From: a virus
Lineage: Duplodnaviria > Caudoviricetes
Virus record (IMG/VR): IMGVR_UViG_2588253904_000003
Coordinates: 1 to 64,000 of that record
Reading direction: 5' to 3' (one strand)
DNA: 64,000 nucleotides
The notes below the pieces were generated by a model. It made no database searches. It saw only the letters and a program-made list of their open reading frames with translations, and was not told the origin of the DNA. This document shows positions 1 to 64,000 of the stretch, piece after piece. The stretch's first letter is position 1; each line of letters opens with the position of its first letter. The translations under genes were made by a program, and so were the position numbers.

Positions 1-303
1 TTAGATTGTGACCGTTGTCTTAGACAGTTCCCACAATGGTTTTTGATCCAAATATTGTTGATTTAACCACTCTGCTGCCTGAAAAACGCCTTCAGATGTA
101 AAGTCAAATTCCCTGCGCTGCTTTTTTGCCTCTTCGGTTTTGGCATAGCATAAAGGTTCCGGCCAGATAATCACCTCAAGCCTTGCCCCTTCTTCTTTTT
201 CTTTCTTCTTCAGCATATAGCGCATCCCATCCATGCTACCGCAGTATTCTTCTTTTTTTACATAGTTTAGTACATTGAATTTTTCTTTATCTATCATTGC
301 CAC
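1..303 (-). CDS. Conserved hypothetical protein, probably a host gene flanking the phage-derived locus
   Basis: 100 aa ORF with no phage-like features recognised; host origin is inferred. Confidence 0.6.
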   Translation of the reverse strand: MAMIDKEKFNVLNYVKKEEYCGSMDGMRYMLKKKEKEEGARLEVIIWPEPLCYAKTEEAKKQRREFDFTSEGVFQAAEWLNQQYLDQKPLWELSKTTVTI

Positions 304-341
304 CCTCTGCTAACATATCATAGAAAAAGAATAACACATTT

Positions 342-1736
342 TCACAACTTTGTAAGCAGAAACCTTTCAAATGCCTCCCTCATATATCTAAAATTCTTTT
401 TCTGGTCCGGAAAATATGTATTATTCTTTTCTGCATACTCCGCAAGCCAATCATCCAAATCCTGATCTTCCTTATAAGAATAAACCACCATTGCAAGAAG
501 GGAAAGCCTGTTTTGTTTATCTAACAGCTTCGAACCTAACTTTATGGTTTTTTCCTCCAGGTCATTTAATGTCTCATGATAAAGGCTGATATCCTTCTCC
601 AATGTTTCTTTATCTATTTCCAGAGTTTCAGTCAAAAATAATATTTCATCAAAATTGTTCTTTTTGCCATTTGTTTTTTGCCTGTTATTATTTTTAGCAC
701 AAAGAAATTTCTCCATCAGGCAATTTAACATTTCCAGCTTTTCCGTAATGACAGCCTTGTCCTTTGTGCTTAAATCCCTGTCAATTTCATCAAACAAAAG
801 TCCTTTTTCATTTCTTTCAGAAAGCCTCAGATCTTCTTTAAATTTCCTCAAAAATTCAGCAAATCTCTGATCCTTGATTCCAAGGAACGTAAACTTGTCA
901 AATAAGGCAAGAAAAAGAAACGCATCCTTTTTATTAAAAAGACTTCTGATATCTTCTGTGACCACATGCTCTAATCTGTGCAGATTATCTGTCAGCTTAT
1001 CAAACTCTTCCTTAGATGCATTTTCATTCAGATACCTGCAAAGGGCTTTGGGCTGCTTTTTCCACTTGTCCAAATGATTGGTACACATAATGGTATCAGT
1101 AATTACCCGCTCAATTACACCTTTTGTCTTTTCAGGTTCTGAAAAACTACTACAATCCAGAAAAAAACGACAGTTTAAAATTTCACGTATATTTCCAGCA
1201 AATTTATCAATATAAGTAAATGCCTTCTGATCTGTATTCATGGGTGTGTGGTTATTGTATCTTTTGATATATTTTGAAATCCTATGGCTGTCGCAATTTT
1301 CATGGATAATTGTTTCCAACTGATATTCATTAAATCTCTTTTTCAATTCTTCCGGAAGCTTTTCATAAGTTTTATTTTTAATGTCGAATACTGCATCCTC
1401 CCAGTCTATGCTTCCATCTTCCCTTTTTACTTTTTTCTTATAAAAAATAATAGAATCTTCAATGGCAGATGTAACCTTATAATTTCCATTACGAAAGCTG
1501 TTTAACGCCGCACTTCTACAGCCGCCATCCGTAATATGTAATTGTGAGCTGCTTTCCTCCCCTAAAATAATAGGCGGAATATATTCATCAGCAAGAACTG
1601 TTACAATCAGCTCATTAATCTGTTCTTTATTCCAGACAAAGTTCCTTTGAACATCTGCATTATTGTCAATATCTCCATCCTCTATTTTACTCAAATACAT
1701 TTCCAATGTATAAATCTGCTTTCGTGGTCTTGCCAT
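342..1736 (-). CDS. DUF262 (ParB/Srx-like, GmrS-type) domain protein
   Basis: N-terminal QRNFVW...IPPIIL...ITDGGCR motifs; RBS GGAGG before ATG 1736 (MARPRK). Confidence 0.7.
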   Translation of the reverse strand: MARPRKQIYTLEMYLSKIEDGDIDNNADVQRNFVWNKEQINELIVTVLADEYIPPIILGEESSSQLHITDGGCRSAALNSFRNGNYKVTSAIEDSIIFYKKKVKREDGSIDWEDAVFDIKNKTYEKLPEELKKRFNEYQLETIIHENCDSHRISKYIKRYNNHTPMNTDQKAFTYIDKFAGNIREILNCRFFLDCSSFSEPEKTKGVIERVITDTIMCTNHLDKWKKQPKALCRYLNENASKEEFDKLTDNLHRLEHVVTEDIRSLFNKKDAFLFLALFDKFTFLGIKDQRFAEFLRKFKEDLRLSERNEKGLLFDEIDRDLSTKDKAVITEKLEMLNCLMEKFLCAKNNNRQKTNGKKNNFDEILFLTETLEIDKETLEKDISLYHETLNDLEEKTIKLGSKLLDKQNRLSLLAMVVYSYKEDQDLDDWLAEYAEKNNTYFPDQKKNFRYMREAFERFLLTKL

Positions 1737-1755
1737 TTTTCTTCCTCCCTGCATC

Positions 1756-2313
1756 TTAAAGCAATACAGATATATTCCTGTAAGAACGGATTGCTGCATT
1801 ACAATCTGCAAACTGCTTATTGCTGATCTGTAACTTTTCTTTTATTTCAACAGGAGAATAACCTATCACCTCCAAATGCAGTATTTTTCTCTGAAGGAGG
1901 GAAAGCCTGCCAAGATAAAGCAGCATTCTTTTACTGTATCTTTCTCCCTGTTTTCTTATAATCTCCTGTTCCATATTAAATTCATCTGCAATTACATCTT
2001 TTAAAGTGGAATCCTCATCATCTCCAACAGGCGTGTCAATGGAAATAATGCATCTCTTTACTTTACGTTTTTCACGATTTCTTCTTGTCATCTCCGATTT
2101 TATTCTATTTGACAGGCATGCGTACAAAAATACATCAAATGACTGAGAACGATCATACCGTTTTAATGCATCTGTAAACACCTCATTTGCAAGAGAGTAG
2201 AAATCATCTCTGTCCTTATCCGATATACCGCCAAACTTCCGTAATATTCTGTCAACCACCTTATGAAGTTTTTCCCCATTGTCATTATAATAGTCTGCTA
2301 ATATCTGTTCCAT
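1756..2313 (-). CDS. Sigma-70 family alternative sigma factor (phage type)
   Basis: DDFYSLANEVF...YDRSQSFDVFLY (region 2), ISIDTPV, C-terminal GYSPVEIKEKL helix-turn-helix. Confidence 0.75.
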   Translation of the reverse strand: MEQILADYYNDNGEKLHKVVDRILRKFGGISDKDRDDFYSLANEVFTDALKRYDRSQSFDVFLYACLSNRIKSEMTRRNREKRKVKRCIISIDTPVGDDEDSTLKDVIADEFNMEQEIIRKQGERYSKRMLLYLGRLSLLQRKILHLEVIGYSPVEIKEKLQISNKQFADCNAAIRSYRNISVLL

Positions 2314-2349
2314 TTTTAATTACCTTTCTTTCCTTTGCTTGTAATCATT

Positions 2350-2378
2350 AGTATAGAACATACGTTTGTGCTTGTCAA
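2350..2378 (-). promoter_or_regulatory. sigmaA promoter of the sigma/DUF262 operon
   Basis: Minus strand TTGACA (2378-2373), 17 nt spacer, TATACT (2355-2350). Confidence 0.8.
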
Positions 2379-2401
2379 TATATTTTTCGAACGTTTGTTT
2401 G
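2355..2401. promoter_or_regulatory. Two Gram-positive LexA (SOS/Cheo) box-like operators
   Basis: AGAAC-ATAC-GTTTG at 2355-2368 (in the promoter spacer) and CGAAC-GTTT-GTTTG at 2388-2401, compared with consensus CGAAC-N4-GTTCG. Confidence 0.7.
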
Positions 2402-2544
2402 TTTGTAAATCTTTTTTCCCTTTTGGCAGTGCCGGAATTCTTCGTCCCCACGCTTCCGCTCCATAAAAGTAATTTTTGCTCACTCAAAAAACAAATGGAG
2501 AAATAGTAATTAGAGGGATATGAAAGGAGGAAGAGAAACAACAA

Positions 2545-2730
2545 ATGGATGTACCCATTACAGATCACACCACCTTTGGAGGGAAAATCTTTTTTACAGA
2601 TTTTGACAGGAAAACTACATTAGCGGAAGTAGCGGAAAAAATTATTTCCGACAGAAAATTTGACCAGCAATGCATAAAAAACATGGAAATCCGAAGGGAA
2701 TGGAAAAAAACTTGTTGTGCGCAACAGTAA
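2545..2730 (+). CDS. Small hypothetical protein
   Basis: 61 aa ORF with AAGGAGG upstream. Confidence 0.5.
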   Translation: MDVPITDHTTFGGKIFFTDFDRKTTLAEVAEKIISDRKFDQQCIKNMEIRREWKKTCCAQQ

Positions 2731-2751
2731 ACGCAGAAAGGGAGGAAAACA

Positions 2752-3134
2752 TGTATCAAATTATAAAAGAAGGCTATACCATCAGGATCAAGCTGCCGGC
2801 AAAATGCGGGCAGGAAGGTTATTCCGTAAAATGTACCTACAAATATAAAAAGGCAAAAGAAAAATATATGCTTGCCCTATGGCTGAAACGGGATGATATT
2901 GAGGAGGATTTCAGAATTGACGCGCAGGAAATTGATGCCCAGCTGATTCCGGGAACAAGAGAAACCATTGAAAACAATATATTAAGAATCGTAAGGCATG
3001 CATATGAAACTGGTTATTTTGACCGTTATATCAAGCGGTTTGAATATACCTGCAAGTGCTTTGAAAAAGGAAACGAACTGATTGAGCAGGAAATAGAAAA
3101 CAAACGGGAAAGGGAGGCGGCTGACCATCAATAA
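2752..3134 (+). CDS. Hypothetical protein
   Basis: RBS GGGAGG before ATG 2752 (MYQIIKEG). Confidence 0.7.
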
Positions 3135-5748
3135 TACGCAATATACGCTTATAAAAATCCCCCTCAAAGATCTGATTTCAAAAAAATTTAATCTGTCAAT
3201 TGATAAAGAAGCTGAGCTTCAAAAAGGTTATCTGATCACGCAGGAAAGCTCCCTGCTTCTTGATCAGATTGAGCGGCTTCGCGAAAAACCTTCCTTACAT
3301 GTCAGTGAAATGATCCTTGTTGTGGCAAAAAAGAATCCCCGACAGGAAAAGGAACTCCGCCACATTTTAAATAATGGTTTCTTCTATAATGGAGTCCATT
3401 ATTCCAGATTCGGAAAATCCGCCTCACAGGCAAAGGAAGGAATTACCGCTTTTGTGTGTGACACCATTTTTGATGAATTATATCAAATAACCCAGATGGA
3501 TCTTCCGGTGAGGGAATGCGTAATTTCCAAATATGAAGCACAAAGATGCCTTTTATTTAGTTCCTGCACTTTGATACCTGACTATATGCCGAATATTGTT
3601 ATTATCGGCGAATATGAAAAAATTCTCCCAAATCAACTGATCAAATTTGTTGTGGAAAGGGAAAAAGAATTTACCGATAAGGCTACGGGTAAAAAGAAGA
3701 CATATCTGGCAAAGGAAATTGAAGAAGGTTATAAAGATTTAACGCTGTCTTTCTTTGACGGATGCGGCTGCCACGAACAGGAATTCATGGAAAAGGTAAG
3801 CGGGCAATTAGGACTGGATTACAATGCAGCAGGCGTACAGATACGTCTTCCCTTTATAAAAGGCTATTCTGTTTACGTTCCTTTCAGAAAGATACTAAAA
3901 GAATGGGGCTGTGAGTTTATCACAGACATTTATGGCACCAGACATCCCATTGACACCATTGACTGCATCTGGAACACCTCCATGTTTAAAGGCTGCAGGC
4001 TTTTTAAGGAAGCCTATGGCAGTAACGCATGGAAAGAATACCTGAACACCCTAAAAAAATACCATTTTAAATTAGGAATCAGTAAGTACAGTCATCACAT
4101 CAAAGATAGAAACAAATACACCCGCATGAATTTTCAGTATCTGCAGTGCTTAGACCTTTGGAACCCCAAATATATTGAACATTTTCAGCAAAGGAAACCG
4201 GATAATTATGATATTCTGGACAGTAAAAATGATGGAAAAATCATTCAGCTGGCCAGATACACCACCCAGCTTTATGAAAGAATTATCAAAGGCGAACCCT
4301 TTTATACTTACAAATTTATGGGAATTCATGATACCAACGGACATGAACCGGAAAGCAAATATCTGGAGGCTGCGCTTATCAATGACGCCATGCTGAAAGA
4401 TCCTGCCATCAAACAATTTATCTACAGAAAGCTGAAAAAAGCAATTCATGAAGCAAAGGTGGGAAAAATCTACTGTTCCGGATTTTATCATACCGGCGTT
4501 GGAGATATGATCGGCTATCTGCAATATGCTGCCGGTCAAAAGCCTGTCGGATGTTTAAGGGAAGGGGAATTGTACAGCGGAAATTTTGCTCCCGGCACTG
4601 TTTTATCCTTCCGCTCTCCCTTAGTAGATCCTTCGGAGGTTAATCGAATAAAGATCGTCCAAAATGATGTGCTTTTAAAATGGTTTGGGCACTTTAAGGA
4701 TCAGGATATTGTTATGTTTAACATGTATGATGCCTCCCTCCCCCAACAGGGAGGGGCTGACTGCGATGGCGACATTTTTCTGCTGACAGACGATCCTGTT
4801 CTGACTGCTTCCAAAATTGAAAAACACATCATTCTTGATCTGGAAGATAAAATAACCATTTCTCCAAAGCCCTACACAAAAGCCAATCTTACGGAATACG
4901 AGCTTATGACAAGGGACAGCCGGATTGGTGAAATCACCAATGCCGCCACAAGCATTATAAACAAATACACTGCTGGCAGCGACATCCAGAAACTGTATTC
5001 CGATTTCACTTCGCTGCTTCGGGTTTTTCAGGGAAAAGAAATCGATTTTCTGAAAACCGGTTTCCGCTGGCACATGAATAATGGTCTTAAAAAGCATTTA
5101 GATCAGCTTCCTTTCTTTTTGCTTTACAATTATCCAGCAAAGCTAAAGAAATATAAAGCAATTATGGAGAAAAACAAACAACTAAAAAATGGAGAAGAAA
5201 AGTTAATTCCCAACGCCTACCACTCCCCTTCCCCTATGAATGAGCTTTGTGATTATATTTGCACATGGGAAAAGAAACATATTCTTTGGGAACATGACAT
5301 TCATTCCCTGGATCACATCAAAAATTTAATTTTAAACAAAAACATAGCGCTCTCAGACAAAACTTCCCTGCGGATCTGCCGGAGGTTTATCAATCAATAC
5401 GCCGCCCAATTAAAGGAACAGCTGGAAAAAGAATGCACTGCTGCAGAATCTTCCCTTTTTTTAGACGCTGTAGTGGAAGAATACAAAAAGCAGTTAAAAT
5501 CGGTTCTGAACATGGAAGAGGAATTCATTGCCAACTATGTGATCTGCGCTTCCTATGCTTCCGTATCCATCAGCAAGGCTTTTGCATGGGCTGCCTACGG
5601 CGATTATATCATTGAAAATCTGCAAAGCAACACTGCGTCAAAAGAAAATGTTTCTATCAGGGAAGTTCCCCGAAAAACAGAAACCTCCTATGAATATCTT
5701 GGAAAATATTATGAATTTAAGGCAGGTGATACCGATTTACCAATGTGA
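3127..5748 (+). CDS. YonO-like single-subunit RNA polymerase (homologue of eukaryotic RdRP)
   Basis: Catalytic GGADCDGD (DxDGD) plus DGCG, QIRLPFIKG, FRSPL, IGEITN and EIDFLKTG blocks. The frame is open upstream of ATG 3310 to ATC 3127/CTG 3121, behind GGAGG at 3113-3117. Confidence 0.85.
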   Translation: MNNTQYTLIKIPLKDLISKKFNLSIDKEAELQKGYLITQESSLLLDQIERLREKPSLHVSEMILVVAKKNPRQEKELRHILNNGFFYNGVHYSRFGKSASQAKEGITAFVCDTIFDELYQITQMDLPVRECVISKYEAQRCLLFSSCTLIPDYMPNIVIIGEYEKILPNQLIKFVVEREKEFTDKATGKKKTYLAKEIEEGYKDLTLSFFDGCGCHEQEFMEKVSGQLGLDYNAAGVQIRLPFIKGYSVYVPFRKILKEWGCEFITDIYGTRHPIDTIDCIWNTSMFKGCRLFKEAYGSNAWKEYLNTLKKYHFKLGISKYSHHIKDRNKYTRMNFQYLQCLDLWNPKYIEHFQQRKPDNYDILDSKNDGKIIQLARYTTQLYERIIKGEPFYTYKFMGIHDTNGHEPESKYLEAALINDAMLKDPAIKQFIYRKLKKAIHEAKVGKIYCSGFYHTGVGDMIGYLQYAAGQKPVGCLREGELYSGNFAPGTVLSFRSPLVDPSEVNRIKIVQNDVLLKWFGHFKDQDIVMFNMYDASLPQQGGADCDGDIFLLTDDPVLTASKIEKHIILDLEDKITISPKPYTKANLTEYELMTRDSRIGEITNAATSIINKYTAGSDIQKLYSDFTSLLRVFQGKEIDFLKTGFRWHMNNGLKKHLDQLPFFLLYNYPAKLKKYKAIMEKNKQLKNGEEKLIPNAYHSPSPMNELCDYICTWEKKHILWEHDIHSLDHIKNLILNKNIALSDKTSLRICRRFINQYAAQLKEQLEKECTAAESSLFLDAVVEEYKKQLKSVLNMEEEFIANYVICASYASVSISKAFAWAAYGDYIIENLQSNTASKENVSIREVPRKTETSYEYLGKYYEFKAGDTDLPM

Positions 5749-6610
5749 CGAAATGTTTCTTTATGAAATAATTGAAGATTACAAGCAGGCAGAATCATCA
5801 GCAGAAAAGGATGAAATTTTTCACGCCTTCTGCACACTTCTCTGGTCTTCCGCCAATCAAAGAAGAACCTGCAGAAAGTCCATCCGTTTCCAGATTCCGG
5901 ATCACCTTCTTTCCACAAGACTTGGACAAGTTTTTCTCACCTGGTCGGACGTGGAATATAACCATTACAAATCCATGACCAAAAAGGAAGACTGGTGTTC
6001 TATCATCCGGCAGAAAGTCAATAACCTTTACACCAGATATTTTGATCAGGAAGTAATTTTAAACAAAGAATACATGGATCTGCTAAAAACACCAAAACGG
6101 TTATTTTATCAGTGGATCTCAGGAATTGACATGGACGCTGACCTTGTGACGGAAATGATTGATGATGCAATTGCCCGTTCTGAAAAGGTAAAAAAGAAAC
6201 TTCAGGCGGAAAAAATGGTTTTATCCTGGGCGGAATATAAAAAAGTGATCGAAGGGTTTTTAAGAAAGTCCTTAGAATGCTGCAGGCTGATCGAAGAATA
6301 TGAGAACAAGAATAAAATAATTACCGACCTGGATTTTCTGACGGAAGATCATTTCTATATTGGATACATCTGCAAACGGCTGGAAGGAAATATGAAGGAT
6401 TATCAAAAAGCCTATTACGGATTAAAGTCCGGTTCCCGAAAAGGATATACCCGCTGCAAGCTATGCGGTGCCCTGATTGAAAAAACAGGAAACAAGCGGA
6501 TGTATTGCAGAAAATGTGCTCTTATAAGAAAAAAGGAATCCAACAAAAAATCAGACCAGTCCTACAAAATAAAGCTGCGAGAAAATAAAAATCTTTTATT
6601 TCCCCTGTGA
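5726..6610 (+). CDS. Hypothetical protein with C-terminal Zn ribbon, possibly an RNAP accessory factor
   Basis: C-terminal CKLC...YCRKC; overlaps the end of the RNAP gene; start uncertain (GTG/ATT near 5726-5735). Confidence 0.55.
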   Translation: MIPIYQCDEMFLYEIIEDYKQAESSAEKDEIFHAFCTLLWSSANQRRTCRKSIRFQIPDHLLSTRLGQVFLTWSDVEYNHYKSMTKKEDWCSIIRQKVNNLYTRYFDQEVILNKEYMDLLKTPKRLFYQWISGIDMDADLVTEMIDDAIARSEKVKKKLQAEKMVLSWAEYKKVIEGFLRKSLECCRLIEEYENKNKIITDLDFLTEDHFYIGYICKRLEGNMKDYQKAYYGLKSGSRKGYTRCKLCGALIEKTGNKRMYCRKCALIRKKESNKKSDQSYKIKLRENKNLLFPL

Positions 6611-6705
6611 AATCAAACAAAACCGCTGTTTTTTTGCAGCTATATATCAAATATGGAAATCAAAGAAGTTCTAAGGTAAAACAAGCGCAAAAAGAGGCAA
6701 AATAT

Positions 6706-7521
6706 ATGAATATAACTTTTAGCAAGGCATTTTTAATGTCAGGGGAAGATTTTAAACTTACCTCCTCTATCACCCTGCATCACCCCACAATAAAAGAGAT
6801 TTTATCCATCAGCCAGTCCTCCTCTCCGGATCTGATTTATTGGAGCTACATCCAAATTCTGCTGGCTGATCCCTATCTGAATATGGTGATGCTGGATGAT
6901 ATGGGAAAAAATTATTTAGAAACCTCCCCCTATGAGGTTTTTCATCTCCAATGGGATAACTGCATTGCAAATTATGAGGAAAACAAAGCAGAATATGACG
7001 CTTACCAGATTCATCCCGGGGATCAAATCACAGATGCCCTTCAGTTCTTTATGGTGGAAACACATCATTTTAAAAAAGGATTCTATCAGGATGGAAGTCC
7101 CTGCTTCTATGACGAGGCCGATCCTTCCTGCCAGATTAATCAGGAAATCTTTGAATACATTTATCAGTGGGTAAAAGCAGTCAACAAAATTGACCACTCA
7201 GGCAGAATCCATCCTGCCGATGAAAATGCAAGACGTGTTCTCATTGAAGATATGCGGGAAGAAATCAAAAAAGCAAAAAGACGGAAGAAAAAGAAGGAGG
7301 AGGACTTTGACCTTTTAGGAAGTCTGATGGCTGCCGGCTGCTTTTGCGGCAATGGTTCTATTTCCCCCTTTCAAATAGGTGACTGCAAAATTTACTGGCT
7401 AAATGAAGCCCTTTCCCTCAATAACAGGAAAGATTACGCCAATCACCTGCTGGACGGTATTTATCACGGAACACTCCGTTTTAAGGACATTAATAAAAAA
7501 GAATTAGACTGGTTGAAATGA
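6706..7521 (+). CDS. Hypothetical phage-type protein, possibly tail assembly related
   Basis: ORF with likely ATG 6706, directly upstream of the tail tube gene. Confidence 0.5.
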   Translation: MNITFSKAFLMSGEDFKLTSSITLHHPTIKEILSISQSSSPDLIYWSYIQILLADPYLNMVMLDDMGKNYLETSPYEVFHLQWDNCIANYEENKAEYDAYQIHPGDQITDALQFFMVETHHFKKGFYQDGSPCFYDEADPSCQINQEIFEYIYQWVKAVNKIDHSGRIHPADENARRVLIEDMREEIKKAKRRKKKKEEDFDLLGSLMAAGCFCGNGSISPFQIGDCKIYWLNEALSLNNRKDYANHLLDGIYHGTLRFKDINKKELDWLK

Positions 7522-7538
7522 TTGGTCTTTTCTTATAA

Positions 7539-7710
7539 AAAACAAGGAGGATAAATCCTCCCCTCGCCAAAGAGGCTCGGATTTTCCTTCGGAAAACAAG
7601 GAGGTTAAATCCTCTCCTCGCCAAGGGGCTCGGATTTTCCTTCGGAAAACAAGGAGGTTAAATCCTCTCCTCGCCAAGGGGCTCGGATTTTCCTTCGGAA
7701 AACAAGGAGG
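7539..7710 (+). repeat. Tandem 53-54 bp repeat, three copies plus a partial fourth, each with a Shine-Dalgarno sequence
   Basis: Unit AAAACAAGGAGGTTAAATCCTCTCCTCGCCAAGGGGCTCGGATTTTCCTTCGG starting at 7539, 7593 and 7646; the partial copy at 7699 provides the RBS of the 7718 gene. Confidence 0.95.
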
Positions 7711-7717
7711 ATTAAAA

Positions 7718-8521
7718 ATGAAGTACGCATTCAAAAAAGTAAGGAGAATCATCATCAATGATTCCGCAACAAAAAAGCATAAGGTAACCTTAAACGACTT
7801 AAAGAATTTTAAGATTGTAGGCTCACAGGAAACCGTATATGCAGAGGGGCAGGACGGTGCAAAGCTTGCAGCCTTTGACGTAAATAAAGTTGCAAGCATT
7901 ACAGCCGAAAACGGTTCTGTAGATGAAGGTTATCTGGCCCTGCAGGTAGGCTCCGAAGTTGTAAAGGTAACAAACGGTTCCGCCATCTTAATCAGAGAAG
8001 AATTTGAAGTAAAGAGCGGAGAAAATACCATTACATTGTCTTACAAGGCTGCGGGAGCTGCCGGCAATGAAGTAAGGTACCTCTACAAAGCAGATTCCAA
8101 CGGGCTTCCTGGTGATGCTTATACACAGAATGCAGCAGCATCTGCAAAAGAATTTGCCTATGCGCCGGAAATAAAAACAATCACTCTGCCTACAGATGCC
8201 TTTGCAGCAGGCGATACCGTGATCGTGGACTACTATCCTGTGTTCTCTGAATACGAGGAAATTTCCAATGACGCAAACAAGTTCAGCATGGCTGGAGAAG
8301 TAATCGTAGATGCATGGTTTACCGACCTTTGCACTGAAGTAGACGTACCCTTACAGTTATACCTGCCAAAGGGCAAAATTTCCGGAACCATTGATTTGTC
8401 CGCAGGCGATCAGGCTGCTGTTCAGGGAATCGAAATTGAATCCCTTACAAAGGCATGTGCAGGCGACGGCAAAAATCTCTGGACGCTTAGAAAATACGAC
8501 ATGGCCAACGCTGAAAGCTAA
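7718..8521 (+). CDS. Putative major tail tube protein
   Basis: 267 aa, beta-rich and acidic, with strong RBS and a following terminator; position upstream of the TMP. Confidence 0.6.
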   Translation: MKYAFKKVRRIIINDSATKKHKVTLNDLKNFKIVGSQETVYAEGQDGAKLAAFDVNKVASITAENGSVDEGYLALQVGSEVVKVTNGSAILIREEFEVKSGENTITLSYKAAGAAGNEVRYLYKADSNGLPGDAYTQNAAASAKEFAYAPEIKTITLPTDAFAAGDTVIVDYYPVFSEYEEISNDANKFSMAGEVIVDAWFTDLCTEVDVPLQLYLPKGKISGTIDLSAGDQAAVQGIEIESLTKACAGDGKNLWTLRKYDMANAES

Positions 8522-8575
8522 ATCAGCAAATGCAATGGGAAATACGCACTGCGTACTCTCATTACAAATCAATCC

Positions 8576-8601
8576 GGGGCGGCTTATGCCGCCCTTTTTT
8601 T
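8576..8601 (+). terminator. Intrinsic terminator
   Basis: GGGCGGC-TTAT-GCCGCCC followed by a T tract. Confidence 0.85.
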
Positions 8602-8616
8602 ATGAGGTGAAATGTT

Positions 8617-8781
8617 TTGAACAAACCAAATACCGTATGCCGGGTTTGCGGCAAAGAGTACTTCTGCTGTCTGGACAGTAAGCGGATCAGCTCCTGGCGC
8701 GCAATGACCTGCTCTCCTGAATGTTTTCAGGAATATATGGCACGTCTACAAAAAGCCAGAACCCAAATCATTTCCGATTAG
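8617..8781 (+). CDS. 54 aa Cys-rich (Zn-finger-like) protein not in the ORF track
   Basis: GAGGTG RBS, TTG start, MNKPNTVCRVCGKEYFCC...WRAMTCSPECFQEY. Confidence 0.7.
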   Translation: MNKPNTVCRVCGKEYFCCLDSKRISSWRAMTCSPECFQEYMARLQKARTQIISD

Positions 8782-8795
8782 GAGGTGCATATTAT

Positions 8796-9215
8796 ATGAA
8801 TGAAATGATGGAAATTTCAGAAGTGATTAACTATATATTATATATTATTTTAACTGCAGTTCTTCCGGTCGTTGCCGCTTATGCGGTCAGCCTGATCAAA
8901 GCCAAAATCATTGAAAGCGGCCTGATTGCCGATGCTGCCAAAAATGAAGTGATTGGACAAATCATTGAAAGTGCCTTATCTGACGTAATGGATGCTGTCC
9001 TCTATGTCAATCAGGTCTACACTGACTCCCTTAAGGCAAGCGGACGCTTTGATGAAGCTGCACAGAAAGAAGCCTTCAACCGGGCTTATGTAGAAGCCAT
9101 CAATCTGATCTCCGATCAGGCCAAAAAGACAATTGAGCAGTTATATGGTTCTTTCGACAAATGGTTAAAGCTGAAAATAGAAGCTGCTGTAAGTTCAGTT
9201 AAAAAAACTAATTAA
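8796..9215 (+). CDS. Putative holin
   Basis: Single N-terminal TM segment, VNQVYTDSLK...IEAAV pattern, directly upstream of the lysin. Confidence 0.6.
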   Translation: MNEMMEISEVINYILYIILTAVLPVVAAYAVSLIKAKIIESGLIADAAKNEVIGQIIESALSDVMDAVLYVNQVYTDSLKASGRFDEAAQKEAFNRAYVEAINLISDQAKKTIEQLYGSFDKWLKLKIEAAVSSVKKTN

Positions 9216-9272
9216 TATAACATGGGCCTGTATCTGCCAGGTTACAGCTCATATAAGAAAGGTGTGAATCTA

Positions 9273-9920
9273 ATGTCTGACAAAAATATACTCACAAATA
9301 AATGTGTGGACGTAAGCTCTTATCAGGGCAATATCAACTGGGAACAGGTAAAGTCAGCAGGCGTTCATCAGGCAATCCTTAAAATAATCCGGAAAGACTT
9401 AAACCCTGATACCAAATTTGAACAAAACTGGAAAGGCTGTCAGGATGCGGGTGTCACTGTATCCGGTGTATACAATTATTCTTATGCTGCTTCAACTGCA
9501 AAAGCCATAACAGACGCCAAAAAAGTTCTTTCTGTTTTAAATGGAAGAAAATGCATGGTATGGCTTGATGTGGAAGATAAATGCCAGAAGGGACTCGGCC
9601 CGCTGCTAAAAGATATCATCCACGCATACAGCGACGTAATCACAGACGCCGGATACCCCTTCGGTGTCTACACAGGGATGTCCTTTTATCAATCTTACCT
9701 GAAACCTTATCCTATAAAATGTGATACTTACTGGATTGCAAGATATTATAATTCTTACAGGAAAATGGATATTTCTATCAGTCCCAATGAAAAATATAAT
9801 CCCAGGCTAAACATAGGCAGAGATATTTATGCATGGCAGTACACCTCAAGCGGCCAGCTTTCCGGCATTACCGGTAATGTGGACTTAAGTATTATTTATG
9901 GCGGTATAGCCAATGGATGA
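9273..9920 (+). CDS. GH25 muramidase (lysin), catalytic domain only
   Basis: VDVSSYQG, WLDVED, WQYTSSG...VDL motifs. Confidence 0.9.
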   Translation: MSDKNILTNKCVDVSSYQGNINWEQVKSAGVHQAILKIIRKDLNPDTKFEQNWKGCQDAGVTVSGVYNYSYAASTAKAITDAKKVLSVLNGRKCMVWLDVEDKCQKGLGPLLKDIIHAYSDVITDAGYPFGVYTGMSFYQSYLKPYPIKCDTYWIARYYNSYRKMDISISPNEKYNPRLNIGRDIYAWQYTSSGQLSGITGNVDLSIIYGGIANG

Positions 9921-10371
9921 TATCCTTGCATTATCCAAAGTAGATTTTTCCTCCGTATTTATTTCCGTTTTTCTCATTCTCATGGGAATAAAGGCGGCGG
10001 TTTCTTTGCTGGAATGGATGATAAATAAGCTTGGGCTGGAAACAAAATGGATGAGAAAACACCGGCAGGAGCATGAGCTTCTGCTGCAGACTGCGCAAAA
10101 CCTGGCTGCTTTACAAAAAAAATACGAAGAAAACATGCAGCTTGACAACCTGATGGCTGCCCAAAGAGAAATACTGGCAGACAAGATAAATGAAAAGTAC
10201 AAATTCTATATCTCCATCAAAGGCATTCCTGATGATGAAGTGGACGAATTTACCAATCTGCATGCAGCATACAAAGGTGTTGGCGGAAACCACAGCGGAG
10301 ATGTGAAATTTGAATACTGCATTAATCATCTGCCTGTTATTCCGGTTGAAACAAAATTAGTCATAGAATAA
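9913..10371 (+). CDS. Membrane protein of the lysis module
   Basis: N-terminal TM segment and YKGVGGNHSG motif; overlaps the lysin stop. Confidence 0.55.
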   Translation: MDDILALSKVDFSSVFISVFLILMGIKAAVSLLEWMINKLGLETKWMRKHRQEHELLLQTAQNLAALQKKYEENMQLDNLMAAQREILADKINEKYKFYISIKGIPDDEVDEFTNLHAAYKGVGGNHSGDVKFEYCINHLPVIPVETKLVIE

Positions 10372-10431
10372 GAGGATTGATTTTGCCTCACCTTTTACAA
10401 AAATCAGCATGGAAAGGATGGTTTATAATCT

Positions 10432-10779
10432 ATGGACAAATATGACATGGAAATCCAGGCTGCTGTCAATCTGCCCAGCCGCCAAACCATTAATAAACAA
10501 ATACTTGATCTGGAGAAAAAAATTAACAAGCTGAAAATCAGCGGAACCCTTGACGATGCTGCCATAAAGAAACTGACCGACCAGTTAAAGTCTTTAAAAG
10601 CAACCGTCACCACCATTGACTTTTCTCCTTCTGCCCTGCAAAGCCTCACCAGCCAGGTGGAAAAAGCCCTGAGTTCTGTCAACGTCTCCGATGCAGGCAC
10701 CAAAAAGGCAGACAGCTTTCTGGCAAGTTTCGGAAAGCAGATCACCACAAAAATCTCTGATTATGTTAAGAACATCGGT
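10432..10779 (+). CDS. Tape-measure protein, exon 1 (116 codons, ending KNIG)
   Basis: Helical ORF whose codon 116 ends at the predicted group I 5' splice site (GGT|aaatgccg). Confidence 0.65.
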
Positions 10780-12393
10780 AAATGCCGTATCAGCGTACGG
10801 ATTTCATAAACTGTTTTTTGTTTTGAATATGCCCTTCATGCCCAAGCAATTCCTGATCGACGAACTGCAAGGGCAGGAATGTATGAACTTAGTCAACTCA
10901 TGATGTTCTATAAAGTGAATCGTAATTGAGGAATGCTGTTTCCTCAGTGCTGGGAAGCTTTTTTATAGTGAATAAATAGTGCCGCATGGCTACAACGTGA
11001 CTGGAAACGGTGAGCGTGATATGCACTCCGAAAGGATGTCAGCAATGGCAAAAAAATATGCGGCAGGTCATATGTGGAAACGCTAAATGACAGGTCTTGT
11101 GGAAGAGACTAAACCACCAATCAGCAGCGGAAATCCTAAGTCTGGTCATTCAGATATGGACGTGTTCAGAGAGTATAAACGATTCTGAGTCGAAAGGCTT
11201 GTAACAGGTACTCCAAACCAAGAAGGAAAACTTGCTCGTGACTGAGTAGAAACCAAAAGAGTGATACTGCTCTCCTGCTTCTTACACAGCTCTGCCTGCG
11301 CAGGAAGAAACAGGATAATGCTACGGAATTCTCCTGGCCGGAGTGGAAAAAACGGAGAAAATAGAAAGAAATTTCTAAACTAAATATTCATATTTTTATA
11401 GTATTTTTAAATATTTTACAGTATAATAAAAATAATAGTTTTTAAATTACAAGTGCACTCAATATAACAAGAAAGAACAAACGTTTATGGAAAATACTGA
11501 TGAACAAGAAATTGAGAAAGACCAAGATACCATTTCTGAAAAAGTCGCTCATATAACTGGCCGATATAATATTATATCGGCAATCATTGGAGCAATTGTT
11601 GGCGGTTTTTTTACTCTTGTCTGTACTCATATTAGCATAACAAACACCAACCTCTCATACAACTCCTTACAAGAAGAGTACGCTGTTTTAACAGAGGAAT
11701 ATCTTGCTTTAAAAGAAGAAAATAATAAATTACATAATGAAATCAAAGATTTAAATACTGAAGTTACTCAACTATCTATAGCTAAGGAAAACACTAACGA
11801 AATGCAGCCAATCGATAATAAAAGTGTATTTGATCTACCTGCTATTAATAGCAAAGAAAAGTATTGGTTTGATCATTCAGATCAATATCCTCCTGAGTGT
11901 TTTATTGATACTGATGGTATTGAACATTATACAGGTACTATATGTTTTCATTATGGAAGTAATAAAAACAACATTTTAAATCCCACCTACCAACTTGATG
12001 ATGCTTATTCTGAGTGCGTTGGAGAAATGGTATGTTCTTCTGTAAATGGAGATTCTCAGGAAAAAGCATGGTTGGAATTCTATTCAGGTGATCAATTTCT
12101 TGGCAGCACAGATCCTATAGATATTAATAGTGGTTCAAAACCATTTACTATTGATATTAAAGGTGTTAAAGAACTGACAATTGTAAGAAATGGAACTGAG
12201 TCTGACTATGGATACTTCACCATCATTTATGATTATTTGAATTTAGTTAAATAATGTTTAAAAACAGTACTCATTTCCATCTGAACTAGATAAATAAGTA
12301 TTTCCATAAATCAAATGTCTCCAATATATTCATTGCCTTTCTTCACAAGCTATGAAATGTAATCCTCCACAGATTACAAACATTAATCATATG
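10780..12393 (+). ncRNA. Group I self-splicing intron with cargo ORF
   Basis: P1 CGGT/GCCG with U.G at the splice site; P3 AATCGT (10918)/ACGATT (11179); P TGCTGGGAA 10948; Q AATCAGCAG 11119; R GTTCAGAGAGTA 11164; P7 GAGTA/TACTC (11209); P8 GAGTC-GAAA-GGCTT; terminal G 12393 gives an in-frame join. Confidence 0.8.
11487..12254 (+). CDS. Intron-borne membrane-anchored protein (TM, coiled coil, NPCBM/NEW2-like beta domain)
   Basis: Hydrophobic IISAIIGAIVGGFFTLV, coiled coil, C-terminal PFTIDIKGVKELTI; AT-rich; TATAAT upstream near 11422; no homing endonuclease motifs. Confidence 0.7.
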   Translation: MENTDEQEIEKDQDTISEKVAHITGRYNIISAIIGAIVGGFFTLVCTHISITNTNLSYNSLQEEYAVLTEEYLALKEENNKLHNEIKDLNTEVTQLSIAKENTNEMQPIDNKSVFDLPAINSKEKYWFDHSDQYPPECFIDTDGIEHYTGTICFHYGSNKNNILNPTYQLDDAYSECVGEMVCSSVNGDSQEKAWLEFYSGDQFLGSTDPIDINSGSKPFTIDIKGVKELTIVRNGTESDYGYFTIIYDYLNLVK

Positions 12394-15300
12394 ATATTCA
12401 AAACATTTGACAGCAAAAAAAAAACTCCTGAATCAACAAATGATTTTTCAATTCCTGAAATAGATGCCAGTGATATTTTAAGTGAAATACCTACACCCCA
12501 AAAAATACTTACTCAAATTGGCAAAAAAATACTCCAAGCAGTTGGAGCTGTAGTTAACATGTTTGTTACATGGGCACTTAACAAAGTGATTGATAAAGCT
12601 ATTGCCGCCCTTGATAACTACATACACAGGCTTGATAAAGCAAAAGAAGCTTTATCCAATACTCAATCTGAAATATCATCTATTGAAACAGAAATTAAGA
12701 GCTTAAATGATAAAATAAAAGAATTGGAAAATCGTGATCCAGCTTCCCTATCGATTATTAACAAAGAAGACTTACAAAACCTCAAAGCACAAAACGAAGA
12801 ACTAAAAATACGCCAACAATATCTAAATCAGGAAAAAAACGATGATCAACAGAAAGTTGCCAATTTGACCAAAGAAAAATACAACCAGCAATATGGCACT
12901 TCAAATCAGGAATTAATTGAACAGTATAAATCTCTCTACGAAAATCAACCAGGTCCAAGTAAACCCGTTTCCTCTTACTTAACAGGTGAAAACACCACTC
13001 AGACTATATCATATGCTGCTTCCAGCCAGGATACCGGATTAATCCGTGGTTCAGGGGTGTTAGCTGACCTTATAGCACAATACGAATACTATTCGGATTT
13101 AAAAAAAGAGGCCATTGGAAATGATGACTCTGAATCTATTGAAAAATATAATAATAAACTGAAAGAATTGTCACAAAAGCTTCAAGAAGATAGAAAGAAT
13201 CTTCAAGAATTTGCTGACGATTTATTAGCCGCGGGAGACGCAAGTCCTGAATTAGACAATATTACTTTACAACTTGAAACAATTGACAATCTTCTATTAG
13301 CACCAAAGCAGAACCTTATTGAATTTATTAATAACGATTCTTTATCAGAATCAAAGCAGCACTTAATTGATCTTATAAATACTGGCAGCTTAACCCAAAA
13401 TGAACTATTAACACATTTCCCAGAAATTAATAACTATTTAAAAGAAAATGGACTTACCTTAGAAGACTTAATTTTAACTGTTAAATTATACAAAGAAGAA
13501 CTATCTGACAATTCAAATGCAAATTTCCCACTCTCTTCTTCAAAAACAATAAGCAATCTTAATGCGCAAATTAAGCCTGCATTCGACAGCCTGAAATCAA
13601 CATGGCAAAACCTCTTTACGGACAATGAACTTAATATAAATAGTGTAGACATCCTATCTACCTGCGATTCAATCAAAGCAAAACTTGATGATATGTCAGA
13701 AATGGGCTTACAAGTCGATTATTCTGCATATGAGCATTTTATTGATATACTAAATGATTCAGATTCAGAAGCTGCTGATGTCCAAGACAGTTTCAATCAG
13801 CTTGCTATTTCTATCCTGCAAGCCGGAGTATCTGGAACGGAAGATTTTGAAACTTTAAAATCTGCCTTAGAAGATCTTGGTGTAGTAAATGAAGAACTGG
13901 TAGCTTTTGACGCTTTAATAAGTAATACAGAGATATTAAAAAAGTCAGGATTAGATTTAAATTCTGCTACAGAAGAACAGATTGCCTCTTTTGCAAATGA
14001 AATGGTATCTGCCGAAAATGTTGCACAAGCTATTTTAATGCTGACCTTCCAAAAGGAATTATGCAATCTACAAGGCATGAATACTTCTGGTGAAGTTGCC
14101 AACCTGCTTACGCTTGCTGAAAATGCAGCCTATACAGGTGAAATCATTAAAAACTTAACAGAATTAGAGGGAGTCTATCAGGAAATTGCTAGCGGTACTT
14201 TAACTCCCGGCCAACTAGATGCCAAACTGGCAAGAGCTGCAGAACTGGAAAATGCAATAAAAGAATCAGCAGGTAATATTAAATATGAGCCGCAAATTAA
14301 TTTTAACAGTATGGGCGGTGCTGCCTCCCATGCAGCAGGTGCCGGAAAATCCGCCGCCGCAAGCTACATAGAAGCCTTCGAGGAAGAGTTATCTGACTTA
14401 TCCCAGCTTCGCGACAATGGAGTTATTACTGAAAAGGAATACCTGGACAGTCTCTGCGCGCTTTATGAGAGATATTTTGCAAACAAGCTGGGGTATGAGA
14501 AGGAATATGCCAAATACCAACGGCAATACCTGGAAGGCTATAAATCGCTTTACGAATCCGCCCTCAGCGGCATTTCCACGCTGCTGGGTAATCAGATTGA
14601 CGGTTACAAGGATGCCAAAGATGCCGCTGTCTCCTCTCTCACTCAGGAAAAGGATGCCCGTCTTGAAGTAATTGACGCCCAGAAGGAACAGCTAGAGGCA
14701 CAAAAAGATCTGATTGACGAGCAGATCGAAGCAAAACAAAAGCTCATAGATGATATTCAAAATGAAATTGATGCTATGAAAGAAGCCAATTCTGAACGCC
14801 AGCGTCAGTTGGATTTGCAAAAAGCACAGTACGAGCTGGAACGGATGCAGCACCAGCGCACAATCCTTCAATACAGTGAAGAAAATGGAATGCAGTATGT
14901 GCAAAGTGATGAAGGACTGCGGACAGCAAAAGAAAACGTTGACAATGCAAAATTTGAAATTGAAATTTCCAATAAGGAAAAAAATATCTCCCTGCTGGAA
15001 GATGAAATCAGTCTGTTAGAAGAGCAAAAGGATGCCATTCAAAATCAAATGGACCTTCTCGACAAGCAGGCGGATCAGATTGAAAGCTACTATTCAAAAA
15101 TGATTTCTGAAACAGAAGCTTACTATGATTCTCTAATCAATAACATGGAACGCCAGAAATCAAAATGGGAAGAAATAGCTGAAATTGAAAACATTGCAAG
15201 AGCATATTCCGACTTAGAACAGGTTGCAGGCGGCATGGGCTACAGCGTCCAGGATATCTTAAGCGGCAATGAACAGGCTTTTGAAGATTTTAAGTCCAGG

Positions 15301-16501
15301 TACATTGCTCTGCTAAGCGACCTAAACAATAATTCCAGTTTTTCAGAAGGATTATCTTATGCCACATCAGGTATTGCCCAAGACATTGACAACCTGGAAG
15401 CTTCTGCTGCCACCGTCAGCGAAAGCACAGGCAAAATAGCCGCCAACATCGGGGAAGTTAACACCAGCGCAGAAACCCTAAGCGGCAGTCTGTCCAATAT
15501 TGGCGACGCCCTCTCCGGCTTTTCTGAGACGGACAATATCACTGCCGCCGCAGACGCCTTTTCTAAATTGGGGCAGGCAATCCAATCTGTAGCAGATGCA
15601 CTGAACATAAGCGAAGACGGTACCATAGGCAGTCTCACAGGCGCACTTAAGTCTTTATGCGAAATACCCCTTTGCCAAACGGATGATGATAAAAATGGCG
15701 GTATTCTGTCTAAATTTCAGGCATTAAAGACTGCTGTCACTGACGTAACAAGCGCCATTTCCGGCGGTGGTTCCTCCGCCTCAGACAGTGGTGACGGGGG
15801 AAATTCCTCAAGTCCAGGTACAAGCTCCGGTGCAGCCGGAAACAGTTCTGGCGGACTGGCAGGCGCCATTGCCTCCCTGAAATCCGCCGCCACTGATGCA
15901 TTAGGCGGCAATGGAAATGATGAATCAGAAGGACAAAGCGAAGGCTCCGGCATTATCGCCCAGTTTGGCCAGCTTAAAAATGCAGTAACCGATACCACGG
16001 AAGCCATCGGCAGCGGCGACTCAAAACAGAAGAAAAAATCTAAAGGAAACTCAAAAAATGGAAATCTGATCAGTTCCATCACAAGTCTTGGAAGCACCAC
16101 CTCAGAAATTCTTACCGGCGACGGTAATGATGAAGATAAATCAGGCGGCGTAATTGGGCGGTTTGAACAGTTTAAGGATGTCATCGGTGAAGCCAATGAA
16201 CATGTAACAGGAATTGCCACAGGGTTACACGATATTGATGGCGAAACTGTAGAATGCACCATCAAAGTAAATGTTGAACAAAATGGAGAGCTGCCTGCCT
16301 ATTCCAAAGGCGTCCTGGCTCCCATGAAGTTGGAAAGCGGTGAATATAAGGCAAAATATGGACGTGCATTTGCAAAGGGATCCGGAAATTACAAAGGACT
16401 TCCCAAATCAGAGAAAAATGCGCTTCGCTCTGAATATGGCCAGCCAGAATTAACCGTATATCCTGACGGAACTACAGAACTCACCACACAACCTACCATC
16501 A
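12394..16501 (+). CDS. Tape-measure protein, exon 2, 5' portion interrupted by the prophage
   Basis: Long coiled-coil ORF ending in AFAKGS...SEYGQPELTVYPDG...PTI; the ORF track reads on into phage DNA to 16653. Confidence 0.8.
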
Positions 16502-16515
16502 CCCCTCAGAATGAA
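16490..16515. other. Left attachment site
   Basis: CCTACCA-TCA-CCCCTCAGAATG: TMP sequence to the left, phage arm to the right. Confidence 0.75.
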
Positions 16516-16559
16516 AAAGAGAAAACAGAGGAGAGCCGGGCAGGCCCTCCTCTTTCCCT

Positions 16560-16808
16560 TTACATTGACAGCCGGATCTTTTTGGCCGCCGCCTGCTCAA
16601 TGAGCTGCTTTGCCTCTTCCCTGCTGCCACGCTCAGCAGATACCATGATATAACCGGGCATATCTTTGGCCGGTTCCACCTTAAAATCCTTCATTTCTGC
16701 CGCTTCCAGGCGCTCCTTCAGCTTTTTTGCATAATCTCCACATGCTGCCGGAAACGTGCCCGCAATCACCCGGATCGGGGCCTCCTTCGTGCTTTTTGTT
16801 TCTGCCAT
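16560..16808 (-). CDS. Small hypothetical protein
   Basis: 82 aa ORF with GGAGG RBS after the endolysin. Confidence 0.6.
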   Translation of the reverse strand: MAETKSTKEAPIRVIAGTFPAACGDYAKKLKERLEAAEMKDFKVEPAKDMPGYIMVSAERGSREEAKQLIEQAAAKKIRLSM

Positions 16809-16821
16809 TGTGTTTCCCTCC

Positions 16822-18462
16822 TTATGATTTCTTTAAATATTCACTACTGGAAAAGCCCTCTTTGCCATTGTAGGCAATATAAAGCCATTTCACACCTTCC
16901 ACCATGGTATAGTAACCATAATTCCGCACCGTTGCCCCTTTGGGGATCTCCGTGATAATATTCTCACTCTTCAGCACTCCCGGATGGGTTCTCATGTTCA
17001 AGTTGGTTGTGGTCTTATAGGCTCCGGCAATTCCCTTGGCAAAACTCTTTGCCCCCACCGGCTTCAGGGAAGCATTGCCCGCCGTGGCTCCGTTGGCCAC
17101 ATAGGTATAATATTGGCCGCCTGCATTGCTTGTGTAGGCATACCCACATGAAGCGCCCGGCCATACAATTTTATACCAACCATTGGCCAGGATCTCCAAT
17201 ACCTCCACAGAGGCTCCTTTGGTCACTCCTCCAATGGATCCGGATGCGGTACTGCTGCCGGTTCTCACATTCATATTGCTTTTGGCCGTTGCGCTGCCTA
17301 TTCCCTTGCCTACATAGTTTTTATTGCCTGAGGCCGTTGCTGTGCTCTGAGAAGCTCCTGAGGCCGTTCCTGAGGCCTTTGAGCCCTTACTCAATGCCAT
17401 AACTACATGAGAGCTTTCCTTCAGGTAAATGCCGCCCCTCTTTGCGTATGCACTGGATCCAGTGTGGGCAGCATCCGTGTATGCTTTAAATTTTCCGGTT
17501 GCCAGGAGAATGCTTTTCATATTGCCGGTGTAGCCACTGGCGGCAATGCTCAGGCCCGCCAATATGTAACATGCAAGCACCAGGGAGCTGCAATCAAAAT
17601 CTCCCTTGGCTCCGGCCACCTTCCGGCCATTGTTCACAATCGCATTAAAGCCCTTCCATCTGTTAGGCTGAGAATAGCCAAAATTATCATTTTTGCATAT
17701 CTCCTCCATAATTGCGGCGGCCTTGTCTGCCAGGGTATCATCCAGGCATTCCAGGTAAACATTCCACGGCTTACTGTACCATTCCCGGATGCAGATCTCT
17801 TTTGTGGTCTGATCCCCCGGTGTTTTCCCCTGAATTGTTCCGTTTTCGTCAATACTTGCATGGCCAATCAATACAGCCATCTGATCACTCCTTTCCTCAT
17901 AGCCCTTTACTGCTGCATATACCGCATCCCTCCGGGCCATATACTTACAGAAAACTTTGTCACTTTTCGCTGAAGCATAAAGCGCATCCAACGTCTTTCC
18001 ACCGGCCGCCCTGATAATCCGGGCAGAGGCTCCGGCCCCGCCCTGGTTCTCAATATCGGCCATGAAAATAATAGCTGCCGGATCTGTTACTCCCAAATTT
18101 TTAATATGGGTACAGTATCCGGTAATATCTTTCAGGGCAAGCGCATCCTGGGCCCGCTTCCCTTCCGTTGTGCTGAGGGCAGCAGATAACCGGCCCGCCT
18201 CTTCCGTTGTGGCCTTCCTGCTGCCCCATGAGGTGCCCTTTGCTGTAATTTCCGTATAAAGGGCCGCCCCCAATATTTCCTTGCCCTTTTGGGCTCCCAG
18301 GGCCTCACAAATCTCTTTCATAAGGCCCAGGGCCCTGCCGCCATGCCACTGGACTCTCCCAACCGATAAAGCCCCGTTATCGTTCTTATTTACCGATCCA
18401 TAACCCCCTTCATGGGAAAAAATGATCGGAGCCGCCCTCTCAGCAATTTCCTTCAGATTCAT
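16822..18462 (-). CDS. Endolysin: lysozyme-like domain, NlpC/P60-like peptidase and two SH3b domains
   Basis: HEGGYGSVN...ALSVGRVQW; FDCSSLV...HVVM; MNVRTG and LNMRTHPG SH3b starts. Confidence 0.85.
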   Translation of the reverse strand: MNLKEIAERAAPIIFSHEGGYGSVNKNDNGALSVGRVQWHGGRALGLMKEICEALGAQKGKEILGAALYTEITAKGTSWGSRKATTEEAGRLSAALSTTEGKRAQDALALKDITGYCTHIKNLGVTDPAAIIFMADIENQGGAGASARIIRAAGGKTLDALYASAKSDKVFCKYMARRDAVYAAVKGYEERSDQMAVLIGHASIDENGTIQGKTPGDQTTKEICIREWYSKPWNVYLECLDDTLADKAAAIMEEICKNDNFGYSQPNRWKGFNAIVNNGRKVAGAKGDFDCSSLVLACYILAGLSIAASGYTGNMKSILLATGKFKAYTDAAHTGSSAYAKRGGIYLKESSHVVMALSKGSKASGTASGASQSTATASGNKNYVGKGIGSATAKSNMNVRTGSSTASGSIGGVTKGASVEVLEILANGWYKIVWPGASCGYAYTSNAGGQYYTYVANGATAGNASLKPVGAKSFAKGIAGAYKTTTNLNMRTHPGVLKSENIITEIPKGATVRNYGYYTMVEGVKWLYIAYNGKEGFSSSEYLKKS

Positions 18463-18751
18463 CCTCTTCCTCCTTTCCCGTTTTGCACAAATCCGGGTAT
18501 TTCTCCGCTATCTTCCCATATACCCACACCCCGATCAGCACCAGGGGGAGAAACGGCCACAGCACCGCCGCCAATAAGGAAATAGCGAAAAAGGAGCAGA
18601 TGGCGATCAAGCCTTCTCCTGCTCCTTCCGGGTATTCCATGTATTTCTCTTCCTCACTCAACTCATTCCATGAGCTGCAAAACAGATATAATAAGGCCAT
18701 GGCCAATATTACAGCCACAGCCACATAAACAATAAGCAGCGCCTTCCACAC
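18440..18751 (-). CDS. Membrane protein of the lysis module
   Basis: Two to three hydrophobic segments. Confidence 0.55.
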   Translation of the reverse strand: MWKALLIVYVAVAVILAMALLYLFCSSWNELSEEEKYMEYPEGAGEGLIAICSFFAISLLAAVLWPFLPLVLIGVWVYGKIAEKYPDLCKTGKEEEDESEGNC

Positions 18752-18753
18752 TT

Positions 18754-19071
18754 TTATGCCCCCTTACTGTTATTCATAGCAAACACAGCCGCCTCTATCA
18801 GGGTTTCAAGCTGAGCATCCGAAATAGAAATATTTTTGGCTGCAAGAATCTCTTTCAAAAACTCCGTAACAATGGCCTTTTTCTCAGCGCCGGATCCTGC
18901 CTCCTTATTCATCTGCTCTGCCGCCTCCACGGCCTTGGCCACCCACTTCATAACTCCGGTGAGCTTCATTTCCTCTGCCCACGTTTTGAGCAGCGGGATC
19001 CCGTACCTCATAATGAGCGTTACTGCAATAATCACCACAAGCTCAATAACCTTTAATAAAATATTATCCAT
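18754..19071 (-). CDS. Holin (LL-H-like)
   Basis: N-terminal TM, AVEAAEQ...GAEKK...LIEAAV. Confidence 0.8.
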   Translation of the reverse strand: MDNILLKVIELVVIIAVTLIMRYGIPLLKTWAEEMKLTGVMKWVAKAVEAAEQMNKEAGSGAEKKAIVTEFLKEILAAKNISISDAQLETLIEAAVFAMNNSKGA

Positions 19072-19085
19072 AGAAATATGCCTCC

Positions 19086-19508
19086 TTATCCTTTTGCCGC
19101 CTCAGAGGGCCCTTCCTGGCTCTCTGAGCATGTTTCAGGGCCTCTCATTGCCATATCATGCACAATGCCGCCCTCCGTGTTTTCTTTGGTTGCTTTTGCC
19201 GCATAGGCACAGTATGAGATCGCTTCTCCTACCGTGGCCCCGATCAGGCTGTACAGCGCTGAGAGATCCGCAAAGTGCCACATTGCGGCCATAGAGTAAA
19301 GCTGCACCGCCGTACATGATAGGAAGATATAAGCCAGGGCCACCTTGGAAGCGTTTGGCGGCTTCTTTTTCGGCCAGTATTCCTCCCGCTTCTGTTTCAG
19401 CTCTTCCTCCAATAGCTTCCGCTCTCCCTGGATCTCAATCCTCCTCAGCTTCCGCTCATGCTCCCTGAGCTCTTCCCTGCTTAGCCTCACCCGGCTCACC
19501 TCCCACAT
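19086..19508 (-). CDS. Membrane-associated hypothetical protein
   Basis: Two TM segments, KATKENTEGGI. Confidence 0.6.
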   Translation of the reverse strand: MWEVSRVRLSREELREHERKLRRIEIQGERKLLEEELKQKREEYWPKKKPPNASKVALAYIFLSCTAVQLYSMAAMWHFADLSALYSLIGATVGEAISYCAYAAKATKENTEGGIVHDMAMRGPETCSESQEGPSEAAKG

Positions 19509-19944
19509 AAAAATCCTTTTCTTCCTGGCACTTATGGTAAATCTTCAGAATATACTCATATTCTGCTTCATATACACCGTTGGGATCATTCGTCACCTTC
19601 AGCAGCTCCTCATATTTCTCATTCTGCTGTATGATATAATTAAATTCACCCTCAGAGTGCCTCTGCCCTCTTTGGCATTCGTTGTAAAAATTGAAAATCT
19701 CTGCTTTGATATTGTCGGCGGCATCTATCGCCCTTTGTATTGCAAGTTCTTCCTGCCTTTTGGCAATTTCCTCCTGCTCCTTCCTCAGTTCCTTCATTTC
19801 TTCCTTCACACTGGCCATCATTTTGTTGCCGATCCACCCAAAAAGGCTGCTCCATGGATTGATCTTGATCTTGGATACCTCTATGAAGGTGCCCAGGAAG
19901 AGAGCCCCGCCTGAAATAGCCGCCACTATTTCTCCTATGCTCAC
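19456..19944 (-). CDS. Holin-associated hypothetical protein
   Basis: IKINPWS motif and coiled coil in the lysis region. Confidence 0.6.
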   Translation of the reverse strand: MSIGEIVAAISGGALFLGTFIEVSKIKINPWSSLFGWIGNKMMASVKEEMKELRKEQEEIAKRQEELAIQRAIDAADNIKAEIFNFYNECQRGQRHSEGEFNYIIQQNEKYEELLKVTNDPNGVYEAEYEYILKIYHKCQEEKDFYVGGEPGEAKQGRAQGA

Positions 19945-20156
19945 TCCTGCTCCTCTCCTTCCTCTTCATTTTCCGGCCCCTGCACTTTGCAGAAAACGCA
20001 CCGGGAGCATGGCTCTTGGCTGTATGGCATGTAATAACTTTTACATTCCCCACAATTTCCATATTCTTTGCACTCCCGGCTGCACTCTTCCAGTGTCCTC
20101 CTGCAATATCCCAGGGCCCTATGAGAGCACCTGAAATTATTCCGCTTCGGCTTCAT
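19941..20156 (-). CDS. Cys-rich small protein
   Basis: 71 aa ORF coupled to both neighbours. Confidence 0.5.
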   Translation of the reverse strand: MKPKRNNFRCSHRALGYCRRTLEECSRECKEYGNCGECKSYYMPYSQEPCSRCVFCKVQGPENEEEGEEQE

Positions 20157-20349
20157 CCATTTCCTTCAGCATGGCATTGAGCTCATTTTTCCTGGCGGCC
20201 ATTCTGTCAGATTCAGCGATCTCCTCAGCGTATTCCTCCACCGTGGCCCGCCCCATTGCGATCTTGGTGCCTATGTAGTCCTTTTCTCTCATAAGCTGAT
20301 CCAATCCTCTGATCTCTGCCTCAATCTGTTCTCTTGTCATTGCTTCCAT
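20137..20349 (-). CDS. Small hypothetical protein downstream of the RT
   Basis: 70 aa ORF with AGGAG RBS. Confidence 0.6.
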   Translation of the reverse strand: MEAMTREQIEAEIRGLDQLMREKDYIGTKIAMGRATVEEYAEEIAESDRMAARKNELNAMLKEMDEAEAE

Positions 20350-20364
20350 GTTTTTTCTCCTTCC

Positions 20365-21579
20365 TTATACTGTTTTAGGGATATATGGGATGTACTCCCA
20401 ATTTTCTATAAATAGCCGGTTGAAAAGGGCATCCATATTCCTGATAGTGTGGTATGCGTCCTTTTTCCCGGCAAATCCCCGCCATGATTGATATGCCGCC
20501 CTGATCTGCTCATAGCTCATGTGGCCCTCAGCATTCAGCTTGGCAAATTTCTTCAGCTTCCTTCTTTCCCTTGTTACAGAATCCCGGCATATTCTTTTCA
20601 CTACCTTCCCGGTATCCGTGAGCAGGAAATGTGTTTTTAAGAATGTGAAGCCCCTGCTGAGCTTCACAATTTTGGTTTTCTTATCATTGAGCCGTATTCC
20701 CAATGATTCATATATTTTTCGCACCTCTTCCAGTATCTCCTTCAGGTATTCCTTATCAATGTGAATGATATATGAATCATCCATATACCTGGCATATGGC
20801 CGGATCCCTTTTTCGTCCTTCACATAATGATCCACTTTATCAGGATAAGAAACGGCACATATTTGGCAGACTTCACTCCCTAATCCCAGGCCCCTGGCAT
20901 ACTCTTCACCGTACTCCATGGCCGCCTCTTTAAATTGTGCCATTTCCTTCATTTTCTCCTCAGCAAAGGCATCAATAAATTGCTCTGCAAGGTGAATGAT
21001 CCTCTGATCCGTGAATTTGCTCCGGATCTGCTCCTTCATTTTGTCATGTGGGATACTTGCAAAATAATCTTTCAGATCTATTTGCAGGATATAGCCCTCA
21101 TTTCCATATTTTGCATAATGCTCCTGCAAATGAAGCGTGATCCGGTCAATGGCATGGCTGATTCCCATACCCTTCCTGGATGCTCCGTTGTCATATATCA
21201 GACTATTGGAGAGTACCGGCATGAGTGCATTTTGTGAGAGGCTCTTCTGAGGCACACGCTCAGAGAAATGCACACTCTGAATATGCCTCAGCTTTCCCCT
21301 CTCCACCAAATCAAAGGCAATGAATCCCTTTCGGACATCCTCACCATTGATCAGTGCATTATGAGTTTTACAAAGGTTTCTGCTCAGCTCGGATCTGTAC
21401 CGCTGCACACTGGCTTTTCACCCCACTCCCTTCCTGGCATCCTTGTATGCCTGGTAAAGTGAGTTATAATCTGCCACCCGTTCAAAATTATCATATTCGG
21501 ATAGCCTCTCCCTCCGGTGTGCCTCCCTGGCCTCTCTCCTTCGCTGAGCTCTGCCCGCTCTTCTTTCTTCACTTGTCAT
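20365..21579 (-). pseudogene. DGR reverse transcriptase with in-frame TGA at codon 54
   Basis: DLKDYFASI, GLGLGSEVCQ, RYMDD, GFTFLK. The frame from ATG 21579 (MTSEERR...) reads ARKGVG*KASVQRY with TGA at 21420-21418; the tracked ORF 20365-21408 is the downstream part. Confidence 0.85.
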
Positions 21580-21868
21580 ATAAAATTGTGCCCATCTCCT
21601 CCTTGTACGGTATTTGTGCCCCTAACCGCATAATGGTATGGGTATGAAATGCACCTCTGCACCTTCTTTTCAGCTCCCTTCCGATTTCTGCACCATGCAA
21701 GCAGCGTACACCCACCCAAAACAAGCAAAAACCACCTCTCTGAGCACATGAGAGGCGGCAAGGTCATTTACACTTTTTTCAAAGTGACGGTCATCCACTC
21801 CTTCCTCTACCTGATACAGATTTCTGCCTTTTACAGCGTACTTTGTCGGATCGTTTATGGTAGTGAAT

Positions 21869-21988
21869 CAGACGGGCACCCGGAGAGCGTTGGAGCAACT
21901 GTTGTTGTTGGCATTGCCATTGTTGTTGACATTGCAGGCATTGGTAGAATTGCCCGCACACACAGACAGCAGCCACCAGTTGGCCCGG
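21869..21988 (-). ncRNA. DGR template repeat (TR)
   Basis: 120 bp with 12 AAY codons; differs from both VRs only at coding-strand adenines. Confidence 0.95.
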
Positions 21989-22020
21989 TGCGAAAAATAC
22001 AGCGGATAACCGATATTTCA

Positions 22021-22428
22021 TTATTTTCTTTTAACTATTTTCGTGTTGTCCTTCCAATTCTTCATCTTTCCCTCTTCCTTCAGCATTAAATTCAGGAGCG
22101 GATCAAATCGGTTCCAATCCACCGGCAAAGTAGTGGCCAGGTAATTTATGAGATCATAAATATCCCGCAAGGTGTCAATGGCCTCCTGGGCCTTTGCCTT
22201 CCTCTTCTCCACTAATTCCTCCGTGGTGCTCCATATTCTGTTAGCTGCCCGGATCTGAGTATAGAGCTTGTGGCACAGCGCACACATTGGCTTTGCAAAT
22301 ATATCCCGCCACCCTTTAGGCACTATATTGGTATTCCATACCAACCTTGTGGCCTCTGCTCTTATTTCCTCCGCAAGATCCAACACATCCAATTTCGAGG
22401 CGCTCCTGAGCCTTGCCAATACACTCAT
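22021..22428 (-). CDS. avd: DGR accessory variability determinant (Avd-like four-helix protein)
   Basis: 135 aa basic helical protein (IRAANRIW) between the target and TR/RT. Confidence 0.8.
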   Translation of the reverse strand: MSVLARLRSASKLDVLDLAEEIRAEATRLVWNTNIVPKGWRDIFAKPMCALCHKLYTQIRAANRIWSTTEELVEKRKAKAQEAIDTLRDIYDLINYLATTLPVDWNRFDPLLNLMLKEEGKMKNWKDNTKIVKRK

Positions 22429-22455
22429 GCTCTTTCCTCACTTTCGCAAATATAC

Positions 22456-22478
22456 CCCGCCCCTGGGAAGGGGGCGGG
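22456..22478 (-). promoter_or_regulatory. GC-rich hairpin downstream of VR1 (DGR target-recognition element)
   Basis: CCCGCCCC-CTTCCCA-GGGGCGGG just after the target stop codon. Confidence 0.75.
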
Positions 22479-22490
22479 ATTGATCCATGA

Positions 22491-23450
22491 TTATTCCGTG
22501 ATTCGGAAGCAGACGGGCACCCGGAGAGCGTAGGAGCAACTGTAGCTGTCGGCAATGCCATTGCCGCTGACATAGCAGGCATAGGTAGAATAGCCCGCAC
22601 ACACAGACAGCAGCCACCAGTAGGCCCGGCTTCCTCCGTCACCGGCCCCCTTGATCCGATTCTTCCAACTGTTCGCAAAAATCGGATACTGCACCGCCTG
22701 GCCTTCTCCCCATGGCTTTGTTGCCCAAATCAGTGAGCCAAACACTTCATATTCACACGGGATCCACAGTTTCCCTAAATCCTGCCACCCCCATGAGGTT
22801 GAATCATTCAGCTTTCCGGATGCGGAATATCTCTGCTCTAAAAGGAACCGCTTGGAGCTGATAACTGCCCGCACCTCTGCCGGGAGCTTTGCCTCTAATC
22901 CGGCCAGGAAGCTCTTCACGGTTGACTTGTTATAGGGATAAGGATCCGCTGAGGTTCCGTTGTTATCGTTTGAAGTGAACCATTGCACAGTATCCGGGTA
23001 ACAATCTTTTGAGATCCAATCAATATGCCACCCTACCTCCTGATCACAGCACCGTGTATATGTATTTATACCGGCAATCTGCATTTTGATCAGATAATTC
23101 CCCATGTAAATGGGTATATAGTCCTCTACATGCAGGCCATCAATGTTATGGGCTGCAAGCCTGGTTTTAATCCACCGCCACGGATCAGAAAATCCGGCAA
23201 TCTCCTCAGCAAATTCCACTGTAAGATCCCGTCCCTCATAGGTGCGATCTGCTGCCTCTATGGCATAATTGGTATGCTTATTCTCAAAATTGATCTGCTC
23301 TGCACCGTATTCATCCCCTTCCTGGGTGTACGGTGTTACGTCATTATAGCTCTTGGTGCCATCCTCGTTCTGCACCTCTCCAAACTTGCGATCTGCCGCA
23401 AGCTCTTTGTTGATCACGTCATCCACATAATCTGTTTTTAATACTGACAT
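22491..23450 (-). CDS. DGR target 1: tail-associated receptor-binding-type protein with C-terminal variable domain (DUF6273/CLec-like)
   Basis: Last gene of the tail module; VR1 at its 3' end. Confidence 0.85.
   Translation of the reverse strand: MSVLKTDYVDDVINKELAADRKFGEVQNEDGTKSYNDVTPYTQEGDEYGAEQINFENKHTNYAIEAADRTYEGRDLTVEFAEEIAGFSDPWRWIKTRLAAHNIDGLHVEDYIPIYMGNYLIKMQIAGINTYTRCCDQEVGWHIDWISKDCYPDTVQWFTSNDNNGTSADPYPYNKSTVKSFLAGLEAKLPAEVRAVISSKRFLLEQRYSASGKLNDSTSWGWQDLGKLWIPCEYEVFGSLIWATKPWGEGQAVQYPIFANSWKNRIKGAGDGGSRAYWWLLSVCAGYSTYACYVSGNGIADSYSCSYALRVPVCFRITE
22510..22629 (-). repeat. DGR variable repeat VR1
   Basis: 12 mismatches to TR over 120 bp, all at TR adenines. Confidence 0.95.
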
Positions 23451-23459
23451 AATGCCCTC

Positions 23460-24230
23460 CTATTCGTTAAATAAATGATTGCCGCCCAATCTCCTGGGCA
23501 GCGTTCTTTTTCTTTTCGGCTCCCGTGGATTCCCAAATGGGAAATATTCACGGCCCGTAATTAAAGGCAACCTCCTCTCTCTGATTTCTTTTTCTTCCTC
23601 CCGTGGTATCTCCGGATCCTTCAGCGGGAAATACTGATCACCCAACCTGAAGGGAAGCCTTCTCAATTCTGTTACCACCTGAGGCTCTTCATATGCTGAA
23701 GGGGCTTTGAATGGATAATATGCCCCGCCCAACCTTGTGCCCAATCCAAAGGGGAGCCTGAGCCGCTCCGGCTCTTTTGGCCGTGGTATCCTTGGATTCT
23801 TCAAGGGATAATAAAAAGCCCCCAAACGAAAAGGGAGCTTTACTGGCCGTGTGTAGAGGTTCCACATAACCTCATACAGCTTCAGGCAGGCCGATTCTAA
23901 CCGGTTTAGATCGTCATAGCCAATAAATGCACCATTCTCCTCATATACCGTTTTTTGGCCTATCTCGCAATTTACAAAGGCATTGATCGCCTCCAAATTA
24001 TCTGAAAGAGTGTTTATTTCATCAGCAAAAGGGTATTCCTCATATTTCCGATCCGGCATTGCCCTCACAAATACCGGCCAAAACTTACGGGCCACGGCCC
24101 CCAAAAATTCAATATTATTCTTGATCCGGTTAAAGTCCACGGTGTTGAAATAATCCCCGGCATAGTTCCCGGCTTCATCCTGCCGGGCCATCCAGTCTGT
24201 TTTTGGTGTTATCCATTCCATTTCACACAT
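23460..24230 (-). CDS. Tail-associated protein with repeated LPFRLG-x-YP C-terminal units
   Basis: WITPKTDW...DFNRIKNN N-terminus; 4-5 Pro/Arg-rich repeats. Confidence 0.65.
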   Translation of the reverse strand: MCEMEWITPKTDWMARQDEAGNYAGDYFNTVDFNRIKNNIEFLGAVARKFWPVFVRAMPDRKYEEYPFADEINTLSDNLEAINAFVNCEIGQKTVYEENGAFIGYDDLNRLESACLKLYEVMWNLYTRPVKLPFRLGAFYYPLKNPRIPRPKEPERLRLPFGLGTRLGGAYYPFKAPSAYEEPQVVTELRRLPFRLGDQYFPLKDPEIPREEEKEIRERRLPLITGREYFPFGNPREPKRKRTLPRRLGGNHLFNE

Positions 24231-26463
24231 GCCTCCTTGCCACCAGTGTGCCGCTCAGGGCCCCGGAATAGTTCAGGCCTACATCTTCAAGCCTTATCAT
24301 TAAATTCTCTACATACCGGCTTTCTAGGTATGCAAGATCATTGGTATCCAGGATCGGATCTCCCCGGTACTTCAATTCATACTGATTGCCGCCCTTGTAG
24401 TAGGCCCCCACCCATTCCACCAGGTTCTTAGCGTCCTCTGCTGAGCTTATGAGCGGATTATTCCAGGTTTGAATGCTGCCGCTGTTATTCAGCTTTGTGG
24501 TTTCCTGAGAAGTGGTGATGTTGTACTCATATCCCCGCACCGTGATCACCGTCTTGGTATCCTTGGCCGGGGGCTTTGTGATCCTGACTTTGCACCAGTA
24601 AGAGCTACTTTCCACCACCACGGCCCCAAAATCCTGAAGAGCCTCATTTATCATGCACACCGCTGAGAGGTTATGCACCGCATTACCGAAATTTATTTCA
24701 AATTCCCTCACTTCTCCTGCTGCCAATATGGTTTCTTCCGTTGTGAGATCCTTCAGCTCTGTGCCTCTTGTGTAGATTGTTCGGATCACCCTCAGCTCCT
24801 TCACCTTTTCCAGTTTGGTGCCGTTGGGTGTGGCCGTTAGATCGTCATAGGTGAGCCTATAATCCGTCTGACTTCCAAAAAGAATCTGCTTCAGGTGGAT
24901 CCGGTTATGCGGCTTTGCCCTGGTAAATTCAATTTCTATTTTGTCGGTGTCTATAAAATCATAGTAAACTATGGTTTTTTCCGTGATACTCTTACTTTTG
25001 AACCGCTTCAGGCGCTTCCCATCGTTGAATGTGGTGATCGTAAATTCCACCGGCTGAATGCTTCCGAAAAGAAGAGTTAAGTTGTAAAAGGTATAGGCGC
25101 TTTCCATGGTGAGGGTGATCACCGGGTTCTCCTCAAAATATCCCTCCTCATTGCTTATGGATTCGCTTACATAGCCCACCTCCATGAAATTCTTCCCCCT
25201 GGGCATAAAATACTGCTGCCTGCCTACCTGGGAATAATTCTGCTCAAATGCTGCATATTCAGAATATGGCCGCTCTTTCAGCAGGCACTCAATACTGCCG
25301 TACTCTGCCACCTGGTTTGCCGCCACCTCCTTCTCCGGCTCAAAAGAGGATTTCAGCATGATAATTCCATCCCGGTTTTGCATCACCACGCTTCTCCCGG
25401 CATTGGCAATGAGCTGAAGGCATTCCTTGTGTTTCACCATGGGCAGCGGATTGTATACTATAACCTTTTTCAGATATGGATCGATCCAGTACCCCTCCGG
25501 GAGCACACCCGCATCCTCAAACACGTCCACCGCCAAATCAAAAAGAGAGATACCTTCAGGCCGGTACTCTCCCCTTTTATATTCATCATTCATATACTCA
25601 AAAATATCCACAGCGCCAAACTTTGCCAGTTTATCATCAGCACTCCACTCCTGCATGAAGAGAGTGCCTCCCTTTACCCACTCAATGCTTCCATTGTTCA
25701 GGGTGTACCCGTAATATACAGCCATTTCCTGGCCGGTTTCCATGTAGTTGATGGCACTGTCATCATTATCCACATTATAGTATTTATCCATGTTTTCTAT
25801 GGTCACGCTAAAGTCAACGCTTGGCAGGCTCTCCGATATAGGGGAAATGTGGCTCTTCATTTCAGCGCTCACTATCTTCTCATTGTCAAACGTGATTCCG
25901 ATCCCAAATACGATATTTAGGATCCGGAACCTGGCGATCCCGTTTTTCATTTTCCTTGGATATATTTTCATAAATGTGGTGTTGTTGAAGGTGTCCTCTG
26001 TCTTGAATGTGGGTGAATCGTTCTCATAGTTGAAAATGCCTTCATCCGTTTCCACCGTGAGCTCCACCGGGTAAGCCTCCCCCAATTCCAGGGTGAGGCC
26101 CTTTATATCCAATGGATCCAGTGTATTGAAATGAATGATAACCACCGGCTGCTGCCCCTGGCCGCATAATGCCTCTGTTACCATACCGGCATTATAAAAG
26201 CTCTTCCCCGGCCCATTCCTGGGCAGGAAATACATGGAGCGATCCACCTTTGAAAAATCATTCTCATAGGTTGCATAGATTTTATTCACCGCCTCTGTGC
26301 TCAGAGGCTTAATGAGATCGGCAAAATATGTATATCCTACATTCTGCACCTCTGCCGCCGTTTGGGCCGCCTGGTTTATCAGGCCCAGGCTGATCCTCAT
26401 ATATGATTTATTGCGGGCCGCCTGCTTCATGCCCTCCTTGTACTCGGTACTTACATATTGCAT
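24223..26463 (-). CDS. Tail tip/baseplate hub protein
   Basis: 746 aa, position after the Dit-like gene, YRGDP motif near the C-terminus. Confidence 0.65.
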   Translation of the reverse strand: MQYVSTEYKEGMKQAARNKSYMRISLGLINQAAQTAAEVQNVGYTYFADLIKPLSTEAVNKIYATYENDFSKVDRSMYFLPRNGPGKSFYNAGMVTEALCGQGQQPVVIIHFNTLDPLDIKGLTLELGEAYPVELTVETDEGIFNYENDSPTFKTEDTFNNTTFMKIYPRKMKNGIARFRILNIVFGIGITFDNEKIVSAEMKSHISPISESLPSVDFSVTIENMDKYYNVDNDDSAINYMETGQEMAVYYGYTLNNGSIEWVKGGTLFMQEWSADDKLAKFGAVDIFEYMNDEYKRGEYRPEGISLFDLAVDVFEDAGVLPEGYWIDPYLKKVIVYNPLPMVKHKECLQLIANAGRSVVMQNRDGIIMLKSSFEPEKEVAANQVAEYGSIECLLKERPYSEYAAFEQNYSQVGRQQYFMPRGKNFMEVGYVSESISNEEGYFEENPVITLTMESAYTFYNLTLLFGSIQPVEFTITTFNDGKRLKRFKSKSITEKTIVYYDFIDTDKIEIEFTRAKPHNRIHLKQILFGSQTDYRLTYDDLTATPNGTKLEKVKELRVIRTIYTRGTELKDLTTEETILAAGEVREFEINFGNAVHNLSAVCMINEALQDFGAVVVESSSYWCKVRITKPPAKDTKTVITVRGYEYNITTSQETTKLNNSGSIQTWNNPLISSAEDAKNLVEWVGAYYKGGNQYELKYRGDPILDTNDLAYLESRYVENLMIRLEDVGLNYSGALSGTLVARRHV

Positions 26464-26473
26464 ACTGCATCAC

Positions 26474-26845
26474 CTACATTTCAATTAAGTTTACTGTAAA
26501 ATCTTTATATACCGGCCTCCCCTCCTCATAGGTGTAAATGGGTGTTTTTCTATCCCCGGCATACATTTCCAGGCTTCCTCCGGCATTTTGATCCGGTATG
26601 AAAAAATTCACGCTCAGCCCAAACTTTTTCTTTATTGCCCGCCTTATTACCATGTATTCATCCGGCCTGAGCACGAACCATTTACACTCAATTTTATGCA
26701 CGTCCTCCCGTATGATCTGAGATACCATTTTCCCGTTGGCATTTCTCTCACTCTCCGATATGTCATAATCGGATATAGTCATCTGAGAGGGATCGGGGAG
26801 AGATACCCCGCCCACAATCAGAATATTATGATATTTTGCCGCCAT
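26474..26845 (-). CDS. Distal tail-like protein
   Basis: 123 aa directly after the TMP; RNANG...MYAGDR...NLIEM. Confidence 0.6.
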   Translation of the reverse strand: MAAKYHNILIVGGVSLPDPSQMTISDYDISESERNANGKMVSQIIREDVHKIECKWFVLRPDEYMVIRRAIKKKFGLSVNFFIPDQNAGGSLEMYAGDRKTPIYTYEEGRPVYKDFTVNLIEM

Positions 26846-26863
26846 GCGTTCTCTCTCCCCTCC

Positions 26864-29800
26864 TTATGCGTTGGCCATCTGATAGCCTTTTCTCCGTCTG
26901 TATTTGTCTGTTTGTTCCACCAGTGTTTTACTGTCAAGCAATACGGTTGTGTGAATTGTCTGCCACTCCTCAGCGCCATCCATTTCTCCAATGATAGCCC
27001 TCAGATTCATTGAGATAATTTCCCCAATCCTGGCCGCCACCTTATCCATCCATCCGGTGTTGTTTTCAAGTGGCACAACCGCCTCCTGCCCGGCCTCTCC
27101 TACCATTGCAATAGTGGCCTGGTCTACCACACCGCCCTTTGCAAGCCTTGGAATGGATATATTGCCTATTGTGGAGATATTAAAGCCAAATGTTTTCCCT
27201 CCTATCTCCGGCACCCAATCCGGCACATCAAAGCTCAGGTTATTCAGCGCCCGGATCATTCCGTTAATACCATTGATCACTCCGTTTGCCATTTTCTCAA
27301 TTCCTCCAATTATGGAATTTATCACCCCTTTTATAGAGCTCCAAATGCCATTGAAGATATTGATCACCGTGGTTTTCATGCTCTCCCACATATTACTCCA
27401 CGTTGTTTTGATACTGCTCAGGGCTGTGCTTATTCCGCTCTGAATCGTTCCCATTATCGTGGTGATCGTGCTCTTTATAGCATTGAAAATGGTATTTACG
27501 GTTGTTTTGATACTATTCAGGATTGTGCTAAAAGTGGTTTTGATACTATTCAGCACAGTGCTGATCGTAGTGCTCACCGCATTTATGATTGTGGTGATCG
27601 TGCTCTTTATGGCATTGAAAACCGTTGTAACTGTATTTTTTATACTTTCCAGTATCGTGCTGAATGTAGTCTTGATCGCATTCAGTACGGTGCTGAGTGT
27701 GGTGCTTATTGTGTTTATGGTTGTGGTTATGAAGGCCTTGATTGCATTGAATACGGTTGTAACTGTATTTTTTATGCTTTCCAGTATTGTGCTGAATGTA
27801 GTCTTGATGATATTCAACACAGTGCTGAGCGTGGTGCTTATGGTATTGATTGTTGTAGTTATGAAGGTTTTGATTGCATTAAAAATTGTTGTTACTGTAT
27901 TCTTTATGCTCTCAAAAATCGTGCTGAAGGTTGTTTTTATCGCATTCAGTACAGTGCTTATGATCGTGCTTATCGTGTTGATCGTGGTGCTGATTATGCT
28001 TTTTATGGCATTCCACACTGTATTTATGAGAGTTTTGATCGCCTCCCAAATGGTTGAAAAAATGGTTTTGATTGTGTTCAGCACCGCACTGATAACTGAA
28101 GAGATTACTCCCAGGGCCGTGGAAATAATGGCCTTGATCGCACTCCACACAGCGCTCACTATATTCTTTATGGCATCCCATATTGCAGAGAAAAAGGTTT
28201 TAATTCCTTCCCATGCCCTCTGCCAGTCACCAGTAAACACTCCGGCTATAAAATCAATCAGGCCGCCCAATGCGTCAAATATATTCCCGATCACATCAGC
28301 AACCACACCGGCCACTGTCAGGAAAACACTTCCCACCGTATCCAGGGCCGCCGCTATGTACGGGGCCACCGTGGCAATAAACCACTCAATGAATGGCTGA
28401 AGCGTCTGCTCCCAAATATCCTTTATTGCATCCGCTATCTTTCCGATCAGTTCCAGGCCCTTGTTAATTGCGGGCTGTATGTGTTCATCAATCAGCGGCT
28501 TCACCTTCGCCTGAAGGCCTTCCAGTACCGGGAGAATATATGAGTTATATGCATCCAGTAATTTCCCGGTTATGCTGCTGAGCCCTGCTGCCAGTGAGCT
28601 GAACATGGGGGCCACATGCTGATCGTACACCTCATTCGCCTTGCTAAAGGTGTCATCCACCACTTGCTTGATATTCCCCAAAAAGCCGCTCAGCACTCCC
28701 AGGGTGCCATTCAGGGCCGTTTTAAATTTATCCTGATTATCTATAAAGGGCCTTGTGATTATATCCGTTATATCCCGGTACAGCTTAGCCCCGATCTCGG
28801 CTGCACCCATGGCCGCATTGGCAAAAATCCCTATTATGTTGGCCGTTACCTGCTGCCCGTTCTCTCTTCCAAATACAGAGAAGATATTGGCCGCCGCCTG
28901 AGCAAAATCCCCCTGCATCTTCACAATTTCTGAGCTTATATCAAACATGCTAACAATGTGCTGCTTGATCCGCTCTTTGTTCTGATCCAGGTACTTATTC
29001 AGGCCGCCCAATAGGTTTGTGGCTATCGTGATCCCTATGCTCGCCGCCGCTCCTGCCTGCTGCCCCAAAGAATAGGCCCATGTATTCAGGAAATTATTGG
29101 CCGCTTGCAATACGGCGGGATCCGTCCAAATCTCTTTCAGGCTCTTCTTAATTCCTTCAATGGCCTGCTTTAAAGGCTCCAGGGTTACATCTCCCAGGCC
29201 TGCCTTAAATCCCTTCTTGAAGAGCTCGGCAAGCTCCTTCATCCGGTTCCAAATCTTTTCCAGTACCGGGTTCAGTGTTGCGTCTGCTTCGTTTGCTGCA
29301 TCCACAATACTCTCTGAGAGCGCTCCTCCTGAAGCTCCTCCTCCACCGCCTCCCCCGGATCCGTCGCTTCCGCTGTCCTCTGCTGCCTTTGTAAGGCTGT
29401 GAATTTCATCAAAGGAAGCCAGGCCATGAAAAGCCTCCTCTGCCTTTTTTGCGGATTTCCCGGCCTTATCCGTGGCCCCTGAGAGGCTTCCCGCTGAATC
29501 CGTTGCTGAATCCAGGGCCCCTCCCATTTCATTCACTGAGGTTGTGGTTTTGGTATTCTTTCCGGTGATCTTCGCTATGAAATTGCTGAAGGCATCGGTT
29601 ACGGTCAAAATCTTTGCAAGTAGCTGATTGAGCACCCGGATCACCGGTGTTAATACAGCAATAAGTCCCTGCCCAATGGCCGCCTTTAAAGCATTAAATC
29701 TCTCAGTAAGCACCCGCACCTGGTTAGCCCACCCATCTGAAGTGCGGGCAAAATCGCCTTGTGCGTCCTTTGTCACTGATAACAGATAGTTGTACCTGAG

Positions 29801-30424
29801 GATCGCCTGCTCCTGCTGTGACATTGCATTATAAGCCTTTGTTATTCCCTGGCTGAGTGCGTATGCCTCCATATTGGCCACGGACATATTGATCCCCAAC
29901 TGCTTCAGCGGTTCGGTTTCTCCTGATATTCCGGCCCGGATCTTCTCAAATGCCGCATCATTTTCCAGGTTATAAAAAGAGGCCATATCTGCCGCAAGCC
30001 CCGCCATTTCCATAGACATTTCAGCCGCCTGGTTTGTGGCTATTCCCATGGATTTCAGCATCGCCCCTAATGTTGAGGTGTACTTCTTTGCGCTTGTTTC
30101 AGATAGGCCAAATTGTTCAAGTGCATCCCTGGCAAAATGGTTGATTGTTTCAGACATGGCCCCAAACGTGACATCCACCACGTTCTGCACCTCTGCAAGG
30201 GCAGAGCCCAACTCAATGCAGCTCTTTCCAAAACTGATCAGTGCCGTTACAGAAAAAGCAACGGCCACCGCCTTCCCAATCTTGCCAAATGCACTCTTTA
30301 TTTTTTCTGTTTGTCTTTCAACTGCACTGGTTGCTTTTTTGGTCTGCTGCTGTACTTTTTGCAGCTCCTCATAGTATGCCCGTGTTTGGGCCTCAATGAT
30401 TACTTGCAGCCGTTCCAGCGTCAT
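26864..30424 (-). CDS. Prophage tape-measure protein
   Basis: AGISGETEPLKQLGI, long 11-residue periodic Thr/Ile-rich repeats, PRLAKGG...VGEAGQEAVVPL. Confidence 0.9.
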   Translation of the reverse strand: MTLERLQVIIEAQTRAYYEELQKVQQQTKKATSAVERQTEKIKSAFGKIGKAVAVAFSVTALISFGKSCIELGSALAEVQNVVDVTFGAMSETINHFARDALEQFGLSETSAKKYTSTLGAMLKSMGIATNQAAEMSMEMAGLAADMASFYNLENDAAFEKIRAGISGETEPLKQLGINMSVANMEAYALSQGITKAYNAMSQQEQAILRYNYLLSVTKDAQGDFARTSDGWANQVRVLTERFNALKAAIGQGLIAVLTPVIRVLNQLLAKILTVTDAFSNFIAKITGKNTKTTTSVNEMGGALDSATDSAGSLSGATDKAGKSAKKAEEAFHGLASFDEIHSLTKAAEDSGSDGSGGGGGGGASGGALSESIVDAANEADATLNPVLEKIWNRMKELAELFKKGFKAGLGDVTLEPLKQAIEGIKKSLKEIWTDPAVLQAANNFLNTWAYSLGQQAGAAASIGITIATNLLGGLNKYLDQNKERIKQHIVSMFDISSEIVKMQGDFAQAAANIFSVFGRENGQQVTANIIGIFANAAMGAAEIGAKLYRDITDIITRPFIDNQDKFKTALNGTLGVLSGFLGNIKQVVDDTFSKANEVYDQHVAPMFSSLAAGLSSITGKLLDAYNSYILPVLEGLQAKVKPLIDEHIQPAINKGLELIGKIADAIKDIWEQTLQPFIEWFIATVAPYIAAALDTVGSVFLTVAGVVADVIGNIFDALGGLIDFIAGVFTGDWQRAWEGIKTFFSAIWDAIKNIVSAVWSAIKAIISTALGVISSVISAVLNTIKTIFSTIWEAIKTLINTVWNAIKSIISTTINTISTIISTVLNAIKTTFSTIFESIKNTVTTIFNAIKTFITTTINTISTTLSTVLNIIKTTFSTILESIKNTVTTVFNAIKAFITTTINTISTTLSTVLNAIKTTFSTILESIKNTVTTVFNAIKSTITTIINAVSTTISTVLNSIKTTFSTILNSIKTTVNTIFNAIKSTITTIMGTIQSGISTALSSIKTTWSNMWESMKTTVINIFNGIWSSIKGVINSIIGGIEKMANGVINGINGMIRALNNLSFDVPDWVPEIGGKTFGFNISTIGNISIPRLAKGGVVDQATIAMVGEAGQEAVVPLENNTGWMDKVAARIGEIISMNLRAIIGEMDGAEEWQTIHTTVLLDSKTLVEQTDKYRRRKGYQMANA

Positions 30425-30857
30425 TCCTTCCACTGTTCTCTTCACCTCGCTCCTTGGCCAATCGTTCCCTCATAGCCATGTTGTGCCTGAAGATAAAGTC
30501 ATCCATTCTTGCCTTGTGTAACTCCATTTCCGGGCTCAGTTTGCGCTTATCCCCTGCATCTTCCTGCTCGGTGAAATTTGTCTTTTCCTCCTCATTTCCA
30601 AATAATTCCGGGTAATATTCTTTCGGGAGCCGGATCGCCACTTTATTATCCATAAGCCTGCCAACCACATTGCCGATCTGAAGGGCCTGGTTGAAGAGGA
30701 GCATGATCTGATCCTTCAGTTCTGCCTCCCGTTTCTTCTGTTCGTGCTCTTTCCTCCTGGCATAGCTTTCCAGGAGATCGCTCACCTCTCCAAAACTCAG
30801 CTCCCAAAAATATTCAGGGCCATACCCGGCATCTAAAAATACCGGATACAGCCCCAT
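30393..30857 (-). CDS. Tail assembly chaperone (downstream part)
   Basis: FWELSFGEV motif; lies between the chaperone gene and the TMP. Confidence 0.6.
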   Translation of the reverse strand: MGLYPVFLDAGYGPEYFWELSFGEVSDLLESYARRKEHEQKKREAELKDQIMLLFNQALQIGNVVGRLMDNKVAIRLPKEYYPELFGNEEEKTNFTEQEDAGDKRKLSPEMELHKARMDDFIFRHNMAMRERLAKERGEENSGRNDAGTAASNH

Positions 30858-30886
30858 TATTGCCTCTGATACTGATTCAGGCTCTT

Positions 30887-31390
30887 TTACATGGTTTCCT
30901 GTGCCTCCTGAAGGGCCTCCCCCATCTGATTGCTCAGGTTTACAGAGAAAAAACCGCTCACTGTGAAAATCTCCATGTATACTGTCATGTAAAATGACAA
31001 CTGAGAGCCTCCCTCCTCAATGTATCTGTTGAAAATATCCATCACCCCGTTTTTGGTGATCCCGTGGTTCCAATCCTTCATAGCCGCATGGGCCACATCC
31101 AACATTACAGAGAGAGCGGGCATACCGCCCTGGCCGGATCCCATTATATTCATTAAGTTTGTTTTATACTTGCTTTCAAGCTCCACAATGGCAGAGGTTT
31201 TCAGCTTCAGCTTGTAGCTCTGCCCTCCTACCTCCCACAGTGCAAAGGGCTTTCTTTTGGGCATTTCAACCACTTTGCTCTCCTCTGCCTCTCCTGCTGC
31301 CTCATTCCTCTCCATGGTTTCCTCTTCCTGGTTTGCCGCCTCTACTGCTGCCGCCATTGCGTTATCATTCTTATTCCCAAATAAATTCAT
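30887..31390 (-). CDS. Tail assembly chaperone
   Basis: YKLKL...ELE...VSGFF; follows the major tail gene. Confidence 0.7.
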   Translation of the reverse strand: MNLFGNKNDNAMAAAVEAANQEEETMERNEAAGEAEESKVVEMPKRKPFALWEVGGQSYKLKLKTSAIVELESKYKTNLMNIMGSGQGGMPALSVMLDVAHAAMKDWNHGITKNGVMDIFNRYIEEGGSQLSFYMTVYMEIFTVSGFFSVNLSNQMGEALQEAQETM

Positions 31391-31413
31391 TTTTCAATCC
31401 TCCTATACTCTTT

Positions 31414-31827
31414 TTATGCCGGATCCGTTGTTACAATCTCACTCTGAAGGGCCATATTGAGATCCCACTCCATTACACCATTCACACCGCCGCCCGATCT
31501 CTTCACAGATACCTGGGCATCGTACTCATACCGGGTGCCATCGGGCAGCTCTTCACAGAATGAAAGTACCTCCTTTGTGGCTCCTGCCTTCCTCATTACT
31601 CTGTATGGGGAATTTTCTGAGGTATTCTCATACTTGAATTTATAAGTAAGATCACCGGCATCTCCTATACCAAATTCATACTGCTTCACCTTATCGGCCA
31701 GGCCGGTATTTTCCACTTTTTCAGGATCATCACCTAACTCAGGGATCTCCTTCAGGCCGGTAAGGTTTGTATAATCCTCAGTAGAGCCCTTCTTTTTATA
31801 TCCCAGTGTTGCACCATTCGCTAACAT
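31414..31827 (-). CDS. Major tail tube protein
   Basis: MLANGATLGY...IPELG.DPEKVE.T...GIGDAGDL. Confidence 0.85.
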   Translation of the reverse strand: MLANGATLGYKKKGSTEDYTNLTGLKEIPELGDDPEKVENTGLADKVKQYEFGIGDAGDLTYKFKYENTSENSPYRVMRKAGATKEVLSFCEELPDGTRYEYDAQVSVKRSGGGVNGVMEWDLNMALQSEIVTTDPA

Positions 31828-31848
31828 AGTTCTTTTACCTCCTTGTTT

Positions 31849-32208
31849 TTAATAATTGTTGTATACTCTTTCGGTATCCACATCAATAATGCCTTCATAC
31901 CGCATAACCTTGTGCTTCAGGCCGGACGGATCGGGAACATCACCACATGCAATGCGCTTCAATCCCAGGGCAGATATGGCCGCATCCACCTTCAGAGCCG
32001 CCTCTGAGGTGCTTGCATTGTTCCAAATATCAAACTTATAAAGAAGATGGGCCTTGCTTTCCTTGTTATCCACCCATTCCACCACAGAATTATCCTCCTC
32101 AGTGTACTGGATAGCGGGAAGCACAGCCCACTCCTTTGGGTATGTATCACTCACATTCTCTGTAATGCCCTGGATTGCCCCATATACCTGATCTTTCACA
32201 TTGATCAT
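31849..32208 (-). CDS. Tail terminator/completion protein
   Basis: Start MINVKDQ at 32208; synteny. Confidence 0.65.
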   Translation of the reverse strand: MINVKDQVYGAIQGITENVSDTYPKEWAVLPAIQYTEEDNSVVEWVDNKESKAHLLYKFDIWNNASTSEAALKVDAAISALGLKRIACGDVPDPSGLKHKVMRYEGIIDVDTERVYNNY

Positions 32209-32702
32209 TGATTTCCACCAACCTCTCTCATATAATCCTTCACATCTTTTGCTATATTCTTTGTAACCGTATCCTCCATATCCTTCAATGCAGGATACAT
32301 AAATGGATGCGCCGGTTGCCCTTCTGTATAATGGAAATCTCCATCCGGATCCTGCCACACCCATCCCTCTTGTACGTGTGTTACATTTACATTAGGGGAA
32401 GTTCCTGCATGATTTGATTCTCCCACCGGCCCGGTGCCAAACTCCACAAAAACGGCATGTTTTGCATTGGAATAAACACATCCAATAATAGAGCCCTCTT
32501 CTTTTTTTACCACTGTGTGGATGCTTCTCTTTAGCTCCCCTCTCGGCACAAACGGCCAGGGGCCGGTATAAGTCGGAACATTCAGCACCGCCGCACCTCT
32601 TACTAATTCTGTTTGATCACGCATTGAGGCCATTATTGTGGGCTCAATATTCTGCATCCTCTTAATCTTTCCCATTAAGCTCTGCACACCGTTTACTGCC
32701 AT
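32205..32702 (-). CDS. HK97 gp10-like neck protein
   Basis: GELKRSI...VEFGTG...GQPAHPFMYPA. Confidence 0.85.
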   Translation of the reverse strand: MAVNGVQSLMGKIKRMQNIEPTIMASMRDQTELVRGAAVLNVPTYTGPWPFVPRGELKRSIHTVVKKEEGSIIGCVYSNAKHAVFVEFGTGPVGESNHAGTSPNVNVTHVQEGWVWQDPDGDFHYTEGQPAHPFMYPALKDMEDTVTKNIAKDVKDYMREVGGNQ

Positions 32703-33028
32703 TATATTATCCTTTCCAACTCCATCACCTTCGGGCTGTACTCCGGTTTTATGGAAATGATTTTATAATCCGGCCCGGCTTCCGGCCCCACAAACACGCA
32801 TATGCCATCGCCTTCCTGCATGGCCTCAGCTCCCCCATATTCCATATTTTTGATATAGGTGAGCCTCTCTCCATACAATTCAGCCTGCACCCTGCCGCTT
32901 GCGGGCCATATGGTTGCCTTGATCTCCACCGCTTCCTCATATTCCACAATGGAGCCGCCTTCACGATCCTTCCCCGTTTTCCTCCTCCTCAGGTGGTAAC
33001 TCTTCATCAGGCTCCTTCTCATACGCAT
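32702..33028 (-). CDS. Head-closure protein
   Basis: Synteny; AELYGER motif. Confidence 0.6.
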   Translation of the reverse strand: MRMRRSLMKSYHLRRRKTGKDREGGSIVEYEEAVEIKATIWPASGRVQAELYGERLTYIKNMEYGGAEAMQEGDGICVFVGPEAGPDYKIISIKPEYSPKVMELERII

Positions 33029-33317
33029 GGCCGCCGATCCTCCCTAATCTGTACCGTTTAATCACGGTTTCAATATCTTTTGGAATCTCCGCAAATGCTG
33101 AAGATATCCCGCCTTCGCTCCGGCTTGTTTCTCCCTGCATCCCCATACGGTTATAGGCCACAGTGGCCCATTCTCTCACCGCAGGCTTCAGCGGGTAGAT
33201 CATTTTTCTCCGGTTTGCCAGGGAGAGCACCTTTTCCTCTGCCATGGACAGCAAAAGGGAGAGGAGCTCTTCATCCCCCTCTCCCGTTATCTTTTTAAGC
33301 ATTTCCACATCCGTCAC
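32961..33317 (-). CDS. Head-tail connector (gp6/gp15-like)
   Basis: YNRMGMQGETSRSEGGIS. Confidence 0.8.
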   Translation of the reverse strand: MTDVEMLKKITGEGDEELLSLLLSMAEEKVLSLANRRKMIYPLKPAVREWATVAYNRMGMQGETSRSEGGISSAFAEIPKDIETVIKRYRLGRIGGHAYEKEPDEELPPEEEENGEGS

Positions 33318-33332
33318 AGTATCGCCTCCCGC

Positions 33333-33830
33333 TTAATGGTTCATAATCATGGCCACCAGGGTATCCTTATTCATGTTTGCATACCCCTGGATCCCCATTC
33401 CTTTGGCAATCTCCCTCAGCTCAGCCACCTTTTTCCCATTCAGCTCTGCAAGACGTTCATCACCGGCACCATTCAGGGGATCATTGCCAGTTTTCTCTTC
33501 TCCGGCTCCCTCTTCCGGTTTCCCGCTGCCTTCGCCGGTTCCTTCCTGCTGCTTCTCACCGCCTTCAGCGCTTCCTCCTGCTGCCTGCTGCCCTCCATTT
33601 CCCTCTGTGAGCTTCTCAGCGCCCTCAGGAGCGGCTTTTTCGGGTTCTTTGGTATTTTCCCCCGCCTCCGGCTTTTTGGGCTCCTCCTGAGGCTTATTTG
33701 CCGCCTTCCCTTCAAGCTCCTCCCTGGTTGCTGCTACCAAATAATGATCCGTATCTTTCCGGCATACCTTAATGGCATCCGCATTATGGCACTCCTGAAT
33801 GCTTCCGTTTTTCTTGTTATAGATGAACAT
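33333..33830 (-). CDS. Rho-N-like domain protein
   Basis: C-terminal KVAELREIAKGMGIQGYANMNKDTLV. Confidence 0.7.
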   Translation of the reverse strand: MFIYNKKNGSIQECHNADAIKVCRKDTDHYLVAATREELEGKAANKPQEEPKKPEAGENTKEPEKAAPEGAEKLTEGNGGQQAAGGSAEGGEKQQEGTGEGSGKPEEGAGEEKTGNDPLNGAGDERLAELNGKKVAELREIAKGMGIQGYANMNKDTLVAMIMNH

Positions 33831-33846
33831 TATTGGCCCTCCTTCC

Positions 33847-34698
33847 TTAGTTCTTATTTGCTGTCAATACAGAGATACACTTGGGCTGCAATACCTTGGC
33901 ACCATACACATGCAGGCCTTTAACAGCGTCAGAGAATCTCTTTTCAGGCCGGTATGCTTCAGTTTTGAGAATCTGCTCAGCATAGGAGCCTGCTGCATTG
34001 GTTCCGGCAATGATCTTGTACTTCTCCCCATCCGTATTCGGCACATTGTTGGAGAGCCAAATTCTGAAGCCTGCTGCCACACCGATCTCACCGCCTTCAA
34101 TGAGGGCTTTATTGTAATCTGTACCATTTCCCACAAATCTGCTATCTTTCAGCAAAAGGCCGTGATACCATGCCGGAATAACCGCCCATCTCCCAATCGT
34201 GGGCACGTTCTTTTCCGTCAAATCCGTGGAAAGATCCACCAGGTAATCATAGGCATTATCTTTGGCCGGTACAATCGGCGCTGCATCCGTTCCCAGGTTC
34301 GTGCCATTGTTCTCAGCTCCCAAATACAAAAGGTTTGCCAGGAAAAGATCCGTTGTATCGTTCATGGCATACGCTGAGCGCTGCATGGCCGAATCCATGA
34401 GTTTAGGGTTCACCTGAGCGGCATCCACATCATCAATGGAAAAGTTGAAATATTTCGCCTGATCAATGGTGAGTGTGTTCTGATCGCCGTTCAGTTCCTC
34501 CGGATCGTCAATATCCTTCCCTTTTGTGTAGTCCTTAATGGTGACATCCCCGATCTGATTGATTTTTACGGTATCACCATAGTTTTTGATCTCCCCTTCA
34601 TAATCCCGGTTTACCAGGGCGGCATACACATGTGCCTTGTCAAGGTGTGCCAAAAGCCTGGCGCTCCAAATTGTGGGGATAAAATTTGCTACTGACAT
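33847..34698 (-). CDS. Major capsid protein
   Basis: FIPTIWS...NRDYEGEI..GDTVKI...D.VKGLHVYGAKV. Confidence 0.9.
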   Translation of the reverse strand: MSVANFIPTIWSARLLAHLDKAHVYAALVNRDYEGEIKNYGDTVKINQIGDVTIKDYTKGKDIDDPEELNGDQNTLTIDQAKYFNFSIDDVDAAQVNPKLMDSAMQRSAYAMNDTTDLFLANLLYLGAENNGTNLGTDAAPIVPAKDNAYDYLVDLSTDLTEKNVPTIGRWAVIPAWYHGLLLKDSRFVGNGTDYNKALIEGGEIGVAAGFRIWLSNNVPNTDGEKYKIIAGTNAAGSYAEQILKTEAYRPEKRFSDAVKGLHVYGAKVLQPKCISVLTANKN

Positions 34699-34722
34699 TT
34701 TTTCTTTCCTCCTTTATTCGCT

Positions 34723-35499
34723 TTATTTTTCTGCCTGCATGGCCGCCTGCACCGCATCCCAATTCTTATTTATCTCAGCAGGGCTCATTGCCTTAATCTG
34801 CTCCATGGTATATGCGGCATGATCTCCGGCCTTTTTCGGCGGCTTCCCACCGCTCAGACGGTCATTCACCGCCTTTTCAACTGCCTCCTGAAATGCTTTT
34901 CCCACAGCCTCTATTGAGGCGCTGCATTCCTCGGCATTGGAATAATTCAGCACAGCGGCCAGGGAAACGGGGAGCCCCTTCTCTGCAAGCTGCTCCTTTG
35001 CCGTTGCTGTGAGCTCTCTTTTGGTGAGAGCCGCTTCTCTGTCGGCAATCTCCTTCTCTTTCTTTTCCCGCTCATACTGCGCTTTCTGCTCAGCGTTCAT
35101 TTTGGCCATCTTCTCTGCCTCAGTTACAGCTTCCTGCACCTTGGTATTGAGTTCAGCCTGCATTTTGCTCCGGCTTGTTTCCAGGGCCTTGCCTACTCTC
35201 CGATCAAATTCTGCCTGATTTTTCGGATCCTTTAAAAAATCGTCAAAACTTACGGGAGAGCCCGCCGCCTGGCCGGTTCCTCCTTCAGCGCCCTGGCCTG
35301 CCGCTCCTTCTCCTCCTGCTGCCCCCGGTTCTGCTCCGGTTCCTCCGGCATTTCCTGAGGTTCCTCCACCTCCGGCCCCACCGGCACCGCCTCCTGCTCC
35401 ACCGTCCGGCTCAGCAAAAAACTGTAAATTCATGGGCATAGCACAATGCGCCCGGCCAAAAATCCTGCTTACTCCATAATGATTGTTCATAAATTTCAT
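34723..35499 (-). CDS. Capsid scaffolding protein (DUF4355-like)
   Basis: MNLQFFAE motif, Gly-rich linker, coiled coil. Confidence 0.85.
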   Translation of the reverse strand: MKFMNNHYGVSRIFGRAHCAMPMNLQFFAEPDGGAGGGAGGAGGGGTSGNAGGTGAEPGAAGGEGAAGQGAEGGTGQAAGSPVSFDDFLKDPKNQAEFDRRVGKALETSRSKMQAELNTKVQEAVTEAEKMAKMNAEQKAQYEREKKEKEIADREAALTKRELTATAKEQLAEKGLPVSLAAVLNYSNAEECSASIEAVGKAFQEAVEKAVNDRLSGGKPPKKAGDHAAYTMEQIKAMSPAEINKNWDAVQAAMQAEK

Positions 35500-35650
35500 A
35501 TTGTTCTTTTCCTCCTATATGCCCCTGCATTTCCTTTCCAGGCCCCACAGATTCATTATTTTGGTTTCGCCTGCCTCTTATTTTCGGCCCTTGGCAGCAC
35601 CGGGCCCGCCTCTCACCCTCGGCATGGGAGATAAAAGGATCACCGCCTTT

Positions 35651-35905
35651 CTACTCTGCTATGTGCCAATCCTCTGCAAGCATATCCGCCTGGGACGCAA
35701 GCCACCCCATCTGCACTCCACTTGTACCCACAAAAGCAATAGCTTTGTTTCCGATTGCTTCATGAACACAGTTGACTACATTGCCGCCCGCTCTTGTGTA
35801 GCTGATATTGGTTGCAAGCTCAATATACTGCTTTTTCCCATTCCAACCTTCTCTTGCCACTTTCTTTCCACTCTTCAGGGCTTCCAGTGCTTCTCCAAAA
35901 TTCAT
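35651..35905 (-). CDS. DUF2829 / Tad2-like anti-defence sponge candidate
   Basis: MNFGEALEALKSGKKVAREGWNGK...GWLASQADMLAEDW; GGAGG RBS before ATG 35905. Confidence 0.75.
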   Translation of the reverse strand: MNFGEALEALKSGKKVAREGWNGKKQYIELATNISYTRAGGNVVNCVHEAIGNKAIAFVGTSGVQMGWLASQADMLAEDWHIAE

Positions 35906-35984
35906 GCTCAGATCCTCCTCTCTTATTTTTGTATACAAAAAGAGCCATGCATCTCTGCACAGCCCTTCATTGCTTAAAATATTA

Positions 35985-37202
35985 TTATTTTTCCTTTTCA
36001 TTTGTCTTGGTTTCTTTGTATTGTTTTTTAATCTCTTCCCATTTCTCAGGATTGTTATATTTAATTTCCTGAAAATCTTCAAATGATTTTCCGGCTTTCT
36101 TTCCCATTACACTCCGATACCTTTCATATTGCTTTTTATCTGAAGAATGGTTTTTTATCTTCTTTTCCGCTGCCAGTGCCTTGGGATTGTTTGCTATGTT
36201 TTTTTTATACCACTCATTATAATTCATGGTTGCCGGTACTTTTTTCCATTCTTCTTTTTCCGGATCCCATGCATCCCTTTTTAACTTCTTTTTCAGCTCT
36301 TCATCCATATGGATCATTGTGGTTGATCTGCAAAATGGATGCATAGGGTTCATATTTACACCCGGTTTTGCGTCCTCTATCTTGAATGTTTTCCCATCCA
36401 ATTCCCTGCAAATCTTTGAAGTTTTCAAATCCAATGTTGCAACAAAATCATATTCTTCTGATTTGCACTCCTTATATGCCGCAAGCTGCATCTGCCCTGA
36501 AATGAAATTGCTCTCAGTTCTCACAAGCCTCCGGGCCTCAAAGGCTCCCGCTGCATACTTATTGGCGATCTCCCTAGCCATTTCCTCCTCACCTTTTCCA
36601 GTAAGGAGCCCAATGAGCATCTGCTCCTTCAAATCAGCAGCCACTCCCTTGGTATTTTTCCATATTCTTTGAGAATAATTTGCCCCGCTCCATTTTGATT
36701 CCAAAAGCAAGGCCACCGTTTTGGGATCTACCGCCGAAAAACTAAATTGAAAACCAACTCTTTTCTGCACATTATAAATTTCCCGGTAATAGGAATTTGT
36801 TGCCAGGTCAACATAATGTGAAGTTGTGACTTTCTTTTCCTGCTCAAATACTTCCTGCATCATGTGATCTACTTCTGCCTGAAGCTGCTCCAATCTCTCA
36901 ATGCGGGCCCGGTATGCACCGCTTTCTATCTCTGCCAATAGATCGGCATTCTTTGGATCTTGTGCAAGGGCCTTTTTTAGCTCTTCTATGTCTGTTTTAT
37001 TTCTCAAAGTGTTAAGGAGCCGCTTTGCCTCCGCATCCGTCAAATTGTGCTTTGTTTTAAATTTATTATATATCTCCTCAATTTCATAATTCAGATGCCG
37101 GGAAGCCTTTGCATATATGTCTGCCAGTTCCTTTGATACCGTTTCAGCGTCCTCCATGTATTCAAACATGTTTTGTGCCTGCCGGTTTTCCCAATATCCC
37201 AC
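35985..37202 (-). CDS. Minor capsid / head morphogenesis protein (SPP1 gp7, MuF)
   Basis: RLVRTE...ATLDLKTS.IC..LDG...PMHPFCRST. Confidence 0.9.
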   Translation of the reverse strand: MGYWENRQAQNMFEYMEDAETVSKELADIYAKASRHLNYEIEEIYNKFKTKHNLTDAEAKRLLNTLRNKTDIEELKKALAQDPKNADLLAEIESGAYRARIERLEQLQAEVDHMMQEVFEQEKKVTTSHYVDLATNSYYREIYNVQKRVGFQFSFSAVDPKTVALLLESKWSGANYSQRIWKNTKGVAADLKEQMLIGLLTGKGEEEMAREIANKYAAGAFEARRLVRTESNFISGQMQLAAYKECKSEEYDFVATLDLKTSKICRELDGKTFKIEDAKPGVNMNPMHPFCRSTTMIHMDEELKKKLKRDAWDPEKEEWKKVPATMNYNEWYKKNIANNPKALAAEKKIKNHSSDKKQYERYRSVMGKKAGKSFEDFQEIKYNNPEKWEEIKKQYKETKTNEKEK

Positions 37203-37207
37203 TCAGA

Positions 37208-38698
37208 TCACCCCTTGCTTCCTGCTGCCTGCTGCTTCTCCTTTTCCTCTTCAGCCTCTTCTTTGGGTTCCTCTTTGGCCTCCCCATCCGGATCGGTTTC
37301 TTCCTCCTCAGGCTCCTCTTCCTCTCCAAATTCAGGCGGCTCATTGGCTCCCATTCCAAAAAGCTCCTGCTGCCGCTTTACCTCTTCGGCCTTTTGCTTT
37401 GTAACCTCTTCAATCTCATAATCCGGATCTTCCACAAATGGCAGGAGCTTCAGCAGCGTTTTGGCCGATACATTATCTTTCAGATTAGCCACAATCTGAG
37501 CCAGTTCCAGGAGATTTTTAGGCAATGCCCGGCTGAAGGTTGCCATGATTGAGCCCGCCTCCATGAGAATGGCCTTCATGCTGAGGAAATTGCAGTATAG
37601 CCGGATCCTCTTCCTGAGGCCCTTTTTATACTGCCTTTCCTTTACCTTCGTGATCATTTCCAGGCCCAGGAGCTTATACTCCATAGCCACACCGGACACA
37701 TTACCGGCAAAATTTTCATCCATGAAGTTGGGCACATGGCTGAAATTGTAAATATCTTCTTTTATGGCCTTCCTGAGCACCTCTGCCCCGTTTTCGTCCA
37801 TTTGCCTGCTCAGGTATTCCGCTTTTGCGTCCTCAGGCAGTTCCAGGAGCTTATTCTCTCTCAGCTTCTTTTGTGCCTCCGTGGTTTCCTCTTCGTCATC
37901 CCCTAAAATAGCCCCATACAAAACAAGCACCGCATCAATGAATTGCTCTTTATCATTGATCCGGTCACTCATTAAAGTGTTGTATGCGTCTATCAAAGGG
38001 ATCTGCTGCTCAAAATCCCCTATTGCCTCCTTATTGTTCAGATATTCTATGATCTGAGGTTCACCAAAATAATGCTGCACCGGCTCCTCTGTCACAAGTT
38101 GGGAAATATCTGATCCGCTGTCAAGAATATTCAGCACATATGTATAGTTGGCTGTGCTCACCGTGGCCACATATGTATATGTATCCTGCACAGAGTTCTT
38201 TTTCTTGTAGTAGTACACCCCACAGAGCTCATTTTCTTCTATGGTGTCATCCACCACTATGAAGGTGGATAATGGAGAGATATTCTTGGAAACGGGGGCC
38301 GCCTCTCCCTCCTTCGTGTACACATATTCATAAGCTAACCCATAAATGCTCATATCTAGGGCATTATCCGCATCCACGTCATCCACATTGGCATTGTCAA
38401 AGGCCGTGAGTAACGGATCAATGTTCTGCTCCCCACTGTTTGAGTATGTGACCGGGTTCCCCATGAAGTACCCCGTGGCCGTGTCTGAAATATCTTTGGC
38501 ATGGTTGCATGTTACTTTGCTATTGGGTGCCTCCTTCTCCCGCTTCCGCTCCTCAATTTTATGGTGCCCATCATAATACCTTTTATTTTTCAGCAGGCGG
38601 GCCATCATGCCCTCATGCTTCTTTACCAACGTGAGAATAATGCTTTTATTTAGGTTTCTTTCGTCAAATTGTTCTGCCGGATATGTAAAACGTTCCAC
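37208..38698 (-). CDS. Portal protein (SPP1 type)
   Basis: GYFMGNPV, LIDAYN, FAGNVSGVAM. Confidence 0.9.
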   Translation of the reverse strand: MERFTYPAEQFDERNLNKSIILTLVKKHEGMMARLLKNKRYYDGHHKIEERKREKEAPNSKVTCNHAKDISDTATGYFMGNPVTYSNSGEQNIDPLLTAFDNANVDDVDADNALDMSIYGLAYEYVYTKEGEAAPVSKNISPLSTFIVVDDTIEENELCGVYYYKKKNSVQDTYTYVATVSTANYTYVLNILDSGSDISQLVTEEPVQHYFGEPQIIEYLNNKEAIGDFEQQIPLIDAYNTLMSDRINDKEQFIDAVLVLYGAILGDDEEETTEAQKKLRENKLLELPEDAKAEYLSRQMDENGAEVLRKAIKEDIYNFSHVPNFMDENFAGNVSGVAMEYKLLGLEMITKVKERQYKKGLRKRIRLYCNFLSMKAILMEAGSIMATFSRALPKNLLELAQIVANLKDNVSAKTLLKLLPFVEDPDYEIEEVTKQKAEEVKRQQELFGMGANEPPEFGEEEEPEEEETDPDGEAKEEPKEEAEEEKEKQQAAGSKG

Positions 38699-38726
38699 TT
38701 CAATCCCTCCTAACAAAAAGAGAGCC

Positions 38727-39335
38727 CTATTCAGGGGCTCTCCTACTTCTCCACATTGCTTTATTTGCACAACTTCTTGAGCAATATCTTACTTTTTTAA
38801 ATTTATTAGTTAAAAATTCCTTTCCGCAAATTACACATACTCTAGTAACATTATCTAGCCCGCTTTTTCTCCTCCATTTACTCCTGCAAGCATTGGAACA
38901 AAATTTATTATTTCCATGGTATTGCGTTTCATATTCTTTTCCGCACATTTCGCAAATTAAAGTTCTTTTTCCTGAAAATGTTTCCATCGCATGTTTTGAA
39001 TGCCACTCTTTCCCCTCCTTGCTTTTGTGCCAATCCTTTGCCGCTTCAACCGCTTTTGCAAAATTTTTTCTCCCTTCTCCTGGGTGTTCATCATGCCATT
39101 TTTGACTATGCATGGATTGATGTTTTCCGGCCTTAATCATTTCAAGGTTTGATATGTCATTATTTGCTTTATCTTCATCCTTATGGTGTATATCATACCC
39201 TTTTGGAATAGGCCCATTGTAAAATTCCCATACATATCTATGCATCCGCTTTTCTATTGTGGAATTTAGATAATACCCGGTTTTATCATCCCTTGTGAAT
39301 TTCAGGCCGTTAAAATATTGGTATTTGCTGCTCAT
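38727..39335 (-). CDS. HNH endonuclease with Zn-finger C-terminus
   Basis: MHRYVW...IHHKD..KANNDISNLE. Confidence 0.85.
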   Translation of the reverse strand: MSSKYQYFNGLKFTRDDKTGYYLNSTIEKRMHRYVWEFYNGPIPKGYDIHHKDEDKANNDISNLEMIKAGKHQSMHSQKWHDEHPGEGRKNFAKAVEAAKDWHKSKEGKEWHSKHAMETFSGKRTLICEMCGKEYETQYHGNNKFCSNACRSKWRRKSGLDNVTRVCVICGKEFLTNKFKKVRYCSRSCANKAMWRSRRAPE

Positions 39336-39589
39336 TTTGCTTTCCTCTGCTCTGCAATTTTCATAATTTCGGCCATTACTTCAGATTGATTGGTTAAATA
39401 ATTTAGGAACATGAATGATCTCATGCAATGCATATAATCATCCTGATCTGCCCTTCCTAATGCTATTTTATTCAAACTATCAGCCATCTTGTTTAACATG
39501 AGGCTCATTGTGTATATGGCTTCATTTTCCGATTTCTTATTTGCTTCCGTGTTATTCCCTTTCGGTCTAAATTCAATTACTTTACTCAT
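39332..39589 (-). CDS. Hypothetical protein
   Basis: 85 aa with AAGGAG RBS. Confidence 0.6.
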   Translation of the reverse strand: MSKVIEFRPKGNNTEANKKSENEAIYTMSLMLNKMADSLNKIALGRADQDDYMHCMRSFMFLNYLTNQSEVMAEIMKIAEQRKAK

Positions 39590-39612
39590 AGTTATCTCCT
39601 TTCAAATTATGC

Positions 39613-39714
39613 TTGAAAGAAGTTCCATTCTGCTCTATAATGTGTACAGAAGGAAACTTCTGATATGGAGCAATCGTGATACCGTCCAAAGTGAAACGAT
39701 TGCTCTTATTTTTT
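39613..39714 (+). ncRNA. Predicted short antisense RNA with its promoter and terminator
   Basis: TTGAAA-N17-TATAAT (39613-39641), then GAGCAATCGT...ACGATTGCTC-TTATTTTT. Confidence 0.55.
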
Positions 39715-39889
39715 ACCTATCTTTTACCTCTTCATAGACCTTCTCAATTCCCTTTCTAACAATATCTGATTTTGATAAACCAGTTTTTTCACAGCAAAAT
39801 TCTAAAAGTTCAACTTCCCTATCAGAAAGCCTTATTCTATATTGATTGTTTTTGGGGTCTTTTGTTGGCCTGCCTGTTCTTGGTGACAC
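39713..39889 (-). CDS. 58 aa ribbon-helix-helix (CopG-like) regulator not in the ORF track
   Basis: GTG start after GGAGG: MSPRTGRPTKDPKNNQYRIRLSDRE...SKSDIVRKGI. Confidence 0.75.
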   Translation of the reverse strand: MSPRTGRPTKDPKNNQYRIRLSDREVELLEFCCEKTGLSKSDIVRKGIEKVYEEVKDR

Positions 39890-39904
39890 TTTTTTCCTCC
39901 TTTC

Positions 39905-39949
39905 TTTTGGCTACACATAAATTATATATTTTGCGTAGCCAAAAGTCAA
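39905..39949 (-). promoter_or_regulatory. sigmaA promoter overlapped by an inverted-repeat operator
   Basis: TTGACT-N17-TATAAT on the minus strand; TTTTGGCTAC...GTAGCCAAAA inverted repeat. Confidence 0.65.
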
Positions 39950-41217
39950 TAGTGAATCCCTAATTTCTTTTTTTCTCTTATTTTCGCTTTTTTGTTCATT
40001 ATTTCGTCAGATATTGCATACCTGGTACAGTCAAGAAAATGGTTGTCTTTATCAGGGTATGATCCTTTGAAATTTCCGTTTTTATCCTTTTCCAGTTCAT
40101 ATGAGGAAAATTCACGGGCTGCATTCGGGCACCTCACCGGATCAATAACAATATAATCCAAATCATTGGCCAGGTAATTGATCCCAAAATCAACGGATCC
40201 GGGCCCCTTTTTTGCCGGGTACACCCTCAGGCCTAACTCATTGAAGGAGGATATGGAGCGGGGTTCCTCGCTGTCTGCTATGATGATCTTGTTATCAGGA
40301 TTTAGCTTCTTAATCTCCTCCACAGCCTTCCGGGTTTTTAGGTTCACCTGGTAGATCTCAGCAAAGATGTAAAGCCGCCTCTGCTTCTTATTCAGGTGCA
40401 TTCTTCCAAATGCAAGCGGATCCGCCGCAAAACCAAAATCCAGGCCTTGCTTAATCTTATCAAAGATCGCTATCTCTTCATCCGTGATCTCCCTCAGAAT
40501 CACATTATCAAATACTTTTCCACCGGTTCCAGTAGCCTCTCCCAGGTACTCATGCCGGTATGCCATTCTTTTCCGCTTTTTGAGCTCTTCAGCCTCAATG
40601 AAAAATTGCTCTCCCAACCAACTCCTGGGCACTGTCAAATAGGTGGAATGGCTGCACAGCGTATCCTCCCGCACCTGAAGCACATCCTGATTTACCCATG
40701 AATTGAGGCTCTTTGGCGGGTTCCATGTGTAAAATACCACATACTTATCACCGCCACGCATTAAGGACTGGTTTATTTTTCTTTCATCTTCATCCCCTTC
40801 AAACTCAGCCCTTTCCTCATACCATATGTATTTAAAATAGCCCTTCCTCAGTTTGATTGACTTGGACTTGTTAGGATCATCACAGCCCCTAAATACAATC
40901 CTTTGCCCTGTTGGCTTATAGGTTAGCCTCAGGGGGGAGAGGGTTATTTTCCATAAGTGGCTTACTTCCAGGGCATCTATGGCCCACAAAAGCTGCTCAA
41001 AAACGCTCTCAGCCAGGGTATTGCCCACCTTCCTGAAACAAGCGGCATTCGCATTGGGATCCTGCATCATGCCGTAAATTATTTCCAGGCTCACAAATGA
41101 GGATTTAGTGGAGCCTCTGCCTCCGTATAGCTTATAGTGGGTATGTTTACCCTCCAAAATATCCCAATGAATATCATAGAATTGTGGTGCAATGAGATCA
41201 GATAGTCTAATCTCCAT
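39946..41217 (-). CDS. terL: Terminase large subunit (PBSX type)
   Basis: GGRGSTKS Walker A, WYEE, GLDFG, DNHFLDCTRY. Confidence 0.95.
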   Translation of the reverse strand: MEIRLSDLIAPQFYDIHWDILEGKHTHYKLYGGRGSTKSSFVSLEIIYGMMQDPNANAACFRKVGNTLAESVFEQLLWAIDALEVSHLWKITLSPLRLTYKPTGQRIVFRGCDDPNKSKSIKLRKGYFKYIWYEERAEFEGDEDERKINQSLMRGGDKYVVFYTWNPPKSLNSWVNQDVLQVREDTLCSHSTYLTVPRSWLGEQFFIEAEELKKRKRMAYRHEYLGEATGTGGKVFDNVILREITDEEIAIFDKIKQGLDFGFAADPLAFGRMHLNKKQRRLYIFAEIYQVNLKTRKAVEEIKKLNPDNKIIIADSEEPRSISSFNELGLRVYPAKKGPGSVDFGINYLANDLDYIVIDPVRCPNAAREFSSYELEKDKNGNFKGSYPDKDNHFLDCTRYAISDEIMNKKAKIREKKKLGIHY

Positions 41218-41656
41218 TCGGTGCCCTTGGTATATCGTTTATAATGGTGACGGGCTCTAATTTCCCGGTGATCTCCTGCTTATCCACAAATAGCCGGTAT
41301 CTTTTTCCCAATAGCTCTGCCGCCTTGGTTCTGTCCTGAAGGGAAGGATCCAAATCAAATTGATCCCGCTCCTCTCCTCTCATTACCCTTGTGAGATATT
41401 GCAGCACCTCCTCAGCGCTTGCCACCCTTTTTTCTTCCAGTTCTGCAAGCCGCAAATCTATATATTCTTTTAGGTAAGGTTTTGTCAGGTTTTCGCTTCC
41501 CATGGCTTTTGCCGTTTTTTCAGAATATCCGGCCAGTTTTGCGGCCTCCGTGGCATTCAGCGTGGTAATGTAATGATCACAGAATGCCGCTTGCTTTTCG
41601 CTCATTAGCCTCTTCAGTTCCTTCATTCTCTCCATCTGCTGCCCTTCCATGCTCAT
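41207..41656 (-). CDS. terS: Terminase small subunit
   Basis: NATEAAKLAGYSEKTA...ENL.KP...KAAELLGK. Confidence 0.9.
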   Translation of the reverse strand: MSMEGQQMERMKELKRLMSEKQAAFCDHYITTLNATEAAKLAGYSEKTAKAMGSENLTKPYLKEYIDLRLAELEEKRVASAEEVLQYLTRVMRGEERDQFDLDPSLQDRTKAAELLGKRYRLFVDKQEITGKLEPVTIINDIPRAPNGD

Positions 41657-41942
41657 TCACTTCCTTCCACTTGTCTGCCAGGTATTTCAGCAGCTTCACC
41701 TTACTGAAGAAAACCTCTCCATCCCGGTTCGGGTGCTCTTCCCATAAAATCAACTTTGTGCATAGCCGCCCTTGGCTCTCTGAATAAAATTGCTGAGTAT
41801 TTATCTTGTATACAATGCCCTGCTGCCTCAGGGCCTTCAGTAAATTATTGATTTTCCCTTGTACGTTCACCCTTCCCCCTCCTTTGCACACGAAAAAGGC
41901 ACCCACGCACAGAGGCGGGATGCCCTTTCCTTCAGGTTTCAA
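41577..41942 (-). CDS. Hypothetical protein (true start probably further downstream)
   Basis: ORF upstream of terS. Confidence 0.45.
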   Translation of the reverse strand: MKPEGKGIPPLCVGAFFVCKGGGRVNVQGKINNLLKALRQQGIVYKINTQQFYSESQGRLCTKLILWEEHPNRDGEVFFSKVKLLKYLADKWKEVNEHGRAADGENEGTEEANERKASGIL

Positions 41943-42018
41943 TTCATAAGGGGATAAGCCAACAAATTTTCACCTGATAGCATTATAGATCATTTAAAAT
42001 GAGAATTGTGAGAAACTT

Positions 42019-42477
42019 TCATTTTTTTCTCTTTTTCTTTTCCGGGTGTTCCTTCAGGTACTTAGTGAGCAGCTTCTCCGGGTATGTCCGATCACAGTTC
42101 ATGGCGGCGGCCACTTTATCCCAGGAGAGCCCCTCTTCATACCTCAGGCTTATAATTCTCCGGATCCTGCTGTCATTTATGCTCTTTATGTACTGAGATA
42201 TTTTAAACTCTGCATCCACCGCCTGCTGCCGCCGCTTCAGCAAAAGGAGCTCACTTTCTGTCAACTCCCTCCGGCGCTTCCGGCTTCCTTTATTGTCTAC
42301 CCCGGTTATTGTCTTGGTTGTGCGTACATACGGAAAATCGGGCATGGAAGCCTGCACTCTATCTGTCACTTTTCCCACCCTTTGCTCCTGCATTTTTTCA
42401 ACCTTGGCATCCAACTCCTGGATCTCTTTCCTGAGATCCAATAATTGCTCTAACTCACTTTTAGTCACCCTCAGCAC
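42019..42477 (-). CDS. RinA/ArpU-like late transcription activator
   Basis: RRIISLRYEEGLSWDKVA; position just before the packaging genes. Confidence 0.75.
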   Translation of the reverse strand: MLRVTKSELEQLLDLRKEIQELDAKVEKMQEQRVGKVTDRVQASMPDFPYVRTTKTITGVDNKGSRKRRRELTESELLLLKRRQQAVDAEFKISQYIKSINDSRIRRIISLRYEEGLSWDKVAAAMNCDRTYPEKLLTKYLKEHPEKKKRKK

Positions 42478-42480
42478 CTC

Positions 42481-42861
42481 CTAATTGAACGGGAGCCCTT
42501 CATATTCTTCAGGCGCTTCCATGTAGCCGCCTGCTGCCGGGCCGGTGTTCCCCTGCTTCCCGTCACAGAATGTAAAGCCTTCACAGATAAACTCTGTATA
42601 ATATATCTTGTTTCCATTCTTTTCATAGGAGCCGCTTTCTGCCCTGGCACAAATTCCGATCCTCATGCCTCTCTTCAGGTGCTTCTCAACAAATTCACCT
42701 CTGCCGCCCAATGCTTTGAAGGTGAGAAAATCTGCCGCCCGCTCCTTTGTCGGTCTGTCTACTGCCAGGGTAAACCTTGCCACACATACCGGCTTTTCAC
42801 CCTGGCTATATCTCACTTCCGGATCCCTTGTGAGCCTCCCTATGAAATTACAGCTATTCAT
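42481..42861 (-). CDS. ssb: Single-stranded DNA-binding protein
   Basis: GRLTRDPEVRY...FTLAVDR...LPFN. Confidence 0.92.
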   Translation of the reverse strand: MNSCNFIGRLTRDPEVRYSQGEKPVCVARFTLAVDRPTKERAADFLTFKALGGRGEFVEKHLKRGMRIGICARAESGSYEKNGNKIYYTEFICEGFTFCDGKQGNTGPAAGGYMEAPEEYEGLPFN

Positions 42862-43273
42862 TGCCCACTTCCTCCTCTCTTATAACTTTTTCCTCTTTCA
42901 CATTACTCAGAGGAATACAAAAAGTGCCCTGAGGTTCCCATTCCTTCCAGTGCTCCTCAAATTCTTCAAAAGAATCGTACAAGCACATGCCCGCCTCTGT
43001 TTCTGTTTTATACATGGTTTCCATCACGGCTCTTTCCGATTCTTCCGGCCAACTGTAAAGGTGCCATGATTCGTGATTGTCATAATCCCACAATGAGAGG
43101 AGCAGGGTGTGGCCATCTATTGGCCACCCGGTTCCGCTCACCTTCCCCTCAATAATTTTGGGCATATAGTTCCGCATAGTCATACCCCCTTGATCTTGGT
43201 TGCTATCATATCCGCTGTATGAGTATAGAGCACATTCGGGCACCGTTTCACAGCTTCCGTGTAAAACTTCCAC
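42854..43273 (-). CDS. Hypothetical protein
   Basis: ORF in the early operon; start uncertain. Confidence 0.5.
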   Translation of the reverse strand: MEVLHGSCETVPECALYSYSGYDSNQDQGGMTMRNYMPKIIEGKVSGTGWPIDGHTLLLSLWDYDNHESWHLYSWPEESERAVMETMYKTETEAGMCLYDSFEEFEEHWKEWEPQGTFCIPLSNVKEEKVIREEEVGNE

Positions 43274-43755
43274 TCTTTACTGTCTGTAAAAGCTCCCATG
43301 TGATACCGGATACAGAGCTTTTCTTCCACCGTGAGATCAATGTGCCCCATGAGCATGATCAGGCTCTTATCTCCATGCCCTGGCCACAGCGCCTCCTCAT
43401 TCCATACCGCCTGCCCTGGCCCATATACCGGCCCGCCGCCCTGGTCTACTGATACAATCTCCTGCTGTATCACATAATCATCCATTTTACACACATCATG
43501 CAGCATACCCACCACGGCGGGGCTCTCTTTCCTCTGCCACTTCAGGCCCAATCTATCAGTAAGCATGATCAGCTCATGTGTTACCTGAAGGCTGTGATCG
43601 AATAGTGAGCCCTCATAGGAAGCATGGTGCTTCATGGAAGCCGGGGCCGTATAATACCCCACTTCCTCCAACCAATCCAGGAGCCTGCTGCCGCCCACAT
43701 TCTCAAAAAACTGCTGCATGATAATCTTTTTACTTTCCATTTTCAGCTCTTCCAA
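43180..43755 (-). CDS. HD-domain hydrolase
   Basis: APAS.KHH...HS...LHDVCK...HG...YHMG...AD. Confidence 0.85.
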   Translation of the reverse strand: MEELKMESKKIIMQQFFENVGGSRLLDWLEEVGYYTAPASMKHHASYEGSLFDHSLQVTHELIMLTDRLGLKWQRKESPAVVGMLHDVCKMDDYVIQQEIVSVDQGGGPVYGPGQAVWNEEALWPGHGDKSLIMLMGHIDLTVEEKLCIRYHMGAFTDSKEWKFYTEAVKRCPNVLYTHTADMIATKIKGV

Positions 43756-43776
43756 TTTCTTCCCTCCTATTTCTTC

Positions 43777-44223
43777 TCAGTCAATGCCTTGGCCACCGCT
43801 ATGAATAGCGCTATCAGAATCATAAGCACCAGGGCCGCCAATACAATCAGGCACCCGGCCCCTATCATTTTCAGAATCGTCCACATGATTTCCATTTCGC
43901 TCTCCTCCTCTCATAAATTCTGCCGCCGCCATGATCTCCCTTCTCAGTTCTTCCATGCCTGCCGCCGCATTTAAAGCCGCCTCATGGACTTGGCGGGCCA
44001 TTTCCTTCAACCCTTCTCCTGCTGCCCTCTGCACCTCTCTCAGGCGCTCATGGAGCAGCTCAGGCCAGTGCTCTGCCCACCATGCCTCATACTGCTCCGG
44101 GTTCATTCCATATATTTTTTTGAATTGCTTTCTTTTCTGCCTCCTATTCAATGGCCGCCTCCCTTCTTGGATCCATGAAGCGCTCCCTCTGCTCCCTGAG
44201 GAGCTTTTGCATTTTCTCCTCAA
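43777..44223 (-). CDS. Hypothetical protein
   Basis: ORF in the early operon. Confidence 0.4.
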   Translation of the reverse strand: MRRKCKSSSGSRGSASWIQEGRRPLNRRQKRKQFKKIYGMNPEQYEAWWAEHWPELLHERLREVQRAAGEGLKEMARQVHEAALNAAAGMEELRREIMAAAEFMRGGERNGNHVDDSENDRGRVPDCIGGPGAYDSDSAIHSGGQGID

Positions 44224-44614
44224 ACCTATGGCCCAATACCTTGCAATCAGGAGAGGCGCTGAAGGAAATGCTCAGGCCTCCATGCTCAGGATCGCCGGTG
44301 TCAAAATTGATTAAATACCCACATTCCTCCTTATCATATTCCACAGTACCAGTGAGCCACCGCCTGCCATCCTCCCAATCCCGCACCTTTACCACATCAC
44401 CCTCATAGATCTCATGGCCTTCCATATCCTTCCGGCCAATTTGAAACATGATACAGCCGGGCCCCATTCGGATCATGCCCTCCCATCTCATATTCCTCAG
44501 ATCAATTCCGAACACTACCCCATCCCGGTTCAGCAGATAACGGAAAGTATTCTCTGTTACGTCCTCCGGCATGAGCATTTTGCCATCCTGCCATATTCTG
44601 AATTTATGCCCCAT
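44144..44614 (-). CDS. YopX family protein
   Basis: KFRIW...G.KD..G.EIYEGDVV...VLG. Confidence 0.75.
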   Translation of the reverse strand: MGHKFRIWQDGKMLMPEDVTENTFRYLLNRDGVVFGIDLRNMRWEGMIRMGPGCIMFQIGRKDMEGHEIYEGDVVKVRDWEDGRRWLTGTVEYDKEECGYLINFDTGDPEHGGLSISFSASPDCKVLGHRFEEKMQKLLREQRERFMDPRREAAIE

Positions 44615-45392
44615 GTTGCCTCCTGCTGCCGGGCTTCAACTTTTCAGGCCATTCCTGGATCAATGGCTCTCCCCACACATCTGATAGACTATCTTTCATA
44701 AATACCGGCTTTTTGTTTTCCCTGCATAACTTCACTATATCCTCTATCCACTCTCTTTCCGGTATGGCCTTCCCTTTTCTGTTTCCGGTTTCTGCTCCGA
44801 TAATTACCCAATCAATTTGCCTAAAGAGTATATTGTGCTTTTCAGGCTGAAGATCTTCCAGTATTGGCTCCATGCTTACAAAAGTGTTAGCCCCTGCCGG
44901 TAAATTATTAAAAAGGTGTGCCTCACTTTCTTTTGTTATGCTTACTCCGTACCACATATTTTCACAGAGAGGTACATGGTATTGACAGTATCTCTTTACA
45001 TTTTTGGTTAGAAATAAATAATTGTGTTGTGTGGCCCTCTCACATGCCTCAAATACTGCATCTATCCACACATCCGGCACCCAATCCCCAAACAGATCCG
45101 CCATTGAGCACACAAATATATTGCGGCCTCTCTTCTTTTCATAATCACTCAGCCTTTTTATGTGTAATGTTGGTGTGAATTTTTCCGGGTATGGATTAGA
45201 CGTTTTATAGGCCACCTCCACACATAACTCACCATTCCGGCCCTTTACCGTCTTTATGTCCGATCCGTCAATTCTGAGAAAATCTCCAAATCTTGCGGCC
45301 ATCCTTCTTGCATAACAATACTTGCAATCATGGTAACAACCTGTGACCGGGTTCCAGGTACTTTCTGCCCATTCTATCCTTGTTTTTTCCAT
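44604..45392 (-). CDS. DUF5131 (phage Gp37/Gp68-like) protein
   Basis: IEW...TWNPVTGC..DC.YCYA...FVCSMADLF. Confidence 0.85.
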   Translation of the reverse strand: MEKTRIEWAESTWNPVTGCYHDCKYCYARRMAARFGDFLRIDGSDIKTVKGRNGELCVEVAYKTSNPYPEKFTPTLHIKRLSDYEKKRGRNIFVCSMADLFGDWVPDVWIDAVFEACERATQHNYLFLTKNVKRYCQYHVPLCENMWYGVSITKESEAHLFNNLPAGANTFVSMEPILEDLQPEKHNILFRQIDWVIIGAETGNRKGKAIPEREWIEDIVKLCRENKKPVFMKDSLSDVWGEPLIQEWPEKLKPGSRRQHGA

Positions 45393-45401
45393 TTCTGCCT
45401 C

Positions 45402-46145
45402 CTATCTGTAAAAATTGTGATTGCCTACTGTCTTTATGTATTCCAAATTTTCAGAGTGCTAGGTGTTCTCCCCATTGTATACAGCTTCAAAATATAGGGC
45501 CCCTTCACTTTCATCCCATTTATCAATGAGCACCATATCCAGGGCGGCCCAACACTCTGCATTAGGCTCCACCCGGTCAAACCGGCCATTTTCTACCGGT
45601 GTAAACTGCCCATCCTCAAAAATTACCTCCTCTATGGTATCCGGGAAGGCGCTGCTTTCTTCTCTATTCAGCACCACCCGGATCACCATTGCCTTCCCTT
45701 CTATGCACTCACCCTCTGCTTCAGCCATTGCAAGGCGGGCCAAAAGGTACTCATTGCGGGAATTTCCGGATCCTGATCGGGTTTCCTGAATAGGCTCCTG
45801 CTGTGCCCTCTCAGGCCCCGTGGCCTTATGAGGGAGCTCTCCGGCCTCCGTTTCCTGCTGAATCTCTTCCACTGGCACCTCCACCGGCTCCTCTGCTGCC
45901 ATTATTTTGCATATTATGGCCGCCGCAATCAGAATGGCCGCAAATATTACTGCTGCCCTCCTGGCCGCTCTCAGCCTCTTCCTCCGGATCCTCCGCTTTT
46001 TCTTCGCATATGCTACACGCAAAGAATGGCTCCCGGCTTCCCTTAATGAAAAAGCCTTTGCATTTCCCGCTTGCGTCCTTCTCTGCCCTCTTGCATTTCT
46101 CTCCCAGGAGCGGCTCTCCCGGACTTGAATCGGGTAACTTTTCAT
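45402..46145 (-). pseudogene. SleB/CwlJ-like cell wall hydrolase with premature TAG
   Basis: LARLAMAEAEGE...VVLNR..S..FPDTI.EVI..GQF...GALYF; TAG at 45461-45459 is followed in frame by HSENLEYIKTVGNHNFYR*. Confidence 0.75.
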
Positions 46146-46372
46146 TGCAAATCCCCTCCAATGCTTTCACTACTGCTGCCCCCTTCAAATTTTGTGAGCT
46201 CCATCTCCTGCTTCTCCTCATTAAACTGGATACTCAGGAAGGTTTTGCATTGCAGGCAGCGCCCGGCTCCCTGGTTGATCCCCATTTCCATGAATATACT
46301 TTTGCAGATCCACATCTCCCTCCCGCACTCCGGGCATATTCCTTTATACCTTGGCCTTTTGTCCTGCTCCAT
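46142..46372 (-). CDS. Small Zn-ribbon protein
   Basis: CPEC...CLQC. Confidence 0.55.
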   Translation of the reverse strand: MEQDKRPRYKGICPECGREMWICKSIFMEMGINQGAGRCLQCKTFLSIQFNEEKQEMELTKFEGGSSSESIGGDLQ

Positions 46373-46384
46373 TGTTTGCGCCTC

Positions 46385-46597
46385 TCAATCTATTTCTTTC
46401 TTATCAACTGTTAAAGTCGGGTTTACCAGTTTGATCCACTCTATTGGTATTTTCCCATTATTTTCTCTCAGCAGATCATTGATCCCTTGTGCTGCTTCCT
46501 CTTTTGTCACATACTGCTCAAATGAAAATTCTATTCTTACCGCTTTAGACACATAATCATCCAAAACTACCGGCACCGGATTTTTATATTTTCCCAA
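46385..46597 (-). CDS. Small hypothetical protein
   Basis: AGGAGG RBS. Confidence 0.5.
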   Translation of the reverse strand: MGKYKNPVPVVLDDYVSKAVRIEFSFEQYVTKEEAAQGINDLLRENNGKIPIEWIKLVNPTLTVDKKEID

Positions 46598-46636
46598 TTT
46601 TATTCCTCCTTAAAATTTGCTTGCTTATCCCCTTAT

Positions 46637-46667
46637 AATCCCACCGCCGCAAAAGGCGGCGGGATTG
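46637..46667 (-). promoter_or_regulatory. GC-rich hairpin downstream of VR2
   Basis: CCGCCGC-CTTTT-GCGGCGG; shares ATCAATCCCGCC with the VR1 downstream region. Confidence 0.75.
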
Positions 46668-46674
46668 ATATTGA

Positions 46675-47298
46675 TTATTTTTTGATACTGAAGCAGACGG
46701 GCACCCGGAGAGCGTAGGAGCAACTGCTGCCGTTGGCAATGCCATCGTAGTTGACATTGCAGGCATGGGTAGAATGGCCCGCACACACAGACAGCAGCCA
46801 CCAGTCGGCCCTCTCTCCATCCTTGTCAAATTTCACCCGGTTCCTGGAATCCTTGAAGAGCTCAAACTGCTGCCCCTCCTCCACTTCAGAGGCCCAACTA
46901 TCGCCAAATACTTCAAATTCAGACGGGAGCCACAGCTTCAGCATGAAGCGCTCCTCTTTCCCTTCCACAATCTGAAGGCACTCCCTCTCACTGATCACCG
47001 CCTTCAGCTCCTCAGGCAGGATCTCCCACACTCCCTCATTCAGATACCGGCATAAATCCGATTCTTTAAAGCCTCCGGTGTTTCTCCCGTTCCCATTCCA
47101 CACCACACGCTCAGCCAGGAGATCCTTGCTTACAAATTTCACCTCTTCCTCTGTAATATCTGCCACCACATACACCATTTTCTGCCCGGTGAGCAGATTA
47201 TCAGAGATTTCATCCCCTACTTTCAAAGAGCCTGCTGCTGCCAGTTCCTTCACCTTGGCCCAATTTGTTTCCTCTGTTCTTTTCCTTGTGATTTCCAT
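46675..47298 (-). CDS. DGR target 2 (remote): stand-alone DUF6273/CLec-like protein in the early region
   Basis: AAGGAGG RBS before ATG 47298; KLWLPSEFEVFG resembles target 1 KLWIPCEYEVFG; VR2 at the 3' end. Confidence 0.88.
   Translation of the reverse strand: MEITRKRTEETNWAKVKELAAAGSLKVGDEISDNLLTGQKMVYVVADITEEEVKFVSKDLLAERVVWNGNGRNTGGFKESDLCRYLNEGVWEILPEELKAVISERECLQIVEGKEERFMLKLWLPSEFEVFGDSWASEVEEGQQFELFKDSRNRVKFDKDGERADWWLLSVCAGHSTHACNVNYDGIANGSSCSYALRVPVCFSIKK
46694..46811 (-). repeat. DGR variable repeat VR2
   Basis: 10 mismatches to TR over 118 bp, all at TR adenines. Confidence 0.95.
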
Positions 47299-47329
47299 AT
47301 GTTTCTTATCCTCCTTATATTTTCTCAGG

Positions 47330-47644
47330 CTATTGGCCGCCTGCTGCCTTCTGTAATTCTTCCAGGGTTTTCTCTGCTTCCTTATCCTCTGCCCCTGCTG
47401 CCACAAGCGCAATATGGATCGCCCTCAGCTTTGCCTCTCCAATCCCTTTTATTTTCCGTATTTCTTCCAGTGCCGTGGGGAGATTGAAGGAAGAAGCCGC
47501 CTGCTGCCGCCCGGCCTCATATCCTGCTGTATATCCCCGCTCATAATATCCGGCAATATGGCTCTCCATGGTGCTGTGATCCATTTTCCGGATCCGGTCA
47601 AATTCTTTCCGGTTTACCTCAACCGCCTTTTTCTTCTTGGCCAT
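47330..47644 (-). CDS. Hypothetical protein with HhH-like motif
   Basis: KIKGIGEAK. Confidence 0.55.
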   Translation of the reverse strand: MAKKKKAVEVNRKEFDRIRKMDHSTMESHIAGYYERGYTAGYEAGRQQAASSFNLPTALEEIRKIKGIGEAKLRAIHIALVAAGAEDKEAEKTLEELQKAAGGQ

Positions 47645-47656
47645 CCCGCTGCCCTC

Positions 47657-49039
47657 CTATGCAAATTTGATCTGCTCTTCGCTACAATCGATCCTCATGT
47701 GTGGTATCCGCTCCCCTATTTTCAAGTATCCGCAGTTTGCTTCTACCAATTTCTGAGCCATAATTGGCACCACACTATTTCCGATTCTCGCCACCTGCTC
47801 CTTCACCGGATACCGCTTGAAATTTATATCACGGTCAATTATGTAATCAGGTGGGAAGCCCTGCATGATCTTCAGCTCCTCCGGCTTCAGCATTCTCAAA
47901 AATATATCATTCAGAACATACTTCTCACCGTTCAGCTCCACAATGGCGCTCACCAGGCCAAAACGATCCTTTGTCGTAATCGTTCCCAATGGGTTGCTCA
48001 ATGTCTGCCCGCACCCGGCCCCGTAATATTTGATCAAAAATGCAGTTATCAGGCCAAAATGCCCCGGTGAGGTTGTGATTGTGTGAAGCGGCTCATTGCA
48101 CCCCTGCCCGATCCCTGATTTATAGAATTTTGTTACAAAGGCCGTTACTAGGCCATACCGGTTGCTTGTGTCAATGGTTTTTATGGGCTCTTTGAGTGTC
48201 TGCCCCCTTGCATCCCCTTCTTTCTGCTCCCCGTGATACTGAATCAGAAAAGCATAGGCTTCACTGTTTTTCACTTCATAGGGATGCGGATTATTCACCA
48301 CATACTTCAGAAAACCATTGGCAATCCGCTTCATTGTGGCCTCTGCAAGCGGCTTTTTCCGGTCAAATATGCTTTTTCCCAAATCCGACCAATCAATATA
48401 TTTCCCGCATTCCTCCCAGGGCTTCAAGCCGCCTGCTGCCCCTTTTGCATGTGTGGGCTCCGGCCAAATTATTTCCCGGCCATCCCTCCTGAAAATTGCA
48501 TACCATCGCCGCCTCGTTGTGGGGGCTCCATAATCTGCCGCCACCAGTTCCCTACTGTCAAACTGATAGCCTAACCCTTTCATGGCATTTATAAACTTTT
48601 GATAGTCCTCACCTTCCCGCTCCTTTATCGGGCGGCCATTGTCATCCAGTGGCCCCCATTTCTGAATCTCTTCCACATTCTCCATAATAACCACATCCGG
48701 CCTGATTGCTTTTGCATGTTTATATACTGCCCATGGCAGAATCCTCAGCCCCTTTTTTCGTGGTTGTGATCCCTTTGCTTTGCTGTGACTTGTGCAGTCA
48801 GGGCTTGCCCACATAAGGGAAACATGCCGGCCATTTACATACTTTTTCAGATTTACCTCAAAAATATCCTCTGTCAGGTGTGTGGTGGTGGGATGGTTTA
48901 CTGTGTGCATTCTGATCGCCTCCGGATCGTGATTGATTGCTATATCCACAGTTCTCCCTAATGCCATTTCAATTCCCACGCTTGCACCGCCACCGCCTGC
49001 AAATGCGTCAACTAACAGATCTCTCATTCTTCTCACCAT
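47657..49039 (-). CDS. C5-cytosine DNA methyltransferase
   Basis: FAGGGG, SPDC, ENV, R.R, IGNSV motifs. Confidence 0.92.
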   Translation of the reverse strand: MVRRMRDLLVDAFAGGGGASVGIEMALGRTVDIAINHDPEAIRMHTVNHPTTTHLTEDIFEVNLKKYVNGRHVSLMWASPDCTSHSKAKGSQPRKKGLRILPWAVYKHAKAIRPDVVIMENVEEIQKWGPLDDNGRPIKEREGEDYQKFINAMKGLGYQFDSRELVAADYGAPTTRRRWYAIFRRDGREIIWPEPTHAKGAAGGLKPWEECGKYIDWSDLGKSIFDRKKPLAEATMKRIANGFLKYVVNNPHPYEVKNSEAYAFLIQYHGEQKEGDARGQTLKEPIKTIDTSNRYGLVTAFVTKFYKSGIGQGCNEPLHTITTSPGHFGLITAFLIKYYGAGCGQTLSNPLGTITTKDRFGLVSAIVELNGEKYVLNDIFLRMLKPEELKIMQGFPPDYIIDRDINFKRYPVKEQVARIGNSVVPIMAQKLVEANCGYLKIGERIPHMRIDCSEEQIKFA

Positions 49040-49625
49040 CTAATTTTCCGACTTCATTCCCCCAACAATCCCAACCGCTGATATTTTGCCGGGCAAAAAG
49101 CTCTATGTAATTCAGATCATCACCCATGAGCTCCTTGATCTTCTTTCGCACAATTCCCGGCTTTTGGGAATGCTCTTTTATAGTTGCCTCTATAATCTGG
49201 CTTACACTATTGCTCTTTCTGCTTGGCTTCCCCCTTACACCAATAAAGCAGGCCTCTGTGTTCCCTCTAGTCCACCGGCCCAAACCGAAAAACTTTTGCC
49301 CGTTTTTCTTATTCAGTTTTATCCACTGAAAACCTATGGTTTTATACTTGAATCCCCATGCCTCCATGAGCTCAATGCCTTCCTTCAGCATTGGGTATGT
49401 GATCCACATGAAAATTACACAATCCTTTGCCGCCAATTCCTTCACGGGAAGATCCTTTATATCCTGAATTTTCATGGTGTCATAATGGAGAGCACATGCT
49501 CCATTGCATTTTCTATCCTGGTATCTCCACGGCGGATCTGCATAAATCACATCATACTTTTTCGCCGGGGAGAAAATATCTATTTCAGCCATGCCTTTCC
49601 TCCTATCTGAGCCAGGTTTCAGCAA
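49008..49625 (-). CDS. MT-A70 family adenine methyltransferase
   Basis: YADPPW...HSQKP...IELFAR...WGNE. Confidence 0.9.
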   Translation of the reverse strand: MLKPGSDRRKGMAEIDIFSPAKKYDVIYADPPWRYQDRKCNGACALHYDTMKIQDIKDLPVKELAAKDCVIFMWITYPMLKEGIELMEAWGFKYKTIGFQWIKLNKKNGQKFFGLGRWTRGNTEACFIGVRGKPSRKSNSVSQIIEATIKEHSQKPGIVRKKIKELMGDDLNYIELFARQNISGWDCWGNEVGKLDGEKNERSVS

Positions 49626-49875
49626 TCACCGGATCCTCTCCCTCTGTCCGGGTGAGCCGTGTTGTGAATCCTGCTGCCCTTATATCTTTTCTTATTTCCT
49701 GAAGCGTTTCCCTCTTAATGAGCGTATTTGTGGGCAGATTCCTGGCCCCTTCCCACACCCTGGCCACATAGGCATCCGGGTAGTCTTTGGGATTTTTATA
49801 CACCGTTATCACTGGAAAACTCAGATCCGAAAAATCCACCTGCCTCAGGCTCTCCATGAGCTTCTCCTGCTGCAT
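49603..49875 (-). CDS. Hypothetical protein
   Basis: P.DYP..YVAR...DPVI.ETW. Confidence 0.55.
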   Translation of the reverse strand: MQQEKLMESLRQVDFSDLSFPVITVYKNPKDYPDAYVARVWEGARNLPTNTLIKRETLQEIRKDIRAAGFTTRLTRTEGEDPVIAETWLR

Positions 49876-50218
49876 CCTCTTCCTCCTCTAAATAGTTCTT
49901 TTCAAATTCCTGCATCCATTTCTCATGCCCATACTTGGCTTCAAAAGCCCTCTGTGCAATCTGCTTCAGCTTCCGATCCACCTCTGCATTATTGTGGGGA
50001 GCCTCCGGCCCATACTCATGGTGACGCTCAGCGCACATATAACCCCACAGCCCATAATGCTCTGCTTTCTTCCTGAAGGCACCAAACCGGCCATATATAA
50101 AATGGTGCTTATGCAGGCCGGTGTGCTTCAGCTCTCCATAATATCCACGCTTTTCAGCTTCCTCCCTGCACAAATAGCACTCCCTGATCCGGGTGTCCTG
50201 AATGATACTCTTAGCCAT
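49796..50218 (-). CDS. HNH-like Zn-binding phage protein
   Basis: CYLC...HKHH...C..HH...F.KNYL. Confidence 0.6.
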   Translation of the reverse strand: MAKSIIQDTRIRECYLCREEAEKRGYYGELKHTGLHKHHFIYGRFGAFRKKAEHYGLWGYMCAERHHEYGPEAPHNNAEVDRKLKQIAQRAFEAKYGHEKWMQEFEKNYLEEEEDAAGEAHGEPEAGGFFGSEFSSDNGV

Positions 50219-50750
50219 TGAGCACCTCCCTGAGTTCCTTCACAATCTCCTCCTCCGCATAGGCCGCCTGATCTTCTGAATAAATCACCGCCATATTTGC
50301 TATGGTGATAGGAATGCCCCACTCCTTGGCCTTCAGGAGCTCTCCTTTCATTCCCTCTGAAATGTTGGTGAAGATCCTCAGCTCCCCGCAATCCTTCAGG
50401 AGCTCCAATCCAATCCTCATGCCTGCTGCCCGCTGTGATTTCACATCATCATTGAGCACCTGGGCATAGAACAAATGAGGGCAAATGGGGATCTTTCCCT
50501 CTTCAATCACTGTCATGCAAAAGAATTTTGCAAGCTCCAAATTTGTGGCCTTATCTCCCCTGCTGCCATATTGTGAGCATATATAAACCCTCTCCATGCT
50601 CTCCTCTTTTTCCAGTTCCCTGAGCTTCTCCTCTGCCTCATGGTTGCTCATGCTGTACTTGGGCCCTCTCAGCCTCAGCAGCTCCTCAGCCGCCTGCCCT
50701 GCTGCCCTCATGGTTTTCTCTGTCATTGCTTCTCTCCTTCCTACCAACAC
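50211..50750 (-). CDS. Nucleoside deoxyribosyltransferase-like (DUF4406-type) protein
   Basis: VYICS...PICPHL...LL..C...ISEGM..E...A...GIP. Confidence 0.6.
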   Translation of the reverse strand: MLVGRREAMTEKTMRAAGQAAEELLRLRGPKYSMSNHEAEEKLRELEKEESMERVYICSQYGSRGDKATNLELAKFFCMTVIEEGKIPICPHLFYAQVLNDDVKSQRAAGMRIGLELLKDCGELRIFTNISEGMKGELLKAKEWGIPITIANMAVIYSEDQAAYAEEEIVKELREVLNG

Positions 50751-51001
50751 GGCCTCACCGTGTAGGGATCCATAAAATCCAATTCATCCGGATCGGCATA
50801 TGCTATTTGCACCCGGATTCCTGCCCGCACACATTCCACAATGGAATGTACCTCTGTAATGCTCCGGTAATTGTCAGCAATGGCCTCCATCACCGCATCG
50901 GCCACCTTCTCTGCTGCCTCCGTTACCTTCTCCCGCTCTCCTTCCATATTGGCCAGTACCGCCTCCATGGTTCTCCTTCTTACTTCTCTGTATTCTTCCA
51001 A
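50741..51001 (-). CDS. Hypothetical protein
   Basis: 86 aa coupled ORF. Confidence 0.5.
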   Translation of the reverse strand: MEEYREVRRRTMEAVLANMEGEREKVTEAAEKVADAVMEAIADNYRSITEVHSIVECVRAGIRVQIAYADPDELDFMDPYTVRPCW

Positions 51002-51456
51002 CTCTCCAACTCCTTCCTGAGTTCTGATTGCATTACATTCTCATATTCGTGGTGATCGTCTTTCAGGGTGTAGGTGTGGCCCTTCCCCTTTTCAATCAGC
51101 ATTTTCCACAGCTCAGCATTCTTCACCGGCTTCCCCTTTGCATTGATCCACCCGCTCTCCTGCCATTCCTTTGGCCACTCCTGCTGCATGGAGATCAAAA
51201 TGTGGCTGCACTTGGTAAATACTAGGGCTCTGCATGGTTTTTTCAGAATGTAAAAGGCATTGATCATAGCCATAAGGTTCCCCTGGGTTTCTGTACCCTC
51301 TTTCACATGCACAAATCCCTGCCGGGTATCCAGGCGATCTCCTCTTTTGCATTCCACCAACCACATGGCCACCCCATCCCTCCTGGCCGGGCCTCTCCAT
51401 GTGCTCTCAATGAATATGCTCACCTCATGCATCCCCTGAATCACCTCCTGGATCAA
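50980..51456 (-). CDS. RNase H-like protein
   Basis: W..SGWINAKGKPVKNAELW (RNase HI basic protrusion). Confidence 0.7.
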   Translation of the reverse strand: MIQEVIQGMHEVSIFIESTWRGPARRDGVAMWLVECKRGDRLDTRQGFVHVKEGTETQGNLMAMINAFYILKKPCRALVFTKCSHILISMQQEWPKEWQESGWINAKGKPVKNAELWKMLIEKGKGHTYTLKDDHHEYENVMQSELRKELESWKNTEK

Positions 51457-52207
51457 TCTTTCGCATGGTGTAGTGCTGATATGGGAGCCCCGTCACCGGG
51501 TTTTCACCATTCACAAGAGAATCCTTCACAATGTACCAACCTTTTTCCGGCTTTGGCTCCTTCCTCCACCTCCTGCTGTGAATCACTTCCTTTTGCGGCT
51601 GAGGTATGATCAGATTCCTACTCCTGGAATATGAGCAGCCCTCCTCCTCTTCCTTGCTTTCTTTTTTCACTATGTACTCAGCAAGATCCTCAAACTCCCC
51701 ATCCTCATACAGCGGGTGGAAACTCTTGGATCCATATTGCCAAAACTTCAGCACCAGTTTTTTGGTGTTCAAATTCTGATCCGCTATATCCTCAATGATC
51801 AGGTGGTGGTGACATGCTCCTTGCTTCCCTCTCTCCGTGACAGCTATCCACTTGAAGGGGATCCCCGCCTTCTTGTATACCTTCCTCATATCAGACAAGA
51901 ATTTTCTCAGTTGCTTCTTTGCCTCCTTAAAGGAGCCCGGCCTCTGCTCTTTCTTATAGCTCAGAATTAAATGCCAATCACCCTCATGGAAATTGGCCAG
52001 GATCAACCTCTGCACCTTTTTCTCTCTGTTCGTCTTATTCTGCCGATCTATGTCCTCAGGTGTCCTCTTTCTTTTTGGCCCCCTCTTCACTCCTGGGGCC
52101 CCATAATTACCCGGATAGTATTTTGCAATCTGCTTCACCCATCCCAGGTCATATATTTTTTTCCAGTACAAACCGTATATCACCCCCATCTTTAATATCT
52201 TGATCAA
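51425..52207 (-). CDS. HUH rolling-circle Rep-like initiator
   Basis: HLILSY (motif I), E.G...HHHLII (HUH), LAEYIVKE-like motif III, SRNL. Confidence 0.7.
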   Translation of the reverse strand: MIKILKMGVIYGLYWKKIYDLGWVKQIAKYYPGNYGAPGVKRGPKRKRTPEDIDRQNKTNREKKVQRLILANFHEGDWHLILSYKKEQRPGSFKEAKKQLRKFLSDMRKVYKKAGIPFKWIAVTERGKQGACHHHLIIEDIADQNLNTKKLVLKFWQYGSKSFHPLYEDGEFEDLAEYIVKKESKEEEEGCSYSRSRNLIIPQPQKEVIHSRRWRKEPKPEKGWYIVKDSLVNGENPVTGLPYQHYTMRKIDPGGDSGDA

Positions 52208-52251
52208 GTGTTTAACAAGGCCGAAAAGCCTTGATTTTAGCGCCTTTTCAC

Positions 52252-52350
52252 TTGACTTGGATGCCCAAAAGTGATATACTGTTTTTAGGTGTAGTATGTC
52301 CTTAGGGCATATGTCGGGAGCAGATTTCTCAGATCTGCTCCCATTTTTTT
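52252..52350 (+). ncRNA. Predicted short antisense RNA in the rep leader
   Basis: TTGACT-N17-TATACT with extended -10 TG; terminator GGGAGCAGAT-TTCTCAG-ATCTGCTCCC-ATTTTTTT. Confidence 0.6.
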
Positions 52351-52516
52351 ATGTAAACCATTTACATCACCGCCACCTTCCTGGCAGGCATGGCCGGATC
52401 CGGATGGTTCTCCTTCTCCTGGCTCTCCACCCTTTTCCGGGCCACCTGGATGCAGGCTTTGGTGAAGCGTTCCTCATACCCTTCTGAGAGGGTGATCTTC
52501 ACCTTTACCTCCCGCC

Positions 52517-52681
52517 TCATGCCATGGCCACCTCCTTCTCTGCTTCTTTTGCAAGCTGAATACCAATGATAATGCTTTTAACATGTTGCCTCTCATTGGG
52601 TGACAGCATTCCATAAAGCTCTGCAAATTCCTTTGCATCGTCCATCTCGGTTCTCTGAATCGGTTTCTCTTTCACTTTCAT
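52517..52681 (-). CDS. 54 aa hypothetical protein not in the ORF track
   Basis: GGAGG RBS, MKVKEKPIQRTEMDDAKEFAELY... Confidence 0.5.
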   Translation of the reverse strand: MKVKEKPIQRTEMDDAKEFAELYGMLSPNERQHVKSIIIGIQLAKEAEKEVAMA

Positions 52682-52693
52682 GCCTTTTCCCTC

Positions 52694-53218
52694 CTATCTG
52701 CTCTCTAATAATGGTGTAAAGCTCTTTTCCTGAAGGCCTGCCATCATGGCCCACATTCTCTCTAATCGCTCCATTTCTTCCAGTGTTGGAAGCTCAGCCT
52801 CCTCTCCTGAATCCCCAAAAAGCCGGTGCTTTTGTATGAATGCCTCAAAGAGGAGCTCCTGCTCTTCCTTCAGCAAATCCCGGTAAAACTCAAATTCGAT
52901 CCGGATCTGTATCTCCTGGGCTTTTGTGCATTCCACAATGAGAATACTCCTGGAGCCCTGCCCATGCCTCCGGTGGTACTGCCCTTCTTTGTCATTCCTG
53001 GCCCGGTATACAATTTGAGAGAGCAACCGCCGCTCAAACTCTCCCCGGTATTTGATTTCATACCGGCTCACCCGATCCTCTTCAAGCTCCAACTGATCCA
53101 CCCCATACTTTGCCATGAGTTGCTTCAGTTTCCTCTCTGCTCCTTCCCTCTCTCCTCCCACACCACGCTCTGCAAGGGCCTTCAGCTTTTGCAGGAGAGC
53201 CTTTTGCTTCTCATTCAA
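52694..53218 (-). CDS. DUF2786-like protein
   Basis: KLKALAERG..GE...A...L..LM.KYG. Confidence 0.65.
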   Translation of the reverse strand: MNEKQKALLQKLKALAERGVGGEREGAERKLKQLMAKYGVDQLELEEDRVSRYEIKYRGEFERRLLSQIVYRARNDKEGQYHRRHGQGSRSILIVECTKAQEIQIRIEFEFYRDLLKEEQELLFEAFIQKHRLFGDSGEEAELPTLEEMERLERMWAMMAGLQEKSFTPLLESR

Positions 53219-53741
53219 TCTCTTTCCCTCCTGCTGCCCCTATTGCTTCAAATTCCTCCTGCATTCCTGCGATCAAGCTATCATCTAATGAATTGAGAAG
53301 GGCCACGGCCTCTCCATGCCTTCCTTCAGTGATAAGCTGCACCGCCTTCTCTTCTACCTCTGCCCGGTGATCCATTTCTGCCTGCATACGTTTGATCAGG
53401 CCTATTTTTATATCAATTTTCCCCGTTGCTTCATAAAATGGGAGCCTATTTCCACATACCGGGCACCCTGCACCCGGCTCCACTTTGTAGAGCACCCACT
53501 GATCTCCCTGGGGCGCTTCCTCCTGCCCTTCTTTAGTGCATATTGCCATCACATAATCTCCATTAAAGCTGCCGTTGTGAGAGTATCTGAGAAAATTTCC
53601 TACCTCTGCCAGGCTCAGCTTCCCCTCCTCTTTTTCCAATACCAATATACTGTTATCATGTGCATCCCGATCCCATACCGCCTCAATTTTCTCTGCTATT
53701 ACTTCATTCTTTTTCATCCCCTTATGCCTCCTCAATCTCAA
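53211..53741 (-). CDS. Hypothetical protein
   Basis: Coupled ORF with CPVCG. Confidence 0.5.
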   Translation of the reverse strand: MRLRRHKGMKKNEVIAEKIEAVWDRDAHDNSILVLEKEEGKLSLAEVGNFLRYSHNGSFNGDYVMAICTKEGQEEAPQGDQWVLYKVEPGAGCPVCGNRLPFYEATGKIDIKIGLIKRMQAEMDHRAEVEEKAVQLITEGRHGEAVALLNSLDDSLIAGMQEEFEAIGAAGGKEIE

Positions 53742-54117
53742 TTCTAATTACTCTGTCTGTATATCTGCCCCTTCTCTGCCCTGGCCCGATCCGAAACTCT
53801 AACCCCATATCATTCAGAATGGTTATGGCTCTTCTTTCCTCTTCCTCTGAATATGGATTGAAAAACTTAGATTCCTTCCCGGATACTTCCGGGTATCCTA
53901 AAAGAATATTCAGGGTTTTCCCGTTGTCCTTTGTGTGCTCAAATCCTGCTTTTCTCAGGGCCTCCCTGATTTCATCAACCCTGATCTTCCTGGCCGCCGC
54001 TCTCACCGTTTTCATAAAACTTTTTTCCACTTCCTGGAGCTTGCTTTCATCCACCTTCCTGATTGCGTTCAGGAGCTCCTCAATTTGTTCACTTCTCCTC
54101 ATGGCTCTCCTCCTCAA
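53722..54117 (-). CDS. Hypothetical protein
   Basis: Coupled ORF. Confidence 0.5.
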   Translation of the reverse strand: MRRRAMRRSEQIEELLNAIRKVDESKLQEVEKSFMKTVRAAARKIRVDEIREALRKAGFEHTKDNGKTLNILLGYPEVSGKESKFFNPYSEEEERRAITILNDMGLEFRIGPGQRRGRYTDRVIRIEIEEA

Positions 54118-54686
54118 TCCATTGCCTTTTCAAGAATTTGCTTCAGCTCTTCTCGGTGTGTAAAAAGCATTTTCTTACTTGTTTCTTTGTCGATCTCCCC
54201 ATTCGTATAGGTTGTAATGCTATTGAGCAGCTCTTCCATGGCCTCAAATTCCTTTTTGTATGCCTTATCAAATGCCGCCTCTAATTCTGCATTTTCCGGC
54301 TCAGCCTGGTATGCTTCATCCGCTTTATTGGCGGCGGCCTCCAACTCCTCAAATTTTTCCAGTTTCTTCAGCAATCCCTTCCCGCTTTTCTTCTCCCGTT
54401 CAAATCTGAAAAGAAAATCCTCTCCATCGTTGGTACAGCATCCGAAATAGTCATCTGTGCGGGTGAAATGGTACTCCACCCCATAAAACTGCTTTACCGC
54501 CAATTTGAAGATCTCAAATTGTGCAAATAACCGATCAATGTCTTTTCTCAGCCTCTTGTATTTCTCCGGCTCCTGCCACTGGCTTGTATGGCTCTTTTCT
54601 TCAAGGTAAAAATCTAATGCCTTTACCGTTTCAACCATCTGCCCGCCAAACTCCGTTTTTTCAAATCTTGCTTTCACTAATTTCAT
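54114..54686 (-). CDS. First early gene, hypothetical
   Basis: GGAGG RBS; divergent from the repressor. Confidence 0.6.
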   Translation of the reverse strand: MKLVKARFEKTEFGGQMVETVKALDFYLEEKSHTSQWQEPEKYKRLRKDIDRLFAQFEIFKLAVKQFYGVEYHFTRTDDYFGCCTNDGEDFLFRFEREKKSGKGLLKKLEKFEELEAAANKADEAYQAEPENAELEAAFDKAYKKEFEAMEELLNSITTYTNGEIDKETSKKMLFTHREELKQILEKAMD

Positions 54687-54777
54687 GGCTTATCCCTCCA
54701 TAATTATTTCATTGTGTTTATAGAATACCACAATGTGTTTAAAAGATCAATAGCTTTTCCTTGAAAATTATTGCAAT

Positions 54778-55287
54778 GTGTTATTTTTCGTGTTATATTA
54801 TCCTCAGGAGGTGATTTTTTTGGATATTGGGGATAGAATTAAGCTCCTCAGAAAAAGGCTAAATATGAATCAGGCTGACTTTGCAACCCCTCTCGGCCTC
54901 AGACAGTCCACCATCGGAAATTATGAGAGCGGATCTAGGGGGATAAGTGATGCAACCATATTGGCCATATGCAGAGAATATGGCGCTAGTGAGGAATGGC
55001 TTCGCACCGGCTCCGGTGAAATGTTTGCCACTGTTCCGGCCACCGTAGTTTCTGAATTGGCCAGGGAGCACGATCTTGACGATATGGATCAGGCCATTAT
55101 TGCTGAGTATTTGAAATTAGATAAGGGGAGCCGGGCTGTATTGAAAGATTACATAAAAAGAGTGTACCTTGCTTCAGATCCGGATGCTGCCATTGATAGA
55201 GAAGTGGCTGCATACCGCAAAGAATTGGAAGCTGAAAAAGGGGAAAAATCATCAGCCTTAGACACTATAAGAGAAAAAGAGGCTTAG
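54778..55287 (+). CDS. XRE-family (CI-like) repressor
   Basis: RIKLLRK.LNMNQADFA..LG...STI..YESG...WLRTGSGEMF. Confidence 0.88.
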   Translation: MLFFVLYYPQEVIFLDIGDRIKLLRKRLNMNQADFATPLGLRQSTIGNYESGSRGISDATILAICREYGASEEWLRTGSGEMFATVPATVVSELAREHDLDDMDQAIIAEYLKLDKGSRAVLKDYIKRVYLASDPDAAIDREVAAYRKELEAEKGEKSSALDTIREKEA

Positions 55288-55305
55288 AATAGGGGGGATT
55301 GCTTA

Positions 55306-55884
55306 TTGAACGATAAAGCATATTTTATTATTACCCTTCTTTTCGGATGGTGTGGCGCTCACAAATTTATCCAAAAGAAGTACGGTATGGGCCTTCTGTA
55401 TCTTGTTACTTTCGGATTGTTCGGACTTGGATGGGCCGCTGACTGCTTCCGGGCCCTGCTGCCGGTGCTCCGTCATAAAAATGGTGCTCCTGCTGCCAGT
55501 GCTCAGCATGATAACATTGTGGATCAGCTCTGCCTCTCCCTGGATCCTGAATTTGTTTCCTTCGTTCTGCCCATGATTAAGGCAGGGCTTTCATGGAATA
55601 GAATTGAGCAGGCTTACCGCTCTTCTTTTCCTGATTCAGAATGTGAGGATCTTGCCCTCAGAATCCAGTATGTTGAAAGTTATTACTCAAATTCTACTGA
55701 GATCGCAAGCCTGAAGGAATGCGGGGCCTCAAAGTATCGGATCATTTCAATGCCCGATCATGAATTATGTGATATTTGTAAGAGATTCAAAGGCCGTACT
55801 TTTCCGGTATCCTCTGCAAGGATCGGCTACAACTGCCCGCCCTTCCACCTTGGATGCCGGTGTACCACCGTTATAGAAGAATAA
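55306..55884 (+). CDS. TM2-domain membrane protein fused to a MuF-like Cys/His domain
   Basis: FGWCGAHKF...GLLYL.TFGLFG.GW (TM2) plus C..C...CPPFHLGCRCT. Confidence 0.7.
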   Translation: MNDKAYFIITLLFGWCGAHKFIQKKYGMGLLYLVTFGLFGLGWAADCFRALLPVLRHKNGAPAASAQHDNIVDQLCLSLDPEFVSFVLPMIKAGLSWNRIEQAYRSSFPDSECEDLALRIQYVESYYSNSTEIASLKECGASKYRIISMPDHELCDICKRFKGRTFPVSSARIGYNCPPFHLGCRCTTVIEE

Positions 55885-55973
55885 TAAAAGCCCCGGTTTT
55901 CACCAGGGCCCCATGAGGTAATGCTCATGTATTCCGCAAAATATATTGTAGCATTATCTCCGGGAGCTTTCAA
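55885..55973 (-). ncRNA. Predicted short antisense RNA in the integrase leader
   Basis: Minus-strand TTGAAA (55973-55968)-N17-TACAAT (55950-55945); hairpin GCCCTGGT-GAAA-ACCGGGGC-TTTT. Confidence 0.5.
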
Positions 55974-56017
55974 TCAGATTCCGGGCATTTTTATGCCCTT
56001 TTTTAGGAGATAATAGC

Positions 56018-57598
56018 ATGAATTTTGGAATATATTGCAGAAAATCATATTTTGTTGATACTTCAGAGAGCACACAGATGCAGCTCTCCATGTGTAAAAA
56101 TCATATAGAGCAGCGCTTTCCTGAGGTTGATTCCCTCGCATTCTATGAAGATGATGGTTATGTGCGCTCAGATATGGATCGGCCCGGCATGAACCAACTG
56201 AAGGAAGATATTGCAGCAGGCCTCATTGATTGTGTGGTTATTTACAAAATAGATCGGGTGTGCTCCGATATGATGGACTTTTGCACCTTCTACTCTTACC
56301 TGAAGGAGCATGAGATCAAATTTATCACTGTTCAGGATGGCATTGATACCACCACACCCCTGGGAGAGGCCATGATGTACTTGGCTGTAATCTTTTCCGG
56401 CCTGGAAGTTCGCACAGATTCCCTCAGGATCACCGATAATATGAACCACCTGGCGGCAAGTGGCTTTTGGTGTGGGGGCCGGGCTCCCGTTGGCTATGAT
56501 ATTGCCACTATTGACCTGGGGGCAAAATCCCACAAAACGCTCACATTCAATCAGGAAGAGATCGACTATAAAAACAATCTTATTGACATATTCTTAGAGA
56601 ACGGCTTCAGCCTTCAGAGCATGGAAACATATTGCAAAAACAACCGGATCACCTCTTTAAAAGGCAGCTTCCTCTCTACAACTCAGTTATACAACCTTTT
56701 CACCTCTCCTCATTGTGTTCAGGATACTCCGGCCATGTATGACTATTTTGAAGCTAAAGGCTGCATGATTGATGAAAATTCCCCCCGTGAGAAGTGGGAT
56801 GGCCAACATGGGATCATTGTATATGGCCGCACCATGGAAAAGCGGGTGAACGGCAAAAAGCGCCACTCCCTGGCACCGCCTGAGAAGTGGCGGGTGAGTA
56901 TCGGCTTTCATAAGCCATATATGACGGATCAGCGCTTCTTTTCCATTATGGCCCAATTCGGGCATAATACTTTTTCAAAGGTTGCAAAGTATGATCTGCC
57001 GCTCCTGAAGGGTGTGCTCCGGTGCAAGTGTGGCCGCACCATGAGCATGAGCCGCAAGCAAAAAGTGGATGGCTCTGTTTCCACCTGGTACTATTGCCCC
57101 AAACGCATGAGGGCCGGTGCTGAGGCTTGCGACATGCGGCAAATTAAGGCCGATCTACTGGATGGGAAGGTGTTGGACGTGTTCAAAGAAATACAGCACA
57201 ACCCGGCCACCGTCAAAAAATACCTGAAGGACGGGAAAAAGCCTGCAAGGGATTCCTCTGCCTCTGTCCGGGCCCAAATGGAAACATGCCAGGAAAAGAT
57301 CGGGAAGCTCACCGCCGCCCTGGCCGTGAATAATGAATCTGCTGCTGCAAAGTATATTATAGGGGAGATTGAAAAACTTGATATAGAATATAATACCCTC
57401 AAAAGCAAGCTGCTGAATTTTGCCGCTGAGGAAAGACGGGCCGCCGCCCAAATGAAGAGCGCTATGGAGAAAAGAGAGGCCATCATTCGGCTTTTGGATA
57501 ATTTTGATAGTTTCACAGCAAATGAGAGGAATGAGATCGCCAAAAATGTGCTGAAGGAATGCACCTGGGATGGGGAAACGCTTTTTATTGTGCTTTAG
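56018..57598 (+). CDS. Large serine recombinase (integrase)
   Basis: YCRKS catalytic Ser, DRPG, KIDR, G.W.GG.AP.GY, LKG.LRC.CG Zn ribbon, coiled coil. Confidence 0.95.
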   Translation: MNFGIYCRKSYFVDTSESTQMQLSMCKNHIEQRFPEVDSLAFYEDDGYVRSDMDRPGMNQLKEDIAAGLIDCVVIYKIDRVCSDMMDFCTFYSYLKEHEIKFITVQDGIDTTTPLGEAMMYLAVIFSGLEVRTDSLRITDNMNHLAASGFWCGGRAPVGYDIATIDLGAKSHKTLTFNQEEIDYKNNLIDIFLENGFSLQSMETYCKNNRITSLKGSFLSTTQLYNLFTSPHCVQDTPAMYDYFEAKGCMIDENSPREKWDGQHGIIVYGRTMEKRVNGKKRHSLAPPEKWRVSIGFHKPYMTDQRFFSIMAQFGHNTFSKVAKYDLPLLKGVLRCKCGRTMSMSRKQKVDGSVSTWYYCPKRMRAGAEACDMRQIKADLLDGKVLDVFKEIQHNPATVKKYLKDGKKPARDSSASVRAQMETCQEKIGKLTAALAVNNESAAAKYIIGEIEKLDIEYNTLKSKLLNFAAEERRAAAQMKSAMEKREAIIRLLDNFDSFTANERNEIAKNVLKECTWDGETLFIVL

Positions 57599-57607
57599 TT
57601 TTCCCTG

Positions 57608-57636
57608 AATTATTTTGATACCCTCAGCGATCTTCC
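57608..57636. other. Right attachment site
   Basis: ATTTTGATACCC-TCA-GCGATC; the rebuilt attP has arms TTATTTTGA / TCAGAATGA (imperfect inverted repeat). Confidence 0.75.
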
Positions 57637-58078
57637 GAAAGGAACCGTTATTTTTAATGAAGCACAGACAAAAGAAATCTTCCAAAATAAAGCGGATACT
57701 ATGGGCAGCGTTTCTGCAAGCGGCTCTACAGGACAAAGCATTCCCGGAAAACCCACTCTTCCTCCGCCTCAGCGCCCTGCCTTTTTGGTGCAGCAGGAAT
57801 TGCAGGAAGAATGCCTTGCAAAAACAGGCAACATTACGGATAAAATTTTATCTCCCCTAAATATGCTTTCCCGCAATTGGAAAGACATGGCCGGCCTGAC
57901 AGGAAACATAAATCATATCAATCACAATGGACAAAACCAGTCTGTCAATGTAGGCGGCATCAATATCACCTGTCCCGGCGTTACCAGTCAGGAAGTGGCC
58001 AGACAGTTAGGGACAGAATTAAATCATATTTTCAGCGGATTCCATAACTATGCAGACCAGCAAAGCAGAGTCAGATAA
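57627..58078 (+). CDS. Tape-measure protein C-terminal portion, separated by the prophage
   Basis: Reads (S)DLPKGTVIFNEAQTKEI in frame with the 57701-58078 ORF; continues QPTI from 16500. Confidence 0.85.
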
Positions 58079-58110
58079 ATCACAAATCATTTATAAGAAA
58101 GGCTGTAAAA

Positions 58111-58368
58111 ATGGATTTTAAAACAGAACTTTTAAACGCAATCCAGATCATGGTAAACAGGAAACTTGACGACTACAAAGCAGACCGCACCTACAAATCT
58201 GTAGTAAAAAGCATTACCCAAAAAGGATACATAGTATTGGATGAAGCAGGCAGTGAACGTATTGTTCCCTGCTGCATTCCCAATCTAACGCTCAAGGCCG
58301 GACAAAACGTCTGGCTTAAAGAGCCTATGGGAGATCTGAAAGGTCTGCATATTTGCGGCATTTTATAA
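58111..58368 (+). CDS. Small tail-associated protein
   Basis: 85 aa, first gene after the TMP. Confidence 0.55.
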   Translation: MDFKTELLNAIQIMVNRKLDDYKADRTYKSVVKSITQKGYIVLDEAGSERIVPCCIPNLTLKAGQNVWLKEPMGDLKGLHICGIL

Positions 58369-58400
58369 CAAAAATTTACTGAAAAAGGAGGTGAGCAAAC

Positions 58401-59618
58401 ATGGCCAAACCCTATATTCAAAAAATAACTCCATTTGATGCCGACAAAGATTATGAAATCTCTTTATCATGGACCGGAAGCCGCGCCCATGCAAACAGAA
58501 TCATCATCTACGATAATGATACCAACAACATTTTGTTTGATGATACGGTGTCTTCCTTTGCACTTAAACATACGATTCCCGCTTATACCCTGACCAATGG
58601 CAAAAAATATGTAATTCAGGCGCAAACCTATGACGTGGAAAACCTCCCTTCTCCCCTGTCAGACAAGGTTTTGTTTTTTACCTTTGAAACGCCTGCGTTT
58701 TATTTTAACAATCTTCCTGAAAATCACAGGATTACAAATGCCTCTTTTTCGGCTTCTCTTACCTATCATTCCCCTGATTGGGAAGACATCAGCACCTATG
58801 TGTTTTCCCTTTATGACTCTACCAAAAAGCTGCTGCTTTCCAGCAGCCCGCTGACAGATTCCTTTGATATCAGCTATACCTATCGGGGACTTGAAAACAA
58901 TACCGTCTACTATATCAAATGTACAGGGGTTACGGTTAACGGAATGGAGCTGGATACCGGCTATCAGGAAATAAGTGTTAAATACGAAAACCCAAATGCC
59001 TACTCAAGAATCTACAGTACCGCCATCCCCTCGCAGGGGTGTGTACAGGTTGCCACGAATCTGATCATTATTCAATATAATGGGACGGAAACCTTCGAAT
59101 ACCCGGATGGAATGATTGACCTTAGAGACAAAACTCTATATTATGACGAGGGATTTTTGATTGAAAACGACTTTACACTGCTGATTCGGGGCACACATCT
59201 CTGGCAGAATGCGGACATTCTCAAAATGAGCAGCAAAAAAGCTTCTCTGACGCTAAGCTCCCATATTTACAGCGGCGGAAAGCTCCGTTTTAAACTGCTT
59301 GTTCCAAATGGAGTGAGCAGTTATTTATTATATTCCAAAGAGCAGGTTTTTGAAAATGAAGATATGGTCACAATTGCGGTGAGGAAAAAAGAGAATATCT
59401 ATCAGCTAAAGGTTTTTGTCTCTCCCGGCTTTTCTCCGGAGGGTAATCTGTGGTATGGCACACAGCGTCCTGATCCTGCCCTAATAAAGATTTATGACAG
59501 TTGGATTGATACAGAAGGTTCCACCCATGTTGTTTACAAAGAATCTTTTACTACCTTTTTAGGAGAAACAGAACCCGTAAATACAGTAACAAGCGACCTA
59601 TGGTTAGGAGGTGATTAA
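58401..59618 (+). CDS. Tail/baseplate protein with Fn3/Ig-like domains
   Basis: LTNGKKYVIQAQT and GLENNTVYYIKC Fn3-like strands; AAGGAGGTG RBS. Confidence 0.65.
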   Translation: MAKPYIQKITPFDADKDYEISLSWTGSRAHANRIIIYDNDTNNILFDDTVSSFALKHTIPAYTLTNGKKYVIQAQTYDVENLPSPLSDKVLFFTFETPAFYFNNLPENHRITNASFSASLTYHSPDWEDISTYVFSLYDSTKKLLLSSSPLTDSFDISYTYRGLENNTVYYIKCTGVTVNGMELDTGYQEISVKYENPNAYSRIYSTAIPSQGCVQVATNLIIIQYNGTETFEYPDGMIDLRDKTLYYDEGFLIENDFTLLIRGTHLWQNADILKMSSKKASLTLSSHIYSGGKLRFKLLVPNGVSSYLLYSKEQVFENEDMVTIAVRKKENIYQLKVFVSPGFSPEGNLWYGTQRPDPALIKIYDSWIDTEGSTHVVYKESFTTFLGETEPVNTVTSDLWLGGD

Positions 59619-59623
59619 GGCGC

Positions 59624-60553
59624 ATGTTTTTATGTGGAAGTAATTTCGTTGGAGGAGCACTGGCATGTGCCATTACTCCTACCAGCATAGAACCAATTCA
59701 TTATGTTGAGCTGAAAAACGGAGTCTATGATGATCTGTATCTCAGCAAAGCAGTCGATTTTGAACTTACAGATACCTGCCCTAATGAATGGAACTTTGAC
59801 ACCATACTTTGGGCAAAATTTAACGGAAATGCCAATGCAGGAAATGTTGACTGGAATCTGGAAACCACTTCCCACCTTATTTTAAAAAGCAGAAATGAAG
59901 GAGAATTTAAATGGAAAACCATTGCAGTAAAAGAAATTCATTCTACCGACGATTTTGTAATCAATTATCCTGATTACTTTATTGCCTCCGGCCAGACAGT
60001 GGAATATGCGGTGGTAAATGTTTTATATGGCGCAGAAGGCAACTACGCAACCACAAAAATCACGCCAAAATTCAGTCAGATGTTTTTAATTGAAAATGGA
60101 GTTGTGTGGGGAACGGAAATCACAGACGGAAACTGCAACACTACCCGCTGTATTCCCTCTTCCACTGTGGAACTGCTAAACAGCCGCTATCCCATTTTTA
60201 TCAGAAACACTCTTGCTAATTATGACACCGGAAACTGCACAGGCTCATTTGTGCCTCTAATGGATGAGGCTGGCTGTGATCTGGCCTATGACGACCAGCA
60301 CGATTATCAGCGGATCAGATATCAGAAAGAGTTTATGGATTTTCTGGCGGATGGAATCCCAAAGATACTGAAACTGCCTGATGGCAGGCTTTGGATTATC
60401 CAGGTAACACCCAGTCCTTCCGACAGCGCAAAAACCAGATATAATGACAGGGAAATTTCCTGGTCATGGGTTGAAATTGGAGATGTCAACTCAGAGGAAG
60501 ATCTATATTACCTGGGATTTTCTGAGGTGTCCCCGGAATGGTGGAATAAATAA
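59624..60553 (+). CDS. Distal tail-like structural protein
   Basis: FL.DG.PKILK..DGR.W...W.EIGD; synteny. Confidence 0.55.
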   Translation: MFLCGSNFVGGALACAITPTSIEPIHYVELKNGVYDDLYLSKAVDFELTDTCPNEWNFDTILWAKFNGNANAGNVDWNLETTSHLILKSRNEGEFKWKTIAVKEIHSTDDFVINYPDYFIASGQTVEYAVVNVLYGAEGNYATTKITPKFSQMFLIENGVVWGTEITDGNCNTTRCIPSSTVELLNSRYPIFIRNTLANYDTGNCTGSFVPLMDEAGCDLAYDDQHDYQRIRYQKEFMDFLADGIPKILKLPDGRLWIIQVTPSPSDSAKTRYNDREISWSWVEIGDVNSEEDLYYLGFSEVSPEWWNK

Positions 60554-62379
60554 TGGCGGACCAAATTACCCAGGAAGATCTGGTTTTAGTACTTTCTCAA
60601 TCCGCATCTCCACGGCTTGACCTGAAAATTGAAGTTTTAGACCAGAATCAAAAAATCATGGAAACCATTCATGGGGTGGTAACTGGCAGTATGTCTGTTT
60701 CCGGAGAATCGGAGGTAAGGCGTACTGCCAGCCTGACCGTCCAGCCAACCATAACCGAAAAACTAAAGCTTACCGAAGACAGTCTGCTTTGGCTTAATAA
60801 AGATATCCGTATTTTTATCGGCCTGTATAACTGCAGAACCAAACAATATAAATATTATCCTTTAGGGTACTATGTCTACACTGATACCTCAGGCTCCTAT
60901 GATGCTGTATCTAACAGTCTTTCCATTAACTGTGCCGATTTCATGAAAAAACTGGATGGCACAAAAAACGGACAATTAGGCCCACTGCTGATCAGCTATC
61001 CGGCGTACAAAGAAAATACAGAAACAGGGGAAGTGATAGAATACTATACCATACGCGGTGCAGTGATTGAAACTCTGGAAAATCTGGCACATATCACCAA
61101 GCATCGAATTGACGATATTGGCGAATACAAGGCTATGCCTGAATACAATGACTCCTGGCAGCAATACCGGGAGGAAAATGAAACCTGGAATGCCATCCCT
61201 TTTGATCAGGAATTTTCTTCAGGATGCAGTGTGCTGTCCATTTTAACTGCCTTCCGGGATCTGTACCCTAACTATGAAATGTTCTTTGATATGGATACCA
61301 ACACATTTATCTGCCAGCTTAAGCCTATGTGCTATGAGGATGACCTATACCTGGACAACAGCTTTTTACAAAAGGTGTTGATCTCTGAAAGCACTTCCGT
61401 CGACATGACCTCGGTCAGAAACATTTGCGAAGTGTGGGGAAAGGTGATAGAAACTGACTTTTACAGTGAAGAATGCACCTATTCCAATCATACTTATTCT
61501 GCTTCTATTGCCGGATATGAAGACGGGTATTTTAACGGAGACGTAATTGCCTTAAAAATCCCGGCTGCAAATCAGGCAGGCTCACAGCTCAACATCAATC
61601 AGTTGGGAGCTGTTCCCATCTGCAGCGAGGCAGATGACACACCTATTGCAGAAAATGAACTAAAGTCCGGTAATGTTTATGCTTTTAAAATAAAAAGAAG
61701 CCGCCCTTCACAAGCTAAACCATCAGCTAAATCAACTGTTAATTTAGCTGCTAATAAAGCAGGCGGGGGCAAACAGGATGTAATAAAAGCTTATCTACTG
61801 GGACAATGGCAGGTACATGCCCTGAATGTTTTAACAAACGGAAGAAAAAGTGGAAAACATGTATCTGACTCCCACGGACAGGAATATGAATTATACTCCA
61901 AAGAATATTTTCAAAAGTTCTATAACTGCCAAAGAGTAGATATGACGATTATCCCCAATTCCCCTTTTGTGGTAGAAAAGCTTGGTGAAATACCTGACAT
62001 CAAAACAGGAAGCGAATATGAAAATATTACTTCTGATGATCTGGCAGCAGACAGAGCCAAATGGGAAAACTGGAAAAACTGCCGGCTCACAGATCATATC
62101 ACCATTACAACCGCTCTCCTGCCCTTCCTTGATGTAAACAAAAAAATATCCTATAAACCCAGTGATTCGGACAGGGAGTATCAATACATTATCAGCTCCA
62201 TTTCCCATGATTTTTCAGGCTATACCACCACAATAACCATGTACCGTTTTTATCCTTTGTATGAAACACTGCTTAAGGAAGCCGGTACTCATAAGGTTTT
62301 ATCCGAATTCAGTCATGGGGTTTTAAGTAAGTACACCCATGATGAACTTGCTGCAGTTATCAGCGAAGAAGAACTATAG
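60553..62379 (+). CDS. Tail tip/hub protein
   Basis: S.VRRT.SL, C.D.M.KLDGT.NG, LPFLDVN.KI.Y; 608 aa. Confidence 0.6.
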   Translation: MADQITQEDLVLVLSQSASPRLDLKIEVLDQNQKIMETIHGVVTGSMSVSGESEVRRTASLTVQPTITEKLKLTEDSLLWLNKDIRIFIGLYNCRTKQYKYYPLGYYVYTDTSGSYDAVSNSLSINCADFMKKLDGTKNGQLGPLLISYPAYKENTETGEVIEYYTIRGAVIETLENLAHITKHRIDDIGEYKAMPEYNDSWQQYREENETWNAIPFDQEFSSGCSVLSILTAFRDLYPNYEMFFDMDTNTFICQLKPMCYEDDLYLDNSFLQKVLISESTSVDMTSVRNICEVWGKVIETDFYSEECTYSNHTYSASIAGYEDGYFNGDVIALKIPAANQAGSQLNINQLGAVPICSEADDTPIAENELKSGNVYAFKIKRSRPSQAKPSAKSTVNLAANKAGGGKQDVIKAYLLGQWQVHALNVLTNGRKSGKHVSDSHGQEYELYSKEYFQKFYNCQRVDMTIIPNSPFVVEKLGEIPDIKTGSEYENITSDDLAADRAKWENWKNCRLTDHITITTALLPFLDVNKKISYKPSDSDREYQYIISSISHDFSGYTTTITMYRFYPLYETLLKEAGTHKVLSEFSHGVLSKYTHDELAAVISEEEL

Positions 62380-62392
62380 AAAGGAGATCAAA

Positions 62393-62977
62393 GTGGCTAC
62401 ATACACGATTTATAAAAGTCTGGAAAAACCAGTCAGCACAGAGCGGTATAATGTGAACGTGGCAAATAAAAACTGTGATGTAATTGACGCAGAGCTTCAT
62501 AAACTTGACTTAAAAAATGAAAGTCAGGATAACCTGCTGGCAACAAAAGAAGCCCTAAACGCAAAAGCTGACCAGTCCCTGCTGGATGCTCATACCGGCA
62601 ATACCGTCATCCATGTAAGCACATCCGATAAGGATAACTGGAATGCTGCCAGTGTCCATGCGGATTCTGCCCACGCCCGCATAGATGCATCAAAGACAGA
62701 ACCTTCAGAAATAAATGGCAACATTATGCTAAATGGCATTGAAACCACTGTTTACACCCATCCCTCCGGCCCCAATCCCCATAATGTCTCAAAAGAAGAC
62801 ATTGGACTTGGTAATGTGGAAAATAAAAATTCCGCTGCTATAAGAGACGAATTAACAAAGGAAAATGTAATTGCCGCATTGGGTTACACGCCCTCTGTAA
62901 CAGATGGCGGCGGCATCTCTTACTCCGATTCAGAACCAGACGTACTATCTTCCGGTATGACCTGGATCGGCAATTAA
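62393..62977 (+). CDS. Tail fibre-associated protein
   Basis: GTG after AAGGAG; HTGN..IHV and NPHNVSKEDIGLGNVEN fibre motifs. Confidence 0.7.
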   Translation: MATYTIYKSLEKPVSTERYNVNVANKNCDVIDAELHKLDLKNESQDNLLATKEALNAKADQSLLDAHTGNTVIHVSTSDKDNWNAASVHADSAHARIDASKTEPSEINGNIMLNGIETTVYTHPSGPNPHNVSKEDIGLGNVENKNSAAIRDELTKENVIAALGYTPSVTDGGGISYSDSEPDVLSSGMTWIGN

Positions 62978-63080
62978 TTATGAAAAAAACGAACTTGTTC
63001 GTTTTGCAAATCTTATGCCTGTACAATACGCAAAGCTTGTATGAAAGTTTGCACGGCAATGGCAGAAATGGAGGAAAATT

Positions 63081-63410
63081 ATGACAGAATTTTCAAACGA
63101 ATTTAGCAGCTTTCCTTCCGGGAAGATTACAAAACACAACTTTAAAAATATTGACGACAGCATTGCATCCGTAATTAATCAGATCAATTCCCTGCGCAGT
63201 CAGGGATTATACAATCAGGCTGCCCGCATTATTGAGAATAACTCTGATGTGTTATCTCAATATATTGCTGACGCTTCCACTTTCAGAACCTGGGAGGAAG
63301 AAATATATAATACCCAGATCTATGCAAAGCAGCAACAGCAATCCATCTATTTTGATGACCAGGAGCCTGACTGCATTGATGGAGACGTCTGGCTTGGAGG
63401 TGATGCTTAG
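63081..63410 (+). CDS. Small tail-associated protein, paralogue of the next gene
   Basis: GGAGG RBS; similarity to 63410-63730. Confidence 0.6.
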   Translation: MTEFSNEFSSFPSGKITKHNFKNIDDSIASVINQINSLRSQGLYNQAARIIENNSDVLSQYIADASTFRTWEEEIYNTQIYAKQQQQSIYFDDQEPDCIDGDVWLGGDA

Positions 63411-63730
63411 TGTTATGTAACCCAGTATCTTACTACCCGGAAAAAATTGATGAAATGACTTTTTTTCAGGACAATAACATTGAAAATGCGGAAATCATCC
63501 ACACCTATAACAATTTAATTTCACAAGGCAGCTACAACACCGCAAATGATTTTATCAGCAAACAGGATGGTATTTATGGCTTTTTTGCTGATTTTCTTAA
63601 CCTCATTGAAAACCGTATCTACAATCTTCAGGCTTATCTTCTGCAAAAGCCTCCGAAAAAGCAGCCCTTTGCTACTTTTGATGAGGAAAAAGAACTTCCT
63701 GCTATAGATGTAGATACTATTTGGATTTAA
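63410..63730 (+). CDS. Small tail-associated protein
   Basis: Coupled ORF similar to the previous gene. Confidence 0.6.
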   Translation: MLCNPVSYYPEKIDEMTFFQDNNIENAEIIHTYNNLISQGSYNTANDFISKQDGIYGFFADFLNLIENRIYNLQAYLLQKPPKKQPFATFDEEKELPAIDVDTIWI

Positions 63731-63800
63731 ATATGATTGTATACAGTCCTTGGAGAGGGACGATAAACACTACTACTTTATCATACAAGGAGAATAGAAA

Positions 63801-64000
63801 ATGGCAGTTAATGAAACAATTGTAACTGGTAGAAAATTTAGAAAATGCATTGATGCAGCAACCAAAGCATGGCAGAGGATATCCTTCTGGACCAAGTCAT
63901 CTGACGTAGAATTTGAGGACGGAAAAAATGCAGAGACAAAATTGGGCGCTATTGACGGAATTACGGATAGTTTAGAGGATACTTCATCACGTATGGCCGC
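63801..64000 (+). CDS. Probable tail fibre protein, truncated by the window edge
   Basis: AAGGAG RBS; MAVNETIVTGRKFR...RISFWTKSSDVEFEDGKNAE. Confidence 0.6.
   Translation, partial: MAVNETIVTGRKFRKCIDAATKAWQRISFWTKSSDVEFEDGKNAETKLGAIDGITDSLEDTSSRMA

Follow-up and report, generated by a model that had tools for sequence, protein, structure and literature searches.

A second, non-adjacent DGR target in the early operon of a prophage: a candidate non-virion binding protein

The DGR cassette and its two targets

The window analyzed here, 64,000 nt of IMG/VR record IMGVR_UViG_2588253904_000003, carries a prophage with a single DGR, the cassette of which lies on the minus strand. The product of the DGR reverse transcriptase gene (RT; 20365..21408) matches RVT_1 (E 8e-16) and is 51-52% identical to the DGR RT of Roseburia phage Shimadzu. 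The template repeat (TR; 21864..21986) contains 28 adenines, 12 AAY codons and the IMH* GTCTGATTC. Between TR and target 1 lies an accessory gene of 135 aa (22021..22428), which we consider a putative Avd, judging from this position and from 29% identity over 134 aa to the annotated Shimadzu Avd (tblastn); it had no match in Pfam, PHROG or NCBIfam. Target 1 (22491..23450; 319 aa) is the final gene of the tail block and carries variable repeat VR1 (22505..22627) in a C-terminal DUF6273 domain. Over 284 aa it shares 55.6% identity with orf22, the tail fiber of Shimadzu. The tail block is of the siphovirus type, and no sheath gene is found in the window prophage.

Target 2 (46675..47298, minus strand) starts with an ATG after AAGGAGG and encodes a stand-alone DUF6273/C-type-lectin-fold protein of 207 aa, the C-terminal end of which is formed by VR2 (46689..46811, minus strand; IMH-like 3′ end GTCTGCTTC at 46690-46698). 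Targets 1 and 2 are 41% identical over 182 aa and, as stated in an initial sequence-only reading of this locus, target 2 is without the N-terminus of target 1, of which roughly 140 aa are missing.

A repeat search of the window recovered three copies in register (21847-21986, 22488-22627 and 46672-46811). Following alignment of 123 nt on the minus strand (TR 21986..21864, VR1 22627..22505, VR2 46811..46689), VR1 differed from TR by 14 mismatches and VR2 by 11, all of them (14/14 and 11/11) at TR adenines. The sequence-only count for VR2, 10 mismatches over 118 bp and all at adenines, is the same count minus the IMH position. Under a hypergeometric null with mismatches placed randomly over 123 positions, including the 28 TR adenines, the chance of exclusively adenine mismatches is 4.2e-11 for VR1 and 1.4e-8 for VR2. 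All variable adenines occupy codon position 1 or 2 of AAY, ACC or AGT codons. At non-adenine positions VR2 is 100% identical to TR over the 123 nt, with flanking coding DNA that is unalignable, and a genome-wide search (4.57 Mb) found the 28-nt adenine-free core in these three copies only.

Both VRs contain GTCTGCTTC where TR has GTCTGATTC, a difference present in three lineages, and downstream of both VRs TAATCA..ATCAATCCCGCC is followed by a GC stem starting at the same offset. The GC hairpin 3′ of VR2 (46644..46662) has 7 G-C pairs and a 5-nt loop and is preceded by ATCAATCCC, as at VR1, where folding of the flank places a hairpin at about 22456-22478; the TR flank yielded no hairpin (−4.3 kcal/mol, z +0.64). 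The IMH/IMH* difference and a hairpin are thus found at both VRs and neither at TR, in agreement with the earlier claim of duplicated homing signals, and the IMH end and GC hairpin are predicted to serve as the homing signals of each VR. Since it lacks a T-run on the coding strand, the VR2 hairpin is not a typical terminator. A promoter/terminator scan of the target 2 surroundings gave background-level signals. Equivalents of the VR2 hairpin occur in two IMG/VR loci (L008, L012), in Shimadzu and in Dulem virus 34, and no hairpin follows VR2 in the RT-less locus L004. IMH and hairpin are decayed in an RT-less relative, whereas both are intact at VR2 of the window.

Diversification of VR2 in related phages

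Sequence comparison of relatives shows natural diversification of VR2. In an alignment of 89 homologues (82-94% identity), 12 columns had an entropy above 2 bits, and these were exactly the 12 TR AAY codons. These near-identical homologues carried 87 distinct VR words, and within groups having an identical scaffold (9, 9, 5, 5, 5 members, and smaller) the VRs were all different. Nearly all residues at the hypervariable columns (1067/1068) fell within the 15-residue NNY repertoire. Invariance of VR2 in relatives had been named beforehand as one outcome that would count against the sequence-only reading; in these 89 homologues it is hypervariable. Moreover, in two related complete phages (G002 and G003) VR2 matches the phage's own, differing TR at non-adenine positions, with 14/14 and 13/17 VR2-TR mismatches, respectively, located at TR adenines. 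Homing has thus continued in each lineage.

An extremely improbable alternative is that VR2 is a relic of an old duplication of the target 1 C-terminus, no longer mutagenized in the window prophage. The analysis draws on one genome copy here and otherwise on contigs only, and two loci (L011, L013) carry a VR2 that is still almost TR-like, as would be expected of a relic. Such a reading is opposed by the complete identity to TR at non-adenine positions next to unalignable coding DNA, by the intact IMH and hairpin, and by the number of VR words among close homologues. We consider the evidence strong that target 2 is a genuine, active, non-adjacent target of the prophage's single DGR.

Logan contigs recovered on the VR2 interval include TR and VR1 of related phages, the flanks of which match the loose ends. 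The target 2 gene is also covered, at about 95-97% identity, by contigs of two metatranscriptomic libraries, which does not amount to evidence of transcription or timing.

Fold and sequence features of target 2

Target 2 matches Pfam DUF6273 (PF19789) over residues 55-206 (E 1.1e-24; 87.6 bits vs a gathering cut-off of 23.5). Its AF2 model (pLDDT 95.2, pTM 0.91) consists of one compact domain with no extra anchoring domain. Using VIA-align, the strongest match to this model was the DUF6273 N-terminal domain of 9qa6 (Z 18.0); it also matched the C-terminal domain of Lcl (Z 8.8), TvpA (2y3c; Z 7.9, rmsd 4.9, 139 aligned) and about 40 C-type lectins (Z 5.2-6.7). The model fits a C-type lectin fold, the lectin Z values being middling. 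Mtd is not among the structural matches listed.

Inspection of the target 2 sequence revealed no visible signal peptide, transmembrane segment or lipobox. The only PHROGs match is phrog_21980, of unknown function. No match was found in NCBIfam or PADLOC, nor were the small neighbors of target 2 matched in PADLOC; a profile of the homologue alignment (A3) found none among PDB sequences, and tblastn at E 1e-3 found none in plasmids. Treponema denticola TvpA, a cellular lipoprotein target, is likewise a stand-alone C-type-lectin-fold DGR variable protein; target 2, however, is a phage product encoded in an early operon and carries neither lipobox nor signal peptide. Tentaclins have Ig domains and an N-terminal VR. 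Membership of target 2 in this group was ruled out by its single 207-aa domain, the absence of an Ig domain and the position of VR at the 3′ end.

Genomic context of target 2

Target 2 belongs to an early/middle operon (41207..54686, minus strand) that runs from the divergent repressor region to the small terminase, its transcription being directed away from the HTH repressor (54778-55287, plus strand). The operon encodes a replication initiator, RNase H, deoxyribosyltransferase, methyltransferases, target 2, a hydrolase, DUF5131, an HD hydrolase, SSB and a regulator. Target 2 lies between the replication initiator and terminase, the small terminase following 5 kb downstream, and is thereby outside the structural block and among replication and modification genes. 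Profile matches identify a C5 DNA methyltransferase (47657-49039, minus strand) and an MT-A70 DNA methyltransferase (49008-49625, minus strand). A SleB-like, membrane-anchored peptidoglycan hydrolase (45459..46145, minus strand; Hydrolase_2, weak SleB match) is encoded on the other side. The sequence-only reading had described just these neighbors, methyltransferase and hydrolase genes, and an early operon, and both descriptions stand. Directly upstream of target 2 lies a gene for a HhH-like protein of 104 aa (47330..47644, minus strand; weak HHH match, phrog_19490), also found near target 2 homologues in 8 IMG/VR loci (including L008-L011, L013, L043 and L045). Homology of this neighbor to Shimadzu orf42 was considered and rejected, orf42 being a C5-methylase fragment.

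Comparison with known DGR systems

The prototype DGR of phage BPP-1 comprises TR and VR with adenine-specific mutagenesis, Avd and RT, and display of VR on a C-type lectin fold; an IMH at the 3′ end of VR is followed by a hairpin/cruciform. Its single, adjacent target is Mtd, a trimeric tail-fiber tip with extra N-terminal domains. The window DGR has TR/VR adenine mutagenesis, a (putative) Avd and RT, IMH and hairpin, and a VR borne by a C-type lectin fold in common with BPP-1, but possesses a remote second target.

As a new observation this arrangement does not hold up, as Shimadzu orf43 and Toutatis gp24 have already been published; the window gene is one more clean example of a documented remote-target arrangement. 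Judged by sequence and layout, target 2 is an orthologue of Shimadzu orf43 (LR596903.1 32976-33605; 44% identical across 90% of its length), likewise a DUF6273 protein, of about 209 aa, with VR at the C-terminus. As in the window, VR2 of orf43 has the GTCTGCTTC end and a hairpin, CCGCCGCC; one TR serves a tail-protein VR1 and the orf43 VR2; and a C5 methyltransferase and a cell-wall hydrolase adjoin orf43 in an early operon, which runs away from the integrase, TM2 protein and repressor. On the other hand, Shimadzu is a myovirus, unlike the window prophage with its siphovirus-type tail block, no similarity between the two is detectable in portal, major capsid protein, large terminase or tail proteins, and, of the two, only the window prophage has the HhH-like gene between methyltransferase and target 2. 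The preprint on Shimadzu presents orf43 as the VR2 gene, assigns it no function and shows it to be mutated, both in reads from virions and in isolates obtained by evolution, five of five of which had changes in both VRs (bioRxiv 10.1101/575076).

Faecalibacterium phage Toutatis gp24 (NC_047915 11505-12152) is also a small DUF6273 protein of the early region. Two methyltransferase genes and the gene of a peptidoglycan-hydrolase-like 3D-domain protein lie upstream of gp24, and its VR (11932-12035) matches a distant TR (49076-49179). It differs from target 2 in that its VR is not at the very C-terminus, its similarity to target 2 is beyond the reach of tblastn at E 1e-5, and target 1 of Toutatis is a Hoc-like or tentaclin protein. 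The corresponding preprint describes gp24 as the second VR gene and a core gene, and reports the gp24-type gene even in phages without a DGR (bioRxiv 10.1101/2024.10.15.618418). The small target in two phages without the DGR here (G001, G005) agrees with the latter report. Dulem virus 34 has a small DUF6273 target with the same layout and module placement as the window. Together with target 2, the proteins of these three phages belong to one conserved group of small proteins encoded by phages.

More generally, multi-target DGRs, including many non-adjacent targets within prophages, are noted in the text of Wu et al. (PMC5758913). The DGRs of gut phages nd4 and nd12 (PMC10743442) each have two DUF6273 targets, as in the window, and their tgt2 proteins resemble target 2 in consisting of one globular C-lec domain that has VR at its 3′ end; in contrast to target 2, both targets reside inside the DGR cassette.

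Survey of small homologues

Using a narrower homologue alignment (A4) on viral contigs, 59 IMG/VR loci were retrieved, holding 43 complete small homologues. Early-module neighbors accompanied 27 of these, 14 were located between RT and the integrase/repressor, and 2 had no labeled neighbor, counts that come from a few lineages and are not independent. None of the 43 lay among recognized head or tail genes, where recognition relied on neighbor labels taken from four references only (window, Shimadzu, Toutatis, Dulem virus 34), with which unrelated structural genes would be missed. The 14 loci with the small target downstream of the DGR indicate that early placement is not universal. Structural modules of both the siphovirus type (G002) and the myovirus type (G001) are found together with homologues of 69-71% identity. 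The small target is kept in phages devoid of RT (G001, G005), and G001 retains it while lacking both the DGR and target 1. What the survey adds is that small homologues were in no case placed among recognized head or tail genes, accompany siphovirus-type as well as myovirus-type structural modules, and persist without RT. The related phages proposed for such a check do carry the remote target, with early placement in Shimadzu, Toutatis and Dulem virus 34.

Proposed function of target 2

In DGRs, the RT, together with Avd, copies the TR transcript into adenine-mutagenized cDNA that replaces VR. We put at roughly one in two the probability that target 2 is a functional trans target of the DGR and acts as an early, free, non-virion binder of a host component. 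Adenine-mutagenized cDNA from the single TR would replace either VR1 or VR2, each VR supplying its own homing signals, namely the GC-rich 3′ end GTCTGCTTC and the GC hairpin about 30 nt downstream. The C-terminal face of the target 2 C-type-lectin-fold domain would thereby be re-randomized at 12 AAY-coded positions. Expressed with the early operon, the protein would bind on its own and not as part of the virion, and its variable ligand would be a host component.

There is moderate evidence that target 2 is non-virion. It lies among methyltransferases, and the same module recurs in Shimadzu, Toutatis and Dulem virus 34. None of the 43 small homologues was placed among recognized head or tail genes, close homologues coexist with non-homologous siphovirus-type and myovirus-type structural modules, target 2 has no N-terminal attachment domain, and G001 keeps the small target in the absence of DGR and target 1. 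All four observations argue against target 2 being a virion-associated accessory adhesin, that is, a second receptor-binding protein encoded outside the structural block and docking by its globular surface, whose DGR variation would, as in target 1, broaden or change the binding to host or mucus. We regard this role as possible, if rather unlikely. In its favor, target 2 groups by fold and family with binders found on virions and surfaces and, since VR2 has its template in common with a tail protein, its binding face is designed like a surface-recognition site. In addition, both VRs changed in all five evolved Shimadzu isolates, and receptor binding is favored by the authors for the tgt2 proteins and, in the preprint, for Toutatis gp24 (bioRxiv 10.1101/2024.10.15.618418).

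It is distinctly improbable that target 2 acts outside the cell, as an exported or released factor that the prophage expresses or that lysis sets free, binding extracellular glycans or proteins of the host, neighboring microbes or gut mucosa, to the benefit of the lysogen or progeny phage, for instance by masking receptors on debris. A DGR-targeted DUF6273 protein of a Mushu-type prophage is reported to be produced in lysogens and to occur in vesicle fractions (bioRxiv 10.64898/2026.05.08.723808), but its architecture differs, with Ig domains. The small target adjoins the lysogeny module in the 14 IMG/VR loci mentioned above, a typical moron position, and a surface-exposed hydrolase is among the other products of the early operon; the window gene, however, is internal to an early lytic operon and shows no separate promoter- or terminator-like signal above background, and its product lacks a signal peptide.

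Returning to the early non-virion binder, the absence of an export signal slightly favors an intracellular ligand over one in the cell envelope that would be encountered once the cell has lysed. An intracellular ligand-binding role in anti-defense or host takeover, as put forward in the sequence-only reading, would be suggested by where the gene lies and by the missing signal peptide. Against an intracellular role, DUF6273 domains whose context is known are found outside the cell or on virions, occurring at the N-terminus of a secreted IgA peptidase, in phage tail-collar fibers and receptor-binding proteins (BFVD) and in tentaclins. A bolder version, which we consider unlikely, is that the small early-module DUF6273 proteins (target 2, orf43, gp24 and relatives) represent a phage analogue of antibodies, cytoplasmic and early. 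If so, the DGR would re-randomize a paratope to neutralize or hijack fast-evolving host factors such as defense-system sensors, which would explain why the gene travels with a methyltransferase (anti-restriction) cluster and not with any virion type.

To our knowledge, prokaryotes and their viruses have no natural means of targeted protein hypermutation other than DGRs, and those of phages have been explained almost entirely by tail-fiber tropism switching. An additional, non-structural target that is conserved in several gut-phage lineages, independent of tail type and resistant to DGR loss points to a second use of programmed diversification. In the main texts searched, no established function for early-region DGR targets was found, and the largest metagenomic survey could not see non-adjacent targets (PMC8144416). 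The window example and our survey provide a testable pattern for early-module DGR targets, and Shimadzu with Roseburia intestinalis offers a cultivable system suited to the functional question.

We also considered whether target 2 could be the targeting subunit of the early peptidoglycan hydrolase. The hydrolase translation has a basic N-terminus followed by a hydrophobic helix, and its catalytic domain is predicted outside the membrane whereas target 2 lacks an export signal, and this candidate was rejected. The spacing between hydrolase and target 2 is also loose, the two being 2 to 7 genes apart.

Relationship of VR2 to the template repeat

A DGR copies the RNA of its template repeat (TR) into cDNA with errors specific to adenines; this cDNA is then substituted for a variable repeat (VR) bearing a homing signal (IMH) and a downstream hairpin. 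Direct comparison revealed one repeat present in three copies in register: TR (21864-21986, minus strand), VR1 (22505-22627) in the 319-aa target 1 gene (22491-23450, minus strand) and VR2 (46689-46811) in the 207-aa target 2 gene (46675-47298, minus strand). Along 123 nt there are 11 mismatches to TR in VR2 and 14 in VR1, and each of them falls on one of the 28 TR adenines (probability of adenine-only mismatches by chance, 1.4e-8 and 4.2e-11, respectively). Of the mutated positions, eight are common to VR1 and VR2, where the bases usually differ between the two, six are found in VR1 alone and three in VR2 alone; TR encodes 12 AAY codons. Both VRs end in GTCTGCTTC, whereas TR has GTCTGATTC. 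Likewise, ATCAATCCCGCC and a GC stem lie at the same offset after VR1 and VR2, while no folding was found in the TR flank. The adenine-free repeat core occurs only in these three copies in the whole 4.57-Mb genome.

Outside the repeat, target 1 and target 2 DNA is unalignable, and the 41% identity of the two proteins over 182 residues falls mostly within the VR, indicating that TR keeps the repeat uniform while the remainder of the target genes has diverged. Target 2 is a real second DGR target. The sequence-only reading had described it as such from a VR2 matching TR with mismatches at adenines only, variants mostly different from those of VR1 and duplicated homing signals, all of which hold.

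Natural diversification of VR2

A protein search with target 2 returned 98 clusters (82-100% identity), of which 89 were aligned; the nine set aside were five start-site variants of 236 aa and two forms each of 208 and 201 aa. In twelve columns of this alignment, entropy exceeds 2 bits and 7-14 different residues occur. These columns correspond to residues 165, 175, 178, 181, 183, 184, 185, 187, 189, 190, 191 and 195, exactly the 12 AAY codons; the remaining 195 columns average 0.20 bits. Residues at the 12 columns belong to the 15-amino-acid NNY repertoire in 1067 of 1068 cases. The earlier reading had counted an invariant VR2 among relatives as evidence against itself; the 89 proteins instead carry 87 distinct 12-residue VR words, which all differ even among proteins with identical scaffolds (residues 1-164; groups of 9, 9, 5, 5, 5 and smaller). 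In two complete related phages, VR2 matches the phage's own TR, which differs from the window TR at non-adenine positions, with 14/14 and 13/17 mismatches at TR adenines.

Taken together, the AAY-restricted hypervariation, the diversity of VR words and the match of VR2 to each phage's own TR argue that the VR2 site kept being overwritten in separate lineages. Target 2 is evidently active as a DGR target, and we consider it highly improbable that VR2 is an inactive relic. The identical IMG/VR loci L011 and L013 carry a VR2 resembling near-unmutated template, with many AAC/AAT codons kept, pointing to either recent homing without mutation or a copy that has become frozen.

Relatives already described

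Searching phage records with tblastn identified orf43 of the Roseburia phage Shimadzu, 44% identical across 90% of the query, and, at 32% identity, a Dulem virus 34 protein. Shimadzu carries VR1 in its tail fibre, TR beside Avd and the reverse transcriptase (RT), and VR2 in orf43, which has a C5 methyltransferase on one side, Erf on the other and a cell-wall hydrolase close by. Cornuault et al. describe both VRs and class orf43 as 'of unknown function'; DGR-type mismatches, 10-15 per read, were present in about 2% of the virion reads covering the two VRs, and both VRs were changed in 5/5 ultravirulent isolates (bioRxiv 10.1101/575076). This kind of remote target is therefore already documented experimentally in a homologous phage, and the window gene is a further example. 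The same layout is found in Dulem virus 34, with VR2 in a 221-aa DUF6273 protein directly after an adenine methyltransferase, 14.8 kb from TR. Another remote second target is gp24 of Faecalibacterium phage Toutatis, a core gene 17,480 nt from TR (Egorov and Atkinson, bioRxiv 10.1101/2024.10.15.618418). A large DUF6273 target paired with a small one has been reported for the Faecalibacterium prophages Lelie and CP11 (PMC11792537) and for phages nd4 and nd12 (PMC10743442). According to Wu et al., a non-adjacent target inside the same prophage is frequent among phage-associated DGRs (PMC5758913); the metagenome survey of Roux et al. was, by their own account, unable to detect such targets (PMC8144416). 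In the passages covered by our literature search, neither a function nor a discussion of early-operon placement was found for them.

Over 284 aa, target 1 shares 55.6% identity with the Shimadzu tail fibre (L005, 17785-19080), and the two RTs are 51-52% identical. No similarity was detectable between the window prophage and Shimadzu for the portal, capsid, terminase or remaining tail proteins. From these comparisons, the DGR cassette and its target appear to move between siphovirus-type and myovirus-type phages.

Fold of the target 2 protein

DUF6273 (Pfam) covers residues 55-206. An AlphaFold2 model built on a 62-sequence alignment forms one compact domain (pLDDT 95.2, pTM 0.91). Among solved structures it has a single strong match, to the N-terminal DUF6273 domain of an IgA peptidase secreted by Thomasclavelia ramosa (Z 18.0, rmsd 2.0 Å, 171 residues; Foldseek E 4e-5). 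Lower Z values were obtained for the Legionella Lcl C-terminal domain (8.8), the DGR variable protein TvpA (7.9), a Bacteroides fimbrial tip (7.5) and some forty C-type lectins (5.2-6.7). Thirty-one predicted viral structures match at E ≤1e-3, most named DUF6273 and some tail-collar fibre or receptor-binding protein. The family comprises 1564 representatives at E ≤1e-3, many of 200-220 aa, together with giant multi-repeat proteins. One IMG/VR viral contig (L065, 7056-10600) carries four tandem paralogues of 282-300 aa, head to tail, each matching the small target.

Genomic placement and possible function

The prophage occupies ~41 kb of the window (roughly 16.8-57.6 kb), with nearly all genes on the minus strand. 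From high to low coordinates, a serine integrase (56018-57598, plus strand), a TM2-domain protein (55306-55884, plus strand) and an HTH repressor (54778-55287, plus strand) are followed by a divergent leftward early operon. The latter comprises a replication initiator (51425-52207), RNase H, a nucleoside deoxyribosyltransferase, MT-A70 and C5 DNA methyltransferases, a 104-aa HhH-like protein, target 2, two small ORFs, a SleB-like hydrolase, DUF5131, YopX, an HD phosphohydrolase, SSB and a regulator. This order confirms the reported location of target 2 among methyltransferase and hydrolase genes. The structural block contains small and large terminase, portal, minor and major head proteins, tail terminator, chaperone, a 1193-aa tape measure and two tail proteins; target 1, an Avd-like gene, TR, RT (20365-21408), holin and endolysin come last. 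Neither a sheath gene nor a match to the Shimadzu sheath protein was found in the window, and the tail block is thus siphovirus-type.

Fifty-nine IMG/VR loci were fetched with an alignment of 14 homologues, and BLASTP served to label their ORFs from a reference set of 80 annotated proteins taken from the window, Shimadzu, Toutatis and Dulem virus 34. The homologue was incomplete in nine loci, long (>260 aa) in seven, including canonical cassette targets adjoining Avd and RT, and complete and small in 43. Within 5 kb, early-module genes (methyltransferases, replication initiator, SSB, Erf, deoxyribosyltransferase, peptidoglycan hydrolase) flank 27 of the 43, four of these also with terminase downstream; 14 lie between RT and integrase/repressor, two have no labelled neighbour and none has recognised head or tail genes. 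With loci from only a few lineages and a small set of reference proteins, these counts represent a pattern rather than a statistic. The 14 homologues between RT and integrase/repressor likewise contain a VR served by the TR close by (15-23 of 18-26 mismatches at TR adenines in the 13 loci tested). In one further lineage (L027-L038 and L044), the small target, itself a VR of that TR, sits 5.6-6.5 kb downstream of TR, directly before an HTH gene and integrase, a moron-like position.

Whole-contig comparison placed a 70.5%-identical homologue alongside the window's siphovirus-type structural genes (contig G002) and a 69%-identical one (L004, 10001-10690) alongside sheath, baseplate J and a Shimadzu-like portal in the myovirus-type contig G001. 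These two backgrounds and the lack of recognised head or tail neighbours show that the small protein travels with the early module rather than with a virion type. RT is absent from both G001 and G005 (each 98% complete, CheckV), so that the protein is retained without a DGR. In G001, the GTCTGCTTC end persists, but no hairpin is left downstream of the former VR (-1.5 kcal/mol, z +1.3); the hairpin after VR2 is retained in the RT-bearing L008 and L012, in Shimadzu and in Dulem virus 34.

We give a probability of about one half to target 2 being a free, non-virion binding protein, which would be expressed together with the early genes, be absent from the particle and bind a host component. A virion-associated second adhesin, in line with the receptor-binding role favoured for Toutatis gp24 (Egorov and Atkinson, bioRxiv 10.1101/2024.10.15.618418), is the less likely alternative. 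For the free binding protein, an intracellular ligand is slightly favoured because target 2 has no export signal: by inspection, neither a signal peptide nor a membrane segment is visible in its sequence. A released or lysogen-expressed factor, for which another DUF6273 architecture offers a precedent (bioRxiv 10.64898/2026.05.08.723808), is doubtful. No direct support was found for the suggested anti-defence role; target 2 has no PADLOC match. Given the conserved non-structural placement, the function of the small target is worth testing in the cultivable Shimadzu system.

Several other features were recorded. The SleB-like peptidoglycan hydrolase (45459-46145, minus strand) has a very basic N-terminus and a single hydrophobic helix, a putative membrane anchor; in Shimadzu, Toutatis, Dulem virus 34 and many IMG/VR loci, genes for peptidoglycan cleavage (Hydrolase_2, 3D domain, Slt70-like) are likewise found a few genes away from the small target. 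The DUF5131 protein (44604-45392, minus strand) matches the PADLOC candidate defence models PDC-M41B (E 3e-45) and PDC-M30B (E 3e-43). Within the tape-measure gene, 27453-28112 (minus strand) holds a 33-nt periodic repeat family in which a 132-nt unit occurs eight times (61-100% identity). Outside the prophage, a 53-nt unit is repeated four times in tandem (7516-7728, plus strand; 74-100% alike) directly upstream of ORF 7718-8521, overlapping its start.
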